Shown here: positions 1-64,000 of the stretch, one piece after another
Numbering within the stretch: the stretch's first letter is position 1
Layout of the letters: each line of letters opens with the position of its first letter
Source: Kondoa subrosea
Taxonomy: Eukaryota
Assembly (NCBI GenBank): GCA_039545335.1
Contig: BCIN01000003.1
Location: forward strand, 1,116,001 to 1,180,000
Length of the DNA stretch: 64,000 nucleotides
Reading direction: 5' to 3'
Translations under genes and position numbers: made by a program
The notes under the pieces: generated by a model
Database searches by the model: none
Seen by the model: the letters and a program-made list of their open reading frames with translations, nothing else
Told to the model about the DNA's origin: nothing

Positions 1-538
1 TGAACAGGATGCGCAAGTGAGCTGTCAGCCTGCAGAGATCACGCATATACTGATTGATTATCAAAACAGATCGCCAAGCTTACGAAACAGCTAGGTCGCT
101 GCGAAGGAGATCTTAAAGCTAATGTTCAGCTTGTTGAGGTGATTTATGAACACTCTACTCAATAAATGCGAACTAACAATCTTTACGCAGTCTCTGGAAA
201 CAGCACTGAACGACACCGAACGTATCCTGCGGAAAGCTAGAATGCAAATGAACGATCTTGTGCGAGAAAGAGATGCACACGAGCGAGAAAACTCAAGCTT
301 GAAACAACAAACGCAAGATGCTCAGAAAGAGCTTGAAGCTCTTCGAGCGTCACTGTCTGCAGCTAGAAGGGACTCCGACAGTCGACTGGCTGCTGAACGG
401 TCGCAGAGGGACGCCGCTAGAATAGAACTGGAACAGAGGTTGGAACAGGTTCGAGCGAAGAAGAGTAAATATGGAGTGAGCTGTCTCACTGCATTGTCTG
501 GTATTCTCACTGACATGATGCTACTACAGTGCTTCTGA
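1..538 (+). CDS. C-terminal part of a long coiled-coil protein (5' end outside window), ending ...RAKKSKYGCF*
   Basis: Heptad-rich exons (AKLTKQLGRCEGDLKANVQLVE / SLETALNDTERILRKARMQMNDL...) joined by short GT-AG introns; last exon TGC TTC TGA ends at 538. Confidence 0.7.
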
Positions 539-816
539 TTTGGGGTTTTGATGTATCTGTGCCTTTGTTCTGTTCTATCGGTTTTAGATAGCTTTGTATA
601 CCTTAATCATTGAGTTCTTTCGCATGGAATGTATATTTATTGCAACTGCTGCATCCAAGAATCGGTACGAGAGAGTGTTTTGTGTCACTAAACCAAAGTT
701 TGTGCCTGTTCATTGGTGACTATAGATAACGAATGCAAGGAAACTCTATAGCTATGATGGGTAAATATATCTTGAGAACCGAGGCTGACGGCAGCCAAAG
801 AAACGAATAGCAGCAA

Positions 817-2413
817 TCACTGTATATATATTAATCAGCCCTAGTCAAGTAGCAGTGGAAAGGCACTCACCTGCAACAACATGTCTCTGTAGTGCTTTTG
901 CGCATTGCCACCAGTCCGCTTGATAGCTAATCTCATCATATCAGTAATGATCTGTTGACGAGAGCAACAGACAACACTGACCAATCTTTGTAAAAGTCCT
1001 TTGCTGTTCCCGCATTTCCTTGAGAGACTGATTTTCCCTCGCTTTTCTAGCTTCACCAGCATTAGCGACTTGCATTTCGCCGTACTTGGTCTGGATCAAG
1101 GCTTGCGAAGAAGAATTAGAAGGTTTCTGGTTATAGTCTGCCATTCTTGCTACGAGGTTCTTCTTTTCGTTATCTTCTCGCTCGAAAGCAGGTCTGATAT
1201 TCAATTCAATTCGATAATCAGCTACATGGAGCTGAAGAGGAAAGAGAAGACGTACATCAGATTCTGCTTGTAGATCGTTCGTAATGCCCGATGTCCAATT
1301 CGTTTCCCAGAAGGTAAAACCAATTCATAATCCGTATCACCATACCGCACACCACTCGATTTAGGTAGATCATCTTCTTCATCCGAGAATTCGGAAACGA
1401 CTTCTTCTTCCCCGTCTACTTCCATCCCATCTTCGTCCGCTTCTACATCTTCCCATTCTTGCGCTTTGCCTTTTCCTTTACCTGATGGTGTATCATCATC
1501 ATCGTATGATTTTGTGAAGTCGTAAAAGTCTGAGAATTCTAGTCGGTCATTTTCTGTGTCCCAAGGTAATTTGCAATGCATCTGTCATCAACCAACGGAT
1601 CAGCTTCTATCCCCCAGAAGGTATGACAAGAAGAGAACCAACCTTGTCGCACATATGTTTCCTAACAGCTTCCAAACCTCTTCTAGCACGTTTGGCTTCA
1701 ACTTCTTTATCCTCTTTTTTGCTCAATTCAACTCTTCCACCAAACCCTAAACCACAAACGATGCAAACATTCCAAGTAGCAATCACTTTACTCAAATATT
1801 CTACTAAACCTTTTTCATCTACCAAATATTCTCGATCAGGTACAAAGAAACCATGAGATTTATGCATATGAGACATTTTCGTTTCAAAGGCTGAGAAAGA
1901 ACGAGGACAGAAAAGACAAGTTAATTCTGGGATAGTTAATGCTGAAGAGAGTCTTCTTTGAACTGCTTGATCTACTAAATCCGCTTCTGCATCGCTAGAG
2001 ATTTCTTCTTGTTCTTGTTCGCCATTACTCTGTGCAGCAGGCGCTTCTTGTGAGGGTACAACAGGTTTATCTTGCGTTGAAGAAGGAGTGAAGGCTTTGA
2101 CGAGGGACTTGACTTGCTGTTCTTTATGTTTCTTGGATTTATCATGATCCAACTTGGCACCCATCGAATGAAAAGATTTATTGCAAGCTTCACATTTCAA
2201 ATCTTCCTGTTGCTGATTATTACTTGTCCCTTCTTCATTCACACGTTTCTCCAGTACTTTAGCATTGAAAGTATCTGGTGTAACGGGCGGTAAAGAGGCA
2301 ACTCGACGTTTTGCGTTGTAGCGATGCAAATCAGTGCCAAAGTGAGAACGCTGCAGATCAGCTGTTGAGAATGCTAAAGCGCATGAAACGCAGGTATATG
2401 GATGTCCAGACAT
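817..2413 (-). CDS. REI1: Cytoplasmic pre-60S maturation factor Rei1/Reh1 (ZNF622 family, C2H2 zinc fingers)
   Basis: YTCVSCALAF...QRSHFGTDLHRYNAKRRVASLPPV, CLFC...HMHKSHGFFVPDREYLVD, HMCDK, ELVLPSGKRIGHRALRTIYKQNL and C-terminal QKHYRDMLLQ are typical of the family. Confidence 0.93.
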
Positions 2414-2688
2414 TTATTGGCTTGATGGTTTGGGAGAACAGTTGCAAGGAAAAAAATCGATGATGCGTCTCGCGAGACAGAGTGTCCAGCGAAATGCTAT
2501 ACCGCCGTCCATGCGACGCATTGCACAATGACAACAGGGCGAATGATCACACATAACCGGGCATAGATAGAGTCTCGAATATGATTACGAGATTTCAAAT
2601 CTACTATATACAGGAAGAGATTGTCCATTCTTCATACGAATCAGTCCGTTCATACTCTATATCACACTTTTGAGAGTCTTGCATGTAT

Positions 2689-4469
2689 TTAAGCTGAAGC
2701 GGTTGGAACAGCGCTTGCGAGAGCTGATGAAGCAGATCCAACGATTCCTGCAGCTGAAGAGGTAGCAGCAGATACACCGGACATTGATCCCGAAGAGCTG
2801 GCAGCTGAGGCTGGAGGAGTGAAGAGAAGAGCGTTGATTGTGTGTGCAACACCGTTTGATGCCTACATTAAGAAAAACACTCAGCGCATAGATGATAGGA
2901 AGAGAGCTAGGAGACGCACAATCAAATCAGGTTGAGTGATTTGAGCAGTAACGCCGTTTCCAGTAACGAATACACCGGTAGCTGGAATAACAGATTAGCT
3001 CAAAGTGACACTAATCAGAGCAAAAGACATACCGTTGTTGGTGAATCTGAGCTCAGTTCCACCGAGAGATTGAACGGTCATTCCATCAGTCTGTGAAGCG
3101 TCATTGATCAGCCATTGGTTCGATGACATTCGAGACATGGGTAATTTACGATGTTGGTCGAGAAGACGACTAGAAATGAGATGTGAGCTCGTCTGATGTG
3201 CTGAACGAAATTTGGACATACCTGAGTTGACGACGTGACCAAGCACGGCATTGGAGACGGCAGACATATCAGTTCGAACGAGAGAAGCCAATGTTGGTCC
3301 AGCAGCTACGATAGCTGCATCTGGTTTTCGTCTAAGCAAGACCTCTGGAGAAATGAAAGTAGAACTTGCTGTCAGGTGCAAATACGGTAACTCCCATAGC
3401 AGTTGACAAAGTGTTGGCGATTTCTGGCAATGAAGAAGTCTGAAGACGATGGTTAGATGACTAATTTCAGAGATCTGTGACAACGAGGACATACGAGGGT
3501 ATCAACAAGAGCTGATCCGTTGTTCTTGGAAATGACACTTGGCAATGTGGAAGGTGGCATGAGAACGCCATCGATCTTTTCAGTAATGATTAGCTCGAAG
3601 CATCCGCGAACAACACCAGACACTCACGAGCTTGATGAGAACGTTCTGGTAGGTAGAGTTGGCCAATACACGAGTGTCATTTTGTCCAATGATGGTAGTG
3701 GTGCCGAAGACATCCTTGACGAAAGCCAAAGGCAATCTATCTCATTGTTAGCTAGACATTGCGGTATAGCTAATATTCTGACGTACTGAGTGTAGTTAGC
3801 GCCGAGCATGTTTGCAGCAACAAGAGTAGGCGCGATATTGCTGACATTGGTCTGCAATTGCGAAGTTGGGTAGCTGCCCTGTAGATTCAACATTGTCAGG
3901 AAGTGTACAGCCAAGATTGCATTATCAAGACCTACGGCTACGACGTGGTATTGAAGAATTTCAGCCAAAGCGGTCATGTTAGAGGTACTAAAGAACGGTT
4001 TAGCCAATCTCCAGACGAGAAGTTCATAAAAGACGTACTCGACGTTGGCCAAATACTCATTTCCAGGAGCGAAGACTGTAGCTAGCTTAGTGATCGTTCA
4101 TCTTTCCCTATCCAAACTTACTGGTCCATTCGCCCTTTTCGAGAACAGGAACCTGTACAACATGTGAGCAAAGTAAAGCATTGAAGTAAATTGCGGCTCG
4201 CTTACCAGCTGACCAGCCAAAGGCTCTAGAAGGGTTGCCAAAGTGGTCGCTTGACGTTCACGGAGAGCAGCGAGCAGACCAGATCCATAATCTTGGCTGG
4301 CAGAGGCTGAAGGTGCAGAAGCCGATCCGCTTGCGCTTGCACTGGTGACACTGGCGATGGCACTTGTGGCACTTGCAGCTATGCTTTCGACAACTGATGA
4401 AGCTTGACGCTTGACGGGCGAGGCATTGACTGCGGTCAAAGCGAGAAGGGAGAATGCAGTGATCTTCAT
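2689..4469 (-). CDS. Secreted fasciclin (FAS1) domain protein, probably two FAS1 domains, with Ser/Ala-rich ends
   Basis: Signal peptide MKITAFSLLALTAVNA; FAS1-like motifs VFAPGN, LAEILQYHVV, GVTVFAPD, AVLGHVVN and a C-terminal VLHTINALL-like segment; many short introns. Confidence 0.82.
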
Positions 4470-4743
4470 TTTGTGTATACGGAGTGTGTGTTGAAGCAAA
4501 AAGAAGAAGGAATATTAAAGGCAATTTGTGCGTGGCACAAGGTACGAAATGAGGTCAGACATTTTTTTCCTCGATCGCACTTGGCACGCGTCGATGACTG
4601 TGCAAAGCGGTGCATGTTCGTAGAGCAGTGTCGGTCGGAGGTATCAGGGACCATACAGAATACAATGCTCGAGCAGAAGCTGGAATGAATAAGAAGAAGA
4701 ATCGACGCATTTGGAAATTGTTGGAAAGACAAAGGTCCAAGAC

Positions 4744-7700
4744 TTAGTGGTATAGCGATCGTGGTGTGAAAAGACCAGCCAGACCAGCTCTGCATTGACA
4801 GCCGCATCCTGTCCAGTCCAATGAATGAGCACATCAAAATACAGGGAACGAAATCTTACCAGACGGGCAACTTGTTTCGCTTTCAAAAAATGCTTGATAG
4901 CACCGCTAAATGACAATGAGTCAGTCTGGCAGTGAGGACTATGTACTACTTACCGAGTGTCCAGTATGGCCACAAAGTAGGCAGCTCTGAATCAAGCCTA
5001 AAAATGTTTTCAATCATTGTCTGGCTTATGTATTAAGAGAACCTCACCTCTGGCTGGTCGATGACAGAGGCAACAGCTTGATACGATTGGTTTCTCCTCT
5101 TGACACGAAGAGCACCAATCAGCTTGACGGTGTTTCAGCTCTGATCCACACTGTGCGCAAGTAAAGCAAAGCTCTAAAGATGCATGTTAGTATTGGCCTC
5201 CAGCTGTATGTTTTCCTTACCAAGTGACGGTCTATCGAGCAATCCATCATACTCAAATCCATACTCTGGCTCTTGCGCCATACGAGTTAGCGAGAGGACT
5301 TCTGTCCTCAGCTGGTAGTGACCCCATCGATAGAGCAATTCTGCATAGCTGAGTCTGAAGCACTCCAGCTGAGCTTCAAAATCTTGATCGAACCAAGGTG
5401 GTTGCCTAAGGAAACACAATGAACATAAGACGAAAAGCTGTAAACTAACATACAATTCGGTCTTTTCGCTTTTGAGCCGAAAGGTACGCCTGCGAGGAGG
5501 AGTAGTAAGACTTTCGTCATTCTTAAGCAGGGTTCCTTGCCCAGATGCTGTATCGAAGGTTACATTAGAGGGAGTGCGAGAAGTACGCCGGGTTGGGATA
5601 TTCGGTAGAATAGATCGTCTTGCGAGAGAGGAACGCTTATCCTCCAGTTCGCTATACATTGGACCGATAGTAGACGTGACAGAAGGTCGGCGCGATCTGG
5701 CTTGTGGTGTCGCACCAGGCGAAAATGCGTCGCGGACACTCTTCGACGAGCTCTCACCAAGTAGGGCAGATAAGCTGTTCCAGGCTTGAGAGTATTCGAG
5801 TCTAGGCGAACTACTTGGTGACGCAACGCTTGTCGATTGTCCTTGAGCAGATCTACCATCTGTTTCAAGTGTAAGGCGAGGCTTTTTGGAAACACGATGC
5901 GTTTTATCAAATGCTGCTCTGGTCATCAGCAGAAGCGAAGTGTATATTAGTCAGAACATTGACCTCTTCGAATGAGTTCCAGTGCGCATGCAAGGATCCC
6001 GAGGTTTTGTAAATCTCTCTCAACAGCTAGTGTATTGATGCTGTACGGAAAATCAGATGGCATGCCTGTTCATACTATGATCATACAGACCTCTCTTGCA
6101 CAAAGATGAGCATTGCCAAAGAAGTCGGCAAGAACCGCGGACCAGCTGAGCTCTTATCAGTGCCCTCAAGCAACTCGGTCCAAATCTTGAAGGTGCTCCT
6201 GACGGCGAGCGGTACAGTTTCATTATGATTGTGTTTGAACAGGATGTCCAAGGAGCTACCGCGCAACATGTCGGACTGTACAACATTTGATCGCAAAGGA
6301 GATATTCTACCCAAAGCTTTGATGTGGATGACAGTGCTCGCTTCCATCGGGCCAGCGTAAGCTGTAGATCGACCGTGAGAGTGATCACGAGGTGTAGCAG
6401 CCGGATCCTGAGGGTCTCTTAGAAAGACGAATACTATTGGGCAAGCTGACTTACCACTCTCGCTCGCTTAAAGGGTTGACGTAAGACTTCATCGCTTTCA
6501 TCCTCGGTAGAACTTAGTTCCTTAGCATTCAATGGCAAAGCACCGAAAGTTTCGAAAAGATGCCTATTCTTGCGCCTGCCAGCAGAAGACGAGCGTGTCT
6601 TGCTAGATTGTCTTGTGGGAGATCTAGAATCGCGGAGTCCTTCAACAGATTGAACCAAGCTCATCGGAAGCGATTGAAGTGGTGCAGCTTGTTTGGTGAA
6701 AGGGAAGAAGCAAACAAGCTGATCTTGAGGTCCGAATACTGCTCCGCATCGACGAGGCAGAGGAACATTGTACGCTCTCAATGGAGAATTATCAGCATGG
6801 CCGTTTTCTTCATCTGAGGAAGATTCGTCGGCGTTCATGCGGACTGTCTGTAATGGTCGATCACCGAGTAGAAATTCTAGGCATGATCCAAGAGACGGCT
6901 CCTTGCGTTGTAAGCAAGCGTTGGCTGTATGTCGGAGGCCACGAAGAAGTGAGGCTCTTTGTTTGAGCGAGAGATTCCCGTTACGTTCTAGATCAATAAC
7001 CGGAGTAGCGCTTTGGGGATAACGAGCTGGGAAAGTGAAGTTGATTCGAATGAAGCCGGTTCCTCCATCTGTATTCCGTCAATATGTACTACTTCTGAGA
7101 AGAATTGAAAGTACCTGCAGCCCAAGGTCCAAAGAGAGAAATGGAACACAATCTCTGCCTAGTCAAGATCTTGACAACAAGTCATCATTGAGCCAATTCC
7201 TAATGAGAAGTGGAGATCGCTCACTTTCTCAAAGCTGATTCGACTGGAAAACTCTTTGCTACAGCTTGCAAACTCTTCGCCCAATCTGAACTGCGAAAGA
7301 TCATTCGGACCTTGACTCGGTTCAGGCTGACTTGTCTCTTCTCTTGTAACACCTTCCATCCAAGCCATAGTATCCTGAATGGCCAATCGTCTTCTTCCTC
7401 GAGATACTCCGTAGCGAGTCATGTAGGCTGGTTTCACGTTACTGCCAACTGCAAAACTTGCGGAATTGGTACCATCTTCTTCACCTGAAGTAGCTGTTGA
7501 TGCTGATGCACTAAAGACTTCATTGCCCGATAAAGGTGAAACGCCTAATTGACCTTGGCTTGCTCTGCTTTCTCTCTTATTCCGATGTGAGCGAATTGAG
7601 CTCAACCGTTTAGCTGCAGGTTGTGTAGTCATAGCCGACCCCAATTGAGGGAAAGATTTTCCTTCTGATCCTATTGAAGAAGCAGGAGGAGAAACAAGGG

Positions 7701-9497
7701 AAAGAGGTGAATTAGAACTTCGATAAGTTGCGCTTGAGCTATGTTGTCCTCTTCGAGTCATTCTCACATCGATGGGTGAACCTTGAACATGTCCGACTTT
7801 AGTCTTCATCTCAGGCGAAATAGGCCAAGTTCGCAACACTCTATCTTTGCCCCAAGAGATCAATTGAAATTCTCGATCGTCGCAAGTAGGATCAGCTCCG
7901 CCTTTAGTACGCCACACGAATTCTTTAGGTGTGTCTGTATGATCACCAACACTCCTGATCAGAACACACCGAAAGAAATGTGTTTTTGAACATACCTGTA
8001 TGACCAACGAATGTCTCAACTACTTCTCCTTCTCTAGTATAAATGGATAAAGCAGTATCGCTCCGTTGAGGTAGAGCTAGGACGCCTTGACCGAAAGGTA
8101 AATGTCTAGCTCTCCACATGGGTGCTTTGGTGTTGATGGTTTGAACAGGCTGATCTGGAGTTTTGGTTGACCAAAATTTGATGGTCTCTGGTTTACAAAT
8201 GTCAAAAAGATCACACCACAGAAGGAGGAAAAGACATACTATCGAGCGAACATGTGACGAATTTATCAGCTGCTCTTCGATCCCAATCTAATCCACTGCA
8301 CAGATCATTAGCTGAAACCAGCAAAATTACTTACTTTAACTTACTAGCATCGCTGGTTATGAGCGGGAATCTTCAAAAGGGGAACAGAACCTTTTCTCTT
8401 GTCCCAAATATGAACAACGTGGCCGTGAGCTGAAGCGAGTACGTTTGGGTCTTGTCTATTCCATTTCACTTGAGTAGCTGCAACTGTTGGTCTTGTCAGT
8501 ATGAGCCATACAACAGACTAAGAAGGAACTGACTATGCCAACCACAGTATCCGCTTGCTTGCCTTCTTGCGCCTATTCGTAAATCCCAAGTCCTTACCCA
8601 TCCATCCAAGGAAGAAGTAGCAATAATGTCCGGATCGAATACACTGTTCGGGTCTCATTACTCACTAATCCAGCTAAATGAATTATGAGAAATGGTTACG
8701 AACGCGAAATTGATATCCGTTACACTCCTTGAATGAGCATTGAGGGTATACTGAATTGGACCTGAACTGCTTTGATTAGGCATGCCTGCTGTGTATACCA
8801 TATCTAGATTCCAGATGAGACATTGATGACCGGCTGCAGAAGCTATCCAAGATGCTCGAGAAGGATGAGGAGACCATTGTACCTTGTCGTAAAAGAAAAG
8901 ATAAGCATGATTCATAATGTAGGATGTAGACTTACATCTGCTACTTCCCAAGCTGACAAATGAGCTGAAATATAATATAAGTTGTGATTAGAGGATGCAA
9001 TTTGGAGCTCAACTTACGTAGAAACATAGGCGGATCATGACAGTTCTGAAGATCTAGTACAAACAATCCTTTGCGTCTGATGAAGCACAAATTATCAGTC
9101 GAAACTTACCAAAGAACAGACTTGAAACTCACGCTCCGAGACAAACATCTCTGTTTCGCGGTGACATGGAAAGACTACCAATAGGTTCATCCAACGCGAC
9201 AGTCATTTTATCCATCATAGTATTGTTGTTCTTATCATCCAAAGAGTCATTACCACCAGAAGATAAACCAGAAGATGGTGTACCCAATCTCGAAGAAGTT
9301 TGTTGCTGTTGCAAGGGAGATTGATTGATCTTACGAAACCCGAGATCCAAGTAAGCGAGACCATGATTGCTAGCTAAACTTGAAGAGAATCCTAATCTCG
9401 AAGGAGCATGACCATTTGGCTGTTCTTGTCTCAGCTGATGGAATGATCCAGTTGGTAAAGATCTAGCCATGGGTTGATTCTGTAGGCGGCCCTCCAT
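4744..9497 (-). CDS. MTC5: WD40/RWD/RING-like protein WDR59 (Mtc5/Sea3), SEACAT/GATOR2 subunit
   Basis: VQWSPHPSRASWIAS, AHSRSVTDINF, HTDTPKEFVWRTKGG..DDREFQLISWGKDRVLRTWP, RWD-like middle region, YAELLYRWG, and C-terminal Cys-rich CLLCGHTGH...CPSGCGCQC. Confidence 0.9.
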
Positions 9498-10078
9498 TGC
9501 GAGATCGGACTACTGTTATTGCTGCACCGCTATCAAATCATGTCGTCGAATATTGTTGACCCGAGTCGACGAGTGTGATTCCTTTATCCCTACTTTCTGG
9601 CTTCTCTGTTCTTGCTCTTCTCTCTCTGGATCTGAGTTACGCGCAAAAACAAGGAGGCAATGAAGCAAACAAGCCAAAGCTGATAGTTTGACAATTCCTC
9701 CGGATTTTGTCACTTCACTAAGATTTCAACCCAAACTCATCGGCAGAAAGGATAACATTGACTAGAGCCTTTTGGTGTATTCAAAGATCCAAAGAGGGGA
9801 GACAGATTAGCTAGGGTGAAGGAAGGGAACCTATCTTCGTTCTGATCTCTTGTAATTTGCGGAAGTCTCTCTCTTGTATGTGCCCTCTTTATACCCAGTA
9901 TAAGTTGTGGCTATTCCTGAGATTGTTTCCCATTACTCTTTTTTCTTCTATGATGAAGTTGTCTTCCGGGTCACACAACTCTCTCTTCCTACCTACCTGG
10001 TTTGAAAGTCGCAAGGCAAAATAACCTTCTTGGGAACGAAAAAGAGTTGTGCAACTTGAAAGGACTCTGAGAGGAAAA

Positions 10079-10929
10079 ATGTATCGAGGAAGGAATAGAG
10101 GCAGAGGGAAAGCAAGAGCAGCAACAGTTGGTAGACCTCCAACAATCGCTCCGCCTGTTGTTGCTTCTACCTCTAAAGCAAAACGATCTACTCGCAAGAA
10201 TCCTGTTGTCCTCCCATCCTCTTCTTCTTCTTCTACAAGTGTGAATGAACCCGATCCAACGCAAGAAACTCCTCCCGCAGAAGAAGAAGAAGCTGAAAAG
10301 GCTAAAAGCGATACTGAAGATCTTCCAGCTAAAGCAAGAAAGTTCAATCTCTCTCAAGCCAACCTCTTAGCGGATCATATAAACATCCTTCATTCTATAA
10401 TCTACGATCAATCGAATGATTTAGCACCTCATCTTTATTTCGCACTACAAATGGCTGCTTCTGATGAAAGAGTCAATTTGGAAGATGAAGAATTGGAAGC
10501 GAGATTAAAGAGGTTACTTAGTAGATGGACTTTATGGCCTATCGATCAAGCCACGACTACTGGGTTCACTTTGGAGGAAGAACTGGCAGTTCTGGTCAAT
10601 CAATTCTTGCCCAGTTTATCAAATGAAACTTTAGATCTAGGTAAAAGGGAAGAGGAGAGTCAACCAATCATTGAGAACGCTCAAGAAGTGTTAAATGCAA
10701 TTCTGAAGAACCTAGCTCAAAAGCGGGAGGTTGGAACGAGAAGTCACGAGTTCAGCAAAACTTTATCTGATGATTCCATTTGGGAAGCTGCTCAGCTGGT
10801 GCACGTCATTCCTCAGAGGTGCGTCGTATCCTGTTTGAATACTCGAAACGAGCTAAAAGAAGGATCCGCAATAGCGTCATTGATTCAGCTCGAGAAAGGG
10901 TCGAAGGGATGCTTGATTTGGCCGAGTGA
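10079..10929 (+). CDS. Rrn9-domain protein (RNA polymerase I upstream activation factor subunit-like)
   Basis: DLAPHLYFA...WTLWP resembles the Rrn9 domain motif; one intron near the 3' end gives ...SVIDSARERVEGMLDLAE*. Confidence 0.6.
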
Positions 10930-11099
10930 TTGCAACGAGATGCAGTGCAGTCTGCAGTGTACTATATTACTATGTATAGACAATGACAATATGCCAAGAG
11001 GATCTGACTGTGTCAATCAGACTAAATAGCGCTTGGTCTTTCACCGTGACTGTCTTGATACCAGCTCAATTCAGAGCGCGCGTCGTATACCTCGAAAGA

Positions 11100-13952
11100 A
11101 TGACTACCTATCGCTCCTTGTTACCCTTACCGAGCACAGCTTCGCTCAAATCCAGTGTAAACTCAAGATCACGTACTCGTTTGCTCCTCTATGGTCTAGG
11201 GTCATGCACTGTTCTCTTGGTACTCTATCACTCAATTCAACGCGATTCTGCTGCTGCTTTGCCTTTACAATCCTTTCGCGATGATGGAATTGCTTGGAGA
11301 CCTGATTTGAAATTCGGTCCTATAAAAGAAGGCAAACCTATTCACGCAGAACCGCTAGACTCAGATGGAGGAACAGACTCTTTCCCTGCATTGGACGATG
11401 GTTTACCAGATGATATACCTATTCACATCTTTCCTGAATCATTACCTAAATATTCCTACTTGTCTATCCCATCAAGCGAAGGAGATCCTTGGAGTCATAA
11501 ACCATGGATTGTTCAAGATTATTTGAAAGAAGATAGAGAAATTAAAGATCCTCCTTTACCACAATGGGCTGATAGGAAAGCTATACAAAAGAATTTGGAG
11601 CAATTCAATGAAAGACCTATCTCAAAGGAGAACATGACTTCCTTTGAAGATCTACATATACCTGAAGGTAGACAAACATCGAAGGCTGGAATGGGTTCGC
11701 GAAAGATCTTGCGGAAAATTCAAGTTGAAGCAGATGAAACGCAAGAAGAAGTAGAAGAAAGACATAGAAGGAAGAAATGGGTTGAAAGAGCTATAAGACA
11801 TGGATGGGAAGGATACAAGAAACATGCTTGGGGTCATGATGAAGTTCGACCGCTAACGAAATCGTTTCATGATCCATTTGGCGGATGGGGTGCAACAATA
11901 GTTGACAGTCTGTACGTTACCCGCTTTTGGCTATTGAGCTCTCTCCATAATAAGGCTCTAGTGATCTTCTTCTGCTATTGGGTTGGGATCGAGAATACGC
12001 TCTTGCGCGGACACATGTTCATGCTTTGGACTTCACCGTTCAACTAGGTACTCCAGCTCAACTTCGAACTGGTCAACTAGGATTATCAACTTTCGAAACT
12101 TGTATACGCTACCTGGGTGGTTTCTTAGCTGCTTACGATCAGAACGGGGATGAATTGATGGTCACTCGAGCGAAAGAATTGGCAGATTGGTTGATGGGAG
12201 CTTTCAACACGTATAAGGGTCTACCAATGGCGAAATATAGACTTGGCACGTGCGTGTGGTGTCCGTGATCAATTATTTAGTTGTCCTTAGATCCGGAAAT
12301 CGCACAGTGATCTGAAAGGAGAAAAAGCTGGTCGAGTCATCTTGGCAGAGATCGGTAGCATGTCAATGGAATACACTCGTCTGGCCCAGACTACTGGCGA
12401 AAGAAAATACTTTGATTTGGTTCGTCTTCCTCTTTGCATGCTGCTTAATCCAGGCTCAATTTTGATGGGAAACGAACAGGTTCAACGCATTACGGACTGG
12501 ATAGATCATGATCTGAGGAAGTCTATCGACCACAAAGGGCTTGTACCGATACATCTACAAGACACAATGACTTCACTCCGCGGAAGCTACTCCTTTGGCG
12601 GCCAATGTGAGCGGGTAGTAGAGCGCTCCAGTTCATACTGATGTGTGATTCACCTTGCGGCTCACAGCGGACAGTTACTACGAATACCTAATCAAAGAAT
12701 ATCAACTTTTAGGCGGAGGAGTGGATCAGTATTCCAAGATGTATGCAGAAGCAATCGATACTGCTATTGAATATCTGGTTGCGGAAGTAGAAGTAGTGCC
12801 GGATCAGAAATTGCTTACTATCGGAACTGCTGGTTGGCATACATTCACTGCTGAGCTGGAACACTTGGTAAGCCTTCCAGTGCGAAATGGTCGAATAACA
12901 CTGATCAGGTGCTAAGACATGCTTCGCTGGTGGTATGCTTGGACTTGGATCGAAACTACTCGATAGACCAGCGGATATGGAGATTGGTCAACGGGTAAAT
13001 CAAGTTCTCATAGCCGTCTCCCATCGAACTGAATTTTGGATAGTTTACTGATACTTGTGTCTGGGCTTACAACATGACTCAATCTGGTATTGCACCGGAA
13101 ACATTGACTTTCTACGGGAACAATGAAGCATCGCGGTATCAAAAACATTATGACACAAGTAGGTCGGCACTTGTTTAGCTCGCTCGTGAGCTTAAGCGGT
13201 AGTCTTCATCTACAGAAGGACCATATGCTGTACCTAGAGGCACTCCAGTTGGCGTACGACGTATGGATGGTTCGTATAAGGGGAGACCAGAAACCATCGA
13301 ATCGGTCTTCTATATGTGGAGGTTGACAGGTGACAGAAAGTGGCAGGTCTGTCTCTCTTCTCATGGACGTTTCTGTCTTGCTGAAATTCATAGTATAGGA
13401 CAAAGGCTGGAGCATGTTCCACGCTTTGATCGACACAACAGCAGTAGAAGGCGGTTTTGCTGCAGTAGCGCACGTCAATAAGAAGCCACTAGTCTTGCGA
13501 GACTCTTGCGAGAGCTTTGTATTTGCTGAAACGTACGCTGTAATGTCCTTTGAGCTGTTCTTAATTAATCTTAGTTGTCTAAAGCTTCAAATACTACTGG
13601 CTATTATTCTCCGATAGCGATGTGATATCGCTGGATGAGTATGTATTCAATACTGAAGCGTAAGTCAGACTTCAGTGTCCTCAATCTTGTTGACATGATC
13701 AACAGACATCCTTTCGCCTTGAAACCAACATCGCCGCAACCATACGAATTTCCTTCCGATATAGCGACTGCTTACCTGGAATCCGACGCATCGGCAGAAA
13801 ACATAGGGAAAGGCACGGCTGTTCAGCTTGAGCATTCGCTGACGCGGGAATTACCTGAAACAAGAAATGGACATGTTCAATTAGGAGGCAATGGAAGACA
13901 AATAGGAGGTGCAGGCATGGGCGGAATGGGAATTGGATTGCCGGATAAGTAA
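11100..13952 (+). CDS. Class I alpha-1,2-mannosidase (GH47), type II membrane protein
   Basis: N-terminal TM anchor; GWEGYKKHAWGHDEVRP, FGGWGATIVDSL, FETCIRYLGGFLAAY, LAEIGSMSMEY, DSYYEYLIK, EHLTCFAGG, RPETIESVFY, ESFVFAET, NTEAHP. Confidence 0.95.
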
Positions 13953-14160
13953 CCCGAAGAAGAAGTCGAGGCATCACTTAATACCCAAAGCATTTCGAAC
14001 AAAGCATGTTATACCAAAATGTATATGATGTAAAGTTGCAGAGCATTTCATTAGCAATAACAATTTCCTCCCGAGTCTATGATGTGAGTATGAAGTACAG
14101 GGCAAAGTCCGTGTCATCTTCCCAAATGCTTCTCATGCGATACAAGAACAATGAATATGC

Positions 14161-16752
14161 TTATGCGTAAATGGTTCGTTGTGATTGCGGCATATACTGG
14201 CTCTGACTTTGATATGGAGATGCATTGTAGGTTGAAGCTTGTACAGATAAATTGTCTTGAAGCTGCTGCTGCTGTTGTTGCTGTCGTTTCTGAGCTTCTC
14301 TGCTGTCATAATAAGTGAAGTCTTGCAGAAGGGCTGAGGTAGATAGGATCGGATCAGATCCAGATTCTGTGAAAATATACTGGGACTTACTTGTTTTGGA
14401 CGGAAAGCCATAAAAAATCTTAAGCATTTCAGTACCAACATCAAATGGGACTTCTTGCGTATCTCGAGAAGAAGTGACCGGTTTGCGTTCAGCCGTATTG
14501 CTACAGGCTCATTAATCACTGTCTGAAAATCACGTAAACTGAACATACTGCAATCTCAGATGCCGTAAAGCGGTGTTCGGAACATCTTTAACAAAATGCC
14601 ATCGAACCTGCTCAAAAATTCATCAGTAAAAAAGACTCATCGCTCGGATCTGCTCTAATGAACCTTGAAAGTTCCTTTCCATTTCGAATCTTCCCAAACA
14701 TCCGAATCCACAGTTTCATCCACTGGACTAAGCATTTCTGCGATCCCGCAAAAATGACCGGAGCCATTGACTGAAAAGAACAAGTAGACAGGCGATGAAT
14801 CGTTTGAGCCTTCTTTGAATACTCGGTCCAATCGGTTATTGCCTAATTTTGTGCTGGCTGTATGATTGATGCAAGAATGTAAGCTTTGAAGAAGCGTAGA
14901 TAAAGCCAAAACATACACCAGATACCAAACTTGATACTTTTATGCACATCTTCTTCAGTATAAGACTTAATAACACAGAATCGAGCCTGTCAGAAGACAC
15001 TCCGAGCCTATCAGCACACGCTGAGGGTCTCGCATCGCCAGCTGACCTTTCTAGGTTCACAATCAAAGGATATTGGGTTATAGCCATTCTGCGACATGAT
15101 CTGCTGTACATTTGATTGCTGAGGTGCTGGAACAGGTAAATTTGGTGGAGCAGTGAAATTATTGGGGATAGTATGAGGAGGAAGAGATGGGAAAGCTCGA
15201 TTCATTATTGGTTGTTGCGAAGCTGAAGCATAGCTTGATTGAGGTGTTGGCCATCTTTGTTGCTGTTGTTGCACTAGATGAGGAGGAGGTAAAGCTTGAT
15301 TATAACTATTTTGAGGTGGTAAAGCCCAAGTATTGACAGGGTCAGGTCTGGTAAAGAAAGCAGGTGGAGCGAAATGATTCGCGAAAGCAGGTGCATGCGA
15401 TGGTTGTGTATTGACAGGGGGAGGGGAGAAAGAGTACTGGCTTCTTTCATCTTCATCTTCTTGAATTTGATCTGCGACGGAAGGTGGCACATATCCAGCT
15501 ATGGTAGCTTTCTGTTTCAACCAAGTATTGCTACCCATTCCAGGTGCTGCAGTATAGCCTTTACTATTGAAAATCTCTTCTTTAGCTATCGGACTAGCAA
15601 AAGCATCCGATGTAGTTTCATGCTTAGAGGTGAAAGAATGACCAATGGGTCGAACATAAGCAGCAGCAGAAAAAGGACCTTGATATCTGATATTGCTGTT
15701 CTGATTTCCAGCAGGTTGAGCAGACACTGGAGATGGTTCAGACGACTTGGGTTTACCATCGAAAGAGGTGATCAACGGTGCAAGAGAAGGAACTGCTCTT
15801 TTGACTGGTGATTGCAAAGAAGGGACAGAAAGTGTTGCAGGCCTTAATGACATGTTGCCTAGATCGTTGTTAACTTCATCCAATGACGGGGAAGCGTTAC
15901 CAGATCGAGAACCGGGACTAATGCCTAACCCATCTTGACCCACAGCAGTTGTCAGCGATCTTCTGTTGTGCGATCCACCCAGAATAGCATCATCATCAGG
16001 AGTAGGACTCCAAGGACTTCTTCCTATCCCATCCAAAGGACTTCTAAGCGAAGGTGACTCATCCCCTTTCCCTTCTCCTGCTCCGTTCGACAGCTCATTT
16101 TCAGAAGAAGCTTGAGAAATGACAACATCTGCCGCAGTAGAACGAGATCTTCTTCTCTGAGGAGATGAATCGTTCAAATATTCAGTAGTGACTATCGATA
16201 ATTCTGAAGACGGGTTTCGAGAATGAGCGAGAGTAGGTAAAGTGCCAGTAGTCATATTTCTAGTTCTGGTATTGCGGAGATTGAGACTTTGGTGTCTTCT
16301 AAGCATGCTGTTGGTGCTATCTGTTGATGAAGTACCTTCCGAAGCTTCAGCAGCGTTTAGAAAAGATTGTGACATTGCAGAAGTGGGTGAAACGCTGCTG
16401 GTGCTCGTAGTCCGGCGATGTGATGAAGCCTACAAGAAATGCAAAGATAAGGTCTGAGCTCAAGCATGATAGCCAACAAAGCATAAGCACAGCACACCTC
16501 TTGCACTGCCGCATCAGTGTGTTCGTTTTGCATGGAAAAGGGTGAGAAACCAGTTGTCGGAGATGGTTGAGTGCTAGTATCAGGTGAATGAGGTGCAGAA
16601 GCTTGAGATGTTTGCCTGAACCTGGCCGAGAAGCGAGAGTTGAGTGGTAATGATGCGTGCCTCGATAAACCTGTTCTCTCTTGTTGCACTATACTGGAAG
16701 TAGAAGTCTTGGTTCGGAATGCAGGTCGTTCATCTCCATCCCTTGAAAGCAT
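14161..16752 (-). CDS. YTH-domain m6A RNA-binding protein with long disordered N-terminus and Q-rich tail
   Basis: RFCVIKSYTEEDVHKSIKFGIW, STKLGNNRLD, VYLFFSVNGSGHFCGIAEM, VWEDSKWKGTFKV, KPVTSSRDTQEVP are canonical YTH motifs. Confidence 0.93.
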
Positions 16753-17029
16753 CAGGCCGAAGTTAGAAGCTCTATAACGGTTTTAGCTCAAGACAGTCGC
16801 GGAAGTTTGGACTTGAGGCGATGCTATATGTCACACGCGAGAAACGCTGTACTGAACTCTTAATGCATGTGTATCCCTTTTCTACCGATCACTTCTCCGA
16901 CGTCCTGTGCGCACATCGGGCACAGATGATATATGACAAAAAATGCAATTGCTGGCTGAAGATCGCAACTGTACCCAACCGAAGCTCCAGATCAGCAACT
17001 AGCTGATGTAAGAGCCTGATGGACGCACA

Positions 17030-18476
17030 TCAAGCGATCGGATTACCATTTTCATCCAATTCGACAATGGCAGCAGATTGAGAGGGTCCAGCAGCGGACG
17101 AAGCAGTACCATTCGACGAAGCTTTAGCAGGAGAAGCAGCAGGTTTGTTAGAGCTCAAAAAGCTGTGCGCAGAAGGATGTTGAGTGATCTCCAGATGAGA
17201 ATTGTCCGACAGCCAAACGCACCCTTTGAACTGGTTAGCTGATTTCTTCGACCGATTCTTCTCGTCCAGATCGAGTTGTTTGAGTAATGTAGTGATGGCA
17301 GCATCTGTGAGATGATTTAACTCCATATTTTGAAGACTGGTAGGAAAATCACTTGCCTGGTTGCTTCTTGTTCATCTCCTGTAAGATCTTCCTGCCAGCT
17401 TGGATCTCGCCGAGCCTATCGCAAATTAAGCATTGATCATTTCAAACATGTCAATGTTCGTCAGACTTGCCCAATCCGAGCTTGAGCTTCACGGAAGACT
17501 GCTTTCTTGTTATTCTCGTCGATTTTGAGAGCCTGTGAGTTACATCTGCTTGCATAAGCATATGACTATGACTGTATCTACCAGCTGACCTCTTTTGCAC
17601 AGTCGAGAGCTCGTTTCCCTGTCATGGCAACAGTCCTGAAGATCAGCACATGCTGATGTTCAGATTCTATGAACTGACAATTCTCTTTCTTGATATGGCA
17701 AGCCGCCATATTGGTGTATACTGTGTCATAATCAGATGAAGTTGTTGTCGATTACAGCTTTTGACTTACCTAAACCAATTGTCGTCTTTCTGTCTCAACT
17801 TAAGTCAATATTCTTTTGAGTCGGAAAGACAGATAGACTCACACTTTCGCAGTCATAGAATCGTCTTCCGCTTTCTTGTCATCTAAACCAGCATCCAAAG
17901 ATTTGGGAGATTGTGGAAAAGCGCTACGGTGTGCATTTAGAAATTGAATGACCGCAGCACATTCAACCTACCTCAAGATGGACTGATCGAGACCTGGAGA
18001 GAAATAAAAACCAGTACAGAGAAGAGAATGAGTGCTAACCTTTAAGCGAAAGTAGTACCTGCTGGATCTGTAAGTATGCAGTGCGCTTGAAGACCGTATA
18101 ACTGACAGTGTAATATGACCTGAGTGCTGTAGGGTGCATTCCATTCTTTACAGATACAAATGATCTGAAGCAAGCAAGGCCTACCTGCGGTCATGTCTCC
18201 AGCTTTGACTGTGTCATGCATTCTCAGCAACGCTGCGGAATTTCAAGCAGACAGCTTACAGTGATCGTTGCCTGTAAGAAAGCCATCTTCACCCAGCTGC
18301 ACATAGCTGAGCTCGACACATCCTCACCTTTCGTTCTTTCAACTTGAGCATCTTCCCAGCTTTTCTATCAGCAAGTCTACACTTCAGCGCGTTCCTGATT
18401 CAAGCCCAGAGCTATCACTGACTGTCACTTTCGCCTGCAGCAACGCTTTATCGCCTTCACTGAGTCCTTGAGCCAT
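17030..18476 (-). CDS. TPR protein (TTC9 / immunophilin-type TPR module), heavily spliced
   Basis: Spliced reading MAQGLSEG...RTKGNDHFKAGDMTAALRSYYTVLLSLKGLD...VYTNMAACHIKK...ALKIDENNKKAVFREAQARI; exons as short as about 12-25 nt. Confidence 0.78.
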
Positions 18477-18516
18477 TATGTAATTTTGGCCAGATGTCGG
18501 TTGTCAAAGAACAAGC

Positions 18517-19015
18517 ATGTCTAACTCCAAACAAATCATCTCAACAGATCAAGCCTGCTCGAATCCACTCTTCTCTCAAGCTACCAGAGCTGGTGGGATC
18601 ATCTATACATCTGGAAATATTGGGCAGCAAGCAGATGGAAGTCAAACGAAAGGAACAGTAGGCGATAGAACAGTGAGTTCCTACTAAGTGCTGTGCGCAT
18701 CTGAGCTTATGAAACAGTAAGACGAAAGCTTTGGATAATATTGATGCCATCCTCAAGGCAGCAGGCTCAAGTTTGGAACATGCTTTGAAAGTGACTGTCT
18801 TTGTGAGTAGTGCGCCTTTCCATTACGCTTGAGCTGATGGGGGATTCAAGCTGAGCGATTACTCTCTTTATGACGAGATGAATAAGGCTTATGCAGCAAG
18901 AATGCCCAAGCCAATGCCTTCCCGCAGCTGTATCGGGGTGAAAGCACTGCCGATGGGCACAGATGTCGAGATTGAGTGCACTGCTGTTGTACCGGATAGC
19001 GCCAGCAAGCTGTAG
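18517..19015 (+). CDS. RidA/YjgF/YER057c/UK114 family enamine/imine deaminase (absent from ORF track)
   Basis: Spliced MSNSKQIISTDQACSNPLFSQATRAGGIIYTSGNIG...ALDNIDAILKAAGSSLEHALKVTVFLSDY...MPSRSCIGVKALPMGTDVEIEC; the catalytic Arg motif is present. Confidence 0.92.
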
Positions 19016-19368
19016 ATATTGGTCAGCCGGTCTTCGTCTTGACTTTCAAAGGCAAGTGTTGATCACTTTTGGCAGCCTCTGTTAAATAAAAGATATACTG
19101 TATTGCTCTCTATCTCACTGCTTCATTTCTTCACGTCCATCTATCGAAATGAATATATCTTATCACTTTGTCCGATCCCTCATTCTTGATTACTCTTTTA
19201 CTGCTTTCTTTCAGCGCCATTACGTGCACTTTATCTGCAGCACGAAGTAGTTGCAGAAGTGAATTTGCATCAATACAATACATTGTCCATCTGAATCTGA
19301 CCCAAGGTAGCTTTTGTGGTTTTTGATCTCATTCGTAATTCCTTCCTGTCGTAATCAACCCTTCCAAA

Positions 19369-20668
19369 TCACTTGCCATGATTACTTCCTTCCAATGCTG
19401 CAGCAATTCCATAAGCAGCCCCAGCAGCGGCACCCCCGATAAAGCACGTGGTCGTTGCTCCTGCAAGATAACCCTTGAAACCCACAGGTCGACCAGCTAT
19501 TGATTGTCTTTAGTGATCAAATTATTCTATTGCGCAAATAGAAGACTGACTATGGTAAGTCTTTAGAATTCCAAACACGATGAGGGCTACTGCTGTAACC
19601 GCAATAGAGACATATAGTGCTTTGTAGACGTTGTGAATGAAGAAATAAGGGAAGAGCGGAACAAGTCCACCAATTGCATAACTTAAGCCAATAGTCTATT
19701 GTACATGTCAATAGTGAATCTGGATGTGTATACGCTCACGAAATGTGGACTTACGATTGCGCTAGCCCAAAGACGTTTGTTGCTGATTTCTTCTAAACCC
19801 TCCCCAAACTTGAGTAGGAAGTGAGAAATACCAGCATCCACTTTCTCATCATTGCTGCTTGTAGTGATCGTAGAAGGCTGGCGACCAAATCTGCGACGTA
19901 AAGTATGCAACAATCCATCTTGTTCTTGTTCGCTGGTATTGATGTCAGGTTCGACTCGCATAAGTGCGTTTGCAAGTTGTCGACAGAGTCTCTCATCGCC
20001 AACGACTGAGCCCATAACTTCGGTCACTTCCCTTTCCATCTCTCCCGAACATGATCGTTTCACTCTTGCCCGTGTAGCAGATCTCAAATATCGATAATGA
20101 TCGCGTTCCGCTTGAGCCTATTTCTGATGTAAGATGATTGTAGCTAGACGGAATCGATCAAACCTACGCTCAGGAATCCCCCAACTAGACAGAAAGTCTG
20201 AAAGGAGGTAGATTAAGCAGTGCGGGAAAACTTACCACCCATGCTCAATGCACCAGAAAGCAATTCAGCAACTCCACCGACTGATTCAAGCTTCAAATTG
20301 GATAGAATTATCAATGGATGAAGTCCTTACTCATCACGAATCGCGAGCTACCAAGAACAGTCAAACCAGCAGTAAGACCAAATGGGACAGTCAGCCCATC
20401 GGAGATCCCAATGATCACATCTCTAGATGCAACACGTATCAGAGGACTGCTAAGAACGTGCTCAGGTTATTTACCGGACAAAGTCAGGACTAAGGAGTTT
20501 ACGCTGATCATCGCCTTTTAGTGTGCGACAGCAAATACCATCAGGCTGTTGTTCAACTTCGCATAAATCTGGCAAAGTGGAAGCAGCTTCGAGTGTATGA
20601 ATCGAAGGAGATCGATTGAGTTGCCACACTGGTTTGCTCTGCGTCGATGATTGCCTTAGAGGCAGCAT
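19369..20668 (-). CDS. CCC1: Vacuolar iron/manganese transporter, Ccc1/VIT1 family
   Basis: FVRDVIIGISDGLTVPFGLTAG, GGVAELLSGALSMG, AQAERDHY, FLLKFGEGLEE, GGLVPLFPYFF. Confidence 0.9.
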
Positions 20669-20822
20669 TCGAACCCCTGAGTGTGAAGCAGAAGTCATTT
20701 CGAGGCAGTGAGTGATCGAAAGAAAGAACAGTGAGAGAACAGCTGAGCTGTGCCCAGGTCATATGACCGGAAGTTTCCGAAAGGGCCCGCATTAGTTATC
20801 AATAGATGGATGGATCGAGTTT

Positions 20823-20855
20823 TTATCTGATGAAATTGTGACATTTATCAGATAA
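20823..20855. promoter_or_regulatory. Inverted pair of ATCAGATAA GATA-factor sites upstream of the Ccc1-like gene
   Basis: TTATCTGAT at 20823-20831 and ATCAGATAA at 20847-20855 match the ATCWGATAA consensus of fungal iron-responsive GATA factors. Confidence 0.5.
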
Positions 20856-21550
20856 GAGGAAAGAGGCGAGGCGTCGCCATATATTGATGCTTCGAGGAAT
20901 CGGAGAATCACAGGCGCGCAGATGAAGACTAGTGCTGCGCCATGTTGAGGAGTATCAAGGATCCAAAAACACGATAGAACTTAGAAGCATTGAAAATTGA
21001 TCACGAAGATATTCGGCAATGTGAAAGTGCTGTCCTGTTTCAGAGCCTATCTGATGTGCCATCAAGCGCCATAGCAAGCAGTGGCTTCACGGTTGCATAG
21101 AGGAACAGATCTAAGCGACACTTTGGTCAACTTTGGTCGAACGACACGTTCCACTTCAAGGCTATAGAACCAGAAATGACTGAGATAGCACTCGAGGCCG
21201 AATTATGGCCCAAGGGAGACCGCTAAAAAATCGACGCACGGTGATTAGAGAATAAGCGAACTTGAAGAAGTTTACTGATTGCGGAACAAAAGCCGGCGGA
21301 ATTGGTGACTGCAACATTGGAAGGCAAGATAGGAATTGCAAGGCTATAGTCATTCATTGACAATTCATCTTTCGCACTCTGTAGACATCGTTACCACTGA
21401 TCAAGCTTGATCCAACCCTTCGTGAAACTCTATAACGACCCGGATATCACTCTATACCAATACATCCCCAAAATCAATCTAAGTGCGGCTGAGACTTCCA
21501 GTGACAGCTGTTAAACATAAATCAGTTTACGATCAATTGGTGGAAAGCAT

Positions 21551-24248
21551 TTAGGACATACCTCGGACATCAACCTCAACATCATCTTTCTTCTCATACC
21601 CATCTTCAGAACCGGGCGACGCAGAAGTAGTCTTTTTCAGATTCTTTCCAGCAGGTGCGTCCCAAATTTCGTCATCGAACATCCCCCGACGTCCGTCCCG
21701 GCCTAGGTAGCGGTTGGTTACTGGCTTGTCTGCATATTCAGCAGGGTAGACTGGGTCTTTCCATCTGTTGTGAAGGAAAATTAGCAATTGTATCACCTCG
21801 AGCGGATGAGACGCACATGAGACTAAGCGTTAAATGGACAGCGAAGGAGATAACTGTAGAGAGGATCCATCCCGTGCTGTACATGCGGATGAAAGGCAGA
21901 CCAATGGCGCTCTTGTTGTACTGCAAATACCACATGATAAGTCAAAAGCACAAATTGAAGACCGCTAGACATACATTACCCGCCAGACCTGGGAAGACTA
22001 TGCCAACAGCACAACACCATGACACAATAGCTTTCCAATTGAAACCTTTCTTGTACCAATAAAGTCCTCCTTCTCCAGCTGTAGGATCGCACAGCAATCA
22101 GTTTCTTCACTCGTACCGAACTGCAATTATTGGAACTCACGAGTATATAGCGACGGTGTATGTAGGTTTTGACGACGAAGTACATAGTAGTCAGCATACA
22201 TCTACGAAGAAGAAAAAGAAGACAGTCAACAAACGGACAGATAAGCGTAGATGTAGGACGTACAACACCACTGATGGATCCCATAAGGACTGTATAGCTT
22301 CCAAGGAAAACGATAAATTGACTAGCGCTTGACAAAAACTAATGGACGGCTTGATTAGCATTGATCGAAATTTCTTTGCATGTGCTCGAAAGCTTACTTT
22401 CCATGGAACAATAGCAAGACCCAAAACGAAGCTAGATGACTATCTAAACGAAGTATAAAGCCGATGAGAGCGACATACATGATGATCTGACCGCGGACAA
22501 TGTTGATCCATCGCGGGAATAGACCAGTTATGTCGGCACCAAATGGAACGCTGAAGTGCACATCAGCGTTATACATAGAAGAGATAAGAAAACAAACGAA
22601 TTGTTTGCAAGACTTGTCAGAATAGTAGCACCACTGTAGGTAATGGCGATGAAGAAGACAGCTGTACGAGCGCCAGCATTCCAGTTGTTGTTGAGAACAG
22701 TATGTAGCTGATCCCAGAGAGACCACTGTGCCTTGCCACCATATGCTACTTGAAGAGCAGCAGCCGTAGACATAGAGAAGAAATAGACCAAGACTTTCGT
22801 GACTAGGAAAAATGGTTAGACATTGCTTGCTGTTTAAATCAAAGACATACCGAAAAGAGAAACACCCTGTGGCCATCCTCCTGCATGTGTTGTTTTGGCA
22901 TAGCGAGTAAGATCAGGCTGATTGACGATCAAAGTTGACACTCCTATATAATATGGATCAGTAATGTCTTAGGTCTCATGTTCTTGCAACATACCTCCCA
23001 TACAGACATTTATGCCCTTAAGCCAACCCCAAGCAAGGTCTTCGGAGGAGAGAGTATTAGGTGGAAACGATTTAAAACCACCAGCACGAGTAATAGCCCA
23101 AACAGCGAAAGCGATCGAGACTGGTGTGAGTAGGAAAGCTTTCTGTGAAGAATGACCTTGAGCATTTGTATAGCGAGTCATGTTGCACTTACGATGCTGA
23201 ACACGAGTCTCAAGTGTCGAGGGTGTACGAAATACAAGGGTAGAATTGCAAAGTAAAGGACGATGAAGCCAACAAAGTTCTGAGAGGTGATGCCAGCTGA
23301 AAGCGGAAAGGGTGCCAGGTTTTCGAAAGAAGAGCCGAAAACGCATCGCAAAGCAACCTAGAAGGAAGATTTTAGAGAATGTCTTCATCGATATCGTCAA
23401 AACTCACAGCAAACAAACAGCCAGCATAGTATGCAAGTACACCTTGCCAACTATGGCATATTGAGAATGAGAATAAGAAGCAAACGATAATGTAATGCTT
23501 ACACGATTGCACAGACTGCGCGAATTCCGACAAAAACTGATCGTAACTTCAGTGAGAGTATTCCAGGGAAGATGAAATACTCACAGAACGCTCCACGTAG
23601 ACCAAACATTGATCTAGCTACTGCTGGATATCCCAATCCGTAGGTTGCACCTGGATATGCTCCCAGCACTGGCCAACTCCTTAGTAAGCACTAGATCGAA
23701 ACTTATATCTGTCTCAATACGTACCCATAGCTGCTCCACTGAGAGCGGACCCAATTACTGTAATACCCATAGCGTGCGAAAAAGGTATGCCAATAGCAAT
23801 AATCGCTGAACCGGAAGACCATCTGGGATGTAATTGAGCAATGGATGCTTCCGTAAGCGGCATCGACTTACCCATTCGCATTCTGAAGATAGGCGTTCGT
23901 CAGCTAATGCATACCACTCGCAGATGGCAACGAACGAAAATGGAACCAAACCAAAGAGAACAGTAGTTAAAAGTGTTCCAAGTACGGTGCTCGTCAGGCG
24001 TTGGATCGAGATCTGATTAAAGACATATTTGAGCGACAGCAGTCATTTGGAAGGCGCAAATCTACCATGATTGCTGTAGACGGAACGGATGTGACCTTTG
24101 TCGCCGGGAACTGAATGAATATGTTTTCAGCGTATGCCCAATCAGGAAAAAATTGCAGATGCTTACCTTCAAGCATTGATACGAAGTTCTCTTTGCTGGT
24201 GAACCCAGTCTTGAACTTGGAAAGTCCATCGCTGATCTTGCCAAACAT
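21551..24248 (-). CDS. NCS1 nucleobase:cation symporter (Fur4/Dal4-like uracil/allantoin permease)
   Basis: DLDPTPDEHRTWN, YPGATYGLGYP, VNQPDLTRYA, NSVPFGADITGLFPRWINIVRGQII, LAIVPWK, FIVFLGSYTVLMGSISG, YWYKKGFNWKA; many TM segments. Confidence 0.92.
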
Positions 24249-24882
24249 TGCGAGGGAAAAATGGAGTGGTAGAGAAGATACAGATCTGGTGAGGAAGTAG
24301 GGAATGGGAAGAGAGCAGCAACCGAAAGCATATACAATAGATAGAGATAAGGATTTTACCGCAGGCTCAAACCGGGAAGGATGCGTCTGGGGTATGTCTC
24401 ACTCGGTCCATGCATTATCGGAGCGATAAGGCCAGCTCTTTGAGTCTTACGCCGTCGCCGATGACTGGCCAGATCTGCGCTAGGCATGAGAAAGGGAAAG
24501 CAGTACTACAAGATTGTACAGTAGTCGAAGGAGATCTTCAATAATAGTTTCCAGCATCGATCGGATCCTCTAAAGTGTCTGCTGCGGTGAGCCGAGATAT
24601 CGCACAATGAAATCCAAAGCCAATCTGCTGCTTCCCGCCGAAACATATAGATTCTCAAAGTATCAGACGACCGACAACACAAGAGCTGTTGCAGTTTGGG
24701 GAGCGAAGATTCTCTGAAATGCCTGTCCAATACGTGAATTACGATGTAGTCCTAGACGCGTTGAATAGCAGCTGAGTAGAAAGAACCGTAGGCTGAACAG
24801 ACTGCCTCCCGAAACCCGTATACCCCAGACTTGCTGATAAGCGTCTTTCTTCAGCAGTACACGACAGTAAAAGCACGTAGAT

Positions 24883-26910
24883 ATGGCAACCAGCGATCCA
24901 AGATTGACTACGCATGCACCAAGAGTGAGTCAAAATTTGTATTCAATTGTTTCCATTGTTTTGCTTGAACAATCGCTTTCACAGGACTTGGTAGGCTATG
25001 GCAAGAACAGGCCTGATCCTCGTTGGCCAAATGGAGCTAAGATAGCTGTGAATTTTGGTAGGTTCCATCGCTGTGCGCAAACAACAAGCTAATTTGTTGC
25101 CTCAAATAAAGTCATCAAGTGAGTCTTCCTGCTATGCTTCTTCTTCTATTTTTCCTCTTCTGCTCATTTCACAGTAATCTGTGCTTATCTTCTGCCTGAA
25201 AACATGCCTTCTTTCTCTTCCTGAGGGAGACTGCCATTTACCATGTGCAGAACTTCATTCTGATGCTATTCGCTCTCTTTCTGCAGCTTCGAGGAAGGAG
25301 GTGAACACAGTATCGAATCCGGAGACCCACATGCCGAGTACAATCTTCGTGAGTTCAAACGATGTTTAAGTTCGATATGCGTACTGACTGGGATTTATCG
25401 CCGGCTGCAGAAGGTAGAATTGACCCTCCATATTGTTCTACATATACTGAGAGGGACTTGCAGAGACTGGCCCGAAACAGCCCTTTGTAGGAGAACGAGA
25501 CATACCTATGGAAAGTCAGTTCGAGTTCGGCAGCCGAGTTGGAGTAAGCTTTACTTTCCTGACTATCTGTTTTGTCTGATATTTTTCTGCAGATGTGGCG
25601 CCTTCTTCGTCTATTCGAAAAGCACAGCATGAAGGTCACTATATACGCTGTTGCTCAAGCGCTCGAAAAGAACATGCAGGTCTCGGAAGCTTGTGATGAT
25701 GCAGGTCACGAAATCGCTTCTCATGTCAGCTTCGAGAGCTTGTCAACGTGCACTCTGCTTGATTATACTTAAGTTTGACTTTTCATAGGCAATGCGTTGG
25801 ATAAACTACAGAGACATGCCAGCAGAGCAAGAAGAGGACCTGATTCGTCAAGCAGTCGCAAGCTTCCAGAAGACGTCAAAGACCGGTAAAGCTCCTGTAG
25901 GCTGGTGAGCTCGCGTACACTGTAGCCTTGAGGAAACTCCTTGACATTTCGAGCAGGTATGTAGGCCGACCATCTCCTAGATCACGAGCCCTACAGCAAA
26001 AGGGACGTTGCTATAGCTAGTCGCACAATGCCTCTGGCTGACTTTACATGTACAGGTCTACAAAGATCTTGGTCTCGAACTTTTATACAACTCAGACAGT
26101 AAGTCTGGCTTTAAATTCTGGCAAATAGTCGCTAAGCCTCTCAATCTATCTACAGATTACGCGTAAGATGTCCTACTTGTTCTGATGCAGGCTCTGACAA
26201 CATAGCAAAAGAGATGAATTACCGTACTACATCCCAGATCCATGGCTAGAACCGGGAGAAGAAGATAAAGGACTCATGATTGTACCATGTGAGAAACCTT
26301 TCCTTACTGTTTCGTACTATAGACACTTACACCGGTTGCCTAGATTCATATGATTGCAGTATGTCTCTGAAGTCGCTATATCGAGCTCTCCTTACTCAGT
26401 GATGGTCTCTAGACGATTTCAAGGTATGCCCTCAACTTTCCGGCCTCTATGCATTCCTTTACTGACTTCTATTTTCCAAAGTTTTACATCGCGCCAGGTA
26501 AGTTTCATATGACTCGTTGCTGTCGCGAGCTTATCCGTTTTTCAGGTTTCGGCAGCGCTTGGGCATTTGGAGAACATATTCAAAACGCTTTCGACACATT
26601 GTATGAAGAAGGGACTGAAGGACAACCTGGCTTCGTAAGTTGCCCCGACCGCTTGTCTTTGCATGCTGTGCTGAAACTTTCTGCAGCTCACAGTTGCTGT
26701 ACATGCCCGCTATATTGCCAGACCAGGTCGCTTCCCAGCACTCAAGAAGTTTGTGGAATATATCGTAAGGTCTCGAAGGTGTCTTTGATCTGTCTAGGCT
26801 GAAAAGCGACTTTGCAGTCATGCAAGGAAGGTGTTTGGGTAGCTACGCGCGAAGAGATTGCCAGACATTGGGCTAAAGAGTACCCGTACCAAGCCAAAGC
26901 AGTCGTGTAG
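24883..26910 (+). CDS. PuuE-type (allantoinase-like) polysaccharide-deacetylase-fold hydrolase; at least five microexons
   Basis: Spliced PRDLVGYGKNRPDPRWPNGAKIAVNFVINFEEGGE...ESQFEFGSRVGMWRLLRLF...GHEIASHAMRWINY...PVGWYVGRPS...NYADELPYY...VPYSYDCNDFKF...FDTLYEEG. The E/H/W signature replaces the D/H/H metal triad. Confidence 0.88.
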
Positions 26911-26952
26911 CCGCATGATAACAGAAGTTGCACAGAATATATATTGTTTTAC

Positions 26953-27950
26953 TCAGGCTAATTTTGCACCATCAACTTCACCCAAGTCTTAGCATCATTA
27001 CAGTTAATGGTCGGATTAGGTACTCACCAAGAATATCGGCTCCGCTCGTGTAGCTAGACTCATCTGATGCGAAGAAAACAGCAACCATAGCAACTTCTTC
27101 CGGGCGTCCTCCCCTTGCCATAGGTATTCCGGCATGCATTGAATCAATTTTCTGCGCCATATTCAGCAGGGTAGGTGAAATCCTCGCACGTTTACTGTAC
27201 CTCTTGTGTGAAACCTTGAATATTCGGTACGTCCATTACTCCCTGGTATAGAGATAAGATAACATATATGCGACAAGGGACAGGAGACACATACCGGCGA
27301 TATAGAGTTACATTTTATACCGTGACATGCGTATTCCGATGCCACGTTTTTGGTCAAGCCTAGAAGACAGAATTTGGAAGACGAATAGAGACTTGCGCCG
27401 GGAGATCCCTTGTGTGCCGCTGTAGAGGTCATGTTGATAATTGAGCCTCTAGTCCCTGCTTTCAGGAAGATTCGAATGGCCATCTGCATAAGAAGGAAGG
27501 GTCCTCGAATGCTGTATGTGAAGTTCAGACTTCATGTAAGTGTACAATTGCGCAGTGTACTCACTTCACTGCCATTATATCGTCAAACTCCGCAAGACTC
27601 TTTTCATGAAACGGACGCAAGTAACCGCCCAAAGCTGCGTTGTTGATAAGGCAGTCGAGATGGTCGAATCTGGTAGTTAAGAACTGTTCTAGCTGCATGA
27701 TGCTTTCTGGAGAGCTTTGATCTAGTTCAACCCAATGAAGGTTATTCACTGCACTATCCGATTGATCTGGAAGCTTGATGTCCGCAGCGACCACAATAGC
27801 GCCATGTTTGAGAAAGGTAGACACGAGACTCTCGCCGATACCTTGAATCGGAAGTCATTCGTTATCAGAGAGAACAAGGGAAGCAGGAAACGAACGGCCA
27901 GAAGCGCCCGTGATCAAGCAGATCTTCCCTTCCAGTCGCTGAGCAGTCAT
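26953..27950 (-). CDS. Classical short-chain dehydrogenase/reductase (SDR)
   Basis: MTAQRLEGKICLITGASG.GIG, LDCLINNAA, GSIINMTS, YSSSK, NSISP, IPMARGGRPEEVA...SYTSGADILVDG. Confidence 0.93.
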
Positions 27951-28185
27951 AAGAGCACAAAGGTGTGCAAGCGGACGCAGAAAGAGTGCCGACTTCAAAC
28001 GGCTTGTCGAATTATCAAGTTCCGACGGATCGAAGCATTCTGCCTTGATTCAGCAGTAGGAAGATGGAAGTATCGCGGAAGACAAGAAAAGTCCAAAGCA
28101 ATATTCAAATCTCATCGATGAGAACACATCGTTCATGGTCAAAACTAGGTGTCCAACTTTACAATACGACTCATGCAATGTATTT

Positions 28186-30355
28186 TCACCTCGGTACATT
28201 CCGCTGTACTTCTGCAGTTTCAATATCTCCTACAGGCAGCGAGCTGACTACTGCCGTATCCTTCTCATCTACTTCACTACTACTTTCCGCCGGACTTTCA
28301 GCTTTCGGTGTCGCAACTATCGATCTTGGTTTCTTTAAGTCCACATTCTCGATGAATAACGATAGAACAAAGCTGGCGGCCATAAGAGGGAGGAAGAAGA
28401 TGAATATATAGCGAAGAGCGGTTTGATATGCATCGAAAACGCCTCGGACTTGATAATCTGGAAGACCAGCTGGCAGGTCTAAAGAAGCTTCTTGCATGAT
28501 TTGTTCTCGAAGTCCAGCTGGCAGATCTCTTGGAAGCTTGCCACTGACTACTGTGTTGAGAATCGCGTTGCCAATAGCGAGTCCAAAAGAGCCACCGAAT
28601 GTTCGCAAGAAGTTCCGACCACCTTATCGAGAGATCGTCAGTAGTGTGAGCAGATAAAGGAGTTCAGCCTACCTGTAATGACTGCCCGGTCCTGAGATGG
28701 AGCAGTAGCTTGGGCGGCTACTAGACCAGATTGCGAAACACAACCAAATCCAAGACCCTGCAGCAAGAGGATGACAATAATAGGGCCTAGAGGAGTCGTC
28801 CGTTTGAACATGATTTCCAGGCCAGAACCAAGAGTCCAGAGTGTGCAGCCGAGCAAGATAATTGATTTCACTCGACCCGTTCGGGAAGCTGTATCAAATA
28901 ATCAGCGCAAACTCGGCTTACATTGTGTCTATACTCACTGACGATGCCCATAAGAGCAGAGATGATAGATTGAGGAATGAGGAGAGCCAGCATTATTGCC
29001 GCCGCTGTCACTGGATCGAGCCGTCGAAGCGAAATGAAGTAGATCGGTAGCCAGTAGATGTTTGCGTAATAAACAGCTCCTTGTAAGAAGAACGTTGCAA
29101 GAAGTAAGCCAGGAGTGTGATACTACAGTCGGATGAAGGTCAGCTCAGTCTCATTGCCGATTCAGCACATACTGTAAATAATCGTACTGTGGTAGAAGTC
29201 AGCTGGAATGTCAAACAATGAATGAGAACAACTCACATGGTAGAACTGGTAACGCTGCGAATTTCCATTCTACAAGAATGAAAGCCACAGCCAAAGCGAT
29301 TCCAATGAGAAGGGTCGACAAAATAATGGGCGACGACCAAGCATATTCAGCACCTCCAGAAGAGATCGCGAAAAGAATGAGGACATTTGCAGCCAGAGAA
29401 AGGATGGTTCCGCCATAGTCGACTTTCAGTAATTTACTCTTCATGTTTCCACCAACTGGCTTGAGAGGTAGAGTTCGCCATATCACGAGAGTACATATCT
29501 ATATGAGCGACAAATAAGACGAAGCCGGCACAAGCGAAGTTTTTGACCTACAGCTGTACAAGGAACTGGGATCCAGAAAACAGCTCGCCAAGTATAGTAT
29601 TGCGTTATAAGAGCACCTAAGAAAGGACCTATAGAACACAGTTTCTGTCAGTCGTTGCCATAATGCATATTGCTGATCATTACCTGCGGTATTGCCTAGC
29701 GCTACTGAAACTCCGATAAAGCCTTGCCATTTGCCTCTCTCCTGGAGCGTTGTTATATCGGACATAATCACCATGGCCTGCAGATAGCTTCTCGTCAGAT
29801 CGAATACCGGAAAGTAGTATGCGCTCACGAGATTATTGATACCTCCTCCTCCTATTCCAGCAATAGCTCTGAAAGTGAAGAGCTGTATTGGCGTTTGAGC
29901 AAATGCGCAAGCCAGGTCTCCGATTGCAAAGATCCCCAAAGCAACAAGCAACAGGGTTTTCCTGCCCCAGATATCCGAGAAGCGAGCATAGACCAGTTGA
30001 CAGCTGGTGTTTGCGATGAGGTAAGCTGTGCCAATCCATGACTATGCATCGCATCAGCTGAAGCACGAAACATTTTGAAAGTAGCTTACTATACTACGAC
30101 CCGCTTGTAGATCCTCTGCTATCTGAGGCTGGGCTAATGCGACAGAGGTTGCATCGAGGAAACTGATACAATCGCATCAAGGAGTGATCCAATACTAAAC
30201 CAGAAACTAACTTACCTGAGAAAGAGTGCGAAAGCGAGACCTAGAAATACGACTACTCTTTTTTTATTGCTGAAGATTGCCGTCTGATCTTCTAAGCTGA
30301 TCACTCTTTTGAGTTTAGGCGAAGGAATTGTTGCATCAGCTATGGTATTCTGCAT
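28186..30355 (-). CDS. MFS transporter (DHA2/EmrB-like drug:H+ antiporter type)
   Basis: LEDQTAIF start, RFSDIWGRKTLLL, FRAIAGIGGGG, IMSDITTLQERGKWQG, KVDYGGTILSL, RNFLRTFGGSFGLA. Confidence 0.92.
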
Positions 30356-30569
30356 GCTTTCGCGAAACAAGTGCTACGGCGAAGTTTAGCGGAATCAAGC
30401 ACAAAAGATTTGTGCTGCAGAGAGAACAGGCCCAGGACAAAATAGAAGATGGCAGAGCTTAGGAAAACATAGAGACAAGCAGATTTCATATCGTTATCTT
30501 GTGAAGAGCCGAAACTTCCTTCCTTGAAGCCGACTGCCAAACGGTTCGGCGAGCCAACGGTTCTTTGTA

Positions 30570-33562
30570 ATGGATGCAAGATCTGATGAGATACAGCTGC
30601 GGCCGCAGAAGAAAGCAAGAGTAGCAGCTCCTAGAGGTGGTGCAGCGTGTACAAGGTGTCATCAGAGAAAAGCAAGATGCGAGTGAGCCGAATGCTTATC
30701 TTTTTCAAAGCCTAAAGCTGAATAGGGACTAATTGACAGTCGCTCAAGTCCTGATAATGCATGTAGAAGCTGTGAATTGGCAAATGTCGAATGTTTAACG
30801 CTTCCGAAGCAACCTAGGAAAAAACGGACACCTTCTGTAGCACCGCAGTCTTCTTCTGCTTCTCAGCCTCCTCAGCAACCTGTCAATCCTGTCAATGTCA
30901 ATCTTCATTCCTCCTGGCTTCCTCCGCCGAATGCATTTGACCTAGGAATTGGTACCTCCAACAACTCGCCTCAACAGCAAAGCAATGAGAGAAGAGCTTA
31001 TGAATTACCAGACTTGCCAGAAGACGATCCCTCTGATACTGTTTCTGCTTCCGGTATTGATCAAAGTGTGATGTCGAGCGGTGGAGCTCATCTCGATGAC
31101 AAACGATTGAGCAACGCTGCTCGGAGCGTGGCTTTCCTCAGTCTAAACGCATCAGCAGATGCTTCTTTCCTTGTGAGTGTTCACTCTCCGGCAAAGTGTC
31201 TTATATCAATTTACCGATAGGGTGCCTCATCTGGCTTCTCCTGGACTGAATTGGTCGTATCTGGGTTGTTGGCAGACAGCAAGCTAGACAGCGCAAGTTG
31301 GAGCTTCGACACAGATGGACAGCCCGCTGCGCTTTCGAGTTCTTTCTTGGAAGATGTCTCTGCTGAAGTCGCAAGTTCAATATTCGATATTTGGTACGCT
31401 GGCAATTCACAAATCCCTGAATGATGCTCATGAAAAAGCTTTGTATAGCTACAAACACATTCAGCCTCGCTATCCTTTCGTCGACTGGCTTCGCATGCAT
31501 AGGTGGTTCAATGAGCGTATCAGCATCATGAGAGCTGCTAGCCAGCCAGGAGCTAGTCCGGGGACAAAAGCAGGTATCCAAGACCTCTTCATCTCCGTCA
31601 ACTTCTTTTGATCGTGTAATCCTCCGTCTATAGCTGCCCTATTCCTATGGCTTTTCTTCGCACTCGGAACAAGCTTGTCTAGACGTTCTCCTTTGCCGGG
31701 TCTAGCTAGTTCTTCAAGTTATTTCGCAGAAGCGCTGAAACATCTTGATGCTGTAGGTAAGCAAAAGATCTCGCATGCCTGATTGATGCATTCTCAAGCT
31801 CTTGATAATCAGCTGGAATGCATAATCTGGTTGGCTTACAAGGTTGGTGTATTTATTCTCTTTCTTTTAAATTTTTTTAACGTTGGTTTAGCTTTGCTAC
31901 TTCTTTCCATGTATGCTCTGCAACGACCAGCGGGGCCTAGCGCTTGGTTTCTTTCTGGTTCTGCGATGCGACTTGCCATAGCTATGGGTCTGCATCGCAA
32001 GCTATCACCTGAACGCGAACGTGCTGTAGGTCTGGCTTTACAATGACCTTGGGATCTGCTCAAGACGCATCCGGTAGATTGGCTTCTATGCTTCTGAGAT
32101 GCGCAAAAGGTGCTTCTGGTCGGCTTATGTGGTGAGTTTGAGAGTAAGATCTATGTAAAATAGCTCATATCGTTCTTTTCCCAGATCGACCGAATGGTAT
32201 GTCTGGTAAGATGTGTGAAGAAGATGCTCAAGCATGTTTGCATCGCCAGGTAGCACTTACATTAGGTCGACCGTTTGGCATTAGGTAGGTGATCAGTTTC
32301 CTTCCTTTTCGAGCTATACTTACTACTTGCGTAGCGACAGCGCCATTGATGCCTCATTACCGATGAACGTGGTAAACACGTCTCTTATTCAGCTAACCAA
32401 CCCTGCTCACTCGCCCAAAGAATTGCGTGCAGATAGATTGGCCAACCGAAACTTCGCGAAGCGCTACCAGCATGACTTCCGCTCTACATCACATCAAGTT
32501 GTGGGTCTCAAGAAACGGATGAATGATATATACTAAATGATGGTTTAGAAAGCGCATCGACTCTAAAGTGATTGAAGCTTTCTATCGTGTCGATACGGAC
32601 GAACAGAATTTAGCTCAAGCAGTCTCTTTGTTGAATGATATCGATTTTTGGGCGGCAGGTATCCCACTTGAGGCGTCAACAGAGCAGGTATGTCCCTATA
32701 TGTGATTCATTGTATGACCGCTAATCTTTCTTGTTTATTTACAGGCTAAATTGCTACCTTGCTGTACTCGTGACTGTGAGCTGTTCTCCTTGGGCCAAGT
32801 ATTGAACTGAGACTTGTTTAGGGTTTTTGATGAAAGGAGAGCGTAGGCTCTAGCATATCTTCCGTATCCGCAAGTTTGATCTGTTCGGCGATGTTACAGA
32901 AACTAAGCAGCATCTCCTTCGACCATTGACAACTGTGGTCAAAGATCGACCTTACTGGCTTTCTCTTTGCGCACAATCTGCATCAGCCACGCTTCAAGCA
33001 CAAAGAAGGATACATCAAGCTCGTCCTTTCTCCCCTACGATCTCTGCGTTGCATAGGCAAGTACTCATAGCTTGTAAACATCTAATGCTGATACGAAAGC
33101 ATAGTACATTCCTATCTGGCATCACATTGTTACATTGTGTGAAAATCTTTCCTTCAGCTTTACCGGCTCAAGACATCCACAAAGCTATTCGAGCTACCAG
33201 CAGTACGTATGATACACTCATTCCTCACAAGATCTCACAGTCTTGCAGATATTCTGTTTAGCTACGTGCAAGAATACTCTCAAGTCGCTCAAACCTTTCA
33301 CGACACTTTTGAAGCCCTGGCGGAATTATGTCTCAGTCCAGCTCCAGCACCTTCAAATCATGATCCATGGAGTGCCAACCTGGCAGATCTAGCTTCCAAC
33401 ATGCCCGCAGGAACAGAAATTGGCGCATTCTTGCAATCTCTAGGCTGCGATCCGGCATTCAATAGAATGATCGATGATACTCATCAAGTCCCAGCTTTCT
33501 CTCTTCCGCCAAACGATGATACATTACCTATCAGCGTACCCTTTGCCTTACCAGGATTTTAG
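30570..33562 (+). CDS. Zn(II)2Cys6 fungal transcription factor (Ppr1/UaY-like features)
   Basis: ACTRCHQRKARCD...ACRSCELANVEC; VAFLSLNASADASFLGASSGFSW; AWFLSGSAMRLAIAMGLHR; MRKRCFWSAY; LTLGRPFGI. Confidence 0.9.
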
Positions 33563-33687
33563 GATGCAAAAGTGATGCAAGGGGAAAACTGCCTGTGTTC
33601 CGTAAATGCTGCACTGAATGTACATTTCTTGCCTATACGGATATGATCCATTGCAAACATTGACTAGCTCCGAGTCCACCCAGGGCG

Positions 33688-36600
33688 TCAAAGCTGCGAA
33701 GCACCGAAGTCCTCCGGCGTAGCTATCTCGTCCGTTGCCGGAACGGTGTAGCCAAAAGCGTTATCCTCAAAAGCTAATACCAATTGTCAGTCGGCATCTG
33801 AAAGGTGATTAGCCAAAGCAACGCACGACCATAAAATGTTGGGCGATCTGAGCACACTCATCTAATTCAGTGCTTGTCAATTTCATCGACTACAGAGTAC
33901 ACTCACGATATCGGAACCAAGGCTGCTTTGACTTGAACTTTTCTACTAGATCAGGATTGGATGTGTAATAGCGACCGAAAGCGACCGCTTCGGCCTCTCT
34001 TGAAGTAATCGTTGACAGAGTGTTGTCCCAGTTGTAGCCTCCCGCCGCGATTAATGGAACTGGTGAAGCTGCGAAGCGATAAGGCGACAAAGATGCTGTT
34101 TCGTCAAGACCTTCTAGCTTCTCTTGTTCGTCCTTAAATTCGTCAAAGCGAGGCTCAATCGCATGTCTAGCCGAAAATTGAGTATAGATGACGACCGCGA
34201 GCAAAGTCACTAACATATACGCTATGCGCATAGTACCAAGCTCTCGACACAAGTGAGTCCATTGCTGTGGTCTTTCCACGCCTCGAGTCTGCCCTATCGT
34301 CAATGCGATGAAGTAAAGAAGAGCAACTTGGCTCACATCATTGAACAGACCGAAGGGAGCTATCCGCATACCAACTCGGTCGTTTCCAACAGCTTTGCAC
34401 ATAGCTTGTACGACGTCTAACGTGAATCGACATCGTCTAAAGAGATCGCCGCCATAATTGTCCTCCCTCAAGTTGATATTCGAGTGCAAGCTGTGTGAAG
34501 AAGCATGAAGTCACTCTACGCAAATCAAAGGCTCGACTCACAATTGATCAGGTAGATACCCGTTTCCAGCGTGCAGCTCCACGCCGTCAAAGCCTGTTAC
34601 AGATCGAAATGTTCAATGAAATACCTGTATATGGCAAATGACTAACCGGCTCGTCTAGCATTGGCAGCCGCTATTCCGAAGTCTTTGACGACCGTCTCGA
34701 TATCTTCTATAGTCATTTCTCTTGGTGTTTCAAAAGGTAGACCAGTCTTGCGGTCTGTTCCAGCTTGCGGTACAGCTGAAGCCGAAACCGGTTGACTTCC
34801 AAGAGTTGCTGTCGAATTGTTTCTACCCCTGTGCCATACTGGAAGCGGAATGTGTTAAAGTGAAATAGCGAGCAGTAGATCGACTTACATTGACAGACAA
34901 ACACTCCACCTTTCGCATGTACGGCATCTACAACTCGCTTCCATCCTGCTATCTGCTCTTCGGTAAATATTCCAGCTAGGGCAAAGTATGAGCCAGAACA
35001 GTATACGAAGAGCGACTCTGACTGACGAACGCCTGGCGTGCTTGCGGCCAGAACGGTGACTGGTACAGCTTCCGATATAAGAAGACCGCCAGGAGTTGCT
35101 CGCGCGGTATAGTATTCTATCATGAGATAATTCGGAACCCAGGTCTTTGGGTGTAACAAAGATGGATTAGCCTGTAAAGGATATTAGCAATTACAGTGCA
35201 GAAGCGCAAAATTGGCATACGCGGTTTCTCGTCATAGGTGCAAGCACGATGCGATGTTTCAGGGACAAAGCACCAAATTGGGTTGGACTCCAGAGCGTAG
35301 GTACATCCGAAGAAGCGGAACTGAATAGATCGCCAACAACTTTTGCCATAGACAGAAGTTTTCGATCGTGGTAACGAGCGGATACTAGTGACAGCCCAAT
35401 CGGTAGACCATTCTCTGCTTTCAGACCAGGACTTGTAACCTAATCAGCCTGGCACAAAGTAATCCTTAAATCATGGCCTACACATTAATGACTGGAACAT
35501 GGAGAGCTGTCCAGCAGCTATTGAAAGACTATAAGACTGTATTAGCTTTTTCTTCATCATCATATATGTCAGGACTTACAGCATCTCCAGTTCTTGCAAG
35601 ACCTTTGGGCGCTTCTCCGACAGTACTTGGCGTTAAGATGAGATCATATCCTGGTGTAACAGAAGTAAGTTCAGCAGACAGACTGAATTAGAAAAGAAGC
35701 ACACCAGACGCAAATTTATCCCAAACCGGTCTCATGCGCGCGATAGCATCATAAGCTTCTAACTGATCTGCCCGACTGATCTTGTGCACGTTCTCAACAT
35801 GACCAATTAAAGAGGAGTCAAGTTTATCGCGAGCGAAATAGTAATCTCCCACTATGCAAAGGAGAGAATCAGACAACGGTGAGATCGGTACGGCGAAGAA
35901 GACTCTTGACTTACAGAAAGCAGCTCTTCCTTCTCCGTGCATCATGTTGCGAGCATATGAGCTCAAATGTTCGAAACCTACAGGTGTATCGACATCTTCC
36001 ACAAATGCGCCAGCTTGATCGAGAAGTTGTACTGCTTGAGCCAGCACTGATTTAGTACCAGATTGCGCTTTGGGCCACACATGAGTTCGACAGATAGCGA
36101 TACGAGCGCCTTTTAGAGTGAAAGAAGAGGGTGCAGGTTGATCATCAGTGATTTTGAATAGATCGGCTAAAAGTTCGAGATCCTCTATAGAGCGAGCATA
36201 AAAGCCAAGCGTATCCAAGCTGACAGAATAGATCTTGAGACCTTCGCGAGAAACGCTACCCCATGTCGGCTTGAACGCCCAAACGCCTGAGATCAGATTA
36301 GAAATGACAAAGAAAGGCAGCAGAAGATTGACTTGCCATTGAAAGACCCCGGACGAATGACTGATCCACCGGTTTGCGTGCCTACACGATGAAGTATGAG
36401 CTTTGCGGGTCGTAGTGTCACAAAGACCCAAAACAAACCCAGCGCAACATGGCATTGACAATCGCCCACAGCAGCGCCCTGTTGAACACATAAGTACGAA
36501 TGCAAGCCTTTTGGCTGAGAGCCTCACTGAACCGGAAGATGAACCTCCAGGCGTTCTCTCAGCGTCATGTGCATTGCTTGTCTTGGTTCCGTTGACCGTT

Positions 36601-37044
36601 GCTGCAAATTCAGTTGTAGTAGTTTTGCCAAAGATCAAAGCTCCAGCACTTCTCAGTACTTTGACACAGTCTGCGTCCAAGTTGGCCTGATGATCTTTGT
36701 AAATGGGTGAATTGTGTTGCGTGGGAAGATCTACGACCAACGAAACATCAGCAGCTCATTAGATCAACAAGAGACAGCTAAGAGCACACACCATATGTAT
36801 TGATTACGTCTTTTACTCCCACCATTAAGCCTGCTAAAGGACCTTTGTCGGGCAGTGCATCAATTCTTCTAGCTTCTCGTAGAACATGTTCAGGATCCAA
36901 GAATGCCCATGCCTTGACACTCTCATCTCTTGCAGTATAGCGATCCAAGCAGGATTGTGCTATTTCTTCGACTGTCGCATGACCGTTTCGAACAAGAGCA
37001 ATAACTTCTGGTCCGGATAGGCGAGCATAATCTCGGCTGGTCAT
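33688..37044 (-). CDS. Fused amidase-signature enzyme (N-terminal, about 37044-35330) and Old Yellow Enzyme/NADH:flavin oxidoreductase (C-terminal, about 35300-33688)
   Basis: Amidase: GPLAGLMVGVKD, GKTTTTEFA, TPGGSSSGS, GTQTGGSVIRPGSFNG, GLPIGLSLVS. OYE: LKHRIVLAPMTRNR, YYTARATPGGLLISEA, GWKRVVDAVHAKG, GFDGVELHAGNGYLIDQ, AFGRYYTSNPDLV. One exon (35431-35221) reads through both domains with no stop. Confidence 0.85.
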
Positions 37045-37356
37045 CGTCGGTAGTACACAGATAAGCCGCAGCAGACAGAGAAGTCTAAGTGAAAGAGAGG
37101 AAGAAATCGTTATCAGCTATCAACAAGCGGTGCCGGTCGGGTAACCCAAGACATCTCCAAGCACCGACGGCTCCGATAGTTATCGCTCGCTGTTCGCTTG
37201 CAAAGGAGTGTCTTTCCATTGTCTAAGTATTTCTATTTACATTCAGATTGCCCGTATTACGTGTTACTAGTATTGTCGATTGATCCCAGAATGAGAAGCC
37301 CAAGATATTAAACACATAGAATGTCCATGACAGCAGAGTATGCTCTAGCCGTATCA

Positions 37357-39597
37357 TCAGCAGTCACAGTCTATAATCCAGATTAGTGAAGGAAAGAGTG
37401 TATTGGGAAGAGGAGCCTGACCTTTCTTTCCTTTGGGAAGTTTGTGAAATCGATCGTTGCTCAAAGCAAGACCCAGATCGAGACCGAGACCATGCTTGCC
37501 AGGGTGAGACAATAGGTGATGACCTCGATGTTCAGAGAGGTTGAGTCCAACATGAGCATTGAGGCTTCTAGAAGGGACTTTGACAGCTGAACAGATCACT
37601 TCATAAGGTAGGCCAACGTATGAAGATTGATTACGCACCTCCACAAGCGACAGCAAGTCCACCTAGGCTGACTTTGGGCAGCTGTACTTTGAGACCTGAC
37701 CAGAAAGTAAGCAAATAGGATTAGCGTCATGCATTCAAGGAGAAGCAAAGGGTTGACCCACCTTTCTTGGCGCAAAGACCGATAAGAACACTGCCATCCA
37801 ATTTACCTCTGACATCGAGCAGGCCTTGAAGCTTTATGCCTACAATCACTCTCAGCAAAGAGATTGGACATCATGGCTGCGAGAAACGTACCAGCTCTTA
37901 CGCAAAGGTTGAGGAATGCATTGAGATCCAAAGAAGCGTTGACTCCCAAGAGACCATGGAAATTGATACCTTATAAAGCAATATAATCAGGTAAGAAGAT
38001 AATCAACATCAAAACGTCGTACCAGCTCTGATGCACAGCTTGACGAAGGCATCAACATCTAAAATGGCTCCAGCTTTGAGGAATGCTTGAACATCAACAC
38101 CTAAAAAGCAAAAATGAGAAAAGCGCAAATGTATATATATATATAGACAGCACACACCAGCCGAGACACAGAATCCAATGAAAGCATCCAAGTCGAATTT
38201 GCCATTAAGTCCAACGAAAGCCTTCAGGTCGACAAGGCCTGAGAAAGCATGATTAAACAAATTACATCGGAAACAAGGACCGGAGAAGATCTACCTGCTT
38301 TGATACAAAGGCCAATGAAAACATCAAGATCCAGTTGGCCACTGACATTAAGCAGAGTCTTGAAGTCGATACCTGAAGATCAATGAAGTCAGTACCATAT
38401 CAAGATAAGAGTAGCGGTGCAAGACGGGCAACCTACCGGCTTTGATGCAAAGATCAATGAAAGCGTTCAGGTCTAAAACTCCACCTATGCCGATGATTGT
38501 ACTGAGATCCAGTCCAACTATAGTAGATGAAGAAACAGCAAATTAGGTAAGTGAGAAAAATTAGCCATCAATTGGTGTGACATACCGCCGCCTGATAGAT
38601 CTGTGCCTAACCCAACGCCCAACGGAGGAAGACCCAAACCTGTTTGCAGGCAAGAAATACATGTTAAGCAAAAGAATTCAGATTTAGACACAAAAAAGGT
38701 ACCGAGATGGCCATTGCCTTGATCCTTTCCGCCTAATCCTACTCCTAAGCCTAATCCTAAGCCAAGACCAGCACCTGATCAAATCGAATCGAATCGCACA
38801 TGAGAATTATCACAATTTAGATTCGCTAGTAGCAGACTTACCTGAATGAGGTCCAGTGTTTTGAGGCCCATGTCCCAATATCGGTAAGCCGATACCTGAA
38901 CAGATGAAAACTCGTGTTAATACATAATTGGTTCCCGTATTTTGATTTCAATGACTTACCAATGCCGATTCCACCGCTTGGCAAGTGACCTTGTCCTGGC
39001 CCATGTGGCTTATTATCACCAGCGCAAGGAGTCTTGGTAGGTGGAGCAGGTGAAGAGGAGCATGCCTTCCTGTTGATTTCGCTCACTGCTGGAGAGATCT
39101 TGGAAACGATTTCATGAGTTGTGTAGAATTCTTTGCCGTAGATATCTGTCGCTGAAAGAGGCTGATCAGGCGTGTCTATGAGGAATGAGTATCATTGAGT
39201 GTTCCAAAAGCAGGCGATCGCACTTACAGCATCGTCCAGTAGCCGGATTTTTTTGACAGCAAGTGCAGTCAACTTGGACTTGATCTGCAGTAGATATCAG
39301 CAAGCACTGCTTGCGTTGATATGATCACTCACTAGCGACTGAAGAAGGCGCAAATTCGTTCGAATACCAGTCACCAGAAGCTTCGCAGGAAGCGCGGCAT
39401 GCGAGTCGCCAGCTTTGCTTGAATTGATCCAAAGTTTGGCTCTTGTTGTACTGTTGAAGCTGTGTCAGCCATGCTACACATACTGATGACCGACGACATT
39501 GACTTACAACGATAGTAGCCTTTTCGCAAGCTGGGATTGCTCCAGTCGCAAGAGTATAAGAAGCCAGGAAAGGTAAAAGAAGGAAGGCAGAGAGCAT
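37357..39597 (-). CDS. Secreted protein A: Cys-rich N-terminal domain, Gly-rich linker and six 26-27 aa hydrophobic repeats (3' end approximate)
   Basis: Signal peptide [58 protein letters not shown]; repeats such as GIDFKTLLNVSGQLDLDVFIGLCIKA, each on its own exon. Confidence 0.75.
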
Positions 39598-39769
39598 ATT
39601 GGTAAAAGAATGTGTGTTTGAATGAGTGTGAAAAATGAGAGTATTGATGATGAAGAAGAAGAGCGAGACGAAAAAGAAAAAGCTGACTGCTTTATACAAT
39701 TCTGACCAGCGTCCGAGAGCCACCTCTTTAGTCCATCGATTCTGGCCAATAGAAGCCGCACTGACGCTT

Positions 39770-39805
39770 TAGTCAAAGCTCTAGTCAAAGCTCTTGTCCA
39801 AGCTC
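39770..39805. repeat. Three-copy 12-bp tandem repeat (TAGTCAAAGCTC) upstream of secreted protein A
   Basis: tagtcaaagctc tagtcaaagctc ttgtccaagctc. Confidence 0.75.
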
Positions 39806-40314
39806 GATTCCAGACATCGCACACAGGACTGCTCTGAGCTCCTGTACATATCTCCGCAACCTCCAAAAGGCAAGAGAGGATTTGAGCTTGGATCTGACAG
39901 AACTGCTCTGTGCGATTCTTTCACTCGGGGAGCGGGTACACAAAGGGGCGAATTGCGCGAGGCAGAGTATCGATCAGACATAGCAGAAAGAGTTGCAGAG
40001 AATTGACGTGACGAGTAAGTGAATCGCAATTGTACGAATAACGAATTGAGTTGAATTGAGCCAATGAGGATGACGATTACTGGATCAGACACATTTGTGT
40101 CGTTGTAGATCTCAGTAATAGTTTGGAGCTACTGGACACATGCAGAGATTCGCATCGCGGGGCAAAGAAAGATGTGAAGAACTTTAGAGTCAAAGTGTAT
40201 ACTATCTAAATGACTGTGTTTGCATTGGAGACTCTATGAAAGTCTGAATGTCCGCAGTTACTCCCGCTCGCAGAGACAGAAAACAGAACACTATAAGAAA
40301 AGCCCAATCAGTTC

Positions 40315-42754
40315 TCAAGCTTTGACTATTGCAAGAAAGACGCATCAGTAATGGAGTATGCAGAAGAGAGATGAAGACTGACCCTTCTTGCTCCTGGAAA
40401 CCTTGTGGAATCGGTTGGTTGTAGAATGGAAGCCATTCGCACTTCGCAAGTTGCCTTTCGCGGCACCTTTTGCATGCAAATTCAAGCCAGGGAAGAGGAA
40501 GCTGAGACCTGTGATGATTGATACGTGATTCTAAGCAAGCATGCTCATCTCAAGGAGAAAGAAACATACCTGGAGGAGCTTCGCTGCCTGAATCGCTGCC
40601 TGAGTCACTACCTGCTCCACTGTTGCTGCTTCCTCCTCCTCCAATATTAAGAGAGCCACCTAGAGAACCTCCCAGTATTCCAGTAAGCATATTAATAATG
40701 TTTGCGCCTAAACATAATTCAGAAAATGGTCCATTGTAAAGAAAAATTACGTACCACTTTTGACTCCGATGTCCATGAGACCTTTGAGATCGAGCTTGCT
40801 TGCAGCAGTAACAAGGCCATTCAAGTCAAGAAGCCCATCTGCACCCAGAACGCCGTTCAGATCAATACCTATTGAAGTTGAATTTCAGCAAAAGAGCAAA
40901 ATAGCGAGAAAAGAAACGAACCGAATGAAGCAGCCATATCTAGAAGCGCGTTTACATCCAGGAGCCCGTCAGCACCAACTAAGCCATCCAAATTGATGTT
41001 CATGTCTAAAAGTGAGTTGACATTTAAGAGACCATCTGCTCCTAACAGCCCTTTCAGGTCTACGCCTGTTGAGCATTAGCAGTCAGTAAAGAATGGATCA
41101 TGAAGTATAAGCAGCAGAAGCTTACCCATACCGGCAGCCATATCAAGAATGGAGTCAACATTCAACTTGCCCTCTCCATTCATCAAGCCATTCAATTGAA
41201 GCCCTAAACATGTTATTAGCGAAGAGGACAATGTATTTGAGCATCTGTGCACACCAGCCTTCGATCCAAGTTCAAGTAAAGTGTTCAAATTGAGCATTCC
41301 TCCAGAACTCAGAAGGCCATCCATTTTGGTGTCAAGTAAGCCGTTGATATTTAGCTTCCCGTCCCCACTGAGTAGTCCTTTCAGATCCAAACCTGTTCAG
41401 ATGGATGAAGAAGTCGGAAATGATTGCAATTAGCAAGTGAAAATCATGTACCAGCTTTCGCAGCGAGATCCATCAACGCCTGAATGTTTACTTTGCCATC
41501 ACCACCAAGCAAGCCCTTGAAGTCGAAATTTCCGTTCATAAGTGCACCTAAATCGAGACCACCAAGAAGTCCTGTAAGAGAAAGTGACATCAGTTCAGTC
41601 GAATGTAACGGAAATGCTGTCGAGGCATGTAACATACCACCTCCTGCCTGTCCACTTGCGCCTGCGCTAGCATCTCCACCCAGATTGAGCTTGGGGAGGT
41701 TCAATCCAAGTCCTAAATGCCACGAGAAAGAAGAGTCGAGTCTTGTCAAGTTGAATGGAAGCGCAGAAAGGAAGACTTACCTCCTTCCCCGCCAATGTTC
41801 ATGAGACCAGAAAGATCCAATCCTGCGTGCGCCAATGGGTAAGCGAAAGAAAATGTAAAAAGTTGAGGAAAATCAATGTACCCAGCTTTCCTCCCAGATT
41901 AGCAAGAGCTCCAAGGTCCAATTTACCATTGGCTCCAATCAGAGCATTGAGATCGATGCCCATCTTGGCGCAAAGATCAAGCAACGCAGAAACGTCTAGT
42001 TTCCCGTTTGCGCCAATCAAAGCTTTCAAATCGATTCCAGCCTTTGCGGCGAGATCTAAGAGAACATCAATGTTTAGTTGCCCATTGGCGCCAAGTAGAC
42101 CCTTCAAATCGATTCCTTTTCTCAAGAGCATTAAGCAAAAAAGCCCGAAATTTGCCGGAAAGGATGACACACCAGCCTTAGCACACATGCCCAAAAGTCC
42201 ATTGATATCTAATTTGCCAGACGTGCCCAAAAGGCCTGAGATATCGAGGCCTGAGCGAAAGTTGTGAGCAGATGTCTAGAAAAAAATAAGACAGCAATGA
42301 AGAAGACATACCTCCTAAGCCTGATAAGTCCAAGCCACCATTTCCATCAATGATTGCTCCGATATTGAGACCAGGGATTTGGATTCCTGCACAAAAAAAG
42401 AAGCAAAAGAAAATGATCAATATTGCTGGTAGATGACAAGCGCAACACAAGACAGCTCACCTCCTCCTGCTTCCCCTTTTCCGCCTAGTCCCAAGCCAAA
42501 GCCAGGCAAATTGAAGCCTATCGAGAGGAAAAACTTCAGATGAGCGAAATAAAACGATCAATTGTTGTGCAGACTTACTTCCGCCCGCTGATCCTGATCC
42601 CGAGCCTGATCCCGAGCCTGATCCTCCGATATTGAAGCCAGGAAGACCTGTTGCATGAGAGATTCTTTCATTTTTGCATGACACATCGACTCGAGACGAT
42701 GACTTACCGATTCCAATGCCTCCTGAGCCCGAGCCTGAGCCTGAGCCAGAGCCT

Positions 42755-42795
<41 letters not shown>

Positions 42796-43409
42796 TGAAC
42801 CTGAACCTGAGCCCGAGCCAGAACCAGAACCAGCAGGTTGAGTAGCAGCAGGGGGACTAGATCCACCAGAGCAAGTTTGACGATCAATTTCCTTGACAGC
42901 AGGAGTGACTTGGCCAACAACATCGTGAGTAGTTTGCACCTCTTTCCCATAGATGTCGGTTTCGGAGAGAGGCTGGTCAGGAGTGTCTGCCCAGAGCGTT
43001 CAGTGTTGTTTGTTCCGCATACATACATGAAACTTACAGCATCGACCGGTAGCAGGATTCTTTTGACAGCAGGTACAGTCCACAACTACTTGGTCTGCAA
43101 GTTCAAGTCAGAAAGAGTTGCGATTCTTTCGATACGAAGACTCACTGGGAGTGGAAGAAGGGGCGAATTCATTGGAGTACCAGTCTCCTTTAGCTTCGCA
43201 TGAGGCACGACAGGCAAGACGCCACGATTGCTTGAATTGCCCGAGAGATTGATCTTGACCATACTGTAAGAAATATGTGAGTATCGATCTCGACAATACG
43301 CTTGGAATTGACTCACAACGACAGTTGCCTTCTCGCAAGCTGGGATATCGCCAGTGGCGACAGTATAGGAAGCCAAGAACGGGAGTAGTAATAAAGAAAT
43401 GACCAGCAT
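40315..43409 (-). CDS. Secreted protein B, paralog of A: Cys-rich domain, (GS)n linker and about ten 26-aa Gly/Leu repeats
   Basis: [60 protein letters not shown]; repeats such as [26 protein letters not shown]; ends ...[14 protein letters not shown]. Confidence 0.78.
42723..42831 (-). repeat. Degenerate 6-bp coding repeat encoding a (Gly-Ser)n linker
   Basis: gagcct/gagcca/gaacca/gaacct units; translation GSGSGS... in ORF 42457..42939. Confidence 0.9.
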
Positions 43410-44313
43410 TTTGAGTTAGTGAGTGAGATAAATGAGAAAAGAAAGGAAAGTAAGTTTGTGAGATGAAGAAAAAGAGAGCAATTAAGAAACTTATACAACC
43501 CCAATGTGGGTCTGAGAACCTTCAAACGATGTCCATCTCCTAGCGGAAACATGTAAAAGAAGCAGCACAGACGCAATTCGTCCAAGCTCAGGCCAAGCTA
43601 ACAGTGAAACTTAGCAACTTGCCCCTATAAGGTATCTGCATATTAGCCGTAGCCTCAAATACTCAAGGCTCGGACTACGGAGAATCGCTTAACGACCCCT
43701 GTTCGGAATAGCAACGCACAGACGAGAAAGTACGGTACAAACGTCAGGAGAAAGAATCTGGCAATTAAGCACACGAGCAGACAAGTAGAAGAAGGCATTC
43801 TTCAAGGCAGGACAAACAACAGCGTGGGCTTGAAAACCCTGTGCAGCTGGATCGCCTAGCATGTGGTAGGATTCATTGATTCTTGCACTTCTATTCCCTG
43901 CATGACGGTCGCCGATACTTGAGCTCGAAGCTTCCTTCCCTTGAACAGGTTTTCCAACGACATTTTCAATCGAGGTTCAGATTGGGAAATATGGTGAACT
44001 ATGGCCAGATATCGGTTTTGATTACTGAATTTATACTGAATGCAGTCTGGTAGCATTGTCAGGCATTGACCGTTGATTGTTTGGCTGAGATCTCGCAATT
44101 TCAAGCTAAACGTGTGCTTATGTAATATCTTTATGCCTGCTTTTGCAATCGAATGGCTCTACAAAACTCTCGACACACAGTATGTATTGCATTTGAGAGA
44201 GCTTCAGACATGCAACAAACAAAATTGACAAATCCTTCCCTTTCATTACTGAGTCGATGCTCTCCGAAGCCCAGCTCTTTCCCCTCTTCCTCACTGAGAT
44301 TCACTTATCGAGC

Positions 44314-44829
44314 ATGAGTATGTTGGTTTTTCCTCATGCGCCGCTGTCAACTCATCAGAGATTAACAGCTACAGCATCGCATACCCTGCTTTCCAAATTA
44401 GCTCACGACGAAGACATCCTCTTCGCAGACGAAGAGGCTCGTAAAGCCAATGAAGCGGCCATAGATCGGATTTCGGAAGAAATGACGACACTGGCGGACG
44501 AGAAGATAGCTCTCCGCGAGACCATCAAGTATCTTGTCGCTGAGGAAATAGTTGACGGCAAGAACAATGAGAAGGAATTGGAAGAGGTTGCTCAAGCCGA
44601 GAGAGCTAGTACTGCAAAATTTGAGGAGGATGCGAAGAAGGAGGAAGAGCTTGAGATGAAGGAAGAACAGCTCATGGAAGCAATCCATCAGGTTCGTTTC
44701 ACTTTCACGCCCAATGAAGGCAATAGCTTGAAGCTGAACATGTATCAGGAACGTGTGATCTTGAAGAAAGACAGAGAGGATCCAGACTTAGACGTCGTAG
44801 CATTGACTGATACGGTTCTCGAATATTGA
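44314..44829 (+). CDS. Small acidic coiled-coil protein of unknown function
   Basis: ATG A|gtatg microexon, then TASHTLLSKLAHDEDILFADEEARK...KKEEELEMKEEQLMEAIHQ|ERVILKKDREDPDLDVVALTDTVLEY*. Confidence 0.6.
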   Translation: MSMLVFPHAPLSTHQRLTATASHTLLSKLAHDEDILFADEEARKANEAAIDRISEEMTTLADEKIALRETIKYLVAEEIVDGKNNEKELEEVAQAERASTAKFEEDAKKEEELEMKEEQLMEAIHQVRFTFTPNEGNSLKLNMYQERVILKKDREDPDLDVVALTDTVLEY

Positions 44830-45081
44830 AATAGTTTTGCAATCACATTTGACCAAGCGTTTTGACAACGGCCTCGTCTCGATTCTGTCTGCACTATATC
44901 CATTCTTATTCTTCAGATGATTATCATCTTCCCAGCTAGCTTGAGATGACGAAAACACAAAAAGGGAAATCAAGAACGCGAATTCCGGTAGCCATGTTCT
45001 CGTGGAAGAATTCTTCTCAGGACTTGCTATATTGATGACAACAAGCTTCTTTGCCTTGAACCATCAATCATCTATCTAAAC

Positions 45082-45628
45082 ATGACCAGTCAGTATCTGT
45101 TTCCACTCCAATCGAGCCTAACTTACATCTTATGTCAAGCTATCGAACCGAAATTTTCTTCTCTTCCTTTACCTTACGATCACGCTCTAGACAAGATCAA
45201 TGAAACCGAAGGTGAAATCGCTATCGAGAAGCACATCATGGCCAAAGAGAACACAGCTGAGAAATCGTTATCAACGGAACTCACTCAACTCGCTCGCGCT
45301 GAAGCAGAAGGCAGAAAAACAGTGGCTAGATTGATTGAATTGGCCAATGCTCCTAATGCGGACCATAAGAAGCTGGACCAAGAGATTGATGATGCTGAAG
45401 CTGAATTGCTCTTGATTCATTCTCGAGTACGTCTTCCAAAAGCATATCAAGGCAATTATAGTTGACAACTGTTAACAGATTCGCAACCTCGAGAAGGAAG
45501 ACTCTGCAATGGTGCAAGAGATGTCAATTGAAGCTAGTCGCATTACAGCCGCTCGCAGGAAGTTGAAGGAGATGCGAGACAGAGCAGATGTTGAGATAGA
45601 AGCACTTGATGAGGGGCCTCTCGCATAG
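45082..45628 (+). CDS. Small acidic coiled-coil protein of unknown function
   Basis: ATG ACC A|gtcag microexon, then IEPKFSSLPLPYDHALDKINETE...AELLLIHSR|IRNLEKEDSAMVQEMSIEASRITAARRKLKEMRDRADVEIEALDEGPLA*. Confidence 0.6.
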
Positions 45629-45846
45629 GAATGCACTCGTTCCGAACGTTAACTGCAGCTTCATAAGCCTTTCAAACACAGAATCAACCTTCGTTGAATA
45701 TCGAACAAGCACATATATGCTGTCCAAATACCGGATGATTAGGGCGAGAGCTGGCAATTTGCTTGAAAGGGGTGAAACCGGACCAAATTTGAGATGACTT
45801 GATCACAATTCATTCGAGAGGGCTTGTCCAGTAAGTACCAGCTCCA

Positions 45847-47654
45847 TGGAGAACATTCGACATTCGCTGCATGTCCTTCGGCACGAGCGATTGCCCTTGA
45901 ATCTGTTTGCCGCTTTCTTCTGTTGCGCAAGGGAAATGCCTGACTTGAAGATGCAGACGGAACCAGAGATCTTGCTGGAATAGGTGGTCCTGCTCCTGTT
46001 TCGCATTTCTATTTCGTGGCCTAGTAGACAGCGCTTCTCTTCCTCTTTATCTCGCTGGACCGCTCAGAGTTGGTTTCATGACAACATTGGCTCGGACATC
46101 CAAAATTCTGATCTGCTATGAAATAGGTCGGACGCTTCTCCTATCGCGTAGACACTGGAGATACTGGATCATGCCGAGGTATGACTTCCGCGAAGTGTTG
46201 TGACTAAAGGTTCACTGATGTCGGTATCGTGAAGTCCTAGTATACGTCAGCGAGCGCATTTGCAACTCTGCTTACCAAGACTGATTTGAGAGTAGCTGCC
46301 AACCAAACAAAAAGAAAAAGGCGAGCAGCTTGGTGCTTGTATGCATATTCCAGGAGGGTAGGCCAATCTTTGGTGTGATAATCGTTGTACACTCATTTAA
46401 TCTTACGCACAGCGGATGGTCAGTCATATACATCTCATCGTATGATGGAGCTGGAACTGTATTCTAGGACCATCTGCCGACCTGAGACTGAAGCTGCAAT
46501 ATGTCGCTACTTAGCTGATGAACTTGGGACGGTAGTTATTTCGCCAGATTATCACAAGGTGCGCAGTATCCGATATTCTTGAGACATGCTGATGCTGCTC
46601 GGAAAAGGCTCCTCACTATCCATTCCCACATGGTAGGGGACTTCTCTCGCTTCGAAAAGCTATAACCGACTGATTATTTTGTAATAGCTTTGGAGCAAAT
46701 ATACTCGGTGCTAGAATGGGTCGCTAATGATGGTCTTAATCACCTGCTCGCGACTCACGACAAATGTCAACAAAGCACAATTCGTGTCAATCCGCATCTC
46801 ATTGCCATTTCGGGTATGTACAGTTCTATTTGTTGCTTCTGCCAGTTACTCACTTGAATTATAGGAGGATCGGCCGGCAGCAATTTAGCTGCAGCAGTCA
46901 CTTTGCTTTCGATACAAAGACCTCTGCCTAATGCTCGAATAGCCGCTCTCGGTCTTCTTTACCCAGCAGTTGATTTAGCAGTACCATTCGCAGAAAAAGT
47001 AGCAAGAATAGAGTGAGTCTCCCCCAACATTAAAGACTTTGGTGTTCAAACATCTTCAAACAGTGCCGCTCATGCTCTGCCACATTGGATGTCTCGTTTC
47101 TTCCTACATTCTTATGTTCCACCACCGTACAAGTTCGACAATCCACTTATTTCGCCTAGTCATGCATCAAATGATCAGCTCAAACAGTTTCCTCCTACTG
47201 CTATACTTACTGCGGAGCGTGATTACCTTTCCCATGAGGCGGATGTATTTGCTGGGAAATTAGATAGGAACGGGGTGAAAGTGAGGAACAGACGATTTGA
47301 AAATGTTGGACATGGTGAGTGTCTTGTATGATGTTTGTCCAATTGGTGTTAACGAGATATTTGGCAGCTTTCGATGGTATTCCGACCAGCAATATAGAGC
47401 AGCGAGGTCATAATGAGAAAGCTAGAATAGAAGCTTGGGCCAGTGAGTTGCTTTTGCTTCTGATCCAACTCATTCAAGCTAAATCTTCATGCAGTGATTC
47501 GCGATATTTTCCGCGAAAACCTAATTGAACAGTCGTCAGGATCTATAGAGGTCAGCTTTTTGGCTGATCGCCACCTCACGAGACTGATTTGGGATGCACA
47601 GCCAATAGAGACAGATCTTCGCGTCGAAGAGTTGCCAGCTACTTTGTTGCAATA
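45847..47654 (+). CDS. Alpha/beta hydrolase, hormone-sensitive-lipase family (ends approximate)
   Basis: HIPGGGW oxyanion motif (spliced across a 6-nt exon), VVISPDYHKAPHYPFP, IAISGGSAGSNLAAA, LLYPAVDL, NPLISP, FPPTAILTAERDYL, NVGHAFD. Confidence 0.85.
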
Positions 47655-47809
47655 AGCCAGAATCGCGCGCGGCCGCATTTGTATGGCTCGCAGAGCTCAA
47701 TATCTACTACAAGCACTTGTGTATAGAGCATGCCTGTAAATTCATTACATTTTTGTTGACTTGGTTCATCCATCTCGTTTTCTGATAAACCTCGATTGAC
47801 TGCATCAGA

Positions 47810-49379
47810 ATGAGCAGCGAAGATGCAGAGACTATCTTGCGCACACGCGTAATGAGCGATAAAGGCATCGTTTGTCCTGCAGCCCCGGATCCAGAAGTGT
47901 TCAAGCTGAAATTGCTGTTGTTCAGGTGACCTATCGTACTCTATCACGACTGCTTGGTGTCCATGTGAATGAAGCAAAGAAGTCAGTCTGGATCTTGCTG
48001 TTTGCTAGCTATTACGCTGACAATATATCCTCTAATGACAGACATCTATTCGCTTTCCATTCTGCTAACCCATCTCCAGCGATTCACGCGACTTATCTTA
48101 TTTCTGGAGTCTTACCAGTCTTGCATACCAATGGCGCAGCGAAAGAGGGAGAGAATGGAATGGATTTGGATGATGAGCCTCCAACTAGTCAGCCTCAAGT
48201 GTCAATAGCCGAACAGGTTTCAACCACGACAATGCAGTTAGTACAACAGGAAGAGTTTGAAGAAGCAAAGAAACGGTTCCAAAGCATTTCTTCCGTTGCT
48301 ATCTATTCCTTGCAACCTGGACGATTAGTAGTGACTTTCACAAACTTCTGTCTTGATACTCTGAGGCTGATAGTTTGTGAAGGATCCAGCGATTCTTGTG
48401 GCTACAAATGCGGAAGTTCAAACTGATGCTAATATGATCAAAAGCTGGAAGAAATCCAACAATGGTGAATCTTTCGGTTTGGTACAATGCAAAGATCGCG
48501 TTATTATGGATAAAGTCAGTCCGTCTCTCCTGCTCTCGTCACAATCTGATCAGCGAGATAGGTCTCACCTGCGAAAAGTAAAGCTGGCAGTAGCAGTAAA
48601 TTATCCGTTTCCGCTACTTCCGATACCAAATCCCTCAAAAGGAAAGCTTCGGACGTTAGTGTCGACACCACAGCATCTTCCTCCAAGCCCAAAGCAGCAG
48701 TGAAGGTGAAAGAGAGTAAAGATGTTAAAGGAAAGGGTAAAGCAAGCTCGAGTACTACTGCTACAAAAAGCAAGAAAAGAATTGCGGATAGCGATGAAGA
48801 GGATGAGGAAATGGATGAGGATGCAAAGATGAGAGCTGAACAAGAGAAAGCTGATATGGAAGCTGCTCAAGCTATGGATTGGGATGAAGGTGTGCTCAAT
48901 TATTCTGTCGGTCCCATGGTCGAGCTGAATGAGATCGACAGATGATTTGAATGAGGATGAACAGGAGAAGAAGCCTGCTGAAAAGGAGAAGAAGGCTAAA
49001 GCTAAATCAACTAAAGCAGAGTCTTCCTCTGCGAAACCTTCCCCCGCTGGAAAGACTCGCAAGACTAGGATCGTAAAACGTACATACGTCGACGAACGTG
49101 GATACAAGAGTGAGCATTTCCTACGTGTGAGGCCTTCCATTACTGATGAGCTTGGAAGAAACTCGCGATGAAGAAGAATCGTATTCTGAATCTGAAGGAG
49201 AGAAGGTCACAGAGAAACCCAAAAAATCGAGTAGCAGCAACAAGGAAGGTTCTTCCAAAACTGTCAAGAAGGAGAAGAAGGACGAGACGAAGAAGTCTAG
49301 TTCATCTTCAATGAGTAAGCCGAAAAAGGGTAAACCAGGGGAACAGCAGACTATGAAGTCGTTCTTTGGTAAGAAGTAA
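47810..49379 (+). CDS. POL32: DNA polymerase delta subunit 3 (Pol32/Cdc27/POLD3)
   Basis: VTYRTLSRLLGVHVNEAKK, IHATYLISG, IYSLQP, KRTYVDERGY, and C-terminal PIP box QQTMKSFFGKK. Confidence 0.9.
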
Positions 49380-49649
49380 GATACCGATGGAGTTGAGCAG
49401 CCTGAAATTGCAAATATCCATTGTTGCGCTGTAACCATCACTTTGAAGTTTGGTTCGACATTTGATTTGCCCAGGACTGCTAGAATAGCTCTAGCCAGCG
49501 AATCGGACAGCGACCTTCAAGACGAAAAGAGAGAAGGGGGATTGGGCTCGAACGAGATTCAAAACTCGAATTCGACGGACGAAAGAAAGTTAGGCTGCAA
49601 GATACGCAAGACTAGCCAATCACAGCTGCTCGAGTACACATCTATTTAG

Positions 49650-50815
49650 ATGGAGTGTCATATCACCTCCCTGAGTCCAGAAGTATTGGAGCAAGTATTT
49701 TTGCAATTAGACAGCAACGACCTCGAAGATCGAATTGCTCTCTTTTCTTCCCTGGTGGTCTGCAAAGCATGGTATTCGGCTGTCTATGGCAGCGCTCTGT
49801 TCGACCAAATTTCGTTCCGGCATCATAGGCAAATTCGACCTCTTGCCTTACGACTCGTGCAAGATCCTATGAAAGCCAAACATATACGCCTACTGGATTT
49901 CATTGTGCAGAATTTGAGAACGCGAGCACTTCAGATGTGGTACATAGTCTGGCATCTACACTCTTCATTCTGAGCTTAACAAAGAATCTGATCCGCTTGA
50001 CCGACTTTCCAATTCTTCGAGCCGATTTTCCCGAGGTCACAGCTACCCTTCGACAGCTGAATAAACTTCGGCACTTCTCTTCGTGTGTATATAGACACTC
50101 TAGCCTGAATACACTCCGCTCTCTTTCCATCTCAGAAACGCGTGATCTTTGCAGCTATTTCCCCGCTTTGACCAAGCTCGATCTGGACGGCTACACAATC
50201 AACGCTTGGTCCAGGTAATAGGACTCTTCAGCAGTGGTCGAGGAGACGACTGATCTTCCCAAGGCAGAAACTCTACCTCGGCAGCTCTCTTCCATTTAGG
50301 ACTATGGCGCTGTAAGATCGCCAAAGCAGATCTGATGTCTATACTCACAGAATACCAGCATTCGCTCAACCACATTACACTCCAAAACTGCGCTGGCTTC
50401 TCGATTGATGATCTCACAGAGGCCATCCTCGCTGCCAAGGTCAAAGTGCGGCATGTGGGCCTGTTTGACACTTTCCCTCCAGCTTCCAAACCGACAAACT
50501 ATGACTACCTGGCAAGCTTGACAGATCTCAGGCTGGCCACCTTCTGTAAAGATTCCCTTGACGACGATAGTCTATTGTATCTTCCAGTGTCAGCGGTGCA
50601 AGTGACATTGCAATCGCGGCGATTGGTCCGGCGAACATTGTAGTTGCTGTCGCGGCGATCAAGCGCCCTATCCGCTTTGTACTCGATGCTTGGACTCTCA
50701 CTTCGAGGGAGCGTGCAATGCTTGATGTATGTACTTCTGCATTCTATGATTGTTTAGCTAATTCTTCTGTCAGATGATCAAAGCAAATAACGATACCGTT
50801 TCGCTCTCGTACTAA
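49650..50815 (+). pseudogene. F-box/LRR-like protein copy 1, with two apparent frameshifts (pseudogene or assembly error)
   Basis: F-box ITSLSPEVLEQVFLQL...SLVVCKAWY; colinear with the copy at 52462-53635 but needs frame changes at about 49900 and 50614, where no intron fits. Confidence 0.6.
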
Positions 50816-51387
50816 GCATACAAAGTTCTCTTTCGGTCACTATATGCATCCGGCTTCCTTTCTCTCCATCTCGTTCAATGATCATCAGTCTTTTTCTTAT
50901 CGCAAGTCCATTCCTCTCACGCTATGCGGGCCGCCTGTAGACCATCAAGAATCACATTTCTTCCTGCATTTGCTCACTTCAAGAAGCAATCAGCCTACCG
51001 AAGGATATCATTCATCTTCTTGGAAGGATAGAATAGGCATCGTTGGATCAACATAGTGGGCAAAGATGTGCGGTGGTTATGCATGAACAATGTGTGGATT
51101 TCGAAATGGTTCAAGTTGGTTTTGACAAAGTTGGCAAGAGGTTGAATGAGAGCGAGCATTAGACGAGCGGCAAGCGAACGGCGGAAGAAGTGTAGCCATG
51201 CAAGAGTTGAGCGGTACTGTACTGGGCTATTTAAGCAGGATTGCTCGCAACCTTGCTGCGGTTCGCAGCGATGTTCGGAACGGCAGGCTGCCTGCATGAG
51301 CGACAGTAAATCAGCGAGAGCAGCTGCTTTGTGCATGTATCAATATTAATACAAGTCGACTCCCCTTGTTTCATCACGGCCAACGCA

Positions 51388-52133
51388 ATGTCTAGCAACA
51401 AGAAACCTAATCCTGCAGTATGCACCGGATGTAACACGTCTGTTGATCAGCTAGAGGAGGACGGATCTGAAGTGTGAGCTCCAAATATCGAATTGATGCT
51501 CAAGGTCTCAATTTATGATTTTTCGCGTCTTTTGGCAGTGATGAATGCCCTGATTGCGGATAGTAAGCAATTGCACGTTCATACACATGCACTAACGCGT
51601 GAAAAACGCGTACAGCTTAGCTTGCGACGAGTGAGGCTCTCCACCTTGTTTTTTTCTGCATCGGGTCTTAGCCAGTACAGCTGCGCTTGTCATCATTCCA
51701 GAGGTGATTGTCAACTGTCACTGCTTTCTCCTGTGTCTTATGCATGCGATCAAGCTCCTGCTTATGCCTTGGAAGCAATTTTGGAACGCCTTGTGAGTTA
51801 TCATGTATACTGCTGATTTTCATTGCTGAAAGATTACATAGATTGGTCACTAGAGTCTCTGCAGCGTCTCGGTGACTCATATGGCATGCCAGCCTTCGAA
51901 TGCCTAGATGGTATCAAATGGGAAAGTAGGTTCTTCTCGTTCGACAAGATAAAGAATCTAACACGTCGTCTAGTGGACAAGCATATCGCGGCGATCATCA
52001 CCCTGATGCAGAAGAGCTAGAATCAGAAGGCTGTGATCCAGCCAAGGTGCTCGAAGCGAAGGAAAGAGCTTGCAAAAATTGTGGTGCTACGGCTAGGTGC
52101 CTGAAGAAGAGTGCTGTTGCAGCAATCAGATAG
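51388..52133 (+). CDS. Small Cys/His-rich (zinc-binding-like) protein, microexon gene not represented in ORF track
   Basis: Spliced MSSNKKPNPAVCTGC...VDECPDCGYLACDDCACHHSRG(S)CLCLGSNFGTPYY...GQAYRGDHHP...RACKNCGATARCL; one junction needs a +1 nt correction. Confidence 0.55.
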
Positions 52134-52461
52134 CATGTATGAGAGCTTCGGTGAAATACATACGCAGAATGACAGTCATGATTTCCGCCCTGCGGAAGCT
52201 CGATCTCCCTTCTTCAGCTACAACGACATACCGACCCTGCAACAACAAGGTGCAGCAGCCCTGCTTCGAACGAGTAAAGAAGAGATCAGGACTGCAGAAC
52301 CATATTCAAGGAACTATCAAGCAGAGCAGCAACTGCACTTGGAAAGTGCATTGTTGAACAGGGATTGGTCGCAGGACGTGACGTGCAGGAATTGAGAGAC
52401 CGATTGGCTGAGACCGAGGCTGCAAGGGCATTGGTTATAAGGACAAATAAAACACATCAGA

Positions 52462-53635
52462 ATGGGTCGGTCACATTGCATGGCTGCATTATACCTAGGC
52501 TAAGCAGAACATACTACAGTCGGTATTATAGATCTCAGTCCTGAAGTCCTGGAAAACATACTTCTTCACCTCGTTAACGATTGCGATCTCTTCTGCCTTC
52601 TCACTGTATCTCGAGCCTTCTATAATGTTCTGACAGCTTCAGTACTATATGACACAATCTGGATTTCGAGAACCTCGCAACTGCCTTCGCTACTACGAGC
52701 TCTTCTTCGCACCCCTATTGCTGGTTTGCAAGTCCGAAGGCTCTTGTTCGATACACCCTCTTACAAACTGATGATTGAAACTCAATTAACCTATCATCTC
52801 GCGGCTCTCGAACCTCTGCTGCTGTTAATGCCAAATCTCGCTATTTTACAAAACTCGCCTATCCTTTCTCCAGCTCATGATGAAGTACTTTCTTGTGTGT
52901 TACGACTGCGTCATCTTCGGTCCTTCTCGGCGACGCATCGCAAAGCCATTGAAGGTCTGCAAAACATCTCTCTGCAGTCAATTCATAGAATCTGCAGAAT
53001 GAATGGGCTGAGAGAACTGTATCTATGGGAGTACGAGCTCGCACTACCAAGTCTCTGGAACATTGCCTCGATTTCAGCACCTATAAGATTTCTACAATTG
53101 TCGCAATGTACCTTCGTCGGTAACAGCTTCGAGCAGCTGCTGCTATCTTTACAGCACCCTCTGGAACATCTTATTATTCATCATTGCAAGAATTTGAGGG
53201 TGGACGCAATGTTCGAAGCTATTGTTGAGCACCAACATACCTTGGTTTCGCTAAAATTGTACGGCAGCTTCGACGAACAGCTCAGACCGAATCGATGCGA
53301 CTATTTCAGTCATCTACCCTTCCTGCAGATCCTTCGAGTATCGAAGAATTCGATCGCAGCAACTTCGCTTGGATTTCTACGCGATGCAATAGACAAAGTG
53401 ACCTTGGAGAGGGACTCAGCCACTGCTGCGGAATTAGGTTTTGCGATTGCTGCGCGTTCCTTCAAGTATCCGGTAGACTTCCATCTAATGGCTTGGAACT
53501 TGAACAATAACGATAAGCAAATGTTGGAGGTAACTTCGAGACCGAGTCTGTTTCGCGTATCGGCTCATTGTAGGGTAGATGATACAGGACAATCATGCGC
53601 ACGCAAGTATTGTTCTCGAGAAAGGAGCACAATAG
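52462..53635 (+). CDS. F-box/LRR-like protein copy 2 (intact)
   Basis: ATG G|intron|EHTTVGIIDLSPEVLENILLHL...DLFCLLTVSRAFY; LRR-like LRELYL/LEHLII/LVSLKL repeats; last intron at the same position as in copy 1. Confidence 0.78.
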
Positions 53636-54143
53636 GAGGATAAGGACGAATAGGATGAGGAATAGGTCTCAAAACATTGTGTTGGGTCTGACTAGGTACG
53701 TGCAGCTTGCTTGTTGATTGAGTTCTTCTCTGACTAGGTCTATTCCTATGCACTGCAACAGTTCTCCTCGACAGTCGACAGAAGAAAGAGAATGAGCTTG
53801 CATATATCTGTAAAGCACTCCGTCTCTTCACCTAACGCTCAGATGTGATGCTTATACGGCAAAGTAGCTTAGGCCGTATTCAGACGTATTTGACATCCCA
53901 TCAACACGATTACGCTGTAATCTAGGGTTGTAGGTTAGTCAAAGCGGTTTTTTTGGGAGTGCAAAAAGCTAACCCCTATCGCTTAGCTGGGCTGTGTATA
54001 TCTCACCATACAATGGCAATACAAGCTGTGTCATGCGGTGCATTGCGGTGCAAATTGGCGCGCAATCTTCCAAAACCTTCTCGTCTTTGAGAACAGCAGA
54101 CTACTGGCGTGCATTTCTCTTTTGCTTTCATATGCAGCCAACC

Positions 54144-55507
54144 ATGTTTTTACCCATTTTGGCTCTGCTCCTGCTCGTATCTTCTTCTCTAGCTATTACT
54201 GCACGGGATGTGGATGACCGCGACTACAATACGATTATATATACAGGCTCGTGGGGTAGGTTCTTTGCTATCCCACTTTAATTTGGGCTGAACCTTACTC
54301 CAGACCACCAGATAAGCTCGCCAGACGGGAGCACTCTTAGTTTCTCGAACTACAATGCTCTAGATGCTGCATATAGTTTGGAATTTCGAGGTCGGTGTTT
54401 GGCTGCATCAGAACAAGTCTCATACTTGATTCAGGCAGCAAGTTCGAGATATGGTGTCACACAAAGTTCGACAGAGGATATTTCGATGTGATCATAGATG
54501 GAACTCGCTTCCAGGGAGATGCTTGGACACGTAAGATTGTGCCCTTTGTTGCCAAATATCGCTAATTGACCCGTAGCTACTGGTACATCTGCCACTGCCC
54601 AAACAATCTTTGTCAGCCCAGATCTTGATTCTGGCTCGCACACGGTACGCCTTCAGTATGTCTTGTCGTGCTGCCCTAATTTCTGTACAGATTCGAGTCC
54701 AGCAACAATCAGCCAGAGATCCTCGCATGGCATCGGATCTCCAAGTGCCGTACCTATCTCTAGAGTGGCTTCGATTATATGAAGCTGCACCGAGCAAATG
54801 TGAGACTGATTCCAAATGATGAGGTCGGCTCGAAACTCATCTAGTAGTACCTAGCCAATGTCGCGATCATTGCTGGTAGTGCAGCAGGCGGCGCGGTCGC
54901 TGTCATTTTGCTTCTATTGGCGTGGTTCTTTTGGCGAAGGAAGAAACATCAAAAGCAGCCTCGGACAACTCTATCACGATCGTCTTCTATCGAAGAACCT
55001 GAGGCTGGATATTTCAACGATGGAACCAGAACAGGCTATTCTTCTTACTCAGCCGTACCGCTTGTCAGTCCGTACACCTCTCCGAGAAAGTAAGTTGAGA
55101 GTCAGTCCGCAAAAACTTGTAAACTCATGTTCCACCTTGTCAGTTCTTTGACTCCATATCAAGATCAACGCATGTCAATGACCTCAGACTCTTCTTCTTC
55201 CAATGGCGGCGTAATAAACCCTGCTGCGTGGAGACAAGTCTACGGCTATCACTCACCCACTTCTGCGAATTTTCCGAACGGTATAGCTGAAACGGATGCC
55301 TACGATGTAGGAACAGTTCCACCGTCATATCAAGGTGCGGCAAGAGGAATCCAAAGGCAGTCTATGCAGGAGCGACAAGGAGGATCACATTCAGGGGAAA
55401 CTTCTTCCTCGAGCGGCGATGGATCACAAAGCTTGCCTGAAGCAATCCCATTCAGCGCCTTCCGTCCGGCTTCCATCCAAAAAGCAAGAATTATCGCTAA
55501 TCAGTAA
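54144..55507 (+). CDS. Type I membrane protein with secreted DDxD...Y-G-W beta-sandwich-like domain, TM helix and disordered tail
   Basis: Signal peptide MFLPILALLLLVSSSLA; DVDDRDYNTIIYTGSW; TM AIIAGSAAGGAVAVILLLLAWFFWRRKK; PPSY in the tail. Confidence 0.7.
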
Positions 55508-55579
55508 CAGTAAAGAAAGAGATCGTCATGCATTATGAAAGGTCATTTGTACATCAGAGCATGCATGCTATTACGGAAT

Positions 55580-56770
55580 TTAAGAATATAACTTTGCTTC
55601 TGCTTCCCAATTATACTTTGGCGAGAAGCCTAGTTCCTTCTTTGCCTTTTCGTTCGACAGCAAAGTGTCGTTTGGACCTTTGGTCGGCGTATATTTGACA
55701 TTTGGCCAAACTTTTTTGACCAACTCTTCGTTTGGCATTCGCATCACAGTCTCGTTGTTTGCGATAAGGTAGGCATGATGACCGATCTTGTCTGATTTCA
55801 GAGCAAGCGAGACGGCTTGACCTCCATCACGAGCGTCAATGTAGCCAAAGTGATTAAAGCGTCTTAGCTGAGGATCCTTTTGCCATGCTTCGAAAGTCTT
55901 GTATTCGGATGTCAACATTACATTTGAGAAGCGTAGAGAAATGATCTTCAGTTTCGCATTCCATCTGCAGTATTGCTCCGCCATGTTTTCACCCAAAAGC
56001 TTCGAAAGAGAATAAGCACTTTCAGGTCTTCTTTCAATGTCTGCCGCACAGATTCAGCTAATGTCACCGTTCACTTTGACACCACCCACTCTCATCTATA
56101 GGTAAATATTCAGGGTCGAAAGGAATGCCATTCAGGGTTTCTGAGCTTGCCAGTACCACACTACGATACGATTTGATTAGCTTATCGACACGTAATCTAC
56201 GAGACTCACTTTGTAATGCCAATTTTACGTGCTGCTTCAAGGATATTATAGGTCGCCATAATGTTGGTACCAAATTGTTTGCTGGAAGAAGTCTGACCAG
56301 GAGCTGCGAGCAATTATATGTAAGCCTTCATATGAAGAGCAGAAGAACATACAAGGAATAGCAGCGAGATGGACTACTGCATCGATGCCTTTGTATGCCA
56401 TATCAGTCTCCATCATTCTGCTCATCTTTGAGCTAGCTGGTAGAAGTCGCTGAACAGTAGATGCTCACGCTTCTAGGACTTGTCCCATGTCTGTCAGATC
56501 AACCTCCACGAGCCTATAGGCACCACCAATTCCTGATTTCCCATCCTCGCTAGCAGTAACAGGTCGACGAGTGTCGAAGTTGACTTCCACGATACTCAGT
56601 ATGAGCAAGTCTTTGATGTACAAATGCTACTCACTGACTTCCCATCCTTCATTCGCAAGGTACTCTACAGTACTGCGACCTAATTTACCAGATCCACCTG
56701 TTACAATGCATCGCTTCTTATTCTCTCCTCTTGGAAATTCTCCCAGAGCTCTCGAGTCAGTGAAAGACAT
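55580..56770 (-). CDS. NAD-dependent epimerase/dehydratase (extended SDR)
   Basis: CIVTGGSGKLGR, DAVVHLAAIP, SVVLASSETLNGIPF, AYSLSKLLGE, SLRFSNV, FGYIDARDG, LLSNEKAKKELGFSP. Confidence 0.92.
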
Positions 56771-57109
56771 GTCTTATGCTAATAGTTCTGCGGTATTCAA
56801 AGGTACAGCTGGTATCGTCTTCAACAGAAGGCAATTCCAGAGTGGAGTTCGCGTTTTGCAAAAAATTGATGACGAGGGTTTACTAAGCAAAGTCAAAAGC
56901 TGAATGCGACATGAAAGTACATTGATAGATAAGAAAACGAGCGTGCTATGGAAGATATAATAATACTACAAATCAAAGAGACTTGTCGTGGACCGTGTTA
57001 GAGAGAATCAAAAGCGAGAAGAATAAGAAAGATGCCCAAGACGTTGACCCTAAATATACACCGTGCGCAAGCTGACAGAACAGGTACCAGACCGTATGTT
57101 GTTTTTGTA

Positions 57110-59601
57110 TTATTCTCCATCCATCGTTCTCGTGACGGAGCTGAAATCTTGGAAAGGATTTTCGCCTTCGTCGAAATCGTGCTGTCCACCTGGAGTTCGA
57201 GCTTTGGGCGATCCCGCTACTGCTCGAATCTGTGTGTCCTACGGTAGTCAAAAGATAGACATTAGCGAACATGTCAAATTACTACTGAAAGAGGCTTTTA
57301 AAACATACCCAATCGATACTCTTGCTATCTCTTATTGACCGGAAGTTGACGGTATCAACGCCGTTCTGTAGATGGTGTCAGCGACTTCTTTTGAGCAGCT
57401 GAATGAGAACCTACTGATGCAGCAGGAACAATAGGAGGTCGAGTATGTCTGAGCAAACCCCAAACGATAGGAGCGAACCATCTACCAGCAAGAACAGAGT
57501 TAGCTAGAGCCTAGCTAAACTCAATCATCCACTGACTTATGGCACTTGACTTCACTTGCTCCACTTTGACAACCCAAGCGTTTGTTTTCATTCTTAATTA
57601 ACAACTTCCTCACGCAACTCTTGCCCATCGTAGACACCGCAGGATAATCAGGGAAACCAGGATCTTGTTTCAGTACATTGGCAAAAGTAGCATGTCGATT
57701 TGCTCCTTTGAAAGGTGTTGTACCGTAGAGCATTTCGTAGATCAGGATACCCATAGTCCACCAGTCGACACCGGATGAATGACCGCATCCTTTGATGACT
57801 TCCGGTGAGATGTATTCTTCAGTACCAACAAATGACTGTGAATGGATCAAATGGACTTAGCGCAACATTCCGCAAGATAAACCCAAATCACTCACATTGG
57901 TCCTGAAATCCGCAACGCAAGATTTGGTATCGATCATGGGCATGCCCGTAGAAGTGAAATGTCGAATCATAGCAGGTTGAGCGGAATCTGATTGTTTGGA
58001 AAGATCGAAATCCGAAAGCTGAATATGACCAGATTCGTGAAGCAGAATATCTGTGAATCCCGTGTTAAGCCCAGCTTGACAGAGGGACAAAGGAGAGACA
58101 TACTTTCGGGTTTAAGATCTCTATAGATGAAACCCATCAAGTGCAAATACTCCAAAGCAGAAATGACTTCAGCCGCATAAAACCTCGCATCCTCTTCAGC
58201 CAAACACTTTCCCGGTCTAGTTTGAAGTGCTCTAAAGAATTCACCACCCATACAATACTCCATACATAAGTAAAGGTATTCTTCCGATTGAAAAGAATGA
58301 TAAAGAGTAACAATAAAAGGATGATTTGAAGTAGCCAAAATTTCTTGTTCTGCCAAAGCACGTTTAATCTTGTTTCTCTTGATCATTTCCCTTTTGTTCA
58401 ACACTTTCATAGCATACAATCTTTCCGTCTTCTTTTCTCGAACCAAATACACTTTACCTACATCTCCTTTTCCAAGCAGTTTGATTTTACTGAAAGAGGA
58501 AGGTCCAACTTCAACTTGTCTTGTTTTGATACTGTTTGAAGAATAAGTTCGTCGAAAACCAGCTCGAGGTGAATCAGGATGAGAACCACCTGGACCGAAA
58601 GCTGAATTAGGTGATAGTAGATCAGATCCGTTAGCTGAATCGGCTGCGAGTTTCGATATAGTAGGTGATGTTGCTGAGCGAGAAGGTGAAGATATTTGAT
58701 CTATACCAGAAGATTTGGTTCGAACTCGATTGGCTATTGGCGAATGCTGAGATGAATTGGTTGTGGAGGTGGAAGCTTCGCAAGAATGATAATCTGGATG
58801 TGAAGAAAAGCTACCTTGCGCTGAGTTGGGGGAAAGATAGCCGTTATTGGTCGAGGAAGAAGCTGGAAATGGAATGATATCGCTTGGAATATGTTGCTGC
58901 TTGCTGAGAAGAGCCTTGGTATTCGGCGCTGATGAGACTCTTCGCAGCAATCGAGCAGCAAATGAGCCTCCAGAAAGTGGAGTATTAGACAGATTGGACA
59001 GAGGAACAGCATGTGAAGTATGATTGCGTTCTCTTGCTGAGGATATACTTCTCGCGGAAGAGGTAGAAGCAGAGAGGTGAGAGACTGTTGAGACTTTGTT
59101 GTTTGAGCGTTCATGTTGAGGGCGCCTATTGCTTTTGGGTGGAAGCGGAGGCAAGTCTCTGTCAGAATGTTGCCGTTTACCGTGACTATGGCCCAAACCT
59201 GAGAAGTATGATTCATGGCCTGACCCAACGCCAGATATGCCTAGCGGCGAGCCTAGAGGACTGTCTGAGTTGGCAGAATGTGCGCTCAAGGGGGTTGATG
59301 AGCCATTCTTTTGGATTGAACCAAAGGCAGTTGTCGCTGCATTGTCAACAATGAAGACGTCGGAGACTATTGTAGGCGATGTAGCAGGACTGTTGCCTTT
59401 GGAAGAGCTGCCAGAACGAAAAGCTCGACTTATCATTTTCTTGATGGACTTCGCACTTGTTTGCGTTTTGACCGAGCTGGACTGGTATGAATGGGTGTCC
59501 TCTAGTGATTTAGGCGCAGCAGAGTACGCTGTAGTGTGTGAAGAGGCCGGCGAGTCTTGAGAAGTTGTGTATTCATCGGTTTCGCGGCTGGAGCTGCTCA
59601 T
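57110..59601 (-). CDS. AGC serine/threonine kinase, Nrc-2/Fpk1/Kin82 family
   Basis: [86 protein letters not shown]. Confidence 0.95.
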
Positions 59602-59690
59602 TGTGAAGACTATTGGTATATAGAGAGTGTATGGTATGACTTATGTGGTAGCTGTGACAGACATTGACCAAGCTAGAGTCGTTAACTTCA

Positions 59691-61419
59691 ATGTGCACGG
59701 TGGTCGAAAGCAACCTCTTCAGCCCAAAATGAGTTCCTGCTTCTTCTTAACCAAATAGTCAGCTAAATATCGGCTGGGCAGGCATTGAGCAAGCCACTGT
59801 AAGTGTCCGCGTCAGCGTAGTTGAATTGTATACCTACTGTGACTGTGCCAGACTTCAAGACTGCATTCATTTGTGTCGCGCGCTTTTGTCTTTGATTTCT
59901 TTCCTCCTTCTTCTGCTTCCACGAGTACATTGTTGTTTCGGTTCGCTATGTCTGCTCTTCCTCTTGCAAACTGCACAGTATTATTCACTGGTTTGTCCTA
60001 TTGCTATGGTTCCATTTTCCTGTTTCTCAGGCCTTGTTTATAACGAAAGGCACTTTGAAGTCCTTGAATCGCGAGACTGCTATTCTACTGGTCGAAAATT
60101 ACGGAGGGTGAGTCAACTTTGCTTCCCCCGTCAAAGACATTGTATATTCATACTGAGTAGGCAGATTCACCAATCCCCAAAGACTACTACAGACTATGTC
60201 GTTATAGGCATGCGTACTCAGTCTTGGTTCTATGCCCAGCTGACAATCCTCTCAGGCGAGAAAGCTGGCAAGACGAAGCTCAGGCAACTGGACAAGCTGC
60301 CAAATATCATTCAATTAGATGAACTAGGTCTCTTTCGCTTACTAGCTGAAAAGTGAGTCATTCCTCAGTCGGTCTCAACGTAGCTGAGCATTTACTCAGA
60401 TCAGTCGGACATATACCTAAACTAGAGCATATCGAAAGACCTTTGAGTAGCGTGACGCAATATCCAGCACAAGCTAGCAGTCATCAGCCAACTCCAAGCG
60501 AAGCAGGCCAGTCAGAATATGGTCAATCAGAGTGAGTTTCATCTTCTACTAGCGAGTTTTGAGCTGATTGATTTGCCAGCTTTTCAAATCCCACTTCTCC
60601 AAATCTACCTGAAGTAACAGCTTTTGCCTCTCGCCAATCTTCTCAAGGTCTAGTCCCTCCAATATCAACAGTCACCTTCTCCTCGCCCGAAACACCAGCT
60701 TCCAAATTCAGACCGCTTATTGACAGGAAGCTTGATCTACTCTACTTATCATTCTTCTGGGTACATCTGTTCGCCACAATTCTAATAGATGGTCAAACGA
60801 TCTATCCTACTGCTATAGTCCCACCGATTTTAGCATGGGTCAAAGAATGTCCGTCACTTCTTTCTTAAGCAAGTTTTTTGCTTAAGTAAAGGTATGATGG
60901 ACAGATTACCTGAGAAGCTCAGGCGATTTCTTAGTCAAGAATGCTTTGCAAGGAGAATATGCTTGGTTCTCTTGTTTCCTCTTCATTGAATACCTCTTTC
61001 AATTACCTTGTGAGCGCATCTTTAGTCTTGAGGAGGGTTAAACTGATTCTGTGATAGGTTTCATCATTGGTATCAAAGCACTGCAGAATGGTCAGTGATC
61101 CACTCGATCGCAGCAATAAGTCGCTAGAGCGATTAAATACTTGACAGATGATCGAAAGAAATACCCTCTCCTTTTGGCTTTCGCCTGCGTAACGACCACA
61201 ACTACAATGGCATGTTGTGCTCAATTAGTCTACTCACCTGAATCAATCGGCTTGTCGCAAGAACAAAAAGTTATGCTAGCTTCGTCTTGTAAGTTCTTCT
61301 GTATGCTCCTCATCGGATTCACATTTTGATTAACGTGTGGAACAGATGTTCCTTTCTGCGCTATTCCATTACTCATGGCTATCGATATGTACGGGCGAAT
61401 TACAAGAGGTAAAGCATAA
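59691..61419 (+). CDS. Probable fusion of an RFC1/LigA-type BRCT domain, Ser/Pro linker and EXPERA (TMEM97/EBP-like) membrane domain; start approximate
   Basis: Spliced LFTGTLKSLNRETAILLVENYGGQIHQSPKTTTDYVVIGEKAGKTKLRQLDKLPNIIQLDELGLFRLL, then in frame RKLDLLYLSFFWVHLFATILIDGQTIYP...WFSCFLFIEYLFQLP...YVPFCAIPLLMAIDMYGRI. Confidence 0.65.
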
Positions 61420-61818
61420 TAGCACAATAGCATAATCCGGTTGCATTGTACATCATTACTATTTTACAGATTCACAAACAAGGATTCCCCTTGCTGCGAA
61501 GGATTCTGTGACTACTCCCTTGAGCGCGATCATATGAAGTTTAAGCCTGAGGTCTCAAACTAAGCTGGCTGCATCGAACATCACTGCAAACAGCAATCTG
61601 CGGTGCAAGTAAGCATCGATGTTCAAGGGAAAGGGAAGGGAGAGGATTGCCTAAGAGTCCAGCAGTCCAGCACTAAGTAGTGATTGATCCCAAGCCTATG
61701 CTTTGTGGCATATCTCCATGATGACTGTTCACGCAATCGACGTCAATCTTCGAGATCTCAAAAGATAAACAGGAGTAGGTGTGACTCACCAATCTCTGAC
61801 GTTTCTGACTCTATCAGA

Positions 61819-62214
61819 TTACTTCCAAGGCTGACCAGAACCAGGAGCAACGCCAGGCGGCAGCTCAGTGTCATCGTCAGCTGTAGTCGGCACTCTAGGC
61901 GCATCCATCTATTATAGTTCTCAATACAAATATCACAAGCAAACCGAAGCACTCACCTGTTCCCCTTGCAACGAGCTAGCCATTTGTCTCCAGAGCGAAT
62001 TGACGGATTGGAATTGCGCGCCAACAGCTATGTTTTGCTCCATAGTGCGCGATAACGTAGCCATAGTATTCATGAGTTTTCCCAATTGCTTTACGCCCGG
62101 AAACATATATTCAGCTACAGATTGACTAAAGCGAAAAGGGGAAAGATTCACTTCGCTTGTTTGAACGCGTAATTTAGCTCGTTCTTGCTCAAAGTGTGTA
62201 GGCTCTGCTGGCAT
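61819..62214 (-). CDS. DAD1: DASH/Dam1 kinetochore complex subunit Dad1
   Basis: MPAEPTHFEQERAKLRVQTSE|QLGKLMNTMATLSRTMEQNIAVGAQFQSVNSLWRQM matches the Dad1 pattern FEQ.R..L...I.VG..F.SV..LW; two introns. Confidence 0.8.
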
Positions 62215-62484
62215 TTGATTCATCACACGGAGAAGAAGATTAGAATGGAGCTTTTGACCAGTCAATGTGTCGGCGCAAGTGAAAGAACCAAAAAGAACGG
62301 AATAGAAAGTGGGAGCTTGCAAAATGGGAGACCTGGGTGTGTTATAACTGCATGCATAACACCTCTTACAGCTACAAGGGAAACAAAAACACATCTTCTT
62401 GATAAACACTTTGCACACACACTCTGTCCAACTTCTCTCTCTTCCAAAAGTCCTTTCATGCTTTTCCCAAGCCAAGAAGATCTT

Positions 62485-64000
62485 TCATGCTTCAGGTACC
62501 GGTTTCCTCTTCATTGAACCTTTCATAGCTTTCGTAACAACCAAATCAATTTCCGAATTCCTTCGAATATGTCCATCTGCTGAAGCGAATTTATCTCCTT
62601 CTTCATCAGATTCTCCAGCCATCATTCCACCATAAGGATCTTCTTCTTCTCCAGTTTGAGGATGTTCTTCTACATCAGTCGGGAACTGAGGCATTGCGAA
62701 AGGTGAAGAAGCTCGACCACATGAAGAAATGGACATTGGGATTTGTGGAACAACTGCAGCAGGAGTAGGAGGATGACTGAAGGCTGAAGCGTAACTCGTT
62801 CTTCGAGAGGGCGGTGGAACTGCTGTCGTGTACTGATTCGAGTATCTATTATCGACAGAAGAACGTCGACCTTGATTACCGCCCACAAAAGGCAGAGCAG
62901 GAGGAAGACTAGGTTGGCCAGCGAAAGTTCCACTTGTTGGAGCGGAAGGCGACGAGTTGCGATCGACAAAGATTGGCGCTGCACTGTTTTGAGACATGTT
63001 TGGCTTGAAGGAACCATTCTCGTCTATATCATGTTCCGAGACGAATGGATTGGAAACCGGATCTTCCTCTCGTGAAGCACCTTGTCGCCTCTTTCTTCGA
63101 CAGCAAAACCAGAACAAAGCGCCTAACAGTGCCAAACCAACTATTCCTGCCACAACTCCCCCTGCTATTGCTCCTGTTGATGTTCCTCCTCCAGTATTGC
63201 TTGTCGCACCGCTGTCAGCTGCCTTTGAAGCTGCTGCTGAGGAAGACGATCGAGATTTAGAGGCGGAAGAAGCAGACGAGGAAGAAGATCGGCTTGAGGA
63301 TGATGCTCGACTTGAAGAACTACTTGCAGAAGAGCTGGAGGTAGCAACACCTTGAGCTAGGCAAGAAATTAAGCACGAACTAGAAAGTAGCACAATACAA
63401 CCTACTCAAAACTTGAAGTGTAATGGCGTCTACAGTCAGATATGGTGTTGATCCAGTTCCAGTATTAAGGACTTGTACTGTGTGACCAGCTGCAGAGAGG
63501 TTGTCGACGGCGAAGACTGTTTCACATGACGGTGCAGGATTGGTGGAAAACGAGGTTTGGCTGCCTGTTCCAGCAAGTACATTGCTGCACCCTGTATTCA
63601 GCTAGATTTCTAAGCCTGAAGCAAAAAAGACACACTCTCTGCACAAAAATTATCAGCACAAGACTTCATGTTAATCGTGGTTTACGCACATTGTAACATT
63701 GAAAGGCCCTCTATCCGTTTTCTTTCCTGCACATATCGAGAATCCAGTACCTGTTCTCTCGAAGTGAGCTTGACGGCCAATGTTACGGAAGTAGCTGACC
63801 AGCAAAAGTGAAGCTATAACTAGCATCCGCGACATTTGAGAAAGATTGCGTGCTGTTGTAAGGGCCAGCTATATCGTTTTGATGTATCCATGTCCCACTG
63901 TAGACGATGATTGGATCCGTATCATCAAAGGTCTGCGCAGTAACTTGTTGTGCCATCGCCAAACTTGATATAGACGCCAGCAAACAAAGTAACTTGACGA
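62485..64000 (-). CDS. Type I membrane protein with DDxD...Y-G-W ectodomain, Ser-rich stalk, TM helix and disordered tail (start at or beyond window edge)
   Basis: QTFDDTDPIIVYSGTW...YNSTQSFSNVADASYSFTFAG; poly-Ser stalk; GAIAGGVVAGIVGLALLGALFWFCCRRKRR. Confidence 0.78.

Follow-up and report, generated by a model that had tools for sequence, protein, structure and literature searches.

Gene content of the locus

We analysed a window of 64,000 nucleotides from Kondoa subrosea (contig BCIN01000003.1, positions 1,116,001 to 1,180,000), and all positions below are counted within it. The segment 21551–37044 is filled by six intron-rich genes with no other gene in between. Gene models were obtained by homologue-guided spliced alignment, and Pfam was used for the families; all six models give intact frames, with introns of 47–64 nt as a rule. 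Two divergent pairs are present, the NCS1 permease (−) with the PuuE-type hydrolase (+) and the MFS transporter (−) with the Zn2Cys6 factor (+). A preliminary description of this DNA had proposed six contiguous genes in this order and orientation, which the spliced models and Pfam confirmed. The features are as follows.

21551..24248, − strand: NCS1/Fur-type permease (spliced model, 19 exons, 582 aa)
24249..24882, no strand: divergent NCS1/PuuE promoter (sequence motifs)
24883..26910, + strand: PuuE-type cyclic amide/imide hydrolase (spliced model, 18 exons including micro-exons, 327 aa)
26003..26055, + strand: PuuE intron with a GG donor (GGACGT...CAG, 53 nt; sequence and homologue alignment)
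26953..27950, − strand: classical SDR (Pfam adh_short and model, 6 exons, about 245 aa)
28186..30355, − strand: MFS transporter of the drug:H+ efflux (TRI12-like), 14-helix type (Pfam and model, 10 exons)
30570..33562, + strand: Zn2Cys6 / Fungal_trans transcription factor (Pfam and partial model)
33688..35298, − strand: OYE domain, C-terminal half of the fusion (Pfam and model; HxxNxY motif intact)
35299..37044, − strand: malonamidase-E2-like amidase domain, N-terminal half of the fusion (model; Lys-Ser-Ser triad intact)

The six cysteines of the regulator are readable across its intron 1, and both Pfam and the model agree with the earlier assignment to the Zn2Cys6 rather than the C2H2 type. 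The cluster is flanked on the left by a RidA-family gene and by a gene without a Pfam match that we take to be Ccc1/VIT1-like, and on the right by Gly/Leu-rich repeat proteins, all of which look unrelated to it. The RidA and Ccc1-like neighbours were considered as cluster members and rejected, as homologues occurred in none of the 80 loci of the metagenome scan described below.

The PuuE-type hydrolase and the amidase–OYE fusion

The PuuE frame that matches the homologues requires the 53-nt intron at 26003–26055, which starts with GG instead of GT. If the GT four bases further on is used instead, the frame shifts or, when that GT is paired with a later AG, two residues are lost; the homologues all possess the residues that the GG-donor intron would yield. 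The GG donor may stem from a mistake in the assembly, from a splice site of a rare type or from a lesion, so that this PuuE copy may be damaged.

The PuuE subtype noted at the outset was borne out with the Fusarium cluster hydrolase P0054, 52% identical to the window model, which matched PuuE (3CL6) with an E value of 3e-81 compared with 6e-12 for HpPgdA (3QBU). The top PDB match of the cluster hydrolase was 3S6O, 91% identical to BpIH, an enzyme reported to open 3-isobutylglutarimide to the monoamide and for which 17 pocket residues are listed (PMC11424739). That activity concerns a synthetic imide and might be a promiscuous side reaction of an allantoinase. The window hydrolase retains the Glu-His-Trp triad together with the His/Arg pair (E38, H127, W131, His263 and Arg265 in BpIH numbering), and 12 of the 17 pocket residues are identical by script, with Y190 as a thirteenth by eye. 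Three pocket positions that are F, L and M in 9/9 bacterial PuuEs are changed (F55N, L217Y, M222F); N55 and F222 are the majority residues in the cluster-type ascomycete hydrolases (47/73 and 71/73, respectively) and not in other paralogues. Furthermore, the window hydrolase natively carries F37/N133/I226, the trio that raises the glutarimide activity of BpIH fivefold, which may be a weak hint of imide chemistry; the trio is not kept in the ascomycete members, where Y37 is found in 69/73. The best NCBIfam match of the relatives P0054 and P0161 is allantoinase PuuE, but their TIGR03212 scores of 345.1 and 347.3 lie below the cut-off of 424.6, in a scan that covered these two relatives.

The amidase and OYE domains were found in one continuous frame (33688–37044, − strand, 819 aa) and meet inside one exon, joined by a linker of few residues with no stop. 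Conserved amidase residues extend to about 35308 and the first OYE residue lies at 35295; the interval holds neither a stop nor a start and leaves no space for a promoter. The fusion suggested by the preliminary description is predicted from the DNA as an 819-aa protein. Among the matches listed, none of 52 longer amidase matches contained the OYE family, and a match to the amidase was absent from all 150 OYE representatives. The models of these 52 amidase relatives were merged with an NCS1 in five cases, a PuuE-type domain in one, Zn2Cys6 factors in one and an SDR in 26.

For both the window amidase fragment and P0326 the first structure match was malonamidase E2 (8e-56 for P0326), with FAAH1 at 4e-16. 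Ureido hydrolases (allophanate and biuret hydrolases) were also among the amidase matches, at E values of 1e-24 to 1e-28 compared with 1e-55 for malonamidase E2. Alignment of the window model showed the Lys-cisSer-Ser triad, the TQTGGS motif and the Arg158 position all present, and the identity to the ascomycete cluster amidases is 52–58%. For the OYE domain, the closest full-length relative is a Kwoniella protein (50% identity), and the nearest named relative scores best on N-ethylmaleimide reductase, below the cut-off. The identity to ascomycete cluster OYEs is 40–41%, and a joint clade with them was rejected (AU p=0.0058; 26 rows, simple model), the same split being obtained in a 78-row quick tree. 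This separate placement implies that an OYE was recruited to the cluster twice. An OYE piece of the window type (P0467) and an amidase piece 75% identical to that of the window (P0323) are listed on one contig of 127,584 nt, which suggests the same OYE/amidase linkage in a relative.

Recurrence and regulation of the cluster in other fungi

A metagenome scan with the Fusarium PuuE P0054 was evaluated for the best 80 of 273 loci, 22 of which are fungal and 10 kb or longer. Amidase, MFS, PuuE, factor, NCS1 and OYE occur together, in varying order, in 7 of these 22, and at least two partners are present in 17; most incomplete loci stop at a contig edge. The OYE is absent from some clusters, namely L034, where both flanks are seen, and L044. 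The remaining five loci (L028, L030, L040, L065, L066) carry paralogous PuuEs, L066 being outside the tree and matching L065. The loci are not independent, as the amidases of six of the seven complete loci are 81–94% identical (63–64% for L026) and L016 duplicates L034. In six of seven named genomes (Pleurostoma, Aspergillus californicus, Boeremia, Whalleya, Niveomyces and Scytalidium) the amidase and the PuuE-type hydrolase are 1–5 accession or locus numbers apart; in the seventh, Xylogone, the pair involves a non-cluster paralogue and lies far apart. A cluster-type hydrolase is also found in A. nidulans (AN9327). Thus, the search for co-clustered genes in other fungi that the preliminary description had proposed did reveal linkage, and since the same gene set recurs, a chance grouping is excluded. 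No bacterial counterpart of the cluster was found among 80 loci of bacterial amidase relatives, where a distant CE4-fold neighbour occurs in four (25–27% identity), an SDR in two and an NCS1 or OYE in none.

The ascomycete-type linkage of five gene groups (PuuE, amidase, NCS1, MFS and Zn2Cys6) is found in the window. The window NCS1 is 35–38% identical to the ascomycete cluster NCS1s, carries their C-terminal motif and groups with them to the exclusion of the L040 paralogue (100/99; a small set of 12 rows); the helix-3 Gln of all other rows of the NCS1 alignment is Leu in the window protein. The window MFS is 42–45% identical to the ascomycete cluster copies, much closer to them than to three unrelated MFS copies, and the Zn2Cys6 factor matched six cluster factors at E values of 1e-36 to 1e-41 compared with 7e-9 or weaker for three unrelated ones; for both genes orthology is putative, few paralogues having been compared. 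One intron position is shared in the MFS and one in the amidase, the latter being the first amidase intron, common to six of seven ascomycete loci; no exact one is shared in the other four genes, and the support from intron positions is weak. The SDR was matched in none of the 80 loci (best 80 of 273), and a PDB search returned generic SDRs only; it is presumably an accessory local add-on, not conserved with the cluster. An SDR beside a Fusarium amidase paralogue (the 26 of 52 matches mentioned above) was dismissed as support, as it is only 27–31% identical to the window SDR. Judged from sequence comparison, only the OYE, with its separate clade, and the SDR are lineage-specific. The earlier proposal of an independently assembled basidiomycete pathway was accordingly not upheld, as five of seven functions belong to gene groups that cluster across Pezizomycotina.

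As to the origin of the genes, the window hydrolase is placed with proteins of Agaricales (100/99; 65–66% identity), outside the ascomycete paralogues. One clade uniting the basidiomycete PuuEs with the cluster-type ones was not recovered, but neither was it rejected (AU p=0.076). The window amidase lies in one fungal clade (SH-aLRT 100), near the base with Phenoliferia, its nearest relative being the 75%-identical piece. Horizontal transfer from ascomycetes was considered and is not favoured, given the grouping of the hydrolase with Agaricales and the position of the amidase outside resolved ascomycete groups. The window genes look native and of the same groups as the ascomycete cluster genes. 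With thin sampling of paralogues, this fits either a cluster inherited from an ancestor or an old pathway whose genes came together more than once.

Zn2Cys6 factors recognise CGG dyads, while AreA-type nitrogen regulators bind at GATA sites. Within a set of 61 ascomycete promoters from 17 loci, in which divergent promoters are counted twice, CGG-N11-CCG was present in 51 compared with 7.6 expected and CGG-N10-CCG in 32 compared with 7.0 expected. When each position in 12 loci is counted a single time, the strict dyad occurs 106 times in 36.3 kb of upstream sequence (2.9/kb) compared with 25 times in 87.9 kb of coding sequence (0.28/kb) and 19 times in 84.6 kb elsewhere (0.22/kb), the last class mixing genes and spacers and so not being a pure promoter control. 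By gene, the dyad lies upstream of the amidase in 13/14 ascomycete loci, PuuE in 13/15, NCS1 in 10/12, MFS in 10/10, OYE in 8/10 and the factor in 5/11. GATAAG is likewise four to seven times denser upstream (1.49/kb) than in coding sequence (0.20/kb) or elsewhere (0.34/kb) in the ascomycete loci. Together, the shared CGG-N11-CCG and GATA sites point to one nitrogen-regulated regulon in ascomycetes. A real co-regulated catabolic cluster is thus supported, and similar regulation may operate in the window organism. The full CGG-N10/11-CCG dyad is found in none of the four window promoter regions, which contain 7 TCGGC half-sites compared with 1.7 expected and 12 HGATAR sites compared with 4.7 expected, both patterns having been chosen after seeing the data. 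The NCS1/PuuE promoter holds five HGATAR sites, three TCGGC half-sites and two TCTG-N10-CCGA elements (24578–24595 and 24624–24641), a variant likewise picked with the data in view.

Candidate pathway and comparison with known systems

That the genes encode a co-regulated pathway of some kind, in which a ring is opened and the product deamidated, is highly probable. The catabolic logic of import, ring opening and deamidation put forward earlier gains support from the intact catalytic residues and the conserved linkage, from which it is predicted. The more specific reading that we prefer, while stopping just short of calling it probable, is a nitrogen-salvage regulon for uptake, reduction, ring opening and deamidation of a small cyclic imide of the maleimide, succinimide or glutarimide type, with core genes common to basidiomycetes and ascomycetes. 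In such a pathway, the NCS1 protein would import the ring compound and the OYE would reduce an activated C=C bond, either ahead of ring opening or, an order at which the fusion hints, once the ring has been opened to the half-amide. Hydrolysis of the imide to a dicarboxylic monoamide would fall to the PuuE-type enzyme, and the malonamidase-like enzyme would free ammonium from this monoamide. The MFS protein might export surplus substrate or spent acid, and the SDR would be a local add-on. The Zn2Cys6 factor would induce the genes, with a GATA factor gating them by nitrogen status. All substrates, the order of the steps and the roles of the MFS and SDR proteins are putative. Maleimides are classic OYE substrates, and the name-giving substrate of malonamidase E2 is a dicarboxylic monoamide; an imide opener beside a monoamide hydrolase makes a coherent two-step route to ammonium, which is why we regard imide salvage as the best reading. 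Weighing against it are the clusters that lack an OYE, the missing full dyad in the window promoters, the loss of the F37/N133/I226 trio in the ascomycete members, the Leu at the helix-3 Gln position of the window NCS1, the GG-donor intron, the synthetic substrate of BpIH and the close kinship of most complete loci. More speculatively, and with rather low confidence, the cluster may be an undescribed salvage pathway for natural cyclic imides, such as maleimides from chlorophyll or haem breakdown in litter, kept since the ancestor of Ascomycota and Basidiomycota, with the ene-reductase recruited twice and fused here to the amidase as a bifunctional enzyme without counterpart among the matches.

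A non-homologous reductive pyrimidine route, with the OYE reducing uracil, thymine or orotate, the PuuE-type enzyme opening the ring to a ureido acid and the amidase deamidating it, would need the same three chemistries, and we consider it rather unlikely. The cluster-type hydrolase AN9327 of A. nidulans is adjacent to AN9326, presumably furG. Fur-type NCS1 proteins carry uracil, FurF and FurG being described as minor uracil transporters (PMC8306328). Amidase-signature enzymes also include ureido hydrolases, but these match the cluster amidase far more weakly than malonamidase E2 does, and an efflux-type MFS is unexpected for a nucleobase. Moreover, uracil is a poorly activated OYE substrate. 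The efflux-type (TRI12-like) MFS would suit a detoxification module in which nitrogen gain is secondary and whose target is an antibiotic or a plant compound with an imide or lactam group, such as a glutarimide. OYEs and SDRs are common detoxifying reductases. The PuuE-type BpIH does take a 3-substituted glutarimide (PMC11424739), but a conserved, dedicated NCS1 importer and GATA-enriched promoters fit feeding better than defence, and we judge this explanation unlikely.

If the PuuE-type enzyme were an allantoinase, the cluster could be an alternative route for allantoin or hydantoin. In favour are the kept PuuE catalytic residues, the best NCBIfam match of the relatives and the allantoin transport reported for NCS1 Fur proteins (PMC8306328). 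However, the two relatives score below the allantoinase cut-off, the three pocket residues invariant in the bacterial PuuEs are replaced, and an allantoin route requires no ene-reductase. In bacterial puuE loci (L049, L052) the partners are allantoicase, ureidoglycolate lyase, racemase or xanthine dehydrogenase; the cluster and its surroundings showed none of these, and the racemase partner accompanies another fungal PuuE paralogue (L040, L046). With the pocket altered and purine genes absent nearby, this is probably not an allantoin pathway, an assignment that we hold to be quite unlikely. An hxn-like branch of lower nicotinate catabolism, with the piperidine-dione intermediates of that pathway as its substrates, seems very improbable, even though hxn uses these four families as well and HxnM is reported to open a hydroxyglutarimide (PMC9304392). 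The subfamilies differ, the cluster contains no hxn oxygenase or C2H2 regulator, A. nidulans possesses AN9327 besides its hxnM (AN6518), and hxn clusters are reported absent from Basidiomycota, at least in section 2.4 of PMC8478523.

If imide salvage is correct, hundreds of fungal proteins now labelled 'chitin deacetylase 1' or 'glutamyl-tRNA amidotransferase subunit A' would be the pair of hydrolytic enzymes of a single orphan nitrogen pathway. With AN9327, a cluster-type hydrolase is present in the model fungus A. nidulans, and a reporter screen built on the predicted operator would make the inducer findable. A catabolic cluster common to both great fungal phyla, with one enzyme recruited repeatedly, would be a good case for cluster origin and persistence, and the imide hydrolase, the half-amidase and the amidase–OYE fusion might serve as biocatalysts in making chiral monoamides.

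No eukaryotic gene cluster for cyclic-imide catabolism was found in the literature searched, and no published description of this gene combination was found in a search mostly outside subscription journals, so that an earlier mention is possible; two candidate descriptions, PMC4198257 and PMC5371717, concern other genes. The cluster is apparently an undescribed, widely shared fungal catabolic cluster with a lineage-specific fusion.

The lower hxn pathway (HxnT, HxnW, HxnM, HxnN) resembles it in combining an OYE, an SDR, a polysaccharide-deacetylase-fold hydrolase and an amidase in a nitrogen-regulated cluster, and in opening an imide before hydrolysing the half-amide, as proposed here (PMC9304392, PMC8478523). 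The correspondence of the four enzyme families noted initially holds at the family level, whereas the subfamilies of the HxnM and HxnN counterparts differ. HxnM is described as HpPgdA-like and HxnN as a FAAH-like protein of 543 aa (PMC9304392). In contrast, the window cluster has a PuuE-type hydrolase and a 436-aa malonamidase-E2-like amidase and is therefore not hxn; the expectation of a substrate other than nicotinate was supported on these grounds. It further differs in its Zn2Cys6 instead of C2H2 regulator, its NCS1 importer, the lack of oxygenases and its basidiomycete host. According to Pfam, neither an HxnR-type C2H2 factor nor the HxnS/X/V/Y oxygenase families occur in the cluster ORFs, and 102 flanking ORFs of at least 95 aa yielded only an unrelated C2H2 protein at 1610–2413, although short exons could escape both searches; the earlier remark that the window holds no oxygenase agrees with this.

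Compared with bacterial PuuE and BpIH, the window hydrolase shares the catalytic residues and most of the pocket but differs in the three substitutions, in the sub-threshold TIGR03212 scores of its relatives and in the lack of purine-catabolism neighbours. Bradyrhizobium malonamidase E2 is the best solved-structure match of the amidase, with the triad and Arg158 position kept, whereas the window amidase belongs to a fungal clade and is fused to an OYE. In bacterial cyclic-imide catabolism (Blastobacter), an imidase is followed by a half-amidase, and the chemistry proposed here would take the same course, from imide to monoamide to dicarboxylate and ammonium.

Flanks and permease of the six-gene cluster

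The following features (window positions) concern the NCS1 permease gene and the regions on either side of the cluster.

18519–19016, plus strand: RidA/YjgF-family gene (Pfam Ribonuc_L-PSP)
23450–23430, minus strand: helix 3 site of the NCS1 permease, W-Q-G-V-L
37400–43600, minus strand: several small Gly/Leu-rich repeat proteins without Pfam matches

The RidA/YjgF-family gene lies 2.5 kb off the NCS1 end, past a gene that we take to be Ccc1/VIT1-like. Because no homologue of it was present in 80 loci (the best 80 of 273 from a metagenome scan with a Fusarium PuuE), it probably does not belong to the cluster. In the permease itself, the sequence of helix 3 suggests that specificity may have changed, as all 11 other alignment rows carry a Gln four residues past the Trp (or its equivalent), where the window protein reads W-Q-G-V-L. 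On the right flank, the small repeat proteins are probably secreted; their region includes a Gly-Ser tract at ~42720–42830 and two blocks, at about 39220–39570 and 43030–43380, that are 73% identical.

Variant neighbourhoods and amidase pairings

Additional neighbours were observed at one locus each only, namely an HbpS-like gene (haem-degradation family) following a reduced PuuE–amidase pair (L044:797–3422) and an aldo-keto reductase adjoining the OYE (L026:2826–3620). Agaricales (Agrocybe, Galerina) carry tandem PuuE-type gene pairs with consecutive accession numbers (P0161/P0444, P0448/P0455). A Fusarium-specific amidase paralogue (P0019–P0044, 26 records) is annotated as fused to an unrelated SDR, constituting another amidase–reductase pairing. 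In Microvirga (L081:2255–7314), the amidase that branches nearest among the bacterial sequences of the tree has a further amidase and two distant CE4-fold genes as neighbours, possibly an analogous hydrolase pair.

A second fungal PuuE cluster type

At L040:5075–14324 and L046:831–1439, a PuuE paralogue bearing an xLWE loop adjoins an Asp/Glu/hydantoin racemase, defining a second type of fungal cluster, with L040 additionally containing an NCS1 permease, a Zn2Cys6 factor and another MFS transporter. An allantoin or hydantoin pathway would more plausibly be encoded by a cluster of this type than by the six-gene cluster.

Follow-up and report, generated by a model that had tools for sequence, protein, structure and literature searches.

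The window analysed here, a 64,000-nucleotide stretch of Kondoa subrosea contig BCIN01000003.1, carries on its minus strand a gene in which an amidase-signature enzyme runs into an Old Yellow Enzyme (OYE), beside genes for a polysaccharide-deacetylase-fold (CE4) hydrolase, an SDR, an MFS transporter and a Zn2Cys6 regulator (Table 1). In the hand-built spliced model, the coding sequence extends from the ATG at 37044 to the end of the TGA at 33688, the same limits as in the first-pass annotation, and encodes 818 residues. It comprises 18 exons and 17 introns of 48-63 nt (16 GT-AG and one GC-AG), has a length divisible by 3 and contains no internal stops. Splice sites are intact in all 17 introns, and intron density is even over the amidase and OYE halves. 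Residues 1-429 form a complete MAE2-type (malonamidase E2) amidase, residues 430-438 a linker and residues 439-818 a complete classical OYE, each half aligning collinearly with its stand-alone homologues (14 amidases and 8 OYEs). When eight exon pieces of the gene were scanned with Pfam at a cut-off of 27 bits, Amidase (PF01425) was detected in two and Oxidored_FMN (PF00724) in four. The catalytic motifs reported as kept in both halves at first pass (GVKD, GGSSSGS, GTQTGGS and ELHAGNGY) are all present in the spliced model.

Table 1 Positions of the fusion gene, its parts and the neighbouring genes within the window
Feature	Position	Strand	Basis
Fusion gene, exons 1-6	37044-36792, 36730-36528, 36478-36439, 36381-36337, 36286-35915, 35851-35705	-	hand-built model
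Fusion gene, exons 7-12	35650-35580, 35528-35482, 35431-35221, 35171-35027, 34975-34889, 34838-34647	-	hand-built model
Fusion gene, exons 13-18	34593-34542, 34490-34337, 34288-34215, 34166-33907, 33847-33830, 33773-33688 (with stop)	-	hand-built model
Amidase-signature half, residues 1-429, malonamidase-E2 type	37044-35323	-	PF01425, best PDB relative MAE2, alignment
Amidase K78 in GVKD	36813-36811	-	spliced model
Amidase S148 in GGSSSGS	36542-36540	-	spliced model
Amidase S172 in GTQTGGS	36364-36362	-	spliced model
Amidase R175 in VIRP	36355-36353	-	spliced model
Intron 4, the sole GC-AG intron (GCAAGT...CAG)	36336-36287	-	model and amidase alignment
Intron 8, 50 nt, GT-AG, directly upstream of the junction exon	35481-35432	-	spliced model
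Junction exon (exon 9)	35431-35221	-	last 36 amidase residues, linker and first 25 OYE residues
Internal ATG, Met421, in the last amidase helix	35349-35347	-	only candidate start for a separate OYE
Ser-rich linker, 9 residues (430-438)	35322-35296	-	amidase and OYE alignments
Intron 9, 49 nt, GT-AG, phase 0, after ...TRNR	35220-35172	-	spliced model
OYE half, residues 439-818	35295-33688	-	PF00724 in four exon pieces, PDB relatives, alignment
OYE H612/N615/Y617 (ELHAGNGY)	34573-34556	-	spliced model
12-mer CCGCAGCAGACA	37066-37077	+	22-33 nt upstream of the fusion-gene ATG
Multi-exon CE4-fold gene, PuuE / cyclic amidohydrolase type	24883-26910, approximate	+	Pfam Polysacc_deac_1
SDR gene	26900-27950, approximate	-	Pfam adh_short / adh_short_C2 in three exon pieces
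MFS transporter gene, divergent from the regulator	28100-30250, approximate	-	Pfam MFS_1 / Sugar_tr, three exon pieces
Zn2Cys6 transcription factor with fungal-specific TF domain	30570-33562	+	Pfam Fungal_trans (PF04082) and Cys pattern

The junction and its relatives

The stop-to-stop frame 35439-35191 (minus strand) contains no stop from the amidase C-terminus through the Ser-rich linker into the OYE N-terminus. Because the amidase/linker/OYE junction lies inside the single exon 35431-35221, the join is read without any splicing assumption. The 70-residue junction reading quoted in the first-pass annotation is exactly reproduced by the in-frame piece 35430-35221, and the 50-nt GT-AG intron that had been claimed at 35481-35432 is seen as GTAGGC...ACAAG. 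Retention of this intron (intron 8) leads to a stop directly after ...VINV, and retention of intron 9 to a stop after nine further codons. In the alignments, the linker stands where stand-alone amidases have a variable C-terminal tail and stand-alone OYEs an N-terminal one: the 14 amidases terminate approximately 2-22 residues past the position at which the linker starts, the N-terminal tails of complete, compact stand-alone OYEs are 9-13 residues long (8 OYEs aligned), and the OYE Pfam match in the junction frame begins at profile position 2 of 342. A protein-atlas comparison of the junction exon assigned no family (best score 0.81).

When the junction exon was searched exhaustively against 1.84 billion representative proteins, a single fragment from another genome (P0027) was found. 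It is an ORF call of 85 residues, from a contig of 3,753 bp, and is 73% identical to junction-exon residues 15-70 (E 5.5e-19). P0027 shares the amidase helix and the start of the OYE, an intron interrupts it where intron 9 does here, and its linker is of equal length, with 5 of the 9 positions identical to the window linker. In both genomes, the amidase frame runs without a stop ahead of the OYE. The in-frame amidase-OYE fusion proposed at first pass is thus supported by an open frame at the DNA level and by the same frame and intron position in a second genome; at the level of sequence, the join is not a chance one. No fused protein was present among the 17 amidase relatives or the 8 OYE relatives, and a metagenome scan with the junction alignment yielded 34 loci, 33 with an OYE only, one (L099) with an amidase only and none fused. 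Metagenome extensions into query residues 10-45 were rejected as fusions, being OYE N-terminal tails only. The first-pass annotation knew of no characterised protein of this architecture, and a literature search likewise found none. To our reading, the amidase-OYE combination, so far encountered in two genomes only, is an undescribed and rare domain architecture.

Each domain type has a precedent for fusion with another partner. In fungal urea amidolyase (DUR1,2), an amidase-domain fusion enzyme described in PMC3073912, the amidase domain is likewise fused to a second catalytic module of one nitrogen-releasing pathway; there, the amidase is an allophanate hydrolase paired with urea carboxylase, in a fusion that is both widespread and thoroughly characterised. 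In the NF006101 enzymes, annotated as 'bifunctional salicylyl-CoA 5-hydroxylase/oxidoreductase', an OYE barrel is likewise fused to a catalytic domain of the same pathway, but these enzymes are bacterial and the partner is a flavin monooxygenase instead of an amidase.

The two catalytic halves

Against PF01425 (cut-off 27), the two amidase exon pieces reach 104.3 and 32.6 bits. Residues 1-429 align without large gaps to the 14 stand-alone amidases of 425-466 aa, and the columns of K78, S148 and S172 are invariant in a 12-sequence alignment (A1; K75, S146 and S169 of its first sequence). These three residues presumably fill the Ser-cisSer-Lys roles assigned in the MAE2 literature. The resemblance to malonamidase E2 suggested at first pass is reinforced by PDB searches, in which no solved structure matches the window amidase ORF better than MAE2 (E 4.9e-21 vs 2.4e-13 for GatA, the next family); the nearest full-length amidase homologue (P0001) likewise matches MAE2 at 8.2e-55, GatA at 1.2e-40 and rat-type FAAH at about 1e-16. 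By this closest solved relative, the amidase half is malonamidase-E2-like and would be predicted to hydrolyse malonamate or another dicarboxylate half-amide. MAE2 (PDB 1ock, 1o9q and others) is similarly short, 412-414 aa vs about 430 aa in the window amidase, and has the GGSSSGS and GTQTGG-S-VIRP motifs in common with it; the matched MAE2 chain is from an S155C mutant entry and reads GTQTGG-C-VIRP. Counted along the alignment with the window amidase, MAE2 S131, position 155 and R158 fall on the shared motifs. Unlike the window protein, MAE2 is a bacterial, stand-alone enzyme without an OYE, and its identity to the window amidase is modest. MAE2 hydrolyses malonamate, and MAE2-type enzymes take a small dicarboxylate half-amide. 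The closest full-length relatives of the amidase half are fungal and proteobacterial proteins with about 45-52% identity.

The four OYE exon pieces cover PF00724 profile positions 2-26, 30-99, 99-165 and 185-236 and beyond, two scoring above the 27-bit cut-off (64.9 and 30.6 bits) and two below it (24.3 and 17.2 bits). T460, Q540, H612, N615, Y617, R664, R763 and Y790 all occur in the model, at alignment positions that the homologues conserve. With residues matched to OYE1 numbering by motif, we take the His/Asn pair to bind the substrate, the Tyr to be that of H-x-x-N-x-Y, and T, Q and R to contact FMN. The best PDB relatives are OPR1, OPR3 and OYE1, and the classical OYEs (OYE1 1oya, plant OPR1/OPR3) have PF00724 and the conserved H-x-x-N-x-Y in common with the window OYE. 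Unlike them, the window OYE has an amidase in front and no start codon of its own except the in-helix Met. Its closest stand-alone relatives are only 40-44% identical, and the best NCBIfam model for its nearest homologues is 'N-ethylmaleimide reductase' (236-271 bits, under the 403-bit cut-off).

Neighbouring genes and comparison with nicotinate catabolism

The fusion gene belongs to what appears from sequence to be a compact catabolic cluster of five genes in approximately 12 kb, together with the PuuE-type cyclic amidohydrolase, SDR, MFS transporter and Zn2Cys6 regulator genes. Five exon pieces of the CE4 gene lie along TIGR03212 'allantoinase PuuE' positions 2-297, each far under the cut-off, and one 69-residue exon matches the PuuE entries 1z7a, 3s6o and 3cl6 (E 6e-7 to 7.5e-6). 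PDB matches of the SDR gene are generic SDR structures only. The regulator shows the pattern C-x2-C-x6-C ... C-x2-C-x6-C in the translated frames 30528-30686 and 30726-31220, and its 3' end lies approximately 126 nt from that of the fusion gene. The 12-mer upstream of the fusion gene has one further copy in the window, on the minus strand at 24576-24587; this copy precedes the CE4 gene by about 300 nt and has the same orientation relative to its gene. At one mismatch or fewer, the window contains 2 matches, a number reached in 1 of 100 shuffles. Because the motif was chosen post hoc, the 12-mer is a lead only, a possible cis element shared by two cluster promoters; the cluster genes may be co-regulated.

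Of at least 593 bacterial loci holding amidase relatives, 80 were examined. An OYE lies within 7 kb of the amidase homologue in three of the 80, roughly the chance level: directly upstream on the same strand (L047), upstream by about 1 kb and oppositely oriented (L071) and about 6 kb away (L027). Homologues of the window CE4, MFS and regulator genes were found in none of the 80 loci. Pfam analysis of 117 neighbouring ORFs from 44 bacterial loci gave a heterogeneous set, including second amidases, formamidase, solute-binding proteins, luciferase-like monooxygenases, MmgE/PrpD and CoA-transferases. The few nearby OYEs and the heterogeneous neighbours lend no support to a conserved amidase-OYE link in bacteria.

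As described in PMC9304392, the lower nicotinate pathway of A. nidulans uses the OYE HxnT, the SDR HxnW, the cyclic imidase HxnM and the amidase HxnN. These four enzyme types, with an MFS transporter (HxnP/Z in the hxn system) and a regulator (HxnR), are also clustered in the approximately 12 kb of the window, and the logic of ene-reduction, oxidation, ring opening and deamidation would be alike (PMC9304392; PMC8478523). HxnT keeps His191, Asn194 and Tyr375 of OYE1 (PMC9304392). Several of the parts differ. The window amidase is MAE2-type and about 430 aa long, whereas HxnN has 543 aa and FAAH1 as its closest structure (PMC8478523, table; PMC9304392); the window regulator is of the Zn2Cys6 type, whereas HxnR has two C2H2 zinc fingers and PF04082 (PMC8478523); and the window CE4 and SDR genes are convergent, whereas hxnM and hxnW form a divergent pair. 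HxnM, also of the CE4 fold, has HpPgdA 3qbu as its closest structure (PMC9304392), an entry that the window CE4 gene, queried with one 69-residue exon, did not match at E up to 0.01. No hxnS-, hxnX-, hxnV- or hxnY-type genes were seen in the window, and none of the eight stand-alone OYE matches carries the name HxnT. The words 'fused', 'fusion', 'chimeric' and 'bifunctional' are absent from the main text of PMC8478523. A fusion of hxnN and hxnT by orthology was rejected, the amidase being MAE2-type with FAAH far lower and the regulator being Zn2Cys6. The analogy to hxn rests on enzyme types only, since the amidase and the regulator come from non-orthologous families.

Proposed pathway and alternative readings

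Our main reading, to which we assign a probability of roughly 0.6, is that the locus encodes a bifunctional fusion enzyme within a five-gene cluster for ring catabolism. It is probable on the sequence data that this intron-dense fungus carries a true fusion gene, with one 818-residue bifunctional enzyme as its predicted product; that the gene serves the catabolism of a cyclic imide or lactam is a tentative proposal, somewhat short of even odds. In the proposed route, the transporter would import an unsaturated N-heterocycle, for instance a cyclic imide or lactam resembling a maleimide, pyridone or pyrimidine. The OYE domain, as a classical FMN-dependent ene-reductase, would reduce the activated C=C of the substrate with NAD(P)H, the SDR would adjust a ring hydroxyl or carbonyl, the cyclic amidohydrolase would open the ring to the half-amide of a dicarboxylic acid, and the amidase domain would free ammonia and leave the dicarboxylate. 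The fusion would thereby hold the entry step and the nitrogen-releasing step at fixed 1:1 amounts in one place. The substrate class, the order of steps and the making of a single polypeptide are what we infer from these components. The first-pass annotation had already suggested that reduction and amide hydrolysis are coupled in one pathway on an unsaturated imide or amide, an idea for which the neighbours may provide the context.

Could the join be an assembly or sequencing artefact, or a recent, decaying union of neighbouring genes without function as a fusion? The great rarity of the amidase-OYE architecture in the databases searched would fit this. Such an origin is nevertheless highly improbable: the join recurs on an independent contig of another genome, where frame and intron position are preserved at 73% protein identity, none of the catalytic motifs or of the 17 splice sites is damaged, and the introns are uniformly dense over both halves. 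One locus with a continuous frame may also mostly yield two proteins, an OYE translated from Met421 on transcripts of an internal promoter and an amidase encoded by transcripts with intron 9 retained or with an early end, so that the 'fusion' would be a gene overlap. Translation from Met421 would leave the OYE an N-terminal tail of 18 residues, compared with tails of 9-13 residues or longer in stand-alone OYEs; Met421 is also Met in P0027 and is V, A, I or G in the 14 stand-alone amidases; and retention of intron 9 would bring a stop after nine further codons. However, the separate amidase would then include 25 residues from the start of the OYE barrel, both the window and P0027 lack a stop behind the amidase helix, and linker length and frame are kept at 73% overall identity. 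The context of Met421 is also poor: its -3 position is T, against A for the first ATG (37044). Intron 8 lies only approximately 80 nt upstream of Met421, so a promoter outside coding sequence would have little space. Two separate products are therefore improbable, though clearly less so than an artefact; if they were made, the locus would be a case of overlapping genes that gene finders mis-call.

A single fusion protein may also have another role, detoxifying electrophilic unsaturated amides, for example acrylamide-, maleamate- or fumaramate-type compounds, or tailoring a secondary metabolite. The two domains would then act consecutively, the OYE reducing the C=C of an unsaturated half-amide before hydrolysis by the amidase, or the reverse. 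Fusions usually join consecutive steps, and MAE2-type enzymes, as noted above, take a small dicarboxylate half-amide, both of which favour such a role, as do the 'N-ethylmaleimide reductase' model, best among NCBIfam models for the OYE homologues though under its cut-off, and the bacterial L047 locus with its adjacent OYE. A point against the ring-catabolism reading is that, in the hxn pathway, the OYE and the amidase catalyse the first and last steps, which are non-consecutive, so substrate channelling is not obviously served by uniting them. On the other side, the adjoining cyclic amidohydrolase, transporter and regulator fit a multi-step catabolic route, and no PKS, NRPS, terpene cyclase or P450 was found in Pfam scans of window ORFs (at least 100 aa over the whole window; 45-99 aa in 25178-33760 and 37088-41472). 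We consider detoxification or tailoring unlikely. Slightly less doubtful, yet still speculative, is an extension of the catabolic reading in which the cluster encodes an undescribed fungal reductive route for an unsaturated cyclic imide or lactam, with its first enzyme, the ene-reductase, and its last, the half-amidase, united in one protein. Such a route would have been built independently of hxn from a PuuE-type hydrolase, an MAE2-type amidase and a Zn2Cys6 regulator, with a maleimide-, hydroxypyridine- or pyrimidine-like substrate, and the fusion may recruit the ring-opening hydrolase into a metabolon and so keep toxic intermediates in.

Under the main reading of a bifunctional enzyme in a ring-catabolism cluster, the amidase-OYE fusion would act as a 'Rosetta stone', indicating that a malonamidase-type half-amidase and an ene-reductase serve one pathway in this lineage. 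For two large families in which most fungal members lack an assigned function, it would provide one that can be tested, and the cluster neighbours narrow the candidate substrates to a short, concrete list. The cluster would also be a second instance, apparently a convergent one, of the chemistry that was recently elucidated for nicotinate catabolism in fungi. OYEs, through asymmetric C=C reduction, and amidases and imidases, through chiral half-amides, are workhorses of biocatalysis, and a naturally coupled amidase-OYE pair may for this reason have practical use.

Within the amidase half, the removal of intron 4 is required because the conserved ...SFNG-VWAFKPTWG... motif would otherwise be lost. 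Its GC-AG type is a detail absent from the first-pass annotation.

Structure of the fused gene and its two halves

The window is fungal and carries, among others, a Zn2Cys6 regulator with a fungal-specific TF domain and a DASH Dad1 gene, with many introns of approximately 50 nt breaking up its genes. The fusion gene was modelled by hand and the model was checked by script. It comprises 18 exons, with a coding sequence of 2,457 nt that encodes 818 residues and holds no internal stop codon. The 17 introns are 48-63 nt long, 16 of the GT-AG type and one of the GC-AG type (intron 4), so that a gene finder restricted to GT-AG introns would split the amidase half just where its motif is best conserved. 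The first-pass annotation had described a 50-nt intron (35481-35432) followed by an exon at 35431-35221, and both are part of the 18-exon model; the 70 junction residues quoted there are exactly reproduced by the in-frame exon piece 35430-35221. The minus-strand stop-to-stop frame 35439-35191 runs from the amidase C-terminus through SSASSDVPT to the N-terminus of an Old Yellow Enzyme (OYE) without a stop codon.

Both domains are complete. When eight exon pieces of the gene were scanned against Pfam with a cut-off of 27 bits, Amidase (PF01425) was recognized in two pieces (104.3 and 32.6 bits) and Oxidored_FMN (PF00724) in four (64.9 and 30.6 bits, plus two pieces individually below the cut-off at 24.3 and 17.2 bits). 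A search with amidase exon 5 retrieved 17 proteins of 277-466 aa, all with PF01425 alone; the best relative, from Cercospora, is 52% identical, and proteobacterial relatives reach 46%. Residues 1-429 align without large gaps, the position of the GC-AG intron included, to the 14 relatives longer than 400 aa, the three shorter ones having been left out, and these 14 amidases stop approximately 2-22 residues beyond the start of the linker. The C-terminal OYE exons retrieved eight proteins of 355-489 aa, each with PF00724 alone, the best being 44% (Punctularia) and 40% (Kwoniella) identical; in the alignment, residues 439-818 are collinear with all eight. The catalytic motif residues K78, S148, S172 and R175 of the amidase half and the catalytic or cofactor residues T460, Q540, H612/N615/Y617, R664, R763 and Y790 of the OYE half are present. 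The protein ends in -SQL (33688-33699, minus strand), a slightly PTS1-like (peroxisomal) tripeptide and at most a putative signal; in the two OYE homologues closest to it, a similar stretch occurs away from the C-terminus.

The likeness to malonamidase E2 (MAE2) put forward in the first-pass annotation proved right. MAE2 is the best solved relative of the amidase sequence (E 4.9e-21, versus 2.4e-13 for GatA), and its chain, an S155C mutant, carries GGSSSGS and GTQTGG-C-VIRP, the motifs matching those of the window's amidase. For the nearest full-length amidase homologue, the values are 8.2e-55 for MAE2, 1.2e-40 for GatA and approximately 1e-16 for rat-type FAAH.

Conservation of the join and separate expression as an alternative

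The junction exon was searched exhaustively with phmmer against 1.84 billion representative proteins, and 12 of these scored at E 0.001 or better. Nine match the amidase part only (query 1-38 to 1-41), one, P0034, an ordinary OYE that has its own Met, matches the OYE part only, and one, P0027 (85 residues, E 5.5e-19), crosses the join with 73% identity over query 15-70. The other, a repetitive protein of 1,641 residues, gave no aligned stretch and was taken as spurious. P0027, the sole member of its cluster, comes from an ORF called on a contig of 3,753 bp. It reads in order through the amidase helix, a 9-residue linker (5/9 identical) and the OYE start to ...TRNR, beyond which it continues into sequence equivalent to the window's intron 9. 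As read from this contig, a second genome has the same join, frame and intron position, which argues against an assembly error in the window and for selection on the open frame. At the DNA level, the in-frame amidase-OYE fusion claimed from the first inspection is confirmed by the continuous frame, the completeness of both domains and the join in a second genome, and the interpretation given with it is supported.

No further fused form was found among the 17 amidase relatives or the eight OYE relatives, and a metagenome scan with the junction alignment gave 34 loci, 33 with OYE only, one with amidase only and none fused. On one metagenome contig (L112:135-1418), OYE matches lie in four pieces with short gaps between them and no amidase attached, which looks like an intron-bearing eukaryotic gene. 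A full-text literature search, which covered few subscription journals and mostly titles and abstract openings, found no description of an amidase-OYE fusion. The architecture is rare and apparently undescribed; built from two well-known families, it is no new kind of system, and the cluster around it provides an informative setting.

The product of the fusion gene is most likely a single bifunctional enzyme, predicted to act as part of a gene cluster that would break down an unsaturated N-heterocycle. The main alternative is separate expression of the two halves, with OYE translated from Met421, an internal ATG codon in the last amidase helix. This Met is kept in P0027; its start context is poor, however, and a separately made amidase would be without its own stop codon. 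Production of one polypeptide is the favoured reading.

A putative catabolic cluster and its likeness to nicotinate degradation

Five genes including the fusion gene lie within approximately 12 kb (table). One exon of the CE4-fold gene matches the PuuE structures 1z7a, 3s6o and 3cl6, and Pfam scans of the window's ORFs detected no secondary-metabolite core enzyme. In the proposed pathway, an unsaturated N-heterocycle would be taken up, its C=C bond would be reduced by the OYE domain, and after an SDR step the ring would be opened by hydrolysis to a half-amide, which the MAE2-type domain would deamidate; the cluster genes are proposed to be co-regulated. The exact 12-mer CCGCAGCAGACA occurs just twice in the 64 kb. 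One copy (24576-24587) precedes the start codon of the CE4 gene by approximately 300 nt, the other (37066-37077) precedes that of the fusion gene by 22-33 nt, and both are oriented alike with respect to their genes. The 12-mer may act as a regulatory site common to the two genes, but the motif was picked post hoc and thus serves as a lead only.

Coordinates of the fusion gene, its cluster and other features in the window
Feature	Position	Strand	Remarks
C2H2 zinc-finger protein gene	1610-2413	-	housekeeping-type
GH47 mannosidase gene	10980-12638	+	housekeeping-type
CE4-fold gene	~24883-26910	+	multi-exon; the PuuE allantoinase model is covered from end to end by its pieces, all scoring far under the cut-off
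SDR gene	~26900-27950	-	
MFS transporter gene	~28100-30250	-	
Zn2Cys6 regulator gene	30570-33562	+	with fungal-specific TF domain
Amidase-OYE fusion gene	33688-37044	-	ATG at 37044, TGA ending at 33688
Intron 4 of the fusion gene	36336-36287	-	GC-AG, GCAAGT...CAG
Run of open frames	38800-45500	mostly -	100-180 aa each
alpha/beta hydrolase gene	47017-47328	+	housekeeping-type
Cdc27/Pol32-like polymerase subunit gene	47863-48423	+	housekeeping-type
Protein kinase gene	57524-59640	-	housekeeping-type
DASH Dad1 gene	61936-62484	-	housekeeping-type

The same four enzyme types, OYE, SDR, CE4-fold hydrolase and amidase, make up the lower nicotinate (hxn) pathway of Aspergillus nidulans. There, HxnT (OYE) reduces 2,3,6-trihydroxypyridine, HxnW (SDR) turns the product into a cyclic imide by oxidation, HxnM (CE4-fold imidase) opens the ring to a half-amide and HxnN (amidase) releases ammonia, and MFS transporters and a regulator accompany these enzymes (PMC9304392, PMC8478523). 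PMC8478523 lists the HxnT, HxnN, HxnM and HxnW sequences under GenBank MT707472, MN718565, MN718566 and MN718568. HxnN is FAAH-like with 543 aa, whereas the window's amidase is MAE2-like with approximately 430 aa; HxnR is a C2H2 protein, whereas the window's regulator is of the Zn2Cys6 type; the closest structure to HxnM is 3qbu, in contrast to the PuuE entries for the one CE4-gene exon compared; and the hxnM-hxnW pair is divergent, whereas in the window the genes for the CE4-fold protein and the SDR converge. For the parts compared, the cluster resembles hxn in logic, not in orthology. In one yeast, the hxn cluster is reported to have taken in an unrelated amidase (PMC8478523), so that there is precedent for an exchange of amidases in hxn-type pathways. 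The terms fused, fusion, chimeric and bifunctional are absent from the main text of PMC8478523.

Bacterial relatives and the rest of the window

Proteobacteria hold a large number of members of the amidase subfamily; at least 593 relatives were found, and the loci of 80 were kept for analysis. OYE lies within 7 kb of the amidase relative in three of the 80 bacterial loci, which is about the chance level, and a relative of the CE4 gene in none of the 80. The neighbours are mixed across 44 bacterial loci, a second amidase being the commonest (11/44). A functional link therefore receives no independent support from bacteria. The second amidase-signature gene lies close to the MAE2-like amidase in L002, L004, L011, L014, L016, L019, L021, L022, L025, L026 and L034, and in L004 and L022 a formamidase/acetamidase-family gene is present besides it. 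In Cellulosimicrobium cellulans (L047:1198-3707), the amidase homologue is immediately preceded by an OYE gene that has the same orientation and is separated from it by approximately 48 nt, an order opposite to that of the fungal fusion; as one of 80 loci, this may be due to chance.

None of the open frames in the long run directly upstream of the fusion gene matched Pfam, the threshold being E 1e-4 for ORFs of at least 100 aa and E 1e-3 for smaller ORFs as far as 41472. The run may represent one large gene that lacks known domains, or else a degenerate element.
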